From NCBI GenBank assembly GCA_950097015.1, contig CATNEN010000025.1, positions 8,928,001 through 8,992,000 on the forward strand: 64,000 nt of DNA, written 5' to 3'. A program made the translations under genes and the position numbers. Positions 1 through 64,000 of this stretch are shown one piece after another (the first letter of the stretch is position 1; each line of letters starts with the position of its first letter). Below the pieces are notes generated by a model. The model saw only the letters and a list, made by a program, of their open reading frames with translations, was not told where the DNA came from and did no database searches. The DNA is from Macrostomum hystrix (Eukaryota > Animalia > Platyhelminthes).

Positions 1-33
1 TTTTGAATTCTGTTTCAGAACTGAAAGCTTAAC

Positions 34-3000
34 ATGACTACAAAGCTGAGCTCATTAATCGTTATTTCTCTGCTGCTGATCCGTAAGTGAAGTGGCTTGT
101 TCGTTGAGGTTACATAATGATATTGATTATTAATTATATTCGCTGATTACACTTGCCCGTTGGAGCTACATGTGCAACACAGCACAGCCGTAGCTATTGC
201 GCGGCTCATCTGAAGGCAGCATGCAGCTGTTCAGTCCATGGACCGGGGGCCACACCTACCCTCAATTACCAGCTAGTACCCGTTTAACAGCTGGGTGAAC
301 TGAAGCAATGCTGAGTGAGTTGTCCTGCTAGTGGACACGAATTGTTCCAGCGAAGTCGGAATCGAACCCCCGACCTTCAAGTCGATTAGTTTGAGAAAAC
401 CACTAGGCTACAAACCCTGATTTCATATAATTTTATTTAAAATGAGTTCTGCTAAAATCTGTGCTACTAATTATTTATTAAACATTTTCAGCTACTGCCA
501 GGTCTGATGATTGGCACTGCGTGCACGGCGCAACCCACGAAGCGGAAGCCAAAATTGGAGACATAAACGCGATTAGGGTGAGTAGTATGTTGCAAACGGC
601 CTTTATCGACCAGAAGATAAGAAATCCTTAGAATAAAAGATTCCTATGTACTGAGTACGTAAGCGATGCCTTAAGAATAGCCAAGTAAAGCGAGTTTTAT
701 TAGCACCCAGTTGGGTCAGATTTGCAGCCAATGACAATGGACAGCGCTTCCAAAGGCTGTGTGCCTGTACGTGGACTGAGGAGGCCGCGACTCCCCTCAA
801 AAGTTTTTATCCGAGCTAATGCTGGCACTAGTTATATAGATGGCTAAATGTGAAGAAAATGCTTTTTAAACGACTTGCTCAACCTCCAAGACACATTTAG
901 CTTCTATTCGTGCGGTTCTATCCAGTCAGCTGCAAGGAGCCAGGATAAAATAAAGCTGCGTCTGCTGTTTCAGGTGATGACGTATGTCCGAATTGATCCG
1001 GGCTATAGCAAGAACCTGGAGTGCACGTGGACTCTGAAGGCGATCAACTATGACCAGCCCAGACAGATGTACATTGACGTGCCCGTGGTAGACTTTGACA
1101 ACAATATTGACCCGTTTTGCAACAAAACCGACGTGTTCAGCTTCTGGCATAAGTACAACGAGAGTGAGTGGCTTGGCTTAAGACAAAAGTTTCCTCTAAG
1201 TTTCCTCTCAACCCTCGACAATTCAACACTCCTATCAAGGAGAAATCATTTATAGTAATAATTCAACTAAAACTACGAGTCACAGTAATTTCGTCGGCTT
1301 TCGATGCAAATTAAAACTCTAACGTGGAAGTACAAGCAGGCAATGTGTGGCTTTTTATTAAGGAAAATGTGGTGCTTTCGTTTTGGCTTTACGAGTGTAA
1401 TTTCGTTACTCTATAAATATTGCGAACATCTCTGTTTAATTCTTATTGAGTATTCACAACAGCTGCTATCAGCCGACTGCACACATTTCAGCTGATTCGC
1501 GGCAGGAGTCCTGGTGCAGTGAATCGTCCGTGTCACGCAGTTTCCAATTCTTGCCGTTCAGAAGGCAAATAATCAACTTGTGGGACTCGTGAGTAGCACT
1601 GCAGCTTCTTACTGAGCTCTCTTATGAGAATGCGAGTTGAGACCCTGCTGCCTCACTTACCACTTCACTCTGCAGGTCGTACTACCTGACTGCGCAATTC
1701 CGGTCTGACAATGAGCAAGTCCGCTCCGATGCCAAGGGATTGCAGTTGGATGTGCAGGTGCTGGACCCAGATTATTGCCACCTGAAAATGATGGATCTCG
1801 ATAACTACTGCTACCTGGTCACTCCTGAGAATGTGTCGCTAGCTCAATCCAATCAGGTTGGAAAACTCTTCCTCGGCAACATTTTCACTGTCCGAGGCGC
1901 CTCTTCTGGCCGGGATATCTTAGACTTTCTGCGCAGATTCTCTGAGAGAAGTACGCATTTCTTTTTTGAATTTCTGATGAGGATATTTTTGCTCAATTGT
2001 GCTCAATCTTGTCACCTCTTTGCGCTTCCCTCAGACAAAGCCAGGAAAGACGAGTATCCATACGAGTCGCCACTGGCCCTGACTAATCTCAGACTGTGGA
2101 CCGGCTACTTTGTGAACGAATCCTCCTTCAGCGAGGAGGACCCGGTCATGTTTTACTCAGATCCGATAGACGACTGCATTGTCAAGCAAGTGAAAGTGTG
2201 AGTGCTGCTTCTCTATCCCGAGTCTAGTCTAAAGGATATTGTAAATATCATATGGTTTAGAATGTCAATTATTCGATTTCAGGACTCGTGAGATTTTGAC
2301 CGGCTGTAATAAAAACCCAGCGCCTGTAGCCCTTAATTGGCTTAGCAACGGCAGCGTGCATTTTTGCTGTGTGCCAGGCAACGATTCGATGCCAGCTCTG
2401 ATCCAGTTCAGCCAGATTCCTAAAACCAAGGGCGACCTGCACCCGCAGCTGTTCCGCACCTGCGACATCGCGCCGCCAACAACGACAACTACAGCGCCGC
2501 CAACAACGACTACGACTCCGGAACCAACGACAACTACAGCGCCGCCAACAACGACTACGACTCCGGAACCAACGACAACTACAGCGCCGCCAACAGCGAC
2601 CACGACTCCGGAACCAACGACAACTACAGCGCCGCCAACAACGACTACGACTCCGGAACCAACGACAACTACAGCGCCGCCAACAACGACTACGACTCCG
2701 GAACCAACGACAACTACAGCGCCGCCAACAACGACTACGACTCCGGAACCAACGACAACTACAGCGCCGCCAACAACGACTACGACTCCGGAACCAACGA
2801 CAACTACAGCGCCGCCAACAACGACTACGACTCCGGAACCAACGACAACTACAGCGCCGCCAACAACGACTACGACTCCGGAACCAACGACAACTACAGC
2901 GCCGCCAACAACGACTACGACTCCGGAACCAACGACAACTACAGCGCCGCCAACAACGACTACGACTCCGGAACCAACGACAACTACAGCGCCGCCAACA

Positions 3001-3891
3001 ACGACTACGACTCCGGAACCAACGACAACTACAGCGCCGCCAACAACGACTACGACTCCGGAACCAACGACAACTACAGCGCCGCCAACAACGACTACGA
3101 CTCCGGAACCAACGACAACTACAGCGCCGCCAACAACGACTACGACTCCGGAACCAACGACAACTACAGCGCCGCCAACAACGACTACGACTCCGGAACC
3201 AACGACAACTACAGCGCCGCCAACAACGACTACGACTCCGGAACCAACGACAACTACAGCGCCGCCAACAACGACTACGACTCCGGAACCAACGACAACT
3301 ACAGCGCCGCCAACAACGACTACGACTCCGGAACCAACGACAACTACAGCGCCGCCAACAACGACTACGACTCCGGAACCAACGACAACTACAGCGCCGC
3401 CAACAACGACTACGACTCCGGAACCAACGACAACTACAGCGCCGCCAACAACGACTACGACTCCGGAACCAACGACAACTACAGCGCCGCCAACAACGAC
3501 TACGACTCCGGAACCAACGACAACTACAGCGCCGCCAACAACGACTACGACTCCGGAACCAACGACAACTACAGCGCCGCCAACAACGACTACGACTCCG
3601 GAACCAACGACAACTACAGCGCCGCCAACAACGACTACGACTCCGGAACCAACGAAAACTACAGCGCCGCAAACAACGACTACGACTCCGGAACCAACGA
3701 CAACTACAGCGCCGCCAACAACGACTACGACTCCGGAACCAACGACAACTACAGCGCCGCCAACAACGACTACGACTCCGGAACCAACGACAACTACAGC
3801 GCCGCCACCAATCAGAGCAGTGCCGTCAGCGGCAATACTATCATTATTATTGATTTTGTTGTTGCCCTTGTTATCATCGTGGCTATTGTGA
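34..3891 (+). CDS. Spliced gene, copy 1: signal peptide + CUB domain + divergent C-type-lectin-like domain + Thr/Pro mucin stalk + probable GPI-anchor signal
   Basis: Hand-assembled phase-compatible GT-AG exons: 34-82 (MTTKLSSLIVISLLLI), 492-577, 974-1163 (GYSKNLECTWTL, CUB N-half), 1492-1588, 1676-1950 (YLTAQFRSDN..KGLQLDV CUB end; CHLK..NYCYLV lectin-like start), 2035-2197 (LWTGY), 2283-3891 (45-bp repeat, then hydrophobic tail AAILSLLLILLLPLLSSWLL-stop). An extra exon at 704-766 is possible but uncertain. Confidence 0.8.
140..420 (-). mobile_element. tRNA-derived SINE with CORE-like central domain (family 1); duplicated at about 24087-24367
   Basis: Minus strand: A box TAGCCTAGTGG, B box GTTCGATTCC, then GCATTGCTTCAGTTCACCCAGCTGTTAAA and an AT-rich tail; lies in intron 1 of the CUB gene. 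Confidence 0.75.
2470..3807 (+). repeat. Coding 45-bp tandem repeat (PPTTTTTPEPTTTTA)n, mucin stalk, copy 1
   Basis: Unit CCGCCAACAACGACTACGACTCCGGAACCAACGACAACTACAGCG, about 30 near-identical copies, in frame with the terminal exon. Confidence 0.95.
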
Positions 3892-4017
3892 TCGGTGTCG
3901 TTGTCTACTTTAGTCGTCAAAGAGGACAGCAGCCGCCATCAACTAATGGGGACTAGCCGCCACTGCGGGGTAATCAGAAGGAGAAAAAGGCCAGAAGCCG
4001 CTACTGGGGACGAACAC

Positions 4018-4456
4018 TCGGGATTTCAAAAGCGATAGAAACGCTGTGGCTAAGAGTGTCGGCTTGACTGTGGACAATGTCGAAGGCACTTTCTGAAGTC
4101 TGTTTGGTGGGCGCTTTTACTCATAATTTTGCATTGGCTAACAGCGTTGCTTAATTTTGTTTTGTTTATAAAGACAGAAATGTTTTTACGATCGCTTTTT
4201 TCCGGTCTGCGAAGGAAGGAAAACCGGAATTGTCATTTTTCTGTTTTCATTTGAAATCTAAAATAATCTGTAATGCATGCTGAAGAAGCAGAAGTGCCCC
4301 ATTGTCAGTCGACCTTTCGAACCCCCGCGCGTGCGCGTATCTAGCTTGTAATTGCGATCCCCGCGACCCAGTTCCTGTATTCCCATGTTTTACTTCTCTG
4401 TTTAGTAGTAATTGGTGATGGAGCTAATGATATATTGATAAGGTTCCGCAATTAAA
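4018..4456. repeat. Dispersed repeat fragment (also 19884-20406 and about 27995-28433)
   Basis: CGGGATTTC.AAAGCGATAGAAACGCTGTGG...AAGGTTCC.CAATTAA present three times; the 19.9-kb copy has an (AACAATTAATT)n expansion. Confidence 0.8.
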
Positions 4457-4829
4457 TTTATATTTCCCGAACATAGAATCCTTTTCCCCGGATTCCTATG
4501 ATTCGAAATCCCCCATCCCCGGATCATTAATTGGTTAACTTGACTTGCTACATATCGAATTAAAGTAAGGATGCGAGAGGAAGCAGTCTATCTATTTGTG
4601 TGGTTATTATTATCATTAGTTAGAGGTTAGGATATAATTCTCCATCCTCAATACCGTTTTCTGATTGTTAGTTGTTAGATTGTTTCGTAATTGATTGTAG
4701 TAATTTGTCTGCAGCAATATATTTGAAGCAATACCTGTCTTTAATTTCACTATTCTAATTATACGTTCCTTAAATATTTGGGCTTAAGTTATTATTGTAG
4801 TGTCTGTTATTAATGCTTCTGATGACAGC

Positions 4830-5161
4830 TGTTGTATCTTAAATAACTGACGCAACGGAGATTCAGATTTGTTAGACTTAGAGTAATAAGGAAAACACGC
4901 CGATAGGCGGCACTCGGCAGGCAGACGAATAGGAGTGTGTATTTGATATATTATAGCAATAGCCGTACGATATACGCATGAGTGCAGAGGTCGGGGCTTT
5001 TATTTATAGGCCCAAAGGCGTGTGGAGAGAGCATTCTAGAAAGTTACTAAAAATAGACTACACGGGAAAGTTCTGGAACCAGTGATGGACTTAACGCCTT
5101 ACGACAAAGAATAGAAATTTCTGGAAAGTTCCCGGGAATTACAGCAACAATAGTCTCAACA
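4830..5161 (-). mobile_element. Putative solo LTR (duplicated at about 28807-29138)
   Basis: TGTTG...CAACA termini, 332 bp, TATAAATAAAAG on the minus strand; no convincing 5-bp TSD. Confidence 0.4.
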
Positions 5162-5559
5162 GCTGCAGCGACCCTTTTGACCCTTTCGGCCAATCGGCAA
5201 TTTATTGGCCGATTTATAATATTTGTGAAGTTAAAATAGGAGGCCGCATCAAGAAAAAGATGTAGCTAGTTTAACCTGTCCTCAGGTGACGGCAATTCTT
5301 TCGGACTGTTCTAGACCTAGTGCCACGGCCATAGTATTCGCTATACCATTATCTTAGTTCCTTTCGGCTTAGGCTCTATAGGTTCTTTAGGTTCTCAGTG
5401 CAGCTTTTTCGAAACAGTTGCAACTAGTTAGCTGATTTAAAAGTAATTAAGCTAGTCATTTTGATCAAATCAAAATGCAAAAGTACTGAGAACACGTCTA
5501 GTCCTTTATAAAGCTGAGCTGCGGAGCATGCTCCATTTTATCTAAGATTGCAATCTCTG

Positions 5560-5880
5560 CTTGAACAAACACATGGGCAACGTTGCGAACACGTTGTCGG
5601 GCCATTGTCATGTTCCTGTGCCGCATCGCCAAGATCACCAAACTGAGCAGCGTCACTCTCAGGATGCTGTACAGGGCCTACGGTGAGAGTGCTCTCACCT
5701 ACGGCGCCCCAATCTTGACTCTGATCTGCGTCACCAACCAGATCAAGCTGCAAAAGATCTAAACCCTTGCTCTGCGCATCTGCTATGGTGTGCCTTCTTA
5801 CCTGAGCACCGAATACCTTCACAAACTGGCCGACATGCCAATGCTCTCAGCCAGAGAAAGCAGCTCGGTGTGGCCTGCAT
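5560..5880 (+). mobile_element. Degraded non-LTR retrotransposon fragment (post-RT region, I/Jockey-like)
   Basis: LRMLYRAYGESALTYGAPIL..KLQKI*TLALRICYGVPSYLSTEYLHKLADMP matches the typical LY...L.YG.P.W...LQ..QN.ALR...G.P...LH pattern; in-frame stop. Confidence 0.65.
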
Positions 5881-6002
5881 GCATGCCTTTTTATTTCAAT
5901 TTTTATTTCAATATTTCAATTTTTATTAGATCCCTTCTTTGTGCGGGATTTCCCCTGTATATTTCTGCCTATTTTATCTCCCAATGCGTGCCTAAATATA
6001 GC

Positions 6003-6367
6003 CTTGCAAATATTGAATATTTTTTTGTTTCATTAAGGCTCAATATTCGCATAAAATAAGCCAAATCAAATCGAGTGTATATATATTATGAATTTCGATT
6101 AAATCCAATAATAGTCTGCGGCAGAGTTTTTCGAAACTGATCAGCAGCCCCAGTCAAATAGGGAATTCGTTTTAACAACAACCTATTATACCCTTGCCTC
6201 AACCATAACCCTAAACCTAAACCTAACCCTAAACCAAACCGTAACCCTAAACCTAACCTTAATGTTGTGACTGATTGTGTGAGTACACTTGCCCTGTGAG
6301 TAAACCTAGCGTGAGTCACTTTATACACAAAATACAAGATACTAAATTGTGTATTTAGTATCTCCGT
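6003..6367. mobile_element. Non-autonomous dispersed element with telomere-like microsatellite and terminal hairpin (second copy about 19607-19883); possibly Helentron/HINE-like
   Basis: Two homologous copies; degenerate (TAACCC/TAAACC)n at 6200-6260; perfect 11-bp stem AGATACTAAAT-tgtgt-ATTTAGTATCT at 6337-6363. Confidence 0.5.
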
Positions 6368-6639
6368 AATTAACCCGTCCAGTTTAACTAATCTTTAGCG
6401 GTATTCTTTAATTATTTGCGCGAATTCACTGAACAAGTTTCCAAGAAATTCGACTACTGCTTAATTCGACTTCTTTTTCTATTCCGGTATCACGCCGTAT
6501 GCTACTATGGACTATGCTACTGTAAATATTTACTGCTTTGCCTTTATCACTTATTAGACTGACGTAATATTTTATTCCTATGTTACAGTTCTTTTCATTA
6601 TGACGTATTTAAATGATGTGCTCTGTGGCTGCTATCTGC

Positions 6640-6950
6640 AATTAATAATTAATAATTGATTACACCTGCCCCAATTGGGTCAGATGTGCAGCCGACAGCA
6701 CAGCCGCAGCTAATGCGCGGCGCATCTGAAGGCTGCGTACAGCTGTTCAGTCCATGGACTGGGGGGACGCCACACCCACCTTCAATTATCCCAGCTGATG
6801 CTGGTACCCATTTAACAGCTGGGTGAACTGAAGCAATGCAGAGTTAAGTGTCTTGCTAAAGGACACAAATTGTTTCAGGGGAGTCGGGAATCGAACCCCC
6901 GACCTTCAAGTCGTGAGTCCGACGCCCTAACCACTAGGCTACAACCTCTG
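6640..6950 (-). mobile_element. tRNA-derived CORE-like SINE (family 1), better-preserved copy
   Basis: Minus strand GTAGCCTAGTGGTTAGGGCG...GGTTCGATTCCCG...GTGTCCTTTAGCAAGACACTTAACTCTGCATTGCTTCAGTTCACCCAGCTGTTAAATGGGTACC; homologous to 140-420. Confidence 0.8.
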
Positions 6951-7400
6951 TTCAATCTGCAATTAAAATAGGCCTACTTTGTCTATAGTCGGCTAGCTAG
7001 CTAACGATTAAATGCTGAACAGCGAATTATATAACTATTTGACAAGCTCCTATGATTTGGCATTGCAAGCATATATGGAGCTATGCAGTAAATAAAAAAC
7101 AGGCTAGACCTATTTCAGTTCTTATTGATTGAACAAAACTTAAGAGTGATTTAGCAAGTTTAGCTTAATGATTGCATCTGAAATAAAAAGCAGTTAGCTA
7201 GGCCAATAAACCATAATGCCGCAACCACAAGCATATTCACTGGCCACTATAGATGGTATTTTTGTGTCATTGGGCTCTTTCTATATTATTATGTCATACT
7301 CAGTTTTAACTTCATAAATTAAATTAGGCTATCATATTTATTACTTTTGTCCACAGATTTAGTACTGCTTCATAGACTAGCTAGGCCTATATTAATTATT

Positions 7401-7995
7401 GGCAATAGTGCACTTTTGTTAGCAAAATTATATTTTTTTAAATTGAAATTTTAAAACCAGAAAACAATAACAACATAAATTGTGTCTTAAACAATTATAA
7501 CAATTGTGGCAGAGCACAGTCTCTCTTTTTAGCTCCCTGGTTGCCGAACTTGCCAACTCGTCATTGTGTTCTAGTGGCAGATACAGAGCTTGTCACTGGG
7601 CACTGTAGTAGTGGCAAATCCAGAAAAGCATGTTTCCTAAAGCCCTGTTTGCTCTGAACAGTCGGCGCCACATAAACTTGTGGATGTGGCCCTCAAAGAG
7701 GGCATCGCTTGTTCCATGCATGGCCCTGAATTTGGCCTTGCAATGCGGCCTTAATTTGGCCTTACATTCCCTCGATTGTGTTGGTGAGTGTTGCTTAAAC
7801 TTATGAGTTTATGTGGCACAAACAGCGACTAGTGTTACATTCCGTGGCTTGGTGACAAGTTCTGTGACCAGTGAGCTCTGGCACAGTTGCTAGAATCGTT
7901 TAAAACATCAATTTTTATCATTGTTATTGTTTTCTGGTTTTAAACTTTCAAATTTAAACGAAATATAATTTTGCAAACAAAAGTGCACTATTGCC
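7401..7995. mobile_element. MITE with long TIRs and 8-bp TSD (Merlin-like termini)
   Basis: TIR GGCAATAGTGCACTTTTGTT.GCAAAATTATATTT... (>70 bp, imperfect) at both ends; TSD TAATTATT at 7393-7400 and 7996-8003. Confidence 0.85.
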
Positions 7996-8017
7996 TAATT
8001 ATTTCTCTTTGTGCTAT

Positions 8018-9279
8018 CAGTGCTAGGCACTTCCGGTACTTTGTTACTTAGGAATTTACATTTTTCTTAAAGTGTTACTTTTTTAGTTACTTTTTTCAAC
8101 TGCTTTGAACAGTACTGGGTAATGGAGTAGCCACTGGGTCACTATTGGGTAATGGAGTAGCAATAACAGAGGCTTTTCTCTGTAGTCTGGTCCTCGGGTC
8201 CTCTTTTAATAGCCAAAAGCCATTAGAAACTGCTACAACACTGCTCTCCTAGCTAGTGCTGCAGTTGAGTGTGCATTCTCTGTAGCCAAGGATGTCCTAT
8301 GTGGTAAACATGTGTCCTGAGCAATAGCATGCTCACAATGCTCACAAGGAATTCATTTATGCAGAATTCATTTATGCAGAATTCATTTATGCAAAATTCA
8401 TTTATGCAGAATTTATGCAGATATAATTAAAAAATATTTTTTTAAATAAAGTATTTTTACAGCAAATAAAAAAATTGTTAGAAATTTACAATTAATTTTA
8501 CTTTTTACTTCTTAAACACAATTTAACTTCCCTATTTACAATCCCAGCTTCATTACATTCCAGTCTAACTCTTGCCCATTGTCAGTTGCCCATTGTTGTT
8601 CATTGTCATGTCACGACTCATGTCAATTCTCTTCCTCTACATCACTCTTCAACTCTTTTCAGTTGTCCATTTTCTAGTTTTCTCCGTCCTTCTATCCCTT
8701 CTCTCCATCCCTCTCCTTTCTCCTCTCCTTTCTCCATTCATCTCATTCATTCTTCTCACACCAAAAATTGAAAATGGAAAAGTTCCCAAAGGTTGCAAAC
8801 CTGTTTGTTTATGTTTTTGCATGTTTACTGTTTATGCATCAGTGGTCACACTGGCTATCAATCTATCATATCATAATGCATATTCTAATATTCTATTCAT
8901 TCATATTCACATATTGTATTGAAATTGACAATAAAATAGCAACTGACATCCTATGCCGAGAATAATTTTTATAAGCTTATAATATTTCAACTAACCTGTC
9001 CTGTCTAACTGCTAGGCTGCAACTTTCACACCTAGCTTTTAGAAAATATTCGCTATTTGGTCCTGGCAAATTTTAAGTAATTTAAATAAATTGTTTTTAA
9101 ATAATTTAAAATCTGAAAATCCAAAAATCTGAAAAAATGACATTAGTAACAAAGTAACAGACTAAGTAACGGAAGTTACCTAAAAATCCAAAAGTACCAG
9201 TTACAAGTAACTAATGAAAAATCATTTTTGGAGAATTTTTAAACAAAAAGTACCCTAAAAGTAACATTGCCCAGCACTG
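8018..9279. mobile_element. Non-autonomous hAT-like DNA transposon
   Basis: Termini CAGTGCTAGGCA / TGCCCAGCACTG, subterminal GTTACTT/AAGTAAC motifs, near-perfect 8-bp TSD TGTGCTAT / TATGCTAT; only the right end survives in copy 2 (29595-29629). Confidence 0.7.
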
Positions 9280-9459
9280 TATGCTATATTTATGCCAGTT
9301 AGGCTTCTCCCTTTCCACTTTAGGGTAGCATTCATTAACAGTAGGCAATGTTATACATTGTTTTGCTCAATTATTTTTTAACCTGATTCGAACTCATGTG
9401 ACCACATTAGTGTGTAGTATGATGTGGCAAGGGTCACACACATATGCTGATATAGCTTT

Positions 9460-11514
9460 TGCGCCTTTGCGACCGCCCTGGGATCAGCGCAGGCGCCGGA
9501 CTACAGCAGAATCAGCTCAGCCATCGCCACTGCCGCTGCCAAGACTCTGCCGCTTATGGAACCCGCGTCACGGCAACTTCCAGTTTGGGCGAGCGACCCG
9601 GAGGTCCGTGAGGCCCGCCGCACTGTCGAGCAGCTGCGGCGAGCCAGGCGACCGATATCCGATGCCGAGAAGGCCCTGGCAGACGCCTACGCAAGTCGAC
9701 AGAAAGCCGCTGTTGACGACGCGATCCGGGCTGTCACCTCTGTCGGGCCTGAACGGCAGAGCAGGGTCGTCTGGCCGGTCGTGAACGCCCTCACCGGTCG
9801 AAAAAAAAAGAAGGCGGCGCTCAACCCGGCTGGCGACACTGCCGAGGAGCGCAGAAACGAGCTGCATACCTTCTTCGCCGCCGTCGACTCTGCCGAACGA
9901 GATGCCGCTGCCCCCCGAGGTGGCGCTACCGCGGCAGGAGGACTTCGACACCAGTCCAGTGACCAGCACGGACATCGTGGAGTTCGCCCGCAGGGCACCG
10001 CGCCCCCGGTCCGGATGAGGTCCCCGTCGAGGCGCTGCGGGTCACAAGGGTTGCCACCGAGGTGGCCCGCGTGATGAACGGCGTCCTGGCGGGAGGCCCT
10101 GCGCCCCGCGAGTGGACCCAGGCCACCATCGTCGGCATCCCGAAGAAGCCCGGCACTACGCGGAATGAGGAGCATCGCGGGATCTCGCTCATGTCCTGTG
10201 CCGCGAAGCTGTTCAACCGGGTGCTGTTAGCACGGTTACAGCCTGTGCTGGACTCGTTTCTGCGGTACGAGCAGAACGGGTTCCGGCACGGTGACTCAGA
10301 TCCTGGCCCTCCGCCGCATCATCGAGGAGGCGCGCATCCACCAGTCAAGCCTTGTCGTCATCTTTGTTGACTTTCTCAAGGCTTTCGACTCGGTGGCCCG
10401 CGGCGCGCTGCCTCACGTACTCCGTGCCTACAACATACCGCAGCAGCTGATCTCCGCCATCATCGCGCTGTATCAGGACACAACCGCTGTGTTAGCGACG
10501 CCAGACGGACCGTCGGACCAGTTCAGCACTACCTCCGGAGTGCTGCAGGGTGACACTCTGGCGCCCTTTCTCTTCGTGCTGGTGATGGACTGGGTGCTCA
10601 GGACCGGCCTGCCGACTGCAGAGGACGCTTTTCTGCTTCAAAGGCGCACTAGTCGACGGCACCCGAAGAAGAAGCTGTCTGTCCTCAGCTACGCGGACGA
10701 CCTGCCCCGCTGTCTACGACGGCCGAAGGCGCCCAACGGCTGCTGGATGGCCTGACTGCGGCGGCGGCGAGGGTCGGCCTCGCTATCAACGCCATGAACA
10801 CCGAGGTGCTGACGGTGCCGCATAACCTACCTGCCGAGATTCGACTACAAGACGGTGACGGCCCGGGACCGGGCTCCCGAAGTGCCGTCAGTTCGTCTAC
10901 CTCGGCGGACTGGTGCCTGACGTGGGCGACGACCTGGCGAGACGGTGCGGCAAGGCCTGGGCCGCCTTCCGTTCTGTGCGGGCGGTGCTGCTCTCCGAGG
11001 CCCTGTCGAACGGCGCCAGGTCCCAGCTGTTCCAGGCGGTTGTCGAGACCGCCCTGTTGTACAATGCTGAGACCTGGACGATGACCGGGGCGCTCGAGGC
11101 GCAGCTCGACGCGGCGCATGCGGCCCTAGTTCGCGCCGCTTTCGGTGCCCGACGCGGCCCTGGCAGCGAGACATCCGATTCCCTCTACCAGCGTGCGTGC
11201 CTAACTTGGCCTTCTGTCCTGCTGAGTCAGCGGCGCCTGTGTCAGGCCGGGCATGTCTTCCGGGCCGAAGCCTACTGCCCAGAGCCGCTGCAGGATGTCC
11301 TGCTGCGGACATCGCAGGGACCGCGCAGGCGCGGCCTGGGTCAATCAGCCCGCTATGTCGACCGTCTTTTTGAAGACGCCCGAGCACCCAGCCAGGCGGC
11401 CGGCGTGAAGTATGTCAGAGACGCGCGAAACTCTGAAACGCGCGATTTGACGCTCCCCCTCTTGGCCACTTTTGTGTTCGGCTTGGGCGTAACTATTATT
11501 ATTATTATTATTAT
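9460..11514 (+). mobile_element. 5'-truncated, frameshifted RTE/RTEX-like LINE, copy 1
   Basis: RT motifs HRGISLMSCAAKLFNRVL, FVDFLKAFDSV, GVLQGDTLAPFLF, SYADDL spread over several frames; (TAT)n tail at about 11492-11514; 9-bp TSD TATAGCTTT at 9451-9459 and 11515-11523; GC-rich. Confidence 0.9.
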
Positions 11515-11791
11515 TATAGCTTTGCAAGGTTTTAAGCACAGATTCTATATTATCTAGATGCGCCACTGCAGCAATTTCTAATGCATTCAGTTGCCGCTTT
11601 CAATGCCTCTGCGAAAAACCCAGGGTTTATACCACAGACATTTTACGCTGCTGCAGTCAAGCGGCAGCCATGATCACAGATTCTATATTATATTATATTA
11701 GCCATGATCGTCTCTCACTTGCAAGCAGAGCTGCAGATTTTAAGGTTGGCACAGCGCAATCCTCCACAACTGAGTACGAACACCAACCAGT

Positions 11792-12140
11792 GATGAGCGG
11801 GCATCGCTGCTGCGCTGCTGCTTGTGATTCGAGGGAGAACACGCCAGTTTCACAACACGGCTTCGCTGTGCACCTGCATCAGTTTCCGAGCGATGATGAG
11901 GTGGCAGCGCAATGGATTCGAGTGCTAGAGCTCCAGAATATGGATGTGCAGACTGCGCGAAGCCGTAGGCTGAAGGTTTGCAGCCTGCACTTTAAGGACT
12001 CGGACTACCCCATCGCACCACGTGACAGGCGCTCGGCTCGGTTGAGGAAAGACGCCGTTCCATGGCCTGCAACTTTCCCTCCGCGATTCAGTCAGTCGTC
12101 ATTCCCTCAGTCATTCAGCCAGAATTGGTCTATGACCTAA
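11792..12140 (+). CDS. THAP zinc-finger domain ORF (host-gene exon or transposon relic), copy 1
   Basis: MSGHRCCAAAC...LHQFPSD...QWI...KVCSLHFKDSDY...LRKDAVP: C2CH ligands, conserved P, W, F and the AVP box. Confidence 0.75.
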
Positions 12141-12921
12141 ACCGAATTGTTGAGTTCACACCTCAGCAGAGTTCAAACTACAGAGGGTGTCCGCAAAGCA
12201 CAGAACTTACAGAACTTATTGGTAAGTTATGTGCTTGTAGGTATCGAATTTTTACTAATTAGCGCACGTACATACGATTTAAGACATCATGAGAAAAAAA
12301 TTAAACGTTGGGCTGGTTTTCAGTAGATAATGCATCGTTGATTTAGCTCGTAAAGCAATAATATTTAACGTCAAGAAGCAGACAGACATAATAAAACAAA
12401 CGCGCAGGATAAGTATTGGAAAAATTCTCTGAATGGGTATAGCAAATAATATAATTCAGTTGGTAAAAGTAACAGTGTGCTGCAATGAAGGTGTTGCAGT
12501 CAGTTCAGTTCAGGAGCTGTTTGTCCGTATCTGCATTGCAATCAATTAATAATTTCCGGGTTTGTTAGAAAAGAGTCAGATCCTAATCCTAACGAGGTAA
12601 TGACACTCGCTCACAAAAGAACTATTAATTTAAATAATGTGATATAAAAATTCTATGTTTTAAAAGCACAAGCGATTAAAATAGTATATTTCAAGACATT
12701 CTTGCAGTTTAGGGAGTAAATAAGTTAAAATGAAGCATTATAGTTAAACGATTCGAACATTACATCAACCTTACATATGAACACTTGTAGCACATTGGAA
12801 ACACTTTAGGCGATAGTACATTCATAGTAAGCTTCTTATAGTACGAGTAGTTTCATCAGGGATCGAGAGAAATCACAAAACTCAGTCTTGCAATTCGATT
12901 GCCTGTAATAGAAGGTAATGA

Positions 12922-13393
12922 GGCAATGTTCTACTTCCGTTCGTTATATTATTTTTTTGTTTGCAAACGACAGATAACGACAAAAAAACAAGTTTAACGG
13001 TAACAAAAAGTCGTAGTTTGGTCAGACAGTTCTGAAAAGTCTTGGTCAGTCTTTCTTCTTTCAAACCGGGTAAGTGCCTAATCCAGTAGAGGAGGCGACC
13101 GAAGCTATTCTTGGGGTATAGACAGCGCCATAAGAATTCTTCGAAGTGGCTTTCGAATAGAGCAGCACTCGTGCCATGCATTTGACGCAGCTTGGCCTTC
13201 GCAAAATCTTCAGCTGCAGAATTCTGTGCCTTAGCTTCCTGTTTCCCCATATTTGCCAGATTTTGCCATAGACATAGATCCAAGTGTCAAGTCACGGCAA
13301 AGCCACGTCAGCACAACTTTTCAAACTCAGAATGCACGTGTGGCACGAATTCAGACGAAAAAATAATATAACGAACGGAAGTAGAATATTGCC
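12922..13393 (-). mobile_element. Internally deleted Merlin (IS1016/IS1595-related) DNA transposon with transposase C-terminal remnant
   Basis: TIR GGCAAT(G/A)TTCTACTTCCGTTCGTTATATTATT (>32 bp, 1 mismatch); TSD GGTAATGA at 12914-12921 and 13394-13401; minus-strand AKAKLRQMHGTSAALFESHFEEFLWR..KNSFGRLL matches the Merlin C-terminus; empty site at 33252-33259. Confidence 0.9.
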
Positions 13394-14084
13394 GGTAATG
13401 AACATAGTATAGAATGAAAACTGTCTCGCAATCCTTGGAAAATGTTTAAATTTTACATTTTCCTAGAATTATAAATCCGATTCTCAGCGATCTGCAGTTA
13501 AAAATTTTCGAATTACTGATAGGCATCGTTAATAAATAGTAACTTCGCTATAATTGAAGTGCGTCAAAGTTATTCGTTAAATATTTCCGATTGACGTAAG
13601 TTTAATTATAGGTAATTGTTACCAATTCTTTCTACTTAGTGTTAATCGCTAAATAAAATGCGCAAGTCATTCTTTAAATTCTAAAATATTCTAAAAATGT
13701 ATGACAATACCCTCCGTTACTAACGCTTAATAAATGACATACAAAACTTTAATTCTAAAATTAATTGAAAATTAATCAAATTAAATATTTTTTTATTATG
13801 AAAATTATAATTTACTAAAGATTAGACTAAAATATTTACAATTAATGGGCTTTTAATATAAACTTAAGTTTTGTTTATTATTAAACGATTTTACCCGCCA
13901 ATGTCCTGAAAATGAAGCGAGGTATGTTGCCCTGCTCCTCGAGTTGGGCTCCAGCTAAGTAAGAAAACTATACTCATACTCATGAGAAGATAAAAACATG
14001 AATTAGCTTCCCAAACGGAAATCCTAAATGAATGTCAGTGCCAGTCCTCGACAAGGTGGCAGGTGTTCAATGTGTTCTTCATCT

Positions 14085-15149
14085 TCATGGACTCGCCGGT
14101 GGCATCTGGCGACGCCGGAGTCGCTCCGTCGCCGCTTCGTCGTCGCCGCCGTTGCAGCAGGCCAGGATGCGACGCCGCAGACGTTCGCGCCGAGTTCGGC
14201 CAGTCAGCACGAAGGGCCGCAGCGAATCGTCTGGCGCCGGGGGTGGCACCACGTTGAACTCGAGTTCAGCTGCCGCCAGGTAGTCGTGCATGTTGTCGCT
14301 CTCGCTGCCTGGTGACTTCTTCAGCCACTCCATGGACGGCTCGCTCAGGCCCTCCGGGTAGCGGGGCGCCGACTGGCCCTCCACGCAGCGAGATGAGATC
14401 TGGAACAGAGGCGGAGGATGAAGCATTTCATTAAGTTCTGGCATCGCGTTAGCAGTAGAAAGACCATTGGGTTGTTTCAGTTTGCCCACATTTTTCTTTT
14501 TTCTGCATCCGCCAAAATATTCAACCAATCACCATGAAGTCCAGAGCTAAAAGTTTCCACTCTATTCGATGAAACAACTTCCATAATCACAAAGGGGCGA
14601 ATTCCCTGTGGTCTTCCCCAGGGGCGAATTCCCTGTGGTCTTCCCCAGGGGCGAATTCCCTGTGGTCTTCCCCAGGGGCGAATTCCCTGTGGTCTTCCCC
14701 AGGGGCGAATTCCCTGTGGTCTTCCCCAGGGGCGAATTCCCTTTGGTCTTCCCCAGGGGCGAATTCCCTGTGGTCTTCCCCAGGGGCGAATTCCCTATGG
14801 TCTTCCCCAGGGGCGAATTTCCTGTGGTCTTCCCCAGGGGCGAATTCCCTGTGGTCTACTGTTAATGTCGAGTCTCTGAATGCCTAGGAATCGATTGGTT
14901 TCTAAAAATAGTTGCATTTCTTAAAGCCGTGCAGTTGCAAAGACGCATTCTATTCAGTAATATTTTAATTTGTACGATTACATTCTTTACATTTCAAGCA
15001 ACAATTCTTCTAATTTCAAAGTGTAGCAGTGCTCAGCTCACCTCCAGGTTGTAGTCCAGAATCTCGGACGTGTGAAAATCTTCGTCATCGTCTCCGAAGG
15101 GATTCATAACGCACATAGCCACCTTGAGCCAGCCCATCAGAAAGAGGAA
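14085..15149 (-). pseudogene. BEST: Orphan last two exons of bestrophin A (partial duplicate)
   Basis: Exons 15042-15149 ([36 protein letters not shown]) and 14085-14399; homology to the full gene stops 23 nt into the preceding intron. Confidence 0.85.
14595..14855. repeat. 27-bp intronic minisatellite (shorter array at 34448-34605)
   Basis: Unit AGGGGCGAATTCCCTGTGGTCTTCCCC; about 10 versus about 6 units. Confidence 0.95.
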
Positions 15150-15172
15150 CTGGCCAATTTAGAAAAAAAGTT

Positions 15173-15728
15173 CGCTCAGTCGGCCACACTGACCGTGCTG
15201 TCCCCTAGACTCAATCAGCAGCTAGACGAGCTCTACGAAAAGGTCAACGGCGCGGCGGGTTGCGTCGCCCTGGACGCCGTTCAACGCAGTCCACGCTGGG
15301 AGCTGGTTCGCCTGCCGCCTGCTATTTTTGTTGCTAGCCATTCGCAGCATCAGCAGCCTCAGCAGCTTCAGCCGCATTACAATAGTCTTCAGCACACGCA
15401 TCATTCAGATGTTCAGTTTCCTGATTCTCAGCTGCAGCAATTGCAACAGCAGCAGCAGCATCAACAGCAGCATCAGCAGCAGCAGCTGCCAATTCCTTCG
15501 CCGCGCATTCTATGGCAAGGCACTTTCGAGTTTACCAAATCCGCCACCAGAATGTCCTTCCAGCTGCCAGTTCGCTTCGTGGAGATTCTGTCGGCGCCTG
15601 ATCAGCCGCCAAATCCTTGGAGCTTTCATCATTTTGAGCAGAACAAGCAAACCGCCAGTTGTGCAATTCTAAAGCCGGAACTTCATCCCACTGTCGAGGA
15701 TCACTTTCGCAAATATCCCAGCTTGTAG
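15173..15728 (+). pseudogene. MED25: 5'-truncated fragment resembling Mediator subunit MED25 (end of vWA domain, Q-rich linker, start of ACID/PTOV domain)
   Basis: TLTVLSPRLNQQLDELYEKV..SPRWELVRLP resembles the MED25 vWA end as recalled; ILWQGTFEF..FQLPV..ILKPELHPTVEDHFRK resembles the ACID start. Begins abruptly at the duplication junction. Confidence 0.5.
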
Positions 15729-16029
15729 AGTGCAGAATTACGGTACTATTTATTTTAACCAATCATGCGCTAACTACTCTACTGATCCGCTTAGTAGTAT
15801 TTTTAGAAAATGCGAATTAGAAAACATACGCTCGTACAAGTACAACATGTGATTCATTTTACCAAAAAATGAGAATCGAATCAATCAAAAATCATGTGAC
15901 TACTATTAATAGTATCCAATCAATTTTTATGTCATAAGCAACCAGCGATCCCACCAATCATGTTACCCAAAATCAATCAAAAGGTCAAGAAAGCGATAAT
16001 CCATCTTTTTGCGCTTCTACTAGTTTAGT

Positions 16030-16393
16030 TGTAAAAAAGTCTAACCTCTCAAGTTGTCAAGCGTTGACCCAGACTTTTTGACACCATTTTGACACCTGTA
16101 CTTTAAACGCACTCATCGAACCCGAGAGGGTCCGATTCTCTATAAATACAAGAGCTCCGAAGCGAGCCCAGATTCAGAGTCTCGCCGAGACGAGCAGAGT
16201 CTCGCAGAAAAGAGAAAACGGAGAGTCTGAAGTGGATTGGACTCCAGGTCCAAGACTTGTGGTAAGAGTTCCCTGATTTATCCTAATTAATTAATTATTA
16301 GCTTTCTTGATCTAAGTTAAACCTCTCCGAGTAATCGTTAAACCAACGATTACAGCGTAATCACAGACGTGTGATTATATTGAATATATTACA
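16030..16393 (+). mobile_element. LTR-like sequence
   Basis: TGTAA...TTACA termini, TATAAATA at 16141, 364 bp; no TSD or partner LTR seen. Confidence 0.35.
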
Positions 16394-16664
16394 AAGGGTG
16401 AGCGCCAGACTCGTGGTAAAACCTACCAGGGCTGGTAAGAAGGAACACACTCCACAAGTGACTATTGGTTAACCGACATCAACGATAAATCAGAATCAGG
16501 AAGATTCTGATTTATTCCTAAATTCCTAAAAGAGAAACAAGGAACTTATCAAGCTTTTATCGGGTGCGAATTGTTCCCATCAATGGGGAAGATGTGCAGC
16601 ACTTGTTGGACACTTTTGGATCCTGTGTGAGTCTTCAGAGCTTTAGTTCCAGCAACTAAGAGAG

Positions 16665-17180
16665 AGAGAGAGTAGGGTGAGGATATGAGAGAGTAGGGTA
16701 AGGATATGAGAGAGTAGGGTGAGGATATGAGAGAGTAGGGTGAGGATATGAGAGAGTAGGGTGAGGATATGAGAGAGTAGGGTGAGGATATGAGAGAGTA
16801 GTGTGAGGATATGAGAGAGTAGGGTGAGGATATGAGAGAGTAGGGTGAGGATATGAGAGAGTAGGGTGAGGATATGAGAGAGTAGGGTGAGGATATGAGA
16901 GAGTAGGGTGAGGATATGAGAGAGTAGTGTGAGGATATGAGAGAGTAGGGTGAGGATAGAGTAGGGTGAGGATATGAGAGAGTAGGGTGAGGATAGAGTA
17001 GAGTGAGGATATGAGAGAGTAGGGTCAGGATATGAGAGAGTAGGGTGAGGATAGAGTAGGGTGAGGATATGAGAGAGTAGGGTGAGGATATGAGAGAGTA
17101 GGGTGAGGATATGAGAGAGTAGGGTGAGGATATGAGAGAGTCGGGTGAGGATATGAGAGAGTAGGGTGAGGATATGAGAG
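16665..17180. repeat. 21-bp minisatellite
   Basis: Unit GAGAGTAGGGTGAGGATATGA. Confidence 0.95.
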
Positions 17181-17302
17181 AATTGTGTGTTTGGATATGA
17201 TAGTAGCGTGAATATGTAAGATCGAACGTGTTTTAAGATAAGCGCTACAACGCTTACTAAATCCTGAACCGCCGCCAGATGGCCCTAGTCTACAGTGAGC
17301 TG

Positions 17303-17720
17303 CTTGAAGTTTTCTTTCCTGAAGTTTTCTTTCCTGAAGTTTTCTTCCCTGAAGTTTTCTTTCCTGAAGTTTTCTTCCCTGAAGTTTTCTTTCCTGAAGT
17401 TTTCTTTCCTAAAGTTTTTTTTCCAGAGTTTCTCTTTCCTAAACCACTGGGTGCCCACCCACCCACCTGTCTAATTAACCTGGCTGCCCAACCACCTGTC
17501 TAATTAACCTGGCTGCCCACATAACTGTCTAATTAACCTGCCCACCCACCCACCTGTCTAATTAACCTGGCTGCCCACATAACTGTCTAATTAACCTGAT
17601 TTATCTATCTAATCAACTTAGCTACCCACCCACTTACCTATCTACTTGCATACCTACCTGCCTGCTTACCTACCTACCTACCTACCTACCTACCTACCTA
17701 CCTACCTACCTACCCACCTA
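17303..17720. repeat. Compound repeat: 15-bp GAAGTTTTCTTTCCT, ~28-bp CCACCTGTCTAATTAACCTGGCTGCCCA, then (CCTA)n
   Basis: Direct reading; directly upstream of the MOV10-like acceptor. Confidence 0.9.
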
Positions 17721-17728
17721 CCCATCAG

Positions 17729-18259
17729 GTGATTCTGGCCGGCGACCCGTAGCAGCTGGGCCCAGTGGTCCAATCAACCTGGGCACTGAAGTTCGGCCTA
17801 GGCGAGTCCCTGCTCCACCGCCTCATAGAGACCTCGCCGGCCTACGCCCGACGTCCCGGTCGCTATCCGGACGACGGCTACGATCCCCTGCTGGTGACGA
17901 AACTGCTGCAGAACTACCGCAGCCAATCCGCACTGCTCACAGTCTACTCCGACCTGTTCTACCATTCCGAATTGATTCCGCGAGTGGATCCCGCGGCCGG
18001 CAATCGGTTCCTGACCTGGCCCAGCCTGCCGAATCCCCAAGTGCCGCTGCTATTTCACGGCGTCATCGGCGAGGACCGGCGCGAAGGCGACTCGCCGTCA
18101 TGGTTCAATCCGGCCGAGGCTGTGCTGGTGGTTCGCTACGTCATCAACCTGCTGGCGCTTTGGCCGCATCTCGGCGACGCCAACGACGGCATGGGCGTGG
18201 TCACGCCGTACAGGAAGCAGGCCGAGAAGATCCGATCGCTGCTATTTGCCGATCGCTGA
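17729..18259 (+). pseudogene. MOV10: MOV10/Armitage-like SF1 RNA helicase exon with premature stop
   Basis: Acceptor cccatcag, then VILAGDP*QLGPVVQS..FGLGESLLHRL, LLQNYRS, SWFNPAEA, GVVTPYRKQAEKIR (UPF1-like motifs III-V); TAG at 17750-17752; homology ends near 18243. Confidence 0.8.
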
Positions 18260-18730
18260 GGTTGGCAAGGGAGCTACCGCATTGGCAAAAAGGTGGTACA
18301 AGATTGTGAACGACTTGTCAGTCTGCCAAAGCCTTCGCTTTCGACCTTGGCAGTCCAATCTTGAAACGATTTCTAGAAAGGGCCTGCGGGCAAGGTGTAC
18401 TGCACCTACTGTGGATTAGGGCACAGGTCAGAAGCGTGCAACAAGGTTGCCACGGCTACTAGCCGCCGGACCTTCCTGCAACAAGAGAATCGCTGTTTTC
18501 GTTGCTTGCGCACAGGCCATTGGCTTCGCATGTGCAATGACTCACGAAAGTGCAGAAACTGCGGAGGAGCTCATCACGTGAGCATTTGCATCCCTACCGC
18601 TCATAAACCTAAAACTAGCGATCGGCACATACATGTAGCTCAAAATGAAGGCGGGAAAAGGGGAAAAGACCCATGTCACGTGACCAGTGTCTACCGACCT
18701 CCGCAGAGCAGACAGATGCATCGCTTGTGA
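18250..18730 (+). mobile_element. BEL/Pao LTR-retrotransposon gag fragment
   Basis: Triple Cys/His knuckle CTYCGLGHRSEAC..CFRCLRTGHWLRMC..CRNCGGAHHVSIC. Confidence 0.8.
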
Positions 18731-20399
18731 GGCAGTGAATAAATTAGGACTTTTTTCATTTTAAATTCCCGCCACTTTTCCTCACGCGCTAGCTAAATAT
18801 CGTAATCTCACGCAGTGCTCTTTGTTCGTAATATTCGCTCTCAAGTGGAAACATGCACCCACCCCAATTTCTTTGTATATATGTATAGAGGAAAATATAA
18901 ATGCGATCTTCAACCTGCTCCCTCGCTCCCCAGTCATACCAATAACACTGGTTAAACCTACTATACGTTCTCGACGAAATATAAGCGATTAAACTTCCTA
19001 ACTCTTTTCCTGTTTCGCTATTAAATAGACCGAGTTCCTTAGTTATTTTCCTAATAAAAGGAAAACAGTTAAAGATACCTTTGCCTTCCCAATCCTCTCC
19101 CAAAGATCTCTGGTCGGCCTTCTTTACCAAAACCCACCCTATTATATGATCCCTTTGAAATACCAATATACCGTCCTAAAATCCCGTCCAAAAGTCCACC
19201 TGAAGTCTATCTGAAGTCCACCTAAAAGTTCCCTAAATACCCCCTGAAGTTCCTAAACTCCGCCTTTATCCCTCATGAGACTGTACTAATCCCGGACCCC
19301 ATAGAGGAAAGTAAGTGAGAGCGCGAAGGACGTTCACCAGGCTACTTCAATCCATCCTGATACGCCCCACGGACTGTGTGCCCCAGATCAGTGACCTTAG
19401 CCCTCGTGCCAGCAGCAGTAAATTCCGCTCCCATTGTTAGTAGCTAGTGTCTTGCCGCTCGGGCATTAGCGCTACCTTAGGTATAGCCCGAACAGCGTGG
19501 AAAATACCTATTCTCACCCTCATAACTTACGCTACCATCCCCCCCAAATACTCAGCTCACCAATCCCAAATCCAACAAATAGAGAGAGAGCTGAGAGGTC
19601 TGCTACACTTGAAATATTGAAAAAAACTTATTGTTTCATTATAAGGTTCAATATTCGCATAAAATAACCCAAGCCCAATAGTCTGCGGCAGAGTTTTTCG
19701 AAACTAATCAGCAGGCCCAGTCAAATAGGGAATTCGTTTTAACAACAAACCTATACCCTTACCTAAACCATAATTAACACTAAACCGAAACCAAAACCGA
19801 AACCGAAACCTAACGTTGTGACTGATTGTGTGAGTACACTTGCCCTGCCAGCAAACCTAGCGTGAGTGACCTTATACACAAAAATCGGGATTTCTAAAGC
19901 GATAGAAACGCTGTGGCTAAGAGTGTCGGCTTGACTGTGGACAATGTCGAAGGCACTTTCTGAAGTCTGTTTGGTGGGCGCTTTTACTCATAATTTTTTA
20001 TTGGCTAACAATTAATTAACAATTAATTAATAATTAATTAACAATTAATTAACAATTAATTAACAATTAATTATCAATTAATTAACAATTAATTAACAAT
20101 TAATAAATTAAGCAGCTTATAAAAACAAAAATGTTTTTACGATCGTTTATTCCCGGTCTCCGAAGGAAGGAAAACCGAAATTGTCATTTTTTATTTTTAG
20201 TTGAAATCTAAAATAATCGGTAATACATGCTGAAGAAGCAGAAGTGCCCCATTGTCAGTCGACCTTTCGAACCCCCGCGCGTGCGCGTATCTAGTTTGTA
20301 ATTGCGATCCCCGCGACCCAGTTCCTGTATTCCCATGTTTTACTTCTCTGTTTAGTAGTAATTGGTGATGGAGCTAATGATATATTGATAAAGGTTCCC

Positions 20400-21080
20400 C
20401 AATTAAGTTCATCACTTAAAAGACAGTCTACGTCTACGCTCAACGACTCAAATCCAGCGTCAGCTACTGGCTCCTCGGTCACGGCGTGTGCCACTCGAGA
20501 TGAATGGAAAGTGTCCGATTCATCGACGAGCTTGTCCCACAGCTTTACAGCGACAATGTTTGTTAGTAGTAACCCATCTGTTGCCCTTCCTGTCGCCAAG
20601 GCTATTTCGCTCAGTACTGACGGTCAACGAGAACTTCTATAGTCCGAGTCTTGTTGGACACGGCTAGCAATAGGTCATACATCAGGAAGGATGTGTGTGA
20701 ACTCTGAAACATCGAGTCCGCCACAACTGAATCATTGACGGTGTCGACCTTTACAGGTATCAATACCACAATTGCATCAGGTAGCGTCTCAGTCTCAATT
20801 CGAAAAATCGATTCACACTAAGTTCTGAAATTGCGTGCTAATTTTGTCAAAGAGATCTGCGAGCCTCAGCGCTCAGTCTTAGTGAACGAATTCCCTCACC
20901 TGAACGGCTTGGACTTAGCGGATCCGTACGACCCTCGTGATGCAAGCACCGATCTCAATCCTAATTGGCGCTGATCACTACTACGATATTGTCGGTGGTA
21001 AAGTCGTTCGTGGGTGTGAGGGACCGGCGGCTGCGTCGTCCAATCTGGGATTCGTTCTCTGTGGACCAGTGAAACTTAAA
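20400..21080 (+). mobile_element. BEL/Pao protease-region fragment (degraded)
   Basis: VALPVAKA..VRVLLDTASNRSYI..EFPHLNGLDLADP..ISILIGADHYYDIV..GFVLCGPV, with stops and a frameshift. Confidence 0.75.
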
Positions 21081-22749
21081 GAGAAAATGTCTAGTCGCTC
21101 TAGTAGATTAAAAATTCATTCGCTTATCCACTCTCTTATCCGAGTTCAACTGGTATTCGTATTAATTCATTTCGCCTTTGGTGTTGGTATATTTTTCACA
21201 TAATCTCCATTACTACAAGTAATCTCTGCATTAATTGCATTCTCGGCATTAATCTCTGCATTAATTGCATTCTCTGCATTAATCTCTGCATTAATCTCTG
21301 CATTAATCTCTGCATTAATTGCATTCTCTGCATTAATCTCTGCATTAATTGCATTAATCTCTGCATTAAGAAAGAAAAATCTAAAGCCTGAGGACAGGTC
21401 GCTGACTAGCTATTGTAATTTGTAACAGAGTATGATGAGCTGACATTAATAATTGTATTCAGAAATGGACTACAAGTCAAAAAACTAAAAAATACCCAGC
21501 GGGAAAGCCTACCTCGAATCTAGCTGAATGTAACTCTAGTTTTTAGGATAGGCTTGAATTTTCTTTTTAGTGCACCAAAGATGCTTTTTGCATCAAAATC
21601 ATGCACCAAAAAATCGTTCAGTTTCAGAAAAATCGGCCAAACAAAATTTTAACTTAAAATAGCAAGAATAAGTCTAGTTATATTCTAGCTATATAGTGTC
21701 TGTCGTTTTTCGAGAAAACTATTTTTTGTTTTAAAATATTTTCATAGCACAGAATAACAAAACTTTACAATAATATTTTTGTTCTTACGCGAAACAAAGT
21801 CTGGGTTGTAAAATAGCAATCTCTTAATTAAGTATGATAATAAAAAAGAAAAAATTGAAACGTCTTACCATTGGTACAGTCCATTTTTTAACTTTTCTTG
21901 TGTTCTCGCGCGCCGACTAACTAGCAAGCCTACATTTTATACTATAGATTTGACTGGTTCCTTAGTCTCGCTTTTTTGTGGAAATTACCAAGGTACGGAA
22001 ATGTTAAAACCTCTATCAGAACGTTTACAACTCTTATGTGTTTCTTTCTCATTTTGAACTTTTTATTATTACTTATTTCGATACAGCAATATGTACAATA
22101 TAATGTTGTAGGTATTGCTAATGTAGCTATTTAGCTGGTCAATCAAAGCACTTTGCTGAGTTTTTTAATCAGAATATACATTTCAACTAGCTAAGCTAAT
22201 ATACAAATCAACGAAAATATACAAATCAGTTCCTTTAAAAGTATTTCGAGTTAGTGACGTGACATTTTTAAAAGAAATGTTTATTTAAATTGAACTATTT
22301 TAAGAAGATAGATTATAAATTGTATTAGGAATTTAAGGGATTTAGTTTCATTAATTTTAACTCTTCAAAAAATACACACAGTAGAAACTCGAATTATTTT
22401 ATGCATTGATCCCAGGAAGGAAGTATTAGAGCAAACAAAGAGCAGTTGCTAATATAGCTATCCAACCCTTTTCCTGAATTCAAAAGGAAATCAATAAAAT
22501 TATTTGAAATCTTTGAAAGTGAAATATCCAAACTTATTTTGTCAGAAGAGATAACCAGAAAAACAATTCTCTTTTAGCTTAGCATCATTTTATATAATTA
22601 ATATCTTTAATAACGCTTTTATATTCACGTTATTATGGAAATCAAATATAATTATTCATGTACAACTTAGTAGTCTAGCCTTTTCACTAGAATTCATGAT
22701 GCAATAATTATTGGAATCGGCATTCAGCCAGCCAAGAATTTAACCTTTT

Positions 22750-23600
22750 TTGGCCTCTCATTAAATGCATTAGGCAAACTCGTTTCTCGAATATTTAATA
22801 CCTTTAGAATAAAGGCACATTGTCGAAAATGTCAAGGTGTCTTGCGAGTAACATTTGGACTGTTTAGAAAAAAACACGACCAATTTTGGTTGAGGCATGC
22901 AGCCTGTAGAGCGACGTTCGACAGACAGACAGACAGACTTTAGAGATTTAGTATAGGTGGATGGATGGACTAGCAATTTTAGCCCCCTCTGGGCAGCGGA
23001 AACCGGATTTTGGGATCTATAAATTCCCCTCCTTTTTCAAGGTAGGCCTAAAGTACGCTAATAAACACATCAAAATATTTTTATGGTTTCATTTAGTGAC
23101 ACTAGATCGCAGCCAGCGAACCCGCTCGGACTCCATCATTTTTAAGTTATTAGCAGACCCAACTCTTATCTCTTATTCTAATTTTAAGCAATATTATTCA
23201 GACGATAAATATGTAAAAGTAATGTTACCCGGAGTTGAGACGTACTCTATACTCGTTTAGACTAGGAAACCATAAGCTAGCTTGAGAAACATTGCGAGCT
23301 GCCAGACAGAAAGTTCCCTATGAGAATAGATTATTTAGTAAGTGCAAAATTAAAGTGGAAAACGAGGTCCAGTTCTTATTCAAGTGCAGTTGGAATAGTT
23401 ATAGCTCATCACGTTCGAATTTCGATAAGGAAATTTCAGGGCGTGAAACTCCTAATTTCACGTCCCTAACAGCAGAAGAAAAATCTAACCACATATTGGC
23501 GGCACAAGACGACAGGGAAACCTCTGAAGCACTGGCAAACTACATCGTCAAGAAACATGTAAAATAAGATAAGCTGCCCTGAAGCAGCTAACATTTAAAT
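22750..23600 (+). mobile_element. Degraded LINE 3' region (CR1/L2/Crack-like C-terminal zinc knuckle)
   Basis: KVPYENRLFSKCKIKVENEVQFLFKC..YSSSR resembles the R.C..C...VEDE.HFL..C..Y...R motif. Confidence 0.45.
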
Positions 23601-23980
23601 GGCAATCAGGACGATTTATGAATAGTTCTTCTTGTTCTTCGCTGAAATGGGGGCGAACCTTGCTTAAGGGGACATTGGTTCTATTCTTAAGAGGGGCATT
23701 GTTGGTTCTCTGCAATTGGGGGCATTGGTTTTCTGCTAAAGATGAATTATTTCTTACTAGTATCACTTACATTTACTAATTAGAGATTTGGTAAAGGTGG
23801 ATGGATGGATAGGTGGGTTTTTTTATTACTACTACTACTGTTGCGTAGTAGTATCGAAGTAATATCGAACTAGGCTTACTAGGAGAGCAATACAAGATGT
23901 ACTTTTATGAGGCACAAACTTTTGCATCCTAACATCATAAATCTAATTTTTGAATTCTGTTTCAGAACTGAAAGCTTAAC

Positions 23981-26900
23981 ATGACTACAAAGCTGAGCTC
24001 ATTAATCGTTATTTCTCTGCTGCTGATCGGTAAGTGAAGTGGCTTTTTAGTTGAGGTTACATAATGATATTGATTATTAATTATATTCGCTGATTACACT
24101 TGCCCGTTGGAGCTACATGTGCAACACAGCACAGCCGTAGCTATTGCGCGGCTCATCTGAAGGTAGCATGCAGCTGTTCAGTCCATGGACCGGGGGCCAC
24201 ACCTACCCTCAATTACCAGCTAGTACCCGTTTAACAGCTGGGTGAACTGAAGCAATGCTGAGTGAGTTGTCCTGCTAATGGACACGAATTGTTCCAGCGA
24301 AGGCGGAATCGAACCCCCGACCGTCAAGTCGATTAGTTTAAGAAAACCACTAGGCTACAAACCCTGATTTCATATAATTTTATTTAAAATCTGTACTATT
24401 TATTATTTATTAAACATTGTCAGATACTGGCAGGTCTTCCGATTGGCACTGCCTACACAACGCACGCTACGAAGACGGTGTCAAAATTGGAAATAAGTAC
24501 GCGGTTAGGGTGAGTAGTATGTTGCAAACGGCCTTTATCGACCAGAAGATAAGAAATCCTTAGATTAAAGGATTTTTATGTACTGAGTACGTAAGCGATG
24601 CCTTAAGAATAGCCAAGTAGGCGAGTTTTATTAGCACCCAGTTGTGTCAGATTTGCAGCCAATGACAATAGACAGCGCTTCCAAAGGCTGTGTGCCTGTA
24701 CGTGGACTGAAGAGGCCGCGACTCCCCACAAAAATTTTTACCTAAGCTAATATGCTGGCACTAGTTACATAGATGGCTGAATGTGAAGAAAATGCTATTT
24801 AAACGACTTGCTCAACCTCCAAGACACATTTAGCTTCTATTCGTGCGGTTCTATCCAGTCAGCTGCAAGGAGCCAGGATAAAATAAAGCTGCGTCTGCTG
24901 TTTCAGGTGATGACGTATGTCCGAGGTGATCCGGGCTATAGGAAGAACCTGGAGTGCGGGTATCTTCTGAACGCGATCAACTATGACCAGCCCAGACAGA
25001 TGTACATTGACGTGCCCGTGGTGGACTTTGACAACAATACTGACCCGTTTTGCAACAAAACCGACGTGTTCAGCTTCTGGCATAAGTACAACGAGAGTGA
25101 GTGGTTTGGCTTAAGATAAAAGTTTCCTCTAAGTTTTCTCTCAATCCTCGACAATTCAACACTCCTATCAAGGAGAAATCATTTATAGTAATTCAAAACT
25201 AAAACTCCGAGGTACTGAGTAATTTCGTCGGCTTTCGCCTAAAATTAAAATTTTAACGTAAAAGTACAAGCAGGCAATGTGTGACTTTTTATTAAGGAAA
25301 ATGTGGTGCTTTCGTTTTGGCTTTACGAGTGTAATTTTATTACTCTATAAATATTGCGAACATCTCTTTAATTATTATTGAGTATTCACAACAGCTGCTA
25401 TCAGCCGACTGCACACATTTCAGCTGATTCGCGGCAGGAGTCCTGGTGCAGTAAATCGTCCGTGTCACGCAGTTTCCGATTATTGCCGTTCAGGCAGCAA
25501 ATAATCAACTTGTGGGACTCGTGAGTAGCACTGCAGCTTCTTACTGAGCTCTCTTATGAGAATGCGAGTTGAGACCCTGCTGCCTCACTTACCACTTCAC
25601 TCTGCAGGTCGTACTACCTGACTGCGCAATTCCGGTCTGACAATGAGCAAGTCCGCTCAGATGCCAAGGGATTGCAGTTGGATGCGTGGGTGGTGCACCC
25701 AAAATTTTGCCACTTGAAAATGTTGGATCTCGATAACTACTGCTACCTGGTCACTCCTGAGAATGTGTCGCTAGCTCAATCCAATCAGGTTGGAAAACTC
25801 TTCCTCGGCAACTTTTTCACTGTCCGAGGCGCCTCTTCTGGCCGGGATATCTTAGACTTTCTGCGCAGATTCTCTGAGAGAAGTACGCATTTCTTTTTCG
25901 AATTTCTAATGAGGACATTTTTGCTCAATTGTGCTCAATCTTGTCACCTCTTTGCGCTTCCCTCAGACAAAGCCAGGGAAGACGAGTATCCTTTCGAGTC
26001 GCCACTGGCCCTGACTAATCTCAGACTGTGGACCGGCTACTTTGTGAACGAATCCTCCTTCAGCGAGGAGGACCCGGTCATGTTTTACTCAGATCCGATA
26101 GACGACTGCATTGTCAAGCAAGTGAAAGTGTGAGTGCTGCTTCTCTATCCCGAGTCTAGTCTAAAGGATATTGTAAATATCATATGGTTTAGAATGTCAA
26201 TTATTCGATTTCAGGACTCGTGAGATTTTGACCGGCTGTAATAAAAACCCAGCGCCTGTAGCCCTTAATTGGCTTAGCAACGGCAGCGTGCATTTTTGCT
26301 GTGTGCCAGGCAACGATTCGATGCCAGCTCTGATCCAGTTCAGCCAGATTCCTAAAACCAAGGGCGACCTGCACCCGCAGCTGTTCCGCACCTGCGACAT
26401 CGCGCCGCCAACAACGACAACTACAGCGCCGCCAACAACGACTACGACTCCGGAACCAACGACAACTACAGCGCCGCCAACAACGACTACGACTCCGGAA
26501 CCAACGACAACTACAGCGCCGCCAACAGCGACCACGACTCCGGAACCAACGACAACTACAGCGCCGCCAACAACGACTACGACTCCGGAACCAACGACAA
26601 CTACAGCGCCGCCAACAACGACTACGACTCCGGAACCAACGACAACTACAGCGCCGCCAACAACGACTACGACTCCGGAACCAACGACAACTACAGCGCC
26701 GCCAACAACGACTACGACTCCGGAACCAACGACAACTACAGCGCCGCCAACAACGACTACGACTCCGGAACCAACGACAACTACAGCGCCGCCAACAACG
26801 ACTACGACTCCGGAACCAACGACAACTACAGCGCCGCCAACAACGACTACGACTCCGGAACCAACGACAACTACAGCGCCGCCAACAACGACTACGACTC

Positions 26901-27868
26901 CGGAACCAACGACAACTACAGCGCCGCCAACAACGACTACGACTCCGGAACCAACGACAACTACAGCGCCGCCAACAACGACTACGACTCCGGAACCAAC
27001 GACAACTACAGCGCCGCCAACAACGACTACGACTCCGGAACCAACGACAACTACAGCGCCGCCAACAACGACTACGACTCCGGAACCAACGACAACTACA
27101 GCGCCGCCAACAACGACTACGACTCCGGAACCAACGAAAACTACAGCGCCGCAAACAACGACTACGACTCCGGAACCAACGACAACTACAGCGCCGCCAA
27201 CAACGACTACGACTCCGGAACCAACGACAACTACAGCGCCGCCAACAACGACTACGACTCCGGAACCAACGACAACTACAGCGCCGCCAACAACGACTAC
27301 GACTCCGGAACCAACGACAACTACAGCGCCGCCAACAACGACTACGACTCCGGAACCAACGACAACTACAGCGCCGCCAACAACGACTACGACTCCGGAA
27401 CCAACGACAACTACAGCGCCGCCAACAACGACTACGACTCCGGAACCAACGAAAACTACAGCGCCGCAAACAACGACTACGACTCCGGAACCAACGACAA
27501 CTACAGCGCCGCCAACAACGACTACGACTCCGGAACCAACGACAACTAATGCGCCGCCAACAACGACTACGACTCCGGAACCAACGACAACTACAGCGCC
27601 GCCAACAACGACTACGACTCCGGAACCAACGAAAACTACAGCGCCGCAAACAACGACTACGACTCCGGAACCAACGACAACTACAGCGCCGCCAACAACG
27701 ACTACGACTCCGGAACCAACGACAACTACAGCGCCGCCAACAACGACTACGACTCCGGAACCAACGACAACTACAGCGCCGCCACCAATCAGAGCAGTGC
27801 CGTCAGCGGCAATACTATCATTATTATTGATTTTGTTGTTGCCCTTGTTATCATCGTGGCTATTGTGA
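23981..27868 (+). CDS. Spliced gene, copy 2 of the CUB/lectin-like/mucin/GPI surface protein
   Basis: Same exon structure with splice sites conserved: exon 1 23981-24029, exon 2 24424-24509, CUB exon in ORF 24808-25119, lectin-like exons in ORF 25672-26133, terminal exon in ORF 26228-27868. Exons examined stay open despite many substitutions. Confidence 0.8.
26402..27784 (+). repeat. Coding 45-bp mucin repeat, copy 2 (one unit longer)
   Basis: Same unit; ORF 546 aa versus 531 aa. Confidence 0.95.
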
Positions 27869-29805
27869 TCGGTGTCGTTGTCTACTTTAGTCGTCAAAGA
27901 GGACAGCAGCCGCCATCAACTAATGGGGACTAGCCGCCACTGCGGGGTAATCAGAAGGAGAAAAAGGCCAGAAGCCGCTACTGGGGACGAACACTCGGGA
28001 TTTCAAAAGCGATAGAAACGCTGTGGCTAAGAGTGTCGGCTTGACTGTGGACAATGTCGAAGGCACTTTCTGAAGTCTGTTTGGTGGGCGCTTTTACTCA
28101 TAATTTTGCATTGGCTAACAGCGTTGCTTAATTTTGTTTTGTTTATAAAGACAGAAATGTTTTTACGATCGCTTATTTCCGGTCTGCGAAGGAAGGAAAA
28201 CCGGAATTGTCATTTTTCTGTTTTCATTTGAAATCTAAAATAATCTGTAATGCATGCTGAAGAAGCAGAAGTGCCCCATTGTCAGTCGACCTTTCGAACC
28301 CCCGCGCGTGCGCGTATCTAGCTTGTAATTGCGATCCCCGCGACCCAGTTCCTGTATTCCCATGTTTTACTTCTCTGTTTAGTAGTAATTGGTGATGGAG
28401 CTAATGATATATAGATAAGGTTCCGCAATTAAATTTATATTTCCCGAACATAGAATCCTTTTCCCCGGATTCCTATGATTCGAAATCCCCCATCCCCGGA
28501 TCATTAATTGGTTAACTTGACTTGCTACATATCGAATTAAAGTAAGGATGCGAGAGGAAGCAGTCTATCTATTTGTGTGGTTATTATTATCATTAGTTAG
28601 AGGTTAGGATATAATTCTCCATCCTCAATACCGTTTTCTGATTGTTAGTTGTTAGATTGTTTCGTAATTGATTGTAGTAATTTGTCTGCAGCAATATATT
28701 TGAAGCAATACCTGTCTTTAATTTCACTATTCTAATTATACGTTCCTTAAATATTTGGGCTTAAGTTATTATTGTAGTGTCTGTTATTAATGCTTCTGAT
28801 GACAGCTGTTGTATCTTAAATAACTGACGCAACGGAGATTCAGATTTGTTAGACTTAGAGTAATAAGGAAAACACGCCGATAGGCGGCACTCGGCAGGCA
28901 GACGAATAGGAGTGTGTATTTGATATATTATAGCAATAGCCGTACGATATACGCATGAGTGCAGAGGTCGGGGCTTTTATTTATAGGCCCAAAGGCGTGT
29001 GGAGAGAGCATTCTAGAAAGTTACTAAAAATAGACTACACGGGAAAGTTCTGGAACCAGTGATGGACTTAACGCCTTACGACAAAGAATAGAAATTTCTG
29101 GAAAGTTCCCGGGAATTACAGCAACAATAGTCTCAACAGCTGCAGCGACCCTTTTGACCCTTTCGGCCAATCGGCAATTTATTGGCCGATTTATAATATT
29201 TGTGAAGTTAAAATAGGAGGCCGCATCAAGAAAAAGATGTAGCTAGTTTAACCTGTCCTCAGGTGACGGCAATTCTTTCGGACTGTTCTAGACCTAGTGC
29301 CACGGCCATAGTATTCGCTATACCATTATCTTAGTTCCTTTCGGCTTAGGCTCTATAGGTTCTTTAGGTTCTCAGTGCAGCTTTTTCGAAACAGTTGCAA
29401 CTAGTTAGCTGATTTAAAAGTAATTAAGCTAGTCATTTTGATCAAATCAAAATGCAAAAGTACTGAGAACACGTCTAGTCCTTTATAAAGCTGAGCTGCG
29501 GAGCATGCTCCATTTTATCTAAGATTGCAATCTCTGCTTGAACAAACACATGGGCAACGTTGCGAACACGTTGTCGGAACCAACGAGAATCCGGAAAAAG
29601 TACCCTAAAAGTAACATTGCCCAGCACTGTATGCTATATTTATGCCAGTTAGGCTTCTCCCTTTCCACTTTAGGGTAGCATTCATTAACAGTAGGCAATG
29701 TTATACATTGTTTTGCTTAATTATTTTTTAACCTGATTCGAACTCATGTGACCACATTAGTGTGTAGTATGATGTGGCAAGGGTCACACACATGCTGATA
29801 TAGCT

Positions 29806-31852
29806 TTTGCGCCTTTGCGACCGCCCTGGGATCAGCGCAGGCGCCGGACTACAGCAGAATCAGCTCAGCCATCGCCACTGCCGCTGCCAAGACTCTGCCG
29901 CTTATGGAACCCGCGTCACGGCAACTTCCAGTTTGGGCGAGCGACCCGGAGGTCCGTGAGGCCCGCCGCACTGTCGAGCAGCTGCGGCGAGCCAGGCGAC
30001 CGATATCCGATGCCGAGAAGGCCCTGGCAGACGCCTACGCAAGTCGACAGAAAGCCGCTGTTGACGACGCGATCCGGGCTGTCACCTCTGTCGGGCCTGA
30101 ACGGCAGAGCAGGGTCGTCTGGCCGGTCGTGAACGCCCTCACCGGTCGCAAAAAGAAGGCGGCGCTCAACCCGGCTGGCGACACTGCCGAGGAGCGCAGA
30201 AACGAGCTGCATACCTTCTTCGCCGCCGTCGACTCTGCCGAACGAGATGCCGCTGCCCCCCCGAGGTGGCGCTACCGCGGCAGGAGGACTTCGACACCAG
30301 TCCAGTGACCAGCACGGACATCGTGGAGTTCGCCCGCAGGGCACCGCGCCCCCGGTCCGGATGAGGTCCCCGTCGAGGCGCTGCGGGTCACAAGGGTTGC
30401 CACCGAGGTGGCCCGCGTGATGAACGGCGTCCTGGCGGGAGGCCCTGCGCCCCGCGAGTGGACCCAGGCCACCATCGTCGGCATCCCGAAGAAGCCCGGC
30501 ACTACGCGGAATGAGGAGCATCGCGGGATCTCGCTCATGTCCTGTGCCGCGAAGCTGTTCAACCGGGTGCTGTTAGCACGGTTACAGCCTGTGCTGGACT
30601 CGTTTCTGCGGTACGAGCAGAACGGGTTCCGGCACGGTGACTCAGATCCTGGCCCTCCACCGCATCATCGAGGAGGCGCGCATCCACCAGTCAAGCCTTG
30701 TCGTCATCTTTGTTTACTTTCTCAAGGCTTTCGACTCGGTGGCCCGCGGCGCGCTGCCTCACGTACTCCGTGCCTACAACATACCGCAGCAGCTGATCTC
30801 CGCCATCATCGCGCTGTATCAGGACACAACCGCTGTGTTAGCGACGCCAGACGGACCGTCGGACCAGTTCAGCACTACCTCCGGAGTGCTGCAGGGTGAC
30901 ACTCTGGTGCCCTTTCTCTTCGTGCTGGTGATGGACTGGGTGCTCAGGACCGGCCTGCCGACTGCAGAGGACGGTTTTCTGCTTCAAAGGCGCACTAGTC
31001 GACGGCACCCGAAGAAGAAGCTGTCTGTCCTCAGCTACGCGGACGACCTGCCCCGCTGTCTACGACGGCCGAAGGCGCCCAACGGCTGCTGGATGGCCTG
31101 ACTGCGGCGGCGGCGAGGGTCGGCCTCGCTATCAACGCCATGAACACCGAGGTGCTGACGGTGCCGCATAACCTACCTGCCGAGATTCGACTACAAGACG
31201 GTGACGGCCCGGGACCGGGCTCCCGAAGTGCCGTCAGTTCGTCTACCTCGGCGGACTGGTGCCTGACGTGGGCGACGACCTGGCGAGACGGTGCGGCAAG
31301 GCCTGGGCCGCCTTCCGTTCTGTGCGGGCGGTGCTGCTCTCCGAGGCCCTGTCGAACGGCGCCAGGTCCCAGCTGTTCCAGGCGGTTGTCGAGACCGCCC
31401 TGTTGTACAATGCTGAGACCTGGACGATGACCGGGGCGCTCGAGGCGCAGCTCGACGCGGCGCATGCGGCCCTAGTTCGCGCCTCTTTCGGTGCCCGACG
31501 CGGCCCTGGCAGCCGATTCCCTCTACCAGCGTGCGTGCCTAACTCGGCCTTCTGTCCTGCTGAGTCAGCGGCGCCTGTGTCAGGCCGGGCATGTCTTCCG
31601 GGCCGAAGCCTACTGCCCAGAGCCGCTGCAGGATGTCCTGCTGCGGACATCGCAGGGACCGCGCAGGCGCGGCCTGGGTCAATCAGCCCGCTATGTCGAC
31701 CGTCTTTTTGAAGACGCCCGAGCACCCAGCCAGGCGGCCGGCGTGAAGTATGTCAGAGACGCGCGAAACTCTGAAACGCGCGATTTGACGCCCCCCCTCT
31801 TGGCCACTTTTGTGTTCGGCTTGGGCGTAACTATTATTATTATTATTATTAT
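29806..31852 (+). mobile_element. RTE/RTEX-like LINE, duplicated copy
   Basis: Near-identical to 9460-11514, with shared and private indels and the same tail and TSD. Confidence 0.9.
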
Positions 31853-32129
31853 TATAGCTTTGCAAGGTTTTAAGCACAGATTCTATATTATCTAGATGCG
31901 CCACTGCAGCAATTTCTAATGCATTCAGTTGCCGCTTTCAATGCCTCTGCGAAAAACCCAGGGTTTATACCACAGACATTTTACGCTGCTGCAGTCAAGC
32001 GGCAGCCATGATCACAGATTCTATATTATATTATATTAGCCATGATCGTCTCTCACTTGCAAGCAGAGCTGCAGCTTTTAAGGTTGGCACAGCGCAATCC
32101 TCCACAACTGATTACGAACACCAACCAGT

Positions 32130-32478
32130 GATGAGCGGGCATCGCTGCTGCACTGCTGCTTGTGATTCGAGGGAGAACACGCCAGTTTCACAACACGGCT
32201 TCGCTGTGCACCTGCATCAGTTTCCGAGCGATGATGAGGTGGCAGCGCAATGGATTCGAGTGCTAGAGCTCCAGAATATGGATGTGCAGACTGCGCGAAG
32301 CCGTAGGCTGAAGGTTTGCAGCCTGCACTTTAAGGACTCGGACTACCCCATCGCACCACGTGACAGGCGCTCGGCTCGGTTGAGGAAAGACGCCGTTCCA
32401 TGGCCTGCAACTTTCCCTCCGCGATTCAGTCAGTCGTCATTCCCTCAGTCATTCAGCCAGAATTGGTCTATGACCTAA
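32130..32478 (+). CDS. THAP domain ORF, copy 2
   Basis: Near-identical to 11792-12140. Confidence 0.75.
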
Positions 32479-33938
32479 ACCGAATTGTTGAGTTCACACC
32501 TCAGCAGAGTTCAAACTACAGAGGGTGTCCGCAAAGCACAGAACTTACAGAACTTATTGGTAAGTTCTGTTCTTGTAGGTATCGAATTTTTACTAATTAG
32601 CGCACGTACATACGATTTAAGACATCATGAGAAAAAAATTAAACGTTGGGCTGGTTTTCAGTAGATAATGCATCGTTGATTTAGCTCGTAAAGCAATAAT
32701 ATTTAACGTCAAGAAGCAGACAGACATAATAAAACAAACGCGCAGGATAAGTATTGGAAAAATTCTCTGAATGGGTATAGCAAATAATATAATTCAGTTG
32801 GTAAAAATAACAGTGTGCTGCAATGAAGGTGTTGCAGTCAGTTCAGTTCAGGAGCTGTTTGTCCGTATCTGCATTGCAATCAATTAATAATTTCCGGGTT
32901 TGTTAGAAAAGAGTCAGATCCTAATCCTAACGAGGTAATGACACTCGCTCACAAAAGAACTATTAATTAAAATAATGTGATATAAAAATTCTATGTTTTA
33001 AAAGCACAAGCGATTAAAATAGTATATTTCAAGACATTCTTGCAGTTTAGGGAGTAAATAAGTTAAAATGAAGCATTATAGTTAAACGATTCGAACATTA
33101 CATCAACCTTACATATGAACACTTGTAGCACATTGGAAACACTTTAGGCGATAGTACATTCATAGTAAGCTTCTTATAGTACGAGTAGTTTCATCAGGGA
33201 TCGAGAGAAATCACAAAACTCAGTCTTGCAATTCGATTGCCTGTAATAGAAGGTAATGAACATTAGTATAGAATGAAAACTGTCTCGCAATCCTTGGAAA
33301 ATGTTTAAATTTTACATTTTCCTAGAATTATAAATCCGATTCTCAGCGATCTGCAGTTAAAAATTTTCGAATTACTGATAGGCATCGTTAAGAAATAGTA
33401 ACTTCGCTATAATTGAAGTGCGTCAAAGTTATTCGTTAAATATTTCCGATTGACGTAAGTTTAATTATAGGTAATTGTTACCAATTCTTTCTACTTAGTG
33501 TTAATCGCTAAATAAAATGCGCAAGTCATTCTTTAAATTCTAAAATATTCTAAAAATGTATGACAATACTCTCCGTTACTAACGCTTAATAAATGACATA
33601 CAAAAATTTAATTCTATGTTGAAAATTAATAAAATTAAATATTTATTTATTATGAAAATTATAATTTACTAAAGATTAGACTAAAATATTTACAATTAAT
33701 GGGCTTTTAATATAAACTTAAGTTTTGTTTATTTTTAAACGATTTTACCCGCCAATGTCCTGAAAATGAAGCGAGGTATGTTGCCCTGCTCCTCGAGTTG
33801 GGCTCCAGCTAAGTAAGAAAACTATACTCATACTCATGAGAAGATAAAAACATGAATTAGCTTCCCAAACGGAAATCCTAAATGAATGTCAGTGCCAGTC
33901 CTCGACAAGGTGGCAGGTGTTCAATGTGTTCTTCATCT

Positions 33939-36900
33939 TCATGGACTCGCCGGTGGCATCTGGCGACGCCGGAGTCGCTCCGTCGCCGCTTCGTCGTCGC
34001 CGCCGTTGCAGCAGGCCAGGATGCGACGCCGCAGACGTTCGCGCCGAGTTCGGCCAGTCAGCACGAAGGGCCGCAGCGAATCGTCTGGCGCCGGGGGTGG
34101 CACCACGTTGAACTCGAGTTCAGCTGCCGCCAGGTAGTCGTGCATGTTGTCGCTCTCGCTGCCTGGTGACTTCTTCAGCCACTCCATGGACGGCTCGCTC
34201 AGGCCCTCCGGGTAGTGGGGCGCCGACTGGCCCTCCACGCAGCGAGATGAGATCTGGAACAGAGGCGGAGGATGAAGCATTTCATTAAGTTCTGGGATCG
34301 CGTTAGCAGTAAAAGACCATTGGGTTGTTTCAGTTTGCCCACATTTTTCTTTTTTCTGCATCCGCCAAAATATTCAACCAATCACCATGAAGTCCAGAGC
34401 TAAAAGTTTCCACTCTATTCGATGAAACAATTCTTCCATAATCACAAAGGGGCGAATTCCCTGTGGTCTTCCCCAGGGGCGAATTCCCTTTGGTCTTCCC
34501 CAGGGGCGAATTCCCTGTGGTCTTCCCCAGGGGCGAATTTCCTGTGGTCTTCCCCAGGGGCGAATTCCCTGTGTTCTTCCCCAGGGGCGAATTCCCTGTG
34601 GTCTACTGTTAATGTCGAGTCTCTGAATGCCTAGGAATCGATTGGTTTCTAAAAATAGTTGCATTTCTTAAAGCCGTGCAGTTGCAAAGACGCATTCTAT
34701 TCAGTATTATTTTAATTTGTACGATTACATTCTTTACATTTCAAGCAACAATTCCTCTAATTTCAAAGTGTAGCAGTGCTCAGCTCACCTCCAGGTTGTA
34801 GTCCAGAATCTCGGACGTGTGAAAATCTTCGTCATCGTCTCCGAAGGGATTCATAACGCACATAGCCACCTTGAGCCAGCCCATCAGAAAGAGGAACTGG
34901 CCAATTTAGAAAAAAAGTTTAGGAATCTAAATTAGTGCGCACTTGAACATGTCTGGAGAATAGCTTGTAGCAGAGTTGCTGGCCCTGGTGCTATGGGAAT
35001 TTTTGCTGAGAATATTCTATAGAAACATTTCGAAATCTACCCCGTCCACTGAAAATCTTCGATGGAAATCTACCCCTGAAACTGAGACTAGTCAATGGAA
35101 ATCTACCCCTGAAACTGAGACTAGTCTATGGAAATCTACCCCTGAAACTGAGACTAGTCTATGGAAATCTACCCCTGAAACTGAGACTCGTCTATGGAAA
35201 TCTACCCCTGAAACTGAGACTCGTCTATGGAAATCTACCCCTGAAACTGAGACTAGTCTATGGAAATCTACCCCTGAAACTGAGACTCGTCTATGGAAAT
35301 CTATCCCTGAAACTGAGACTAGTCTATGGAAATCTATCCCTGAAACTGAGACTAGTCTATGGAAATCTACCCCTGAAACTGAGACTAGTCTATGGAAATC
35401 TTCCCCTGAAACTGAGACTAGTCTATGGAAATCTACCCCTGAAACTGAGACTCGTCAATGGAAATCTACCCCTGAAACTGAGACTCGTCTATGGAAATCT
35501 ATCCCTGAAACTGAGACTAGTCTATGGAAATCTACCCCTTCAAATGAGACTAGTCTATGGAAATCTACCCCTGAAACTGAGACTAGTCTATGGAAATCTA
35601 CCCCTGAAACTGAGACTAGTCTATGGAAATCTATCCCTGAAACTGAGACTAGTCTATGGAAATCTACCCCTGAAACTGAGACTAGTCTATGGAAATCTAC
35701 CCCTGAAACTGAGACTAGTCTATGGAAATCTATCCCTGAAACTGAGACTAGTCTATGGAAATCTACCCCTGAAACTGAGACTCGTCTATGGAAATCTACC
35801 CCTGAAACTGAGACTAGTCTATGGAAATCTACCCCTGAAACTGAGACTCGTCAATGGAAATCTACCCCTGAAACTGAGACTCGTCAATGGAAATCTACCC
35901 CTGAAACTGAGACTCGTCTATGGAAATCTACCCCTGAAACTGAGACTAGTCTATGGAAATCTACCCCTGAAACTGAGACTAGTCTATGGAAATCTACCCC
36001 TGAAACTGAGACTAGTCTATGGAAATCTACCCCTGAAACTGAGACTAGTCTATGGAAATCTACCCCTGAAACTGAGACTAGTCTATGGAAATCTACCCCT
36101 GAAACTGAGACTAGTCTATGGAAATCTACCCCTGAAACAGAGACTCGTCAATGGAAATCTACCCCTGAAACTGGGACTCGTCTATGGAAATCTACCCCTG
36201 AAACTGAGACTAGTCTTTGGAAATCTATCCCTGAAACTGAGACTAGTCTATGGAAATCTATGGAAATCGTCTATGGAAATCTACCCCTGAAACTGAGACT
36301 AGTCTATGGAAATCTACCCCTGAAACTGAGACTAGTCTATGGAAATCTACCCCTGAAACTGAGACTAGTCTATGGAAATCTACCCCTGAAACTGAGACTA
36401 GTCTATGGAAATCTACCCCTGAAACTGAGACTAGTCTATGGAAATCTACCCCTGAAACTGAGACTAGTCTATGGAAATCTACCCCTGAAACTGAGACTAG
36501 TCTATGGAAATCTACCCCTGAAACAGAGACTCGTCAATGGAAATCTACCCCTGAAACTGGGACTCGTCTATGGAAATCTACCCCTGAAACTGAGACTAGT
36601 CTTTGGAAATCTACCCCTGAAACTGAGACTAGTCTATGGAAATCTATGGAAATCGTCTATGGAAATCTACCCCTGAAACTGAGACTAGTCTATGGAAATC
36701 TACCCCTGAAACTGAGACTAGTCTATGGAAATCTACCCCTGAAACTGAGACTAGTCTATGGAAATCTATCCCTGAAACTGAGACTCGTCTATGGAAATCT
36801 ACCCCTGAAACTGAGACTAGTCTATGGAAATCTACCCCTGAAACTGAGACTAGTCTATGGAAATCTACCCCTGAAACTGAGACTTGTCTATGGAAATCTA

Positions 36901-39900
36901 CCCCTGAAACTGAGACTAGTCTATGGAAATCTACCCCTGAAACTGAGACTAGTCTATGGAAATCTACCCCTGAAACTGAGACTCGTCTATGGAAATCTAC
37001 CCCTGAAACTGAGACTAGTCTATGGAAATCTACCCCTGAAACTGAGACTCGTCAATGGAAATCTACCCCTGAAACTGAGACTCGTCTATGGAAATCTATC
37101 CCTGAAACTGAGACTAGTCTATGGAAATCTACCCCTTCAAATGAGACTAGTCTATGGAAATCTACCCCTTCAAATGAGACTTTAAATTTTAGATTCACCT
37201 GGAACACGGTGAACACCGGGAAGTACATGTCGATGACTTCGGCTGAAGAGCCGCCGCCACTAGAGACTGTGACGGGTGGCACGGTGGTGTTGGAGGCGGC
37301 GCTGAGCCTCAGTGCGGTCTCAGTGGGATTCACAAACTGCTGGCTAAACAGCTGCAGCAAGAAGTAGCTGTACACTGCTATGATCACCACCTGAAACAGT
37401 TTCAATTCAGTTGTTTTCCAGTTTCTAGTTGTTCTAAAAAAATTAGTATTGATTTTTATTCACCAATTTATTTGAAATTTACTTATATGGTACCATCGTA
37501 CAAGTATGACATTATTTACGTGAAAAAGTACTATATCATTTCTTATGCATTTTTACTATGTATTTTATTTATGCAGTTTTTTATCCTAACTTTTTAAGCC
37601 GATGTAATGGTGGAATAAAAAATGCACTACTTTTTTATTGCTTCATAAATACTTTCTATGACGCAATAAAATCAATGAATTTTTAATATAATCGATTTTT
37701 CCAGATTTTTATTGACATCTTATAAAATTGAACTCAGGTTTTTATTTTAACTGGTATTAAGATCAATACTAAAATTACATTGTTAAACTTACAATGATTA
37801 TTATTTTTTTGTTTTAATAATATCTAATATAATCGTTTTTCTCAGTTCAGTTTTTTTAGATGATGCAGTATTTGCTTTCAGAAAAAAAGTAATTCGTATC
37901 AATTTCCTTTATTCCTACACGAACATTGTATAATTTTGTTCGTTTAAATAAAATAAAATTGAAACAGATTATTCGTTTCAATTGAAACAGATCGTTTTTA
38001 CGGTTTCGTTTTTTAGCTAAAGCAGCGATAAAATTTTTTTTTCTATTGTCTTTATTTTTACTTATTTTCATAAAAATTTAATTAAAATGTTACAGTAGTA
38101 CATCGTAATTACATTCGCTTCATTCTATTTCACTAGATTGTGTTTGCGTTTTAAGTGTTTGAAAGTGCGCAGAGCAAAGGTGCACTCCTCCCTCCTTCCT
38201 CCTTGAGCTTGTGAGTATAAGCTCAAATCGGTAAATGCTAGTAATCAGAAACAGGAATAGAGAGTTACCTGGGTGTACACCAGCGGAATCATCACATCGT
38301 TATAGACAACCAGGGTGTGCATTTGACAACGAATGCGTTCGATCTCTCTCATCAGCATTACCATTGACCTATTAGGAGGTGTTTTTCCGGGATGGAAAAT
38401 ATACTGCAGTCTGCGGTCTACGAGTCTATATTTTTCAATCATGAATTGCAGGAGGGCTGCGGGCAATGACACATCATTTGGTGACACTAGACCTGCAGCC
38501 AGCGAGAAGGCAATTCTGCCCATTCCGCTGACTCCTGAGCACACAATCACAGAGGTGTGAAAATCTGTCAGACTTTATCATCGTCAGGCAGTGTACACTC
38601 TCACTGTGCCTTGGAGTTTGGCCCTCAAAGTCGTCTATCGCAAGCCCCCCAAGTCCTCTCTGCGCCCCAAATTAATGTGATCTCGCTGCGGAACCGAGTT
38701 CATATACCTCGGTGCGAGAGGCATTTGCGTCAACCGCTCTGCCACTCACCCTCTATTCATACCTTATTTTTCGAGTATTTTGCAATTGGGACTTCTCTCA
38801 GATTAATATCCAGTTACTTAAAAATAAAGACCTGCGTTTAAAACAACAAGGTTGACTAACTTTAGGATTAGCAGCTGGTAAGCGGAATGTAACCCAGGAT
38901 AAGGACTGCGATTAGAAAGTGTAATTATCGCCTAGAGCGGAGCAGCTACCTATGGGATAATTATAAACCTTTGGCCTTGCTCAGCAGGTCTGTGAGCATT
39001 GAAGCGTTGCAGCTGCAATGGAAAACTCTAGCTCAGTGTATTGTTTGATGTTTTGCGCATTGAGTATTATTTAGAATGGCTTCACCTATTATAGCGTACC
39101 TTCCAGTACCTTCCAGTACCTTCCAGTACCTTACAGTACCTTCCAGTACCTTACAGTACCTTCCAGTCACGCAATCCAATCTCACCTGGGGTCACAGAAG
39201 CCGTGGATCATGGCCTTCTTACAAAGTAGCGCTCCCCACTGTAGTGGCAGCCAGTACTCGGGCACGTACTTCTTCTGGTACTTGATCTTGTACTCCGCTT
39301 CTGCCCGTGCAAACGCGTCGATTTCGCTTTCCGTCACCAGCTTGCGGAAGTACAACTGCACTCGAGGGCACAGGTTGATGTTCTCCAACAGGGTGCGAAC
39401 TCCATTGTCGTCTCCGGGCTACAAAAGTACAAAAAACGAAAGATTTGTGTACGAAAGAGGAATCTATTATTCTATTCTTTTAATTCTGTAATTGAGTAAC
39501 AATCAATTCGGTATTTTAGTGGCACTGAATTCGGTATTAGAGTGACTCTGAATTCGGTATTAGAGTGACACTAAATTCGGTATTAGAGTGACATTAAAGT
39601 CGGTATTAGAGTGACACTAAATTCGGTATTATAGTGACACTAAATTCGGTATTAGAGTGACACTAAATTCAGTATTAGAGTGACACATGGTTCGGTATTA
39701 GAGTGACTCTAAATTCGGTATTAGAGTGACTCTGAATTCGGTATTAGAGTGACATTAAAGTCGGTATTAGAGTGACACTAAATTCGGTATTATAGTGACA
39801 CTGAATTCTGTATTAGAGTGACACTAAATTCTGTATTGGAGTGACGCTGAATTCTGTATTGGAGTGACTCTGAACTCGGCAATAGAGTGACACATGATTC

Positions 39901-42900
39901 GGTATTAGAGTGACACTAAATTCGGTATTAGAGTGACACTAAATTCGGTATTAGAGTGACACTAAATTCGGTATTAGAGTGACACTAAATTCGGTATTAG
40001 AGTGACACTAAATTCAGTATTAGAGTGACACTAAATTCGGTATTAGAGTGACTCTGAATTCGGTATTAGAGTGACACTAAATTCGGTATTAGAGTGACAC
40101 TAAATTCAGTATTAGAGTGACACTAAATTCGGTATTAGAGTGACTCTGAATTCGGTATTAGAGTGACACTAAATTCGGTATTAGAGTGACATTAAAGTCG
40201 GTATTAGAGTGACACTAAATTCGGTATTATAGTGACACTAAATTCGGTATTAGAGTGACACTAAATTCAGTATTAGAGTGACACATGGTTCGGTATTAGA
40301 GTGACTCTAAATTCGGTATTAGAGTGACTCTGAATTCGGTATTAGAGTGACATTAAAGTCGGTATTAGAGTGACACTAAATTCGGTATTATAGTGACACT
40401 GAATTCTGTATTAGAGTGACACATGATTCGGCATTAGAGTGACACTAAATTCTGTATTGGAGTGACGCTGAATTCTGTATTGGAGTGACTCTGAACTCGG
40501 CAATAGAGTGACACATGATTCGGTATTAGAGTGACACTAAATTCGGTATTAGAGTGACACTAAATTCGGTATTAGAGTGACACTAAATTCGGTATTAGAG
40601 TGACTCTGAATTCGGTATTAGAGTGACACTGAATTCGGTATTAGAGTCACAGGATTCGGTATTAGAGTGACACTGAATTCGGTATTAGAGTGACACTGAA
40701 TTCGGTATTAGAGTCACAGGATTCGGTATTAGAGTGACACTAAATTCGGTATTAGAGTCACAGGATTCGGTATTAGAGTGACACTGAATTCGGTATTAGA
40801 GTGACACTGAATTCGGTATTAGAGTGACACTGAATTCGGTATTAGAGTCACAGGATTCGGTATTAGAGTGACACTGAATTCGGTATTAGAGTGACACTGA
40901 ATTCGGTATTAGAGTCACAGGATTCGGTATTAGAGTGACACTAAATTCGGTATTAGAGTGACACTAAATTCAGTATTAGAGTGACACTAAATTCGGTATT
41001 AGAGTGACACTAAATTCAGTATTAGAGTGACATTAAATTCAGTATTAGAGTGACACTAAATTCGGTATTAGAGTGACACTAAATTCGGTATTAGAGTGAC
41101 ACTAAATTCGGTATTAGAGTGACACTAAATTCGGTATTAGAGTGACACTAAATTCAGTATTAGAGTGACATTAAATTCAGTATTAGAGTGACACTAAATT
41201 CGGTATTAGAGTGACACTAAATTCGGTATTAGAGTGACACTAAATTCGGTATTAGAGTGACACTAAATTCGGTATTAGAGTGACACTAAATTCAGTATTA
41301 GAGTGACTCTGAATTCGGTATTAGAGTGACACTAAATTCGGTATTAGAGTGACACTAAATTCGGTATTAGAGTGACACTAAATTCGGTATTAGAGTGACA
41401 CTAAATTCAGTATTAGAGTGACATTAAATTCAGTATTAGAGTGACATTAAATTCAGTATTAGAGTGACACTAAATTCAGTATTAGAGTGACATTAAATTC
41501 AGTATTAGAGTCACATTAAATTCAGAATTAGAAGACATGCAAATATTTTATTTCGGTATTAAAAGTTAGAGCGGGCAATAAACTTTGAGAATGGTTCCGG
41601 GATTAGACAGTTACAAGTTCACACCTTATCTGTTATCCTGTGGTAATTAAAAGACTCATCTGTTAGTGTTACTCATCATCAGCTACCTTACTAGCCGCAG
41701 CCCTGAGTTCTGCTGACAGTTGGTTCATACCGACCAGTCGGCTAAACAAGTAACGCAGCCTTGTTTGACCGTTCTGCGGCTGCTTTTCAACGGAAAGATG
41801 AAAATCGAAGATGTAAAGTACATTTGACTGGTCTTTGAGAACGAATCTCCTTCTGTTCTCGTGTTAATTGAATTTATTAAGCTAACAGATTTCTCTATTT
41901 TGATTCGTATTAATTAGATTTGTTTCTTTTATTGCCGGAATCTGAAGCGATGAGTTTTGAGTGAAATAGAAAGGGAAAATGTTGAGATGGTAGAATGGCA
42001 AAAGGGGGAAGTTTCTAAAAATAGAAAGGGAGAAAGTGTGATTGCAGTGGGTAGATTTACATTAAGCCTTTTAATTAATGTAGGCTCCATCTATAGTCAT
42101 TATTTCTAGATCCACAATATAATGCTCAACAATAGAGGCATTATAGTAACACAGAGCACTGCACAATGGACTAAATCTGGCAAAGCGATCTCAAAACGAG
42201 CTCAGAATGCAAGTGCTGGAATCCGGGTGCCTAGTTACCGTTTAACTATACTCAACCTGCAAGCACGCTTTGATTGGGGGGGGATAATCAACAGGTATGG
42301 GCGCCGGGATCTCATCTGCCTGGCTTCTGCATGACTACCAATTAGCTTTAGCGTCGGATTCGATCTGTTAGTGGCGACATGGCATTGACTGAGAACACTG
42401 AGACAGCTGGGAGATTGGGATTAGAGACACTGGATAGAGATTAGAGACACTAGATAGAGATTAGAGACACTGGATAGAGATTAGAGACACTAGATAGAGA
42501 TTAGAGACACTAGATAGAGATTAGAGACACTGGATAGAGATTAGAGACACTGGAAAGAGATTAGAGACACTGGATAGAGATTAGAGACACTAGATAGAGA
42601 TTAGAGACACTGGATAGAGATTAGAGACACTGGATAGAGATTAGAGACACTGGATAGAGATTAGAGACACTGGATAGAGATTAGAGACGGATAGAGATTA
42701 GAGACACTGGATAGAGATTAGAGACACTGGATAGAGATTAGAGACACTGGATAGAGATTAGAGACGGTGGATTGGAGTCTAGACTCACTTTGTCGTCCTC
42801 CGGGCTGGAAAAGCGGTGTATGATCTTCTCAGAGATGGAGTGCATTAGCAGTATCCAGCCCAGATTCATGTACCGCATTAGGCTGCATCGGATCTGCCTG

Positions 42901-43718
42901 GCAACCTCGAAGGTCTCCTTGGTTCCAGTGATGACGCCGTAGCAACAGAATGAGATTCTGTTTAGCCAGGGGATGTTGAGGTACATCTCCCACCAGCGGC
43001 CAATCACACCTGTGGGTGGTTGCGAGTTGTTAATAGGAAAGCGTTTGTTCAAATATTTGATATATTTTAGGCAAATTTTGATGTCGTCTTTTGTCGGGTT
43101 TGTTTTGCGTTGCTCAAATTCTTTGCTTGCCAGTCAGATGAGAAGGCCATGTTTTGCACAGCTTTGTGATAAGTCCTTTATAAATAGAGTTTCCATTGTT
43201 TAACATTTCCGCTCTAGTCTTATCTGCATTGCTGGAATTTCGAAAAAAAGCTCATTGTTTTAGCTTTTTACAGCTTTCAGAAGCCCAGATAATTGTAAAA
43301 GAAAATTGTAACTGGGCGTGCTCTTTGTTGTTCATTGTGCAGCTCCCATTATTGATTTTCTCCACTATTAACCTCTTCAATGACCTCCATTATGACCCCC
43401 ACCGTGACCTCCACTATGACCTCCATTATGACCTCCACAGTTTCGGCTGCACTCACCGGCCACAAAGAAGCCGAGAATGAAAGACAATGGAATGTTTTTG
43501 TCCATCTCGTTGCAGAATTTGACAACCAGTTCGAAGCTTTGCCGATCCTGCGGGCTCATGAATGCCCTGTAGCTGATGTTGAACACATAGTAGATGACCA
43601 GGTAGGCTATGAGGTCGGTGTACACCAGCTTGTACAGGCTGCCCTTCCACAGCAGCAGGATCTTGATGAACACCCCGCCTTGGCTGCTGGAGATAGTGTC
43701 GCTGTAGGAGACCGTCAT
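33939..43718 (-). CDS. BEST: Bestrophin-family anion channel, paralog A (7 exons, about 476 aa)
   Basis: Phase-compatible exons 43457-43718, 42789-43009, 39186-39418, 38269-38368, 37199-37390, 34789-34896, 33939-34253; motifs [41 protein letters not shown]. Confidence 0.92.
35063..37180. repeat. 33-bp intronic minisatellite (bestrophin A)
   Basis: Unit GGAAATCTACCCCTGAAACTGAGACTAGTCTAT. Confidence 0.95.
38440..38751 (-). mobile_element. tRNA-derived SINE, family 2
   Basis: Minus strand GGGTGAGTGGCAGAGCGGTTGACGC head, CACAGTGAGAGTGTACACTGCCTGACGATG middle, GGGCAGAATTGCC..GCTGCAGGTCTAG 3' part; homologous to three other loci. Confidence 0.75.
39515..41528. repeat. 23-bp intronic minisatellite (bestrophin A)
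   Basis: Unit TAAATTCGGTATTAGAGTGACAC. Confidence 0.95.
42412..42766. repeat. 20-bp intronic minisatellite (bestrophin A)
   Basis: Unit GATTAGAGACACTGGATAGA. Confidence 0.95.
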
Positions 43719-44604
43719 GACAGCCGCTGGTCAGCGAAGGGGAGTCAGCTCAGCCTAGCTACTCTATGATTTCTTAGAGACTCCTGCTCAGTGAGTGGCA
43801 GCTCGAGGCCTAGCTCTAGTCTGTGTAGCCTGCTCGGAGAACGGAAAGCTTTCTCTGCTCCGCTGTGCTTTGCAATCTCTTCTTTCGCTCTTTCTTTTTC
43901 TTTCCTACTTAGTTAGTAGAACGCGCATGAGCACACAATTGCTTAGAGCACACTTTCTGAGCTCTGTGCTCACTCTGGCACACATACTCACTCTGGATAC
44001 TGCTCATTCTCTCTCTCTCTCTTTTTCAGCAGTCTGAACTCCTATTCCAAGCCTATGTGAGCAGCGAGACCCCCCGCCTCGAACTTTAGACTCAAAATGC
44101 GGCCCTTGCTCACCCACCACCCTCCACAGCTCAGCGGGAGTGAGGCGGCGGGAGGTTGGCGCAAGGCTTCGCAGCCAATGAAAGCGTTGCTAAGCTAATT
44201 GGGACGCCATCAAAGGATTTCCTAGTCAGTGCTCTCCCTATTTCTGTCCAAGCCTACCTCTCGTCACTACTTTTCCCCATACTAAGTCTTATAACTAGTT
44301 TTTTATTTTTAAGGCCTGCCTCTTTTAAGGTAAAAAGTTATTGAACCAGAACCTGATTTCCGTTACCTGAAAAAATCCAATTATCAATTTTTGGCTTGAC
44401 TAGTGCAGCTGATTACTAGTGGAATGCTTGTAGACTGACTCACAATCTCTGAGTATATCCCAGAGAATATACTCAGGGATGCTACCCATCCACTGAGCTG
44501 CACTGTACTCACAAACTCTGCTCAACAGAACCCGCTCAGCGCTTGGGGTTGGAAACACTTTAGGGTGGGTCCTAATTCCTAATTGGGTCCTAATTAAGGA
44601 TTGA

Positions 44605-44636
<32 letters not shown>

Positions 44637-45022
44637 AACAACCCTATAGACCACGGGTGGTGTCACTAAAATAGAGACTAGCTGACTAGGGGACAGCATG
44701 AGTGACTGAGTAGCTAGAGAGGGTTTTAGAGTACAGGCAGTACAGTTTGGGTATGCAATGAAGAAAGTTTAAATGCCAAATTCTGCAGACAATGTCAATG
44801 CAGCACAGCTGAAAAAATACTTCAATAATGCGCATTTGACTAGCCCGGGACTACACAGGGTCTGTGCTCCAGTCCGTGTGCTCAGCGCTTGTAGCCTGTC
44901 TGACGCTGACATGGCTAGTTGACTTACCTACGTGCCTGTTAAACAGCATCATTGACTTTACTGGGCATTATTGCACGACTGCCTTATTATACTAAGTTGA
45001 GCACATTACTTGACTAAGTTGA

Positions 45023-45300
45023 GGGGGCTGAATGGCAGAGCGGTTAACGCGTCCCACTCTCGTACCAATGTCCCTGAGCTCGACCTCCGAGACACAGTGA
45101 AAGTGTACACTGCCTGATGATGATAAGGTCAGGCCAGATGTACACACCTGTGTGAGCGTGTGCCTGCGTACAGTATCTGTGTGCGTGTGTGCTCAGGAGT
45201 CAGCGAAATGGGCAGAATTGTCTCCTCGTTGGCTGCGGGTCTAGTGTCACCAAAGTATGTACCATTTCCCACAGCCATCCTGCAATTATTATTATACTCA
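45023..45300 (+). mobile_element. tRNA-derived SINE, family 2
   Basis: A box TGGCAGAGCGG, degenerate B box, shared middle and 3' blocks, (ATT)n tail. Confidence 0.75.
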
Positions 45301-45593
45301 GTAAAACACATAATCAGTTGAGCACATAATCAACTATGATTGAAAATCTGTTGATGTACTTAAAGTACATCTCCAAAACAAAGCCTTTTCGATTTGATTT
45401 GCGTTCTGCCTTTATTTTTTAGTAAAACAATCGATAATTTAGCATTCGCGCTGCACGAAATTGGTCTGATATACTACTTAAAGTAGCCTAGAATTATAGA
45501 TACGCTTTTTTTCAATATAGCCCTGTCCCTCGTTGCATCTCCGAACAGGTAGGTTGAGTTCCCCATGAGTGCCAATGCTGAGCTTCTTTTACT

Positions 45594-48500
45594 CTAGCAT
45601 TGGCTGGACCGGCTAATTGTTAGTGATTTGCCTGAGTCGATGCTCAAATCGCGAGCGCAATAGAGGGATCTGGAATTTGAGAATACAGACTGGTTCTGCT
45701 CTGACCTGATCATTGTTCAGTCTCACTGAGCATCTCACTTGGTGAAATATCCGAATCTACAGGGATAAGGAAATTTTCCCAAATGCTCACCTCTTTTCAG
45801 TCAGGACCTCAAAAATTTCCATCCGATTGATGTGCAGCCTTTGGGTGAGGATCGCCAGCAGCCAGCGGTGCTTCCAGGAGACAACGATCCTCGCCAGGTT
45901 GAACACGCGTTCAGAGTTGGTGACGAGTACGGTGCGCAGCTCACCGGGCTCCATGTACTCCTTGTTGATGATCGTCAGCTCGGAACTGCGCACGCCGGAT
46001 TCGCTCTCCAGCGTCAGGAAGAGGTCACCGTACTGCCTCTTGGCGTCCGCGACTCCAGAGATGGTCACGGAGATCACGTAGTGGTGGACTGGAGTGCAAG
46101 ATGTGGGATCTGAGATGTGGGATCTGAGATGTGGGATCTGAGATGTGGGATCTGAGATGTGGGATCTGAGATGTGGGATCTGAGATGTGGGATCTGAGAT
46201 GTGGGATCTGAGATGTGGGATCTGAGATGTGGGATCTGAGATGTGGGATCTGAGATGTGGGATCTGAGATGTGGGATCTGAGATGTGGGATCTGAGATGT
46301 GGGATCTGAGATGTGGGATCTGAGATGTGGGATCTGAGATGTGGGATCTGAGATGTGGGATCTGAGATGTGGGATCTGAGATGTGGGATCTGAGATGTGG
46401 GATCTGAGATGTGGGATCTGAGATGTGGGATCTGAGATGTGGGATCTGAGATGTGGGATCTGAGATGTGGGATCTGAGATGTGGGATCTGAGATGTGGGA
46501 TCTGAGATGTGGGATCTGAGATGTGGGATCTGAGATGTGGGATCTGAGATGTGGGATCTGAGATGTGGGATCTGAGATGTGGGATCTGAGATGTGGGATC
46601 TGAGATGTGGGATCTGAGACTGTCAACTGTCACGGCAGTCCGCGCACCTTCGAACGGCTCGGCGCCGGTGGTGTCCAGGAACATTCGCACCCCGCTCGCT
46701 CCGGCAGGTGGTCGCCACTCATCCGCCCGAATGCCCATGAAGGCGCAGCCGCTGGAGCCGCATCGGTCGCACCGGCCAGCTTTGAAGTCTTCGTAGGATG
46801 AGCAGGGGACAGCCTTGAAGTCACCCTGCTGATGAAGGATGGTGCTGGTCATTAGGGGCAGAACCCGAAGGTGGTCGCAGGCTACGGCCCACTTCGTGCC
46901 CTCAACAATGCCGTTGATGATGATGCTGATGATCGGGTTTTGCTTGCAGTCTGTCTGCTTCTTGCCACCGTTAGGATAAAAGTCCACGTGACCAGCCGGC
47001 TCCATCATGCCGAAGCCGCCCTCCAGCTTCACGCTGCTCAGCAGGCTGTCACCGTCGGTGTGGATGGCGTCAACAAAGTTCGCGTCCGTTGGATCGAGGC
47101 GGACCTATCCAGGCAGGTGCAAACGGGGGGATGAACAACCTGCAACTGTGCGTGTGCAAGCTGCAACTGTGCGTGTGCAAGCTGCAACTGTGCGTGTGCA
47201 AGCTGCAACTGTGCGTGTGCAAGCTGCAACTGTGCGTGTGCAATCTGCAACTGTGCGTGTGCAAGCTGCAACTGTGCGTGTGCAAGCTGCAACTGTGCGT
47301 GTGCAAGCTGTAACTGTGCGTGTGCAATCTGCAACTGTGCGTGTGCAAGCTGCAACTGTGCGTGTGCAAGCTGCAACTGTGCTGCAACTTTCTCATCTGG
47401 CATCAAACCTCCCTCACCTCCGGATGCGTGCCCTCAAAGAAGGGCCCGGCCGGGTCGAGCCCGGTGATTCTGGCGAGACCTGGCAGCCGCTCGCCTGCGT
47501 AGCCCGAGATATGCGCGCCCAGGCTGTGTCCGAGCAGGTGGAACCGCGATCTGGTGGCGCCGAACTCCGTCTCCAGCCAGCCAATCAGCTGCGCCAGCAG
47601 GGCGCCAATCACCCGGGTGTTGGCCGTTGCCTGCGTGTAGGGCAGCTGGTTGCCGCGGCTCCAGTCCAACTGGATCACATTGTAGTCTCCGTGCACTAGA
47701 AGCGCCTTCTTCATGTCGCTCATCCAGGTCACCTGGCCATTCTCCAGGAAGCCGTGGGTGATGATCTTGGGGGTGGAGTGGGGATAACTGTCAGGAGATT
47801 TTTAAATGATGACTTTCGAATCCTGAGAAACTTTGGGATCTGAGTATGTTTGGGATCTGAGTATCTTTGAGATCTGAGGATCTTTGGGATCTGAGGATCA
47901 TTGGGATCTGAGGATCATTGGGATCTGAGGATCATTGGGATCTGAGGATCTTTGGGATCTAGAATTCGGGATCTGAGGATCTTTGGGACCTGAGGGTCCT
48001 TGGGATCTGAGGATCTTTGGGATCTAGAATTCGGGATCTGAGGATCTTTGGGATCTGAGGATCCTTGGGATCTGAGGATCTTTGGGATCTGAGGATCTTT
48101 GGGATCTGAGGATCCTTGGAATAAGAGGATCTTTGGGATCTGAGTATCTTTGGGATCTGAGGATCCTTGGAATAAGAGGATCTTAGGGATCTGAGGATCT
48201 TTGGGATCTGAGGATCCTTGGAATAAGAGGATCTTTGGGATCTGAGTATCTTTGGGATCTGAGGATCCTTGGAATAAGAGGATCCCTGGGATCTGAGGAT
48301 CTTTGGGATCTGAGGATCCTTGGGATCTGAGGATCCTTGGGATCTGAGGATCCTTGGGATCTGAGGATCCTTGGGATCTGAGGATCCTTGGGATCTGAGG
48401 ATCTTTGGGATCTAGAATTCGTGATCTACCTTGGTAGGCAGGTTGGCATTAAAGTATGAGCGCTCGACGCTAGACTTGTCGCCATAGACAATGGCCTGGC

Positions 48501-48884
48501 CATCTACAATATTACGCCTTGTGTACAGCGCGTAGGTTGACTGGATTCGCTCAGGACTCTGTGGCAGCAGCTGCAGAGGCCTTCGCAGCAGGTCATAAAA
48601 ATTGCCACCGGTGCTGAAGCAGCCGAGACTGCCGTAGCAGACTTTCATGGGTATCAGCACGGCTGAGGATTGCAGTGAATGGGAAGCTTCAAGAATAGTT
48701 GTTTAACGAACGAGTTGGAAAATGATCAGATTTTCGAGTTTGGTTGCTAGTTAGATGGCTAATCCACTGAGTAAATATGAATCTCACGTTCATTTCTCGC
48801 TGCCTTGTCACCGCTTGAAGTCCGCGCTTCGAAAGCAATGAGGACAATCGCTAGAGTTACAATTATACCATAGGCGGTTGTCAT
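45594..48884 (-). CDS. Secreted pancreatic-lipase-related protein with PLAT domain (6 exons, about 514 aa)
   Basis: Exons 48788-48884 (signal peptide), 48430-48662 (VCYGSLGCF), 47418-47765 (HGF, GHSLG, TGLDPAGP), 46648-47104 (DAIHTD, GHVDFYPNGG, CDH), 45791-46088 and 45594-45705 (PLAT, ending SQC*); Ser-Asp-His triad intact. Confidence 0.93.
46099..46618. repeat. 14-bp minisatellite filling lipase intron 4
   Basis: Unit GATGTGGGATCTGA, essentially perfect. Confidence 0.95.
47140..47385. repeat. 21-bp minisatellite filling lipase intron 3
   Basis: Unit CTGCAACTGTGCGTGTGCAAG. Confidence 0.95.
47834..48418. repeat. 17-bp minisatellite in lipase intron 2
   Basis: Unit GGGATCTGAGGATCCTT with variants. 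Confidence 0.95.
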
Positions 48885-49194
48885 GCTGTTGCTAAGGCCG
48901 CAAGGTGTGAAACGGAGGACGCAGTTGTAATTAGGAATTCTGCCGGGGTGTCTGTGTAGTTTTATCCCACACCCATTTTGCGCCACACATATTAACTAAA
49001 TCTGTCTAAAAGTCACCTGTACGATTTCCCAGACTAACAACTGATTACAGGAGACAGGGGGCAATAAATTAGGCGCAAATTGTGCTCAAAAACTGTTGTT
49101 GTTCACATGGCGATTTCGACTGCTTTGAGGCGACTATGCACTTCTCATTTATCGATTTGCTCCGGATTCAGATTACCTTCCATTCTCTCCACTC

Positions 49195-49392
49195 TAGACA
49201 CACTCACACAGGTGTGTACATCTGCCCTGACTTTCTCATCGTCAGTCAGTGTACACTCTCACTGGGCCTTTGAGTTTGGCCCTCAAGGGCGTAAATTGCA
49301 CGACAAGCCCCCAAGCCTTCTCTATGCGGCTGCGCCCTAAATGAATGTGGCCTCGCCGCGGAATCGAACACAGGGAACTTGGTGCGAGACGC
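49195..49392 (-). mobile_element. Partial SINE, family 2
   Basis: Homology to the 38440-38751 and 59147-59450 copies. Confidence 0.65.
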
Positions 49393-49429
49393 TGACGTGA
49401 TATCTCTTCTCTACTCTCTTGTGTTTAAT

Positions 49430-50040
49430 CTCCACCCACTCGTGTCTCATCTCTACACTCTAATGTCTCATCTCTGCCCTCTCGTGTCTCATCTCTGCCC
49501 TCTCGTGTCTCATCTCTACCGTCTCGTGTCTCATCTCTGCCCTCTCGTGTCTCATCTCTGCCCTCTCGTGTCTCATCTCTACCGTCTCGTGTCTCATCTC
49601 TGCCCTCTCGTGTCTCATCTCTACCGTCTCGTGTCTCATCTCTACCGTCTCGTGTCTCATCTCTACCGTCTCGTGTCTCATCTCTACCGTCTCGTGTCTC
49701 ATCTCTATCCTTTAATGTCTCATCTCTACCGTCTCATGTCTCATCTCTACCGTCTCGTGTCTCATCTCTACCCTCTCGTGTCTCATCTCTACCGTCTCGT
49801 GTCTCATCTCTACCCTCTAAAGTCTCATCTCTGCCCTCTCGTGGCTCATCTCTACCCTCTAAAGTCTCATCTCTACCCTCTAAAGTCTCATCTCTGCCCT
49901 CTCGTGGCTCATCTCTACCCTCTAAAGTCTCATCTCTGCCCTCTCGTGTCTCATCTCTACCCTCTAAAGTCTCATCTGTGCCCTCTCGTGGCTCATCTCT
50001 ACCCTCTAACGTCTCATCTCTGCCCTCTCTTGTCTCATCT
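49430..50040. repeat. 21-bp minisatellite between the lipase and bestrophin B starts
   Basis: Unit TCTCGTGTCTCATCTCTACCG. Confidence 0.95.
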
Positions 50041-50286
50041 CCTAAATAAATACAGGAGGTTCTCTAATTAGAAAGGTACACTGAATTGGTATGTGACCAT
50101 TGCACACGAACACTTATCATTGGCCAGAAGCCGCGAGTTAAATCCTGGCCAATAGAATGATTTCGTTGTCCTGGAAGACTTAGATAAAGCAAGTGAAAGT
50201 GCAAATTCACACCTCCTGGCCAATTCAAACCGCAGTTAATTAGTCAGCGAGTATTTCACTTGACAGTTGGCCAGATATAGACTGAA

Positions 50287-53200
50287 ATGACAGTCACCTA
50301 CAGCAAGGTGATCTCCTCAGGACAGAAGGGAGTCTTCGTGCGCCTGCTGCTAATGTGGAAAGGCTCTTTGTACAAGCTGGTATACCTGGATCTCATCTTC
50401 TACCTGTCTCTGTACTATACCCTGTCGCTGTCCTACCGGCTCCTGTTGTCAGAGGAGGGTCGGCGCACCTTTGAACAGGTGGTCCACTTTGCTAACTCGG
50501 TCAAAAACAACATTCCCCTGAGCTTCCTGCTGGGGTTCTTTGTCAGCGGCGTGATCAACCGGTGGTGGGCCATGTTTCTGGAGATACCCTGGATGAACAG
50601 ATACGCCTTTCTAGCACAAGGTGAGGCCGACTGGTTTTTAGAAATCCCAACCCTTCACAAAAATCCCATCTCAACATCAAAATCCCATTTTTTATTAAAA
50701 TTGCCATAAAAAAGTTCCATTTCGACGATTACGGTAATCCAATCTCACAATGAAGATCCCATCTCACTATGAAGATCCCATCTCACTATGAAGATCCCAT
50801 CTCACTATGAAGATCCCATCTGACTATGAAGATCCCATCTCACTATGAAGATCCCATCTCACTATGAAGATCCCATCTCACTATGACGATGATCCCATCT
50901 CACTATAAAGATCCCATCTTACTATGAAGATCCCATCCCACAATTAAAGTCCCATCTCACAATGAATATCCCATCCGACAATTAAAGTCCCATCTCACAA
51001 TGAAGATCCCATCCCAAAATGAATATCCCATCTCATCAAGAAAATCTCAAGAGTGTCCGTGTCCCAATGCACTAGCAGAGCACTATATTATCAGTGGCAA
51101 GTCGTGCCAAATTATTTTAGTTTAAAACAAGACTCCAAAGCTTGCACACATGGTGTTTTCCAACAAAACGATATTGACTGATTAAAGGCAGGGTCTGAAA
51201 ATGGTTTTGCATAGCAACTGTGACAGAAATTAGCACGATTTTGTTGGCCAGCATTATTTTGAGTAGTAGAGGAAACGGTGAGGAATCAGCGGAGGAATCA
51301 GCGAAGGAATCAGCGGAGGAATCAGCGGAGGAATCAGCTGAGGAATAAGCGGAGGAATCAGCTGAGGAATCGGCGCAGGAATCAGCGGAGGAATCAGCGG
51401 AGGAATCGGCGCAGGAATCAGCGGAGGAATCAGCGAAGGAATCAGCGGAGGAATCAGCTGAGGAATCGGCGCAGGAATCAGCGGAGGAATCAGCTGAGGA
51501 ATCGGCGCAGGAATCGGCGGAGGAATCAGCGGAGGAATCAGCGGAGGAATCGGCGCAGGAATCAGCGGAGGAATCAGCGGAGGAATCAGCGAAGGAATCA
51601 GCGGAGGAATCAGCGGAGGAATCAGCTGAGGAATCAGCGGAGGAATCAGCTGAGGAATCGGCGCAGGAATCAGCGGAGGAATCAGCGGAGGAATCGGCGC
51701 AGGAATCAGCGGAGGAATCAGCGAAGGAATCAGCGGAGGAATCAGCTGAGGAATCGGCGCAGGAATCAGCGGAGGAATCAGCGGAGGAATCAGCGGAGGA
51801 ATCAGCGGAGGAATCAGCGGAGGAATCGGCGCAGGAATCAGCGCAGGAATCAGCGGAGGAATCAGCGGAAAAATCAGCGGAAAAATCTGCGGAGGAATCA
51901 GCTGAGGAATCAGCTGAGGAATGAGCGGAAAAATCAGCGGAGGAATCAGCGGAGGAATCAGCGGAATCAGAGGAAGAACTCACTGGGAAAATCAGAAAGT
52001 GTAGTTTGCCTTCATAAGATTGTGTAGGCTTAAAATAAACATTTCAGAGAAAATCTGTGGCTTGAAAGACACCAGATCATCTCTCTCACCTTGGAGTGTT
52101 GAGTTGTGACACGGGTGTCACAGCTGGGAGAACAGTTGAATAGGTAAGAGCCAGACACTGACAGCATGACAGGTCGGAGAGATTTCACCGCTGCCGACAC
52201 TAACGTCAAAAACCGGCGAAGCGAGAAAATAATTGGGGAGAATAGAATGAGGAGCAGTGGGGATCAGGGTTGGAGTTTGACCAGCTCACGGAAGCTGCTC
52301 AATCTAATGGACAGCAACTTCACAGTTGAAAAAAAAGATTGTTGCATTGGTCTGACGATATTTAATCCTCCTTTGACGCCACTTAAAGCGCTCAATGCCT
52401 ACCAAATTTAAGTTGGGAAAGTAGGAATGTCACATCGGGAAAAAAGTTGATCTGGGATTGCAGGAGTCGCTAGTCGCCACCGTGACTTATCGTCTGTCAC
52501 TCCGATGGTCTCTCGCGGGCGGGCAATCAGTCAAGCGGAAAGTTAATTAGGGCCCAGAATTCGCTCTCAAGAGAACTTTTTTAACGGCTGTTGATTCTGT
52601 TTGAAACTATTTATAGCCTGCTAATCTAGTGGGGTTTGTCATCAGAAATGATGGACTTACGGCTTGGAACAATGAGATACGGCACTCGTTTGCTTCGTGC
52701 GCGAAGGAGTGAAGCGGAGTGAGATGAGCGGAGGATGGGTTGGGTTTAGCATAGTGAGATGAGCGGAGGATGGGGTGGGTGCAGTGGAGTGCAATAAGTG
52801 GAGGATGGGGTGGGTGAAGTAGAGTAAGATGAGCGGAGGATGGGTTGGGTTTAGCATAGTGAGATGAGCGGAGGATGGGGTGGGTGCAGTGGAGTGCAAT
52901 AAGTGGAGGATGGGGTGGGTGAAGTAGAGTAAGATGAGCGGAGGATGGGTTGGGTTTAGCATAGTGAGATCAGCGGAGGATGGGGTGGGTGAAGTGCATT
53001 GCGATGAGCCGAGGATGGGGTGGGTGAAGAGGAGTGAGATGAGCGGATGATAGGGTGGGTGCAGTGGAGTGCAATAAGTGGAGGATGGGGTGGGTGAAGT
53101 AGAGTAAGATGAGCGGAGGATGGGTTCGGTTTAGCATAGTGAGATCAGCGGAGGATGGGGTGGGTGAAGTGCATTGCGATGAGCCGAGGATGGGGTGGGT

Positions 53201-53610
53201 GAAGTGGAGTGAGATGAGCGGAGGATGGGGTGGGTGCAGTGGAGTGCAATAAGTGGAGGATGGGGTGGTTGAAGTAGAGTAAGATGAGCGGAGGATGGGT
53301 TGGGTTTAGCATAGTGAGATCAGCGGAGGATGGGGTGGGTGAAGTAGAGTGAGATCAGCGGAGGATGGGGTGGGTGAATCAGGGACATTCAGATTTAGTC
53401 TCGAATGTTCCATTAGACTACATTCCCACTCCCGCAGGCATCATCGCAGGTCCGGACCAGCACGTGGCTCGTCAGATCCGCCTGACCATGATGCGCTACC
53501 TCAACCTGGGCTGGGTGCTGGTCATGCGGAAGATCTCCGACCGCATCGCCAAGCGATTCCGCCCTGTGGGACTCAAGAACCGGCCTGAAAGGGACGTCAG
53601 GGAGGTGAGC

Positions 53611-53675
<65 letters not shown>

Positions 53676-53706
53676 GGGTGTCTGTCTGTCTGTCTGCCTG
53701 TCTGTC

Positions 53707-53739
<33 letters not shown>

Positions 53740-56700
53740 CTCTCTCTGTCTGTCTCTCTATCTGTCTGTCTCTCTGTCTGTCTGTCTGTCTGTCTGCCTG
53801 TCTCTCTGTCTGGCTGTCTGGCTGTCTGTCTGTCTGTCTGTCTGCCTGTCTGCCTGTCTGTCTCTCTGTCTGCCTGTCTGTCTGTTGTTCTGGGTGTCTG
53901 TCTGTCTGTCTGTCTCTCTGCCTGTCTGTCTATCTGTCTGTGTGTCTGTCTGTCTGCCTGTCTGTCTATCTGTCTGTCTGTCTGTCTGTCTGCCTGTCTG
54001 TCTGTCTGTCTGTCTCTGTTTATTTCTGGTCATTTTTCTGGTTATTTCTGACTGTGTACTTTCTGACTGCGAATGGCTAGTTGCAATTTATTAAAAAACA
54101 CAAAATTTAATTTTATATTTGAAATCTAACACGCCATAGCTTTAAATTTATATATACGCTCGTACTACAGTACGACTGGAAGTACGAGTATATCGTATTA
54201 AAAAACGATGACTGAAAATCAGTATATGATAAACAGAGATCAAAAGTATTTGGGATTCGATTATCAGGGATCAGAAGAATTCGGGATTTGCTGATTCAGG
54301 GATCAGAAGTTTTTGGGATTTGATTGTCATGGAACAGACTAATTTGGGATTTGATTATCAGTGACGAGAAGAATTTGGGATTTGATTATCAGGGATGAGA
54401 GTAATTTGGGATTTGATTATAAGGGATCAGAGTAATTTGGGATTTGATTACAAGGGATCAGAGTAATTTGGGATTTGATTATCAGTGACGAGAAGAATTT
54501 GGGATTTGATTATCAGGGATCAGAGTAATTTGGGATTTGATTACAAGGGATCAGAAAACTTTTGGATTCGATTATCAGGGATGAGAAGAATTTGGGATTT
54601 ATTATCAGGGATCAGATGAATTTGGGATTTATTATCAGGGATCAGATGAATTTGGGATTTATTATCAGGGATCAGATGAATTTGGGATTTATTATCAGGG
54701 ATCAGATGAATTTGGGATTTATTATCAGGGATGAGAAGAATTTGGGATTTATTATCAGGGATCAGAAGAACTCGGGATTTATTATCAGGGATCAGATGAA
54801 TTTGGGATTTATTATCAGGGATCAGATGAATTTGGGATTTATTATCAGGGATGAGAAGAATTTGGGATTTATTATCAGGGATCAGAGTAATTTGGGATTT
54901 ATTATCAGGGATCAGAAGAATTTGGGATTTATTATCAGGGATCAGATGAATTTGGGATTTATTATCAGGGATCAGAAGAACTCGGGATTTATTATCAGGG
55001 ATCAGATGAATTTGGGATTTATTATCAGGGATCAGAAGAACTCGGGATTTATTATCAGGGATCAGAAGAATTCGGGATTTATTATCAGGGATCAGATTGA
55101 TTTGGGATTTAATATCAGGGATCAGAAGAATTTGGGATTTATTATCAGGGATCAGAAGAACTCGGGATTTATTATCAGGGATCAGATGAATTTGGGATTT
55201 ATTATCAGGGATCAGAGTAATTTGGGATTTAATATCAGGGATCAGAAGAATTTGGGATTTATTATCAGGGATCAGAAGAATTTGGGATTTATTATCAGGG
55301 ATGAGAAGAATTTGGGATTTGATTATCAGGGATGAGAAGAATTTGGGATTTATTATCAGGGATCAGAAGAACTCGGGATTTATTATCAGGGATCAGAAGA
55401 ACTCGGGATTTATTATCAGGGATCAGAAGAACTCGGGATTTATTATCAGGGATCAGAAGAATTTGGGATTTATTATCAGGGATCAGAAGAATTCGGGATT
55501 TATTATCAGGGATCAGAATTTTTGGATTTATTATCAGGGATCAGAAGAACTCGGGATTTATTATCAGGGATCAGAAGAATTTGGGATTTATTATCAGGGA
55601 TCAGAAGAATTTGGGATTTGATTACAAGGGATCAGAAGAGTTTGGGATTTGATTATCAGGGATCAAAATAATTTGGGATTTGATTGTCAGGGATCAAAAT
55701 AATTTGGGATTTGATTGTCAGGGATCAAAATAATTTGGGATTTGATTGTCAGGGATCACGAGAATTTTGGGATTTGATAATTCAGGATAAGAAGAGTTGG
55801 TGATTTGATTATCGATGATTTGAAGAACTGTTTGAGACCGTTCTCGCCCACCCAGATGCTGAGCAATCTCAATACGGATCCGGTGGTTCGGTTAAACTTC
55901 ACTAAGCTCATCACTCAGGCGGAAATCGGGGCGTTCGAGCGGCTAGCAACCCAGTTCAAGGCCACGTACGGTCGTGACTATGAGTGCGAGTACTGGGTGC
56001 CCCTGGTGTGGGCATCTCGGCTCATCAAAAAGGCCTTCGTACACGGCTACATACCGGATCCCAGGAGCATGATGTACCTGCTGGATGAGGTTCGTCTGTT
56101 AGTTACGATTTTTCTATAGTTTAGTTCGCTGACAAAACACTTGTGCAAGACTTAGGAAAGCCAGGCTCTGATAGACACGCCTTTACCTTATTATTCATTC
56201 AAATAATCATTTCAGGTCGACAAAATGCGCAACCAGATGCACACCCTGGTCATCTACAATGACGTCATGATCCCGCTCGTTTATACCCAGGTTAGAAATT
56301 AACGCGTCCTATCTATTCTTAGTATTTAATATTAGTTAATTTACTTTATTAATCGCGTGCTTTCATATTTTCGATGAAAAAAAACTGCTACGCTCGTAAT
56401 TGTGGAATACTATACATCAAATCTAGATTTGTTCTGTCTAGACGACTTGTTTCAGCTATTTTAGCTGTACCATTTTTAAGAACTGCACAGGGTGAGAGAT
56501 AATTGGATGGGTCTATTTATAGAACTGCACAGGGTGAGAGATAATTGGATGGGTCTATTTATAGAACTGAAAAGCGTGAGAGATAATTGGATGGGGCTAT
56601 TACTAGAACTGCACAGGGTGAGAGAAAATTGGCTGGGGCTATCTCTAGAAATGCACAGGGTGAGAGATAATTGGCTGGGTCTATTTTTAGAACTGCACAG

Positions 56701-59063
56701 GGTGAGAAATAATTGGCTGGGGCTATTTTTAGAACTGCACAGGGTGAGAAATAATTGGCTGGGGCTATTTTAGAACTGCACAGGGCGAGAAATAATTAGC
56801 TGGGGCTATTTTTAGAACTGCACAGGGTGAGAAATAATTGGATTGGGCTATTTTTAGAACTGCACATGGTGAGAAATAATTGGCTGGGGCTATTTATAGA
56901 ACTGCACAGGGTGAGAAATAATTGGCGGGGTTTTTTTAGAAATGCACTGGGTTTGGCTGAGCTAGTTTTAAAACTAACCAGAGGGAGCGATAATTTTCCG
57001 AGCTATTTTTAGAACTAAATAGAGTGTATAATGATTGGCTGGGTGTACTGACCAGTCTATAATTTTTAAAGCTTCTATTAGAATCGCCAAGGCTGAACAG
57101 TAATTGACTTATGTTTTAAACTGCTAGAAAATACTAAAGTGATAAAGCTGTAAGCGAGCGTCCCCATCCAATTTGGCAGGTGGTCATCATTGCCGTGTAC
57201 TCCTACTTTCTGCTGCAGCTGTTCTCAGCCCAGTTTATCCGAGCGCCGCACACAGACGAAAGCGGCCTCGAAAACCGCAGCTGCGGCTGCGCCAAGCAGG
57301 AAGCCACCATCGATTTCTTCGTGCCGATTTTCACCATCTTCCAGTTCCTGTTCCTCATGGGCTGGCTCAAAGTGGCCATGTGCGTCATGAATCCCTTCGG
57401 CGACGACGATGAGGACTTCCAGACCTCGGAGATTCTCGACTACAATCTCGAGGTAAAAAGCAAAAGCGATGTAGTTCCATGAGTTCATGGGAAATGCCAA
57501 ATTTTACGATTCGACAGCGCTAGATCTAGCCTGTGCCGATCTCTACCCAGCCTACTCAGTCTGTATCCTGTCTACTCAATCAGTACCCTGTCTTCTCAAT
57601 CAGAACCCTGTCTACTCAATCAGTACCCTGTCTACTCAATCTCTACCCTGTCTACTCAATCAGTACCCTGTCTACTCAATCAGTACCCTGTCTACTCAAT
57701 CAGTACCCTGTCTACTCAATCTCTACCCTGTCTACTCAATCAGTACCCTGTCTACTCAATCAGTACCCTGTCTACTCAATCTCTACCCTGTCTACTCAAT
57801 CAGTACCCTGTCTACTCAATCAGTACCCTGTCTACTCAATCAGTACCCTGTCTACTCAATCTCTACCCTGTCTACTCAATCAGTACCCTGTCTACTCAAT
57901 CTCTACCCTGTCTACTCAATCAGTACCCTGTCTACTCAATCAGTACCCTGTCTACTCAATCAGTACCCTGTCTACTCAATCTCTACCCTGTCTACTCAAT
58001 CAGTACCCTGTCTTCTCAATCTCTACCCTGTCTTCTCAATCTCTATCCTGTCTACTCAATCAGTACCCTGTCTACTCAATCAGTACCCTGTCTACTCTAT
58101 CAGTACCCTGTCTACTCAATCAGTACCCTGTCTTCTCAATCTCTACCCTGTCTACTCAATCAGTACCCTGTCTACTCAATCAGTACCCTGTCTACTCAAT
58201 CTCTACCCTGTCTACTCAATCAGTACCCTGTCTTCTCAATCTCTACCCTGTCTACTCTATCAGTACCCTGTCTACTCAATCAGTACCCTGTCTACTCAAT
58301 CAGTACCCTGTCTACTCAATCAGTACCCTGTCTACTCCATCAGTGTATATTTGAAATCCTCCATGGTCCTTCTACTGTAAATGGCTAAGCCACATTCTGA
58401 CTCTCCCACCAGATCTCTCGGCGGTCCGCCTCAGCAGACGAGATGATGTTCCCCTTCGACTTCAAGCTGCCGGACATGCAGACCAAGGCGCAGCCTGAGG
58501 CGGACGCGGACAATCTGCCCGACTTCCTGGCCCGGATGAGCATCGAGATGGAGCGAACTCGCCGGGAGCTACTCGTTGAGATGTCTTCGAATTGCGTCGG
58601 CATGAACGCCGGAGGCGGCGGCGTCGGCGGCAGCGCCGGCGGCGGCGGTGGCGGCAGCTGTTGCTGGAGCGGCGACAATCTGGACGAGTCGTTCGTGCAC
58701 AGCTACAGCCGGGACATCATGGCGATGGAGAGCCGGCCGCAGCAGCCGCCGCTAACTGAGGAGGCCGAATTTGACGCGCATCGTCGCCATCGGCGATCAA
58801 AGCATCGGCGACGTCGAGAAAGGGCGGCCAATTTCTGCTGCGGTGAGGCTGACGGCGGCGTCGGCGACGCTTGCGAAGAGGACTTTGCCGAAGCCGAAGA
58901 CGGCAACGCGTTTGTAACTAAGAACTGTCACGCCGATCTGTCCGTCACCGTGGCAGCGACCTCCGCGGAGGCGACAGCGGCGGCAGCTTCTTCGAGTGCG
59001 GCTGCTACGGCCGGCTGCTGGGATGGGTGCCGACTGGCTCGGGGAGGCCCCGTGGCTGTGTGA
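50287..59063 (+). CDS. BEST: Bestrophin-family anion channel, paralog B (6 exons, about 577 aa)
   Basis: Exons 50287-50620, 53438-53604, 55856-56089, 56216-56290, 57180-57452, 58413-59063, all phase-compatible; same family motifs; long low-complexity C-terminal tail. Confidence 0.92.
50748..53378. repeat. Three arrays in bestrophin B intron 1: 19-bp (50748-51035), 12-bp (51278-51972), composite G-rich (52708-53378)
   Basis: Units GAAGATCCCATCTCACTAT; GAGGAATCAGCG; GAGCGGAGGATGGGGTGGGTGAAGT-based. Confidence 0.9.
53610..55790. repeat. (TCTG)n (53610-54015) and 30-bp minisatellite (54245-55790) in bestrophin B intron 2
   Basis: Unit ATTATCAGGGATCAGAAGAATTTGGGATTT. Confidence 0.95.
56478..56950. 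repeat. 42-bp minisatellite in bestrophin B intron 4
   Basis: Unit AGAACTGCACAGGGTGAGAAATAATTGGCTGGGGCTATTTTT. Confidence 0.9.
57570..58340. repeat. 20-bp minisatellite in bestrophin B intron 5
   Basis: Unit TCTACTCAATCAGTACCCTG. Confidence 0.95.
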
Positions 59064-59146
59064 CGGTTCTAGAGATAGGAAGCCGGGAGGTCAGAGGTTC
59101 GAATCGAATAAGTTATGCGAACTTGAGCAAGAAAACTAATTCGTTT

Positions 59147-59450
59147 GGGGGTGAGTGGCAGAGAGGTCTAACGCGTTCGCCTCTCGCACCAAAGGTCCCT
59201 GAGCTCGACTCCGCGGCGAGGCCACATTAATGTGAATAGGGACGACATTTACGCCGTTGAGAGCTAACCCTCAAAGCACAGTGAGAATGTACACTGCCTG
59301 ACGAGGAGTACCTTTGCGAGTGTGCGTGTGTGTGCGTGTGTGCTCAGGTGTCCCAGGAACGGGCAGAATTGCCTTATCGCTGGCTGCGGGTCTAACTTTT
59401 CCTTGTCATACGTTAGTGCCTACAGCCCTCCTGCAAATATTATTTTTTTT
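59147..59450 (+). mobile_element. tRNA-derived SINE, family 2
   Basis: GGGGTGAGTGGCAGAGAGG head; same middle and 3' blocks. Confidence 0.75.
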
Positions 59451-59899
59451 GTAGCTGGGGTAAAGATTTGGGTAGATGAGGCGGCCGCCCCAGTCCATGG
59501 ACAGAACATGTACACAGTATTGGGATGCGCCTGGCTGTACATCTGGCTTGTCTTGGTTGATTATTTATTGTTCTTCTTGTACTTCTAGTTAGCTTGTAAA
59601 GTCCCATGTTTATTGTCTACTTTTTAAGCTTGCGTGTTCGTTCGAGTTTCACCAACTTAAAATTATTTATTTAAATCAATTAAGCATAACCAATATAAAT
59701 TTCTAAGAATTCGATCGCTCGCATACGCTAGCTATACTACTTGTCTGATGCAATATAATTTATTCCGTAATTACATTCAAAGTGTATGCTGATAAAACAC
59801 TACATTCTGTCCGCATTGAGAATCGGAAAAGTCGGACTATTGTTGTGAAATTTTCGCTGTCCAAGTTCTTGTTGCCATATAATGATCAACTTTTGTTTG

Positions 59900-61000
59900 C
59901 CTGTTATCTGCATTCAGTGTGCTGTTATCTGCATTCAGTGTGCTGTTATCTGCATTCAGTGTGCTGTTATCTGCATTCAGTGTGTTGTTATCTGTATTCA
60001 GTGTGCTGTTATCTGCATTCAGTGTGCTGTTATCTGCATTCAGTGTGCTGTTATCTGCATTCAGTGTGCTGTTATCTGCATTCAGTATGCTGTTATCTGC
60101 ATTCAGTGTGCTGTTATCTGCATTCAGTGTGCTGTTATCTGCATTCAGTGTGCTGTTATCTGCATTCAGTGTGCTGTTATCTGCATTCAGTATGCTGTTA
60201 TCTGCATTCAGTGTGCTGTTATCTGCATTCAGTGTGCTGTTATCTGCATTCAGTGTGCTGTTATCTGCATTCAGTGTGCTGTTATCTGCATTCAGTGTGC
60301 TGTTATCTGCATTCAGTGTGCTGTTATCTGCATTCAGTGTGCTGTTATCTGCATTCAGTGTGCTGTTATCTGCATTCAGTGTGCTGTTATCTGTATTCAG
60401 TGTGCTGTTATCTGCATTCAGTGTGCTGTTATCTGCATTCAGTGTGCTGTTATCTGCATTCAGTGTGCTGTTATCTGCATTCAGTGTGTTGTTATCTGCA
60501 TTCAGTGTGTTGTTATCTGTATTCAGTGTGTTGTTATCTGTATTCAGTGTGTTGTTATCTGCATTCAGTGTGTTGTTATCTGCATTCAGTATGCTGTTAT
60601 CTGCATTCAGTGTGCTGTTATCTGCATTCAGTGTGCTGTTATCTGCATTCAGTGTGCTATTATCTGTATTCAGTGTGCTGTTATCTGCATTCAGTATGCT
60701 GTTATCTGTATTCAGTGTGCTGTTATCTGCATTCAGTATGCTGTTATCTGTATTCAGTGTGTTGTTATCTGTATTCAGTGTGCTGTTATCTGCATTCAGT
60801 GTGCTGTTATCTGCATTCAGTGTGCTGTTATCTGCATTCAGTATGCTGTTATCTGCATTCAGTGTGCTGTTATCTGTATTCAGTGTGCTGTTATCTGCAT
60901 TCAGTGTGCTGTTATCTGTATTCAGTGTGTTGTTATCTGCATTCAGTGTGCTGTTATCTGCATTCAGTGTGCTGTTATCTGCATTCAGTGTGCTGTTATC
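59900..61000. repeat. 21-bp minisatellite
   Basis: Unit TGCTGTTATCTGCATTCAGTG. Confidence 0.95.
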
Positions 61001-61915
61001 CGACTCTACCTATAGCAGGTTGTAATTTAATTGTCGAGTATGTTTATGTACTCTTAACAGGATCCTAACAATTCATTAGGAAGTGATCTTGTTCGAGCAA
61101 AATTGTGAATTTTGAATTGTTTTATTCCTTTGGCTAGGCTAACAAAAACTTATTAATGATATTGCTGTGCACTGCAGCCGATGAAGCTGCGACAGTTAAT
61201 ATTATAATTTTTAGGGACATTTATTTCCAGCAGCGGATCAAGGCGGGGCTCCGCAAAGATCATAAACAAACTCACACACCTCCCATTTTACCATTCCCAG
61301 TGCCCGTTGTGCCCTGGAGTTTAAACTGAGTGCCGCACAGTGACGACATTGCAATCACCCTAAGTAGAAATAGATTCCTAAACAGACTGTGAGCAGGCGA
61401 TACCAAAGCCCAATGTCCAGCCTCATCCATCTTCACCACCAACCCGGGAGATTGGCTGGCCTGGTTGCGGGTGTTAGCGACTCTGGCAGATCGCAGGCGG
61501 GGATAAATTTCACGGATGGGAAAACGGGAAGCGGAAAGGAAAAGAGCGAGAGAGAGAGAGGGCCACAGCGCTGACAGCCAATAGCTGCTGATACTCTGGT
61601 ATAGACAACTCTGAGCTCATAACATTCACAGCTCAAGTCAATTATAGCAGGATTCTAGCCACAATTCGCAACGTCGAGCTCAGCTTAGCTGTTGACGACG
61701 AGTTTTGCATATTCCGGGACTCGGCAGGTTTTGTCCCAGTGGCCAGCTATCTGAACTGATAGACAACAGGTGGAAGGATTCCTTCAGCACTGGTGAGCTG
61801 TATTAACTGCCTGCCTGCCTGTCTGTCTGTCTGTTGTCCTGGGTGTCTGTCTGACTGTCTGTCTGTCTGCCTGTCTGTCTATCTGTCTATCTGCCTGTCT
61901 ATCTGCCTGTCTGCC

Positions 61916-61967
<52 letters not shown>

Positions 61968-62160
61968 ATTCTGTCTGTCTGTCTGTTTGTCCTGCGTGTC
62001 TGTCTGTCCGTCTGTCTGTCTTCCCGTCTGCCTCAGCTAGAGTGCACAGTTCAAATATTGCTGACGTGTCGCGTCACAGAATTTCGAGAACTGTTAAGCT
62101 TTAGTCTGGCACAAAAATCCGCATGATTTATTATTCAACAGGGCAGAAGTGGACTTGGAA

Positions 62161-62199
62161 AATGGAGGCCTGCCATAATGTTCACTCAACAAAGCAACG

Positions 62200-62238
<39 letters not shown>

Positions 62239-62860
62239 GGTTAAAACGCTGAGTAGCCAGTCTGAGAACACGGCCCACTCAGTTGACTGGCGACTGCATG
62301 CCTGTGAGTTCTCGAGGCCACGTACGAGTACTCACACATCAATTTTGAGCACTTTAAGCCTCTTCAAGGAGATAATAAAAAGTAGGGAGATTAATTTTTA
62401 TCAGATAAACAAAAAACAAAAAAAACAAAAAAAATAGAAGAGACAATTTACTCAAAGATTTAGACGTGGGTACTGTGATTCTATTATCACCAGTTAATTT
62501 CTCAACTGCTGAGTTCTGGTCCAACTAGAAAAATATAAATACCTATACTCAAAGCGAGTGCTGTGAGCACTGACACGTCGGCCCACAATCAGAGAGTTGC
62601 CCACGTTTTAACTAGGGCGAGGAACGCATCTAGAATCCTAGAAAAATTGTATTAAATAGAGAAAAATTGACATTTTGGCAGTGCCGCTTCCGCTATTAGA
62701 CAGAACTCGCAGGCAAGTAAATGCCTTTCCATTTTAAAATTTGCATTTCTATTCTGTAACAGCTGGACTGACAAAATTTCACTTCCAGGGAATCCCTCCG
62801 GACCGGTCGGCCAACCAATCAACTCACTGCCCACAAATGAAGCAAAGGCCAGGCAGCAAA
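62161..62860 (+). CDS. Possible first exons of an unidentified secreted or membrane protein
   Basis: MEACHNVHSTKQRLLLLLLLLLLLPVKTLSSQ..WRLHA followed by a GTGAGT donor (phase 1, about 62303), then a ttccag acceptor, an open phase-1 exon and a GTGAGT donor at 62861; no recognisable domain. Confidence 0.3.
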
Positions 62861-62904
62861 GTGAGTAAAATGCATCCTTGCCTCCTTAGTGTGTCATCTG
62901 CTAA

Positions 62905-64000
62905 CACTCTACTCATATTACCTGTTATCCTGACTCTCATGTTACCTGTTATCCTGACTCTCATGTTACCTGTTATCCTGACTCTCATGTTACCTGTTAT
63001 CCTGACTCTCATGCTACCTGTAATCCTGACTCTCATGTTACCTGTTATCCTGACTCTCATGCTACCTGTTATCCTGACTCTCATGTTACCTGTTATCCTG
63101 ACTCTCATGTTACCTGTTATCCTGACTCTCATGTTACCTGTTATCCTGACTCTCATGTTACCTGTTATCCTGACTCTCATGTTACCTGTTATCCTGACTC
63201 TCATGCTACCTGTTATCCTGACTCTCATGTTACCTGTTATCCTGACTCTCATGTTACCTGTTATCCTGACTCTCATGTTACCTGTTATCCTGACTCTCAT
63301 GTTACCTGTTATCCTGACTCTCATGTTACCTGTTATCCTGACTCTCATGTAACCTGTTATCCTGACTCTCATGTTACCTGTCATCCTGACTCTCATGTTA
63401 CCTGTTATCCTGACTCTCATGCTACCTGTTATCCTGACTCTCATGTTACCTGTTATCCTGACTCTCATGTTACCTGTTATCCTGACTCTCATGTTACCTG
63501 TTATCCTGACTCTCATGTTACCTGTTATCCTGACTCTCATGTTACCTGTTATCCTGACTCTCATGCTACCTGTTATCCTGACTCTCATGTAACCTGTTAT
63601 CCTGACTCTCATGTTACCTGTTATCCTGACTCTCAATCTGTTATGCTGACTCTCATGTAACCTGTTATCCTGACTCTCAATCTGTTATCCTGACTCTGAT
63701 GTTACCTGTTATCCTGACTCTCATGTTACCTGTTATCCTGACTCTCAACCTGTTATCCTGACTCTCATGTTACCTGTTATCCTGACTCTCATGCTACCTG
63801 TTATCCTGACTCTCATGTAACCTGTTATCCTGACTCTCATGTTACCTGTCATCCTGACTCTCATGTTACCTGTTATCCTGACTCTCATGCTACCTGTTAT
63901 CCTGACTCTCATGTTACCTGTTATCCTGACTCTCATGCTACCTGTAATCCTGACTCTCATGTTACCTGTTATCCTGACTCTCATGCTACCTGTTATCCTG
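62905..64000. repeat. 24-bp minisatellite running off the window end
   Basis: Unit GTTACCTGTTATCCTGACTCTCAT; starts shortly after a GTGAGT donor-like site at 62861. Confidence 0.95.

What the first reader, a model, noticed from the sequence alone, without database searches (positions are those of the whole stretch)
34..2200. Hypervariable ectodomain exons in a duplicated GPI-anchored CUB/lectin-like/mucin gene: candidate recognition-receptor family under diversifying selection
Seen: exon 2 reads TARSDDWHCVHGATHEAEAKIGDINAIR (492-577) versus TGRSSDWHCLHNARYEDGVKIGNKYAVR (24424-24509). By hand count 13 of 28 residues and 23 of 86 nt differ, and every conserved residue uses the identical codon. 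The next ~120 nt of intron differ at only about 6 positions. Further replacement clusters: RIDPGYSKNLECTWTLKA vs RGDPGYRKNLECGYLLNA, DVQVLDPDYCHLKMM vs DAWVVHPKFCHLKML, and E/K, Q/R, F/L, R/Q in exon 5. Cysteines, frames and splice sites are kept. Knowledge: excess replacements in exposed loops typify gamete-recognition, allorecognition and immune receptors. Inference: this is a fast-evolving cell-surface recognition system.
Basis: partly seen in the sequence, partly recalled or inferred. Interest (0 to 1): 0.85.

Follow-up and report, generated by a model that had tools for sequence, protein, structure and literature searches.

The report
Hypervariable exon in flatworm surface-receptor pair
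Two neighbouring, expressed flatworm (Macrostomum) genes for a mucin-stalked surface protein are almost identical except for short, amino-acid-changing patches in the outermost binding domain. This fits a fast-diversifying recognition family, but selection is not proven and patch-wise gene conversion explains much of it.

Summary
Genes A (34-3891) and B (23981-27868) are intact 7-exon paralogs of 822 and 837 aa. Exon 2 differs at 23 of 86 nt and 13 of 28 residues, with no synonymous-only codon, against 27 of 805 nt in the flanking introns (p=3e-12). Spliced, SL-trans-spliced RNA contigs confirm five of the six introns, including the exon 1-exon 2 junction.

The pair is a three-level mosaic:
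- 0.1-0.8% divergence 3' of about 2063
- 3.8% in the 5' introns
- 17-31% in five short patches; four overlap exons, one lies wholly in intron 3

Selection is not shown. dN/dS is 1.3 (p=0.5). Exon versus intron density is marginal (p=0.06; shift test 0.11).

The only homologues found are Macrostomum lignano proteins without Pfam hits. [quoted passage not shown]

An M. lignano array gives an independent replicate. Two copies are identical over 2400 nt except for five replacement nucleotides in exon 2, copied from a third copy. That is a short gene-conversion tract.

My reading is a tandem surface-receptor family that evolves by conversion mosaics, with a variable N-terminal CUB cassette probably kept by selection. 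The ligand is unknown.

The scan had already noted CUB+lectin arrays elsewhere in this genome (s1-381990, s1-408096).

The parts
34..82 (+). Gene A, coding exon 1 (signal peptide, phase 1). The mRNA starts at 18, after a trans-splice acceptor AG at 16-17.
   Evidence: Translation. The exon 1-exon 2 joint and the spliced-leader loose ends before place 18 are. The leader sequence is matched to PMC5173321.
492..577 (+). Gene A exon 2: hypervariable N-terminal segment of the mature protein, with the first Cys of the CUB fold.
   Evidence: 23/86 nt and 13/28 residues differ from 24424-24509. p=3.5e-12 against flanking introns.
438..572 (+). Hyperdivergent patch 1: a 15-nt indel and 4 substitutions at the intron 1 end, plus exon 2.
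   Evidence: 42 differing columns in 135 nt.
974..1163 (+). Gene A exon 3 (CUB core), containing patch 992-1039 (I52G, S57R, T63G, W64Y, T65L, K67N).
1260..1327 (+). Hyperdivergent patch lying wholly in intron 3 (about 13-17 substitutions plus indels in 68 nt).
   Evidence: A 3-nt deletion at 1256 is also seen in read contigs.
1492..1588 (+). Gene A exon 4 (E119K, Q127R, F128L, R133Q).
   Evidence: Joints 1163->1492 and 1588->1676 in RNA contigs.
1676..1950 (+). Gene A exon 5 (end of the CUB fold and start of the lectin fold), containing patch 1753-1791 (V167A, Q168W, L170V, D171H, D173K, Y174F, M180L).
   Evidence: Most of these sites are invariant in the M. lignano family.
2035..2197 (+). 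Gene A exon 6 (lectin-fold domain).
   Evidence: Joints 1950->2035 and 2197->2283.
2283..3891 (+). Gene A exon 7: end of the lectin fold, 29.6 x 45-nt Thr/Pro mucin repeats (2480-3811), a hydrophobic C-terminal GPI-type signal, and a stop at 3889-3891.
23981..27868 (+). Gene B (837 aa). Exons 23981-24029, 24424-24509, 24907-25096, 25424-25520, 25608-25882, 25967-26129 and 26215-27868.
   Evidence: same exon lengths, all AG/GT, ORF intact.
1..15172 (.). Duplicated unit, copy 1. It matches 23948-34919. A has extra DNA at 5601-9244 and about 12922-13393.
   Evidence: Divergence is 0.11% (3812-5600), 0.44% (9245-12921) and 0.84% (13394-14592).
23948..34919 (.). Duplicated unit, copy 2.
167..415 (.). 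Very high-copy SINE-like repeat inside intron 1 (also present in copy B).
   Evidence: Word depth of about 3e5 in run X1 against about 1e3 elsewhere.

Best explanation
A and B are two expressed neighbours in a tandem array of a Macrostomum-restricted gene family. Each encodes a surface glycoprotein. It has a signal peptide, a CUB-fold domain and a C-type-lectin-fold domain. These sit on a heavily O-glycosylated Thr/Pro stalk of about 440 residues that ends in a GPI-type signal. The anchor and the glycosylation are inferred.

The pair is a recombination mosaic. The 3' half of the gene and its flanks are kept nearly identical, by recent duplication and/or homogenising conversion. The CUB-coding 5' 2 kb keeps roughly tenfold older divergence. 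Within it, short patches of 39-135 nt are 17-31% different (differing alignment columns, indels included). The main one is exon 2, the first about 25 residues of the mature protein.

Most likely these patches arise by short-tract gene conversion from other array members, that is, cassette exchange. In exon 2 they are probably retained because variety at an exposed part of the membrane-distal binding domain is favoured.

Shown: the gene models, expression, the mosaic, the fold assignments, and the conversion mechanism in M. lignano. Inferred: conversion in this particular pair, selection, and a ligand-recognition function.
For: Gene models and intact ORFs.
Splicing and the SL leader in RNA contigs from 3 runs and 3 studies.
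Mosaic: 28 substitutions in 6646 nt 3' of the gene, against 53/1389 in the 5' introns and 23/86 in exon 2.
A patch of the same density lies in intron 3, so patchiness is not purely a coding effect.
M. lignano array L001: copies at 144 and 10519 are identical over 2400 nt except for 5 replacement nt in exon 2. Those 5 nt equal the copy at 20290, and the flanking informative sites at 130 and 246 are of the recipient type.
M. lignano copies c7 and c8: the exon 3-exon 5 block is about 4% diverged, against 19% on the 5' side and 35% on the 3' side.
For retention by selection: the 22 in-frame exon 2 differences fall in only 13 codons (P=0.007). There is no synonymous-only codon (P=0.056). There are 0 differences at 9 synonymous sites of the conserved codons. 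CUB pN is 0.113 against 0.038 in introns (p=1e-7, taking sites as independent). All 11 further coding variants seen in reads that are neither A nor B change the residue.
Folds: CUB, TM 0.61-0.67. All of the top 50 Foldseek hits are C-type lectin domains.
Against: Only two sequences of this species were available. No donor copy for any A/B patch was seen, so conversion in this pair is inferred by analogy.
Omega is not significantly above 1.
If exon 2 had been imported from an old paralog, synonymous changes in the conserved codons would be expected. They are abundant in M. lignano exon 2 (pS 0.34-0.88), but none is seen here.
The M. lignano conversion recipient carries a stop codon in exon 3, so that event says nothing about selection.
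A/B-variable sites outside exon 2 are mostly invariant in M. lignano, and B usually carries the odd state. That also fits relaxed constraint on B.
The fold evidence rests on low or moderate confidence models.
Confidence: 0.55

Rival explanations
1. Point mutations fixed by diversifying (positive) selection on exposed loops of a recognition receptor since the duplication, with no need for gene conversion.
For: Exon 2 is replacement-only and its conserved codons are identical. Multi-hit codons occur against a 4% background. pN in the CUB domain exceeds intron divergence. Third states at codon 17 (P/D/T) and codon 52 (I/G/V), and only replacement variants, are seen in other reads. In M. lignano copy 3 against copy 5, exons 2-3 show Nd 20 and Sd 1.
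Against: Omega 1.3 is not significant, and exon 2 pN is about equal to pS by Nei-Gojobori. A dense intronic patch (1260-1327) and a tenfold step in intron divergence at about 2063 cannot come from selection on codons. Demonstrated exon-2 conversion and mosaic paralogs in M. lignano show that another process is at work in the family.
Confidence: 0.2
2. Neutral birth-and-death. One copy, probably B, is redundant and drifting under relaxed constraint. The clusters are complex mutations or neutral conversion tracts with no adaptive meaning.
For: Omega is about 1. At positions invariant in M. lignano, B carries the deviant state: W64Y, V167A, Q168W, L170V, D173K, Y174F. The M. lignano array holds pseudogenes and fragments, and one pair has omega 0.93. 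An intronic patch exists.
Against: Both ORFs and all 12 splice sites are intact. B-state letters and a B-type exon 1-exon 2 junction occur in RNA contigs. Drift at the intron rate (3.8%) predicts about 3 changes in exon 2, not 23. Half of the exon 2 codons are perfectly conserved, even at silent sites.
Confidence: 0.17
3. Assembly artefact or alleles. A and B are two haplotypes of one polymorphic gene that were placed in tandem, so the variation is allelic (balanced polymorphism) and not paralogous.
For: The 3' half is 99.9% identical. Both A-type and B-type contigs occur in one DNA run.
Against: There are no Ns. The units are separated by 8.8 kb of unique sequence and have different right-hand flanks. 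A carries 3.6 kb of extra DNA. Dense tandem arrays of this family are real in M. lignano.
Confidence: 0.08

Closest known systems
Nematode CLEC proteins that combine CUB and C-type lectin domains
   Same: The same two folds occur in one secreted or surface protein. They form large, lineage-specific, tandemly expanded families. They were the nearest clusters in the language-model search (score 0.82-0.83, a lead only).
   Different: The nematode proteins match Pfam CUB and Lectin_C. This family matches neither. There is no mucin stalk or GPI signal in the nematode clusters listed. No sequence homology was detected.
Biomphalaria FREPs, and MHC genes generally (my own knowledge): tandem recognition-gene families diversified by point mutation plus short gene-conversion tracts
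   Same: A tandem family, short hyperdivergent patches in the ligand-facing domain, conversion between members (shown here for M. lignano), and homogenised remaining parts.
   Different: The folds differ: IgSF and fibrinogen domains, or the MHC fold, against CUB and CTLD. Somatic diversification or peptide presentation has not been shown here. Selection is not demonstrated here.
Group XIV C-type lectin-like receptors (CD93, thrombomodulin, endosialin; my own knowledge)
   Same: A lectin-fold head held away from the membrane on a Ser/Thr/Pro-rich mucin-like stalk.
   Different: Those receptors have EGF repeats, a transmembrane helix and a cytoplasmic tail, and no CUB domain. They are single-copy conserved genes, not hypervariable arrays.
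Spermadhesins (single-CUB seminal plasma proteins of ungulates; my own knowledge)
   Same: The CUB fold serves as a fast-evolving binding module in a clustered gene family.
   Different: They are secreted single-domain proteins that match Pfam CUB, with no lectin domain, stalk or anchor. A reproductive role for the flatworm family is untested.

Membership tests
CUB domain (Pfam PF00431) | Significant match to the family profile | tested here: not met
   No CUB hit at E<=10 on the window exons or at E<=1 on six full-length M. lignano homologues. UniProt's automatic name 'CUB domain-containing protein' is a lead only. Sister entries carry plainly unrelated automatic names.
CUB domain (fold level) | Beta-sandwich of about 110-150 residues that superposes on known CUB domains, with four Cys in a C1-C2, C3-C4 spacing | tested here: met
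   The ESM Atlas model of P0017, residues 24-175, gives TM 0.61-0.67 over 112-124 residues against clusters dominated by CUB-domain proteins (SCUBE, neuropilin, tolloid, attractin). All feature hits that carry a family are CUB. Cys26, 62, 94 and 117 are conserved in A, B and M. lignano. Caveat: the Atlas model has mean pLDDT 0.55, and my own AF2 models of this part failed.
C-type lectin-like domain (Pfam PF00059) | Significant match to the family profile | tested here: not met
   No Lectin_C hit. In the family-profile search against PDB sequences, the best hit is a snake C-type lectin at the expected motif, but E=0.63.
C-type lectin-like domain (fold level) | Two-helix and beta-sheet CTLD fold | tested here: met
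   Foldseek with the AF2 model of P0017: all top 50 PDB hits are CTLDs (Mincle, DCIR, DC-SIGN, dectin, snaclecs). E is down to 4.5e-4, with TM by target mostly 0.45-0.60 for the single-domain CTLD chains. The modelled part has pLDDT of about 63-79.
Ca2+-dependent carbohydrate-binding C-type lectins | EPN or QPD triplet plus a WND motif in the long-loop region | tested here: not met
   Read directly from the translations: neither motif is present in A, B or the M. lignano members.
GPI-anchored protein | C-terminal signal: small omega-site residues, a short spacer and a terminal hydrophobic stretch, with no cytoplasmic tail | tested here: inconclusive
   The protein ends ...PPPIRAVPSAAILSLLLILLLPLLSSWLL*. 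This fits by eye, but no predictor or assay was available. M. lignano relatives instead have a transmembrane helix plus a tail.
Mucin-like stalk | Long tandem Pro/Thr/Ser-rich repeats | tested here: met
   29.6 (A) and 30.6 (B) copies of a 45-nt unit that encodes a 15-residue Thr/Pro repeat, 98-99% matching. Glycosylation itself was not tested.
Genes under diversifying selection | dN/dS significantly above 1 at a class of codons, or dN above neutral divergence | tested here: inconclusive
   Omega is 1.3, p=0.51. CUB pN is 0.113 against 0.038 in introns, p=1e-7 only if sites are treated as independent. The circular-shift test gives p=0.11. Two sequences cannot support site models.
Gene-conversion mosaics in tandem families | A run of informative sites in one copy matches a different paralog and is flanked by sites of the original type | tested here: met
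   Met in M. lignano L001 (5 consecutive sites 182-221 of donor type, 190 other sites of recipient type). Not testable for A/B, because no third copy is in the window.

The most novel reading that the evidence does not exclude
The mucin-stalked CUB+lectin array is a true polymorphic recognition locus of Macrostomum. Exon-2 cassettes, shuffled by short gene conversion among array members, would create individual-specific or copy-specific binding heads. These could serve microbe recognition, or partner or sperm discrimination in these hermaphrodites with strong sexual conflict. It would be a non-immunoglobulin, CUB-based analogue of FREP- or MHC-type diversification.
Probability: 0.25. Interest if true: 0.75.

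Novelty: new variant of a known kind. Interest (0 to 1): 0.5.

Why it matters
Macrostomum is a model for sexual conflict, regeneration and flatworm immunity, yet no variable surface-recognition system is described for it. No paper in the searchable library mentions this family.

The family is lineage-restricted and arranged in tandem arrays. Its membrane-distal CUB head carries a cassette that is demonstrably exchanged between copies. That makes it a concrete, testable candidate for such a system.

It is also a clean small-scale example of how conversion mosaics can mimic, or cooperate with, diversifying selection. For annotation, it shows that current M. lignano gene models in these arrays are chimeras.

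Tried and rejected
- Pfam on single exons and on full-length homologues gave no CUB, Lectin_C or other credible family.
- Word-indexed protein searches with the exon 7 head and with exons 5+6 found nothing. The collection seems to hold no proteins of this species.
- The spliced proteins of A and B have no reference, and I did not type them. Folding and fold searches therefore used the M. lignano homologue P0017, with window exons as alignment rows.
- AF2 on the whole homologue was poor for the CUB half (pLDDT below 35). AF2 on the CUB part alone failed (mean pLDDT 32.6). Variable sites could not be mapped on a trustworthy structure.
- I tested whether A/B-variable positions coincide with positions variable among M. 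lignano members. They do not (Fisher p=1.0). The overlap is limited to exon 2.
- An ancient exon-2 lineage under purifying selection holds for M. lignano (summed pN/pS 0.23, pS 0.34-0.88). It does not fit A/B, which have no silent differences in the conserved codons.
- Rfam and ARAGORN found nothing in the window.
- Scan notes searched by sequence came back blank.
- A paper search for the M. lignano gene ids found nothing.

Full report
**What is there**

The window starts inside a segmental duplication. Positions 1-15172 match 23948-34919. Each unit begins with a 7-exon gene.

- Gene A has exons 34-82, 492-577, 974-1163, 1492-1588, 1676-1950, 2035-2197 and 2283-3891, and encodes 822 aa.
- Gene B has exons of identical length at 23981-24029, 24424-24509, 24907-25096, 25424-25520, 25608-25882, 25967-26129 and 26215-27868, and encodes 837 aa.
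- All introns are GT..AG in both copies.

The product reads as follows:
- a signal peptide
- a cysteine-containing ectodomain of about 330 residues
- about 30 copies of a 15-residue Thr/Pro repeat, encoded by a 45-nt unit that is 98-99% matching
- a terminal hydrophobic tail with no cytoplasmic residues

**Expression**

Logan contigs of four public runs were laid on 1-2470. Three of them (X4, X5, X9), from three studies, hold spliced forms with joints exactly at 1163/1492, 1588/1676, 1950/2035 and 2197/2283.

X4 and X5 also carry the exon 1-exon 2 joint. The exon 2-exon 3 joint was not among the joints shown. The refuter 'exon 2 absent from transcripts' fails.

Loose ends before place 18 in X5 and X9 read ...CTGCGAAGACTCAATTTATTGCAT. 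This is the 3' end of the Macrostomum lignano spliced leader printed in PMC5173321. The mRNA is therefore trans-spliced at the AG at 16-17, and the organism is a Macrostomum flatworm.

**Check of the observation**

- Exon 2 differs at 23 of 86 nt.
- 13 of 28 residues differ, plus the split codon 17.
- No codon differs only silently.
- There are six differences in the next 120 nt of intron.

The quoted clusters in exons 3 and 5 are exact. The E/K, Q/R, F/L and R/Q group is in the fourth coding exon.

**How unusual is it?**

The pair is a three-level mosaic.
- From about 2063 to the end of the unit, the copies differ by 0.11-0.84%: 28 substitutions in 6646 aligned nt.
- The six introns of the 5' part differ by 53/1389, or 3.8%. 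The exons differ by 57/1048, or 5.4%.
- Five patches of 39-135 nt show differing columns at 14-31% of positions: 438-572 (the end of intron 1 plus exon 2), 780-835 (intron 2, weak), 992-1039 (exon 3), 1260-1327 (intron 3) and 1753-1791 (exon 5).

Exon 2 against its flanking introns gives p=3.5e-12. Exons against introns overall give only p=0.06, and a circular-shift test gives 0.11.

Nei-Gojobori results:
- Overall: Nd 47, Sd 10, pN 0.057, pS 0.044, omega about 1.3 (p=0.51).
- CUB part: pN 0.113 and pS 0.082, against 0.038 in introns.
- Exon 2: pN 0.27 and pS 0.25. All 'silent' steps sit inside multi-hit codons.

A simulation shows that the 22 in-frame differences hit fewer codons than chance (13 against 16.9, P=0.007). 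The absence of a silent-only codon is borderline (P=0.056). About 9 synonymous sites in the conserved exon 2 codons carry no change.

Drift at the intron rate predicts about 3 changes in exon 2, so relaxed constraint alone cannot explain 23. A classical excess of dN over dS is not shown, and one dense patch is purely intronic.

**More variants**

Read contigs carry states that are neither A nor B. Codon 17 is P, D or T, and codon 52 is I, G or V. There are also 11 further coding differences, and all of them change the residue. Contigs about 85% identical over exon 5 reveal more distant paralogs.

Earlier scan notes, which are unchecked, report that this mucin-stalk array continues upstream of the window (s1-408096). 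They also report that other CUB+lectin arrays lie elsewhere in the genome (s1-381990, s1-408163, s1-408209).

**Relatives and folds**

An exhaustive HMMER search with exons 5+6 found eight proteins. The seven looked up are from Macrostomum lignano, and the clear family members are 47-54% identical. A second search added more members. None has a Pfam hit for CUB or Lectin_C, nor do the window exons. They align with A and B over the whole ectodomain.

Residues 24-175 of P0017 correspond to window exons 2-5. The ESM Atlas model of this part superposes on clusters dominated by CUB-domain proteins at TM 0.61-0.67.

My AF2 model of P0017 is poor in that half. It is usable for residues 250-335. With it, all top 50 Foldseek PDB hits are C-type lectin-like domains. 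A weak profile hit to a snake C-type lectin falls on the expected motif.

The EPN/QPD and WND sugar-binding motifs are absent.

M. lignano members end in a transmembrane helix and tail instead of a mucin stalk plus GPI-type signal.

**Independent replicate in M. lignano**

Locus L001 (NIVC01001192.1) holds six full and two broken family copies in 50 kb. The NCBI model P0016 is a chimera across them.

The copies at 144 and 10519 are identical over 2400 nt except for five nucleotides, and all five lie in exon 2. They change four residues. At exactly those five sites the first copy equals the copy at 20290. At the other 190 informative sites it equals its twin. This is a gene-conversion tract of 40-115 nt confined to exon 2. 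The recipient type carries a stop in exon 3, so the event shows mechanism and not selection.

Copies c7 and c8 are about 4% diverged from exon 3 to exon 5, introns included. They are 19% diverged on the 5' side and 35% on the 3' side. Among intact copies, exon 2 has pS 0.34-0.88 and summed pN/pS of about 0.23. Those are old exon-2 types beside a homogenised core.

Copy 3 against copy 5 gives omega 0.93 overall, but Nd 20 and Sd 1 in exons 2-3. Conversion mosaics are thus pervasive in the family, and exon 2 behaves as an exchangeable cassette.

**Interpretation**

The best reading (0.55) is a tandem surface-receptor family that evolves by duplication and conversion. A variable N-terminal CUB cassette sits at the tip of a mucin stalk. 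In the window pair, the replacement-only, multi-hit pattern in exon 2 suggests that selection retains the variety. The patches themselves are most simply short conversion tracts.

Rivals:
- pure point-mutation positive selection (0.20)
- neutral decay of a redundant copy (0.17); B carries deviant states at sites invariant in M. lignano
- alleles misplaced in tandem (0.08)

Function is inferred from the architecture only. No localisation or ligand data exist, and the literature searches found no description of the family.

**Limits**

- Only two sequences of this species were accessible.
- The spliced window proteins could not be submitted by reference, so the structural work used a homologue about 50% identical.
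- Variable sites could not be mapped on a reliable model.
- The site-independence assumed by the Fisher tests is violated by the patchiness.

Noticed in passing
window 16-18: RNA contigs of two runs carry the Macrostomum spliced-leader 3' end (...GAAGACTCAATTTATTGCATG) directly before place 18. The gene is therefore SL trans-spliced at the AG at 16-17. The leader's own ATG would read ATG AAC TGA and stop at once.
   Followed up: yes
window 167-415 (and 24114-24362): A stretch of intron 1 has about 300-fold higher word depth than its surroundings in a DNA run, with many contigs that diverge at its edges. It is a very high-copy SINE-like repeat with a tRNA-like T-arm motif, but ARAGORN and Rfam call nothing.
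   Followed up: partly
L001 (M. lignano NIVC01001192.1:144209-193840): The annotated 29.6-kb gene for P0016 is a chimera that stitches exons from several tandem family copies. The copies at 144 and 10519 carry an in-frame stop in exon 3. The fragments at 7449 and 18056 are broken.
   Followed up: yes
window 9556-12140 and 29916-32478: The duplicated unit carries GC-rich ORF pieces with reverse-transcriptase (RVT_1, 10291-10752) and THAP (11670-12137) domains. These are transposon remains that were duplicated together with the gene.
   Followed up: partly
window 17765-18256: An ORF piece with an AAA_12 helicase domain lies in the unique spacer between the two units. It may be a Helitron- or Pif1-like remnant.
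   Followed up: no
window 5601-9244: 3.6 kb is present only in unit A. It contains a degenerate telomere-like CCCTAA/ACCTAA run at 6190-6261 and a 45-nt inverted-repeat pair at 7401-7995.
   Followed up: no
window 35000-64000: This stretch is almost continuous minisatellite arrays: 33-nt x 65, 23-nt x 90, 30-nt x 52, 21-nt x 52, 24-nt x 46 and many others. The gene array sits next to a strongly repeat-rich region.
   Followed up: no
window 2366 (codon 315): All four runs read C instead of G here, which gives Ser instead of the second Cys of the 'FCCV' motif. M. lignano members have a single Cys at this place, so the extra Cys of A and B may be specific to these copies or to this individual.
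   Followed up: no
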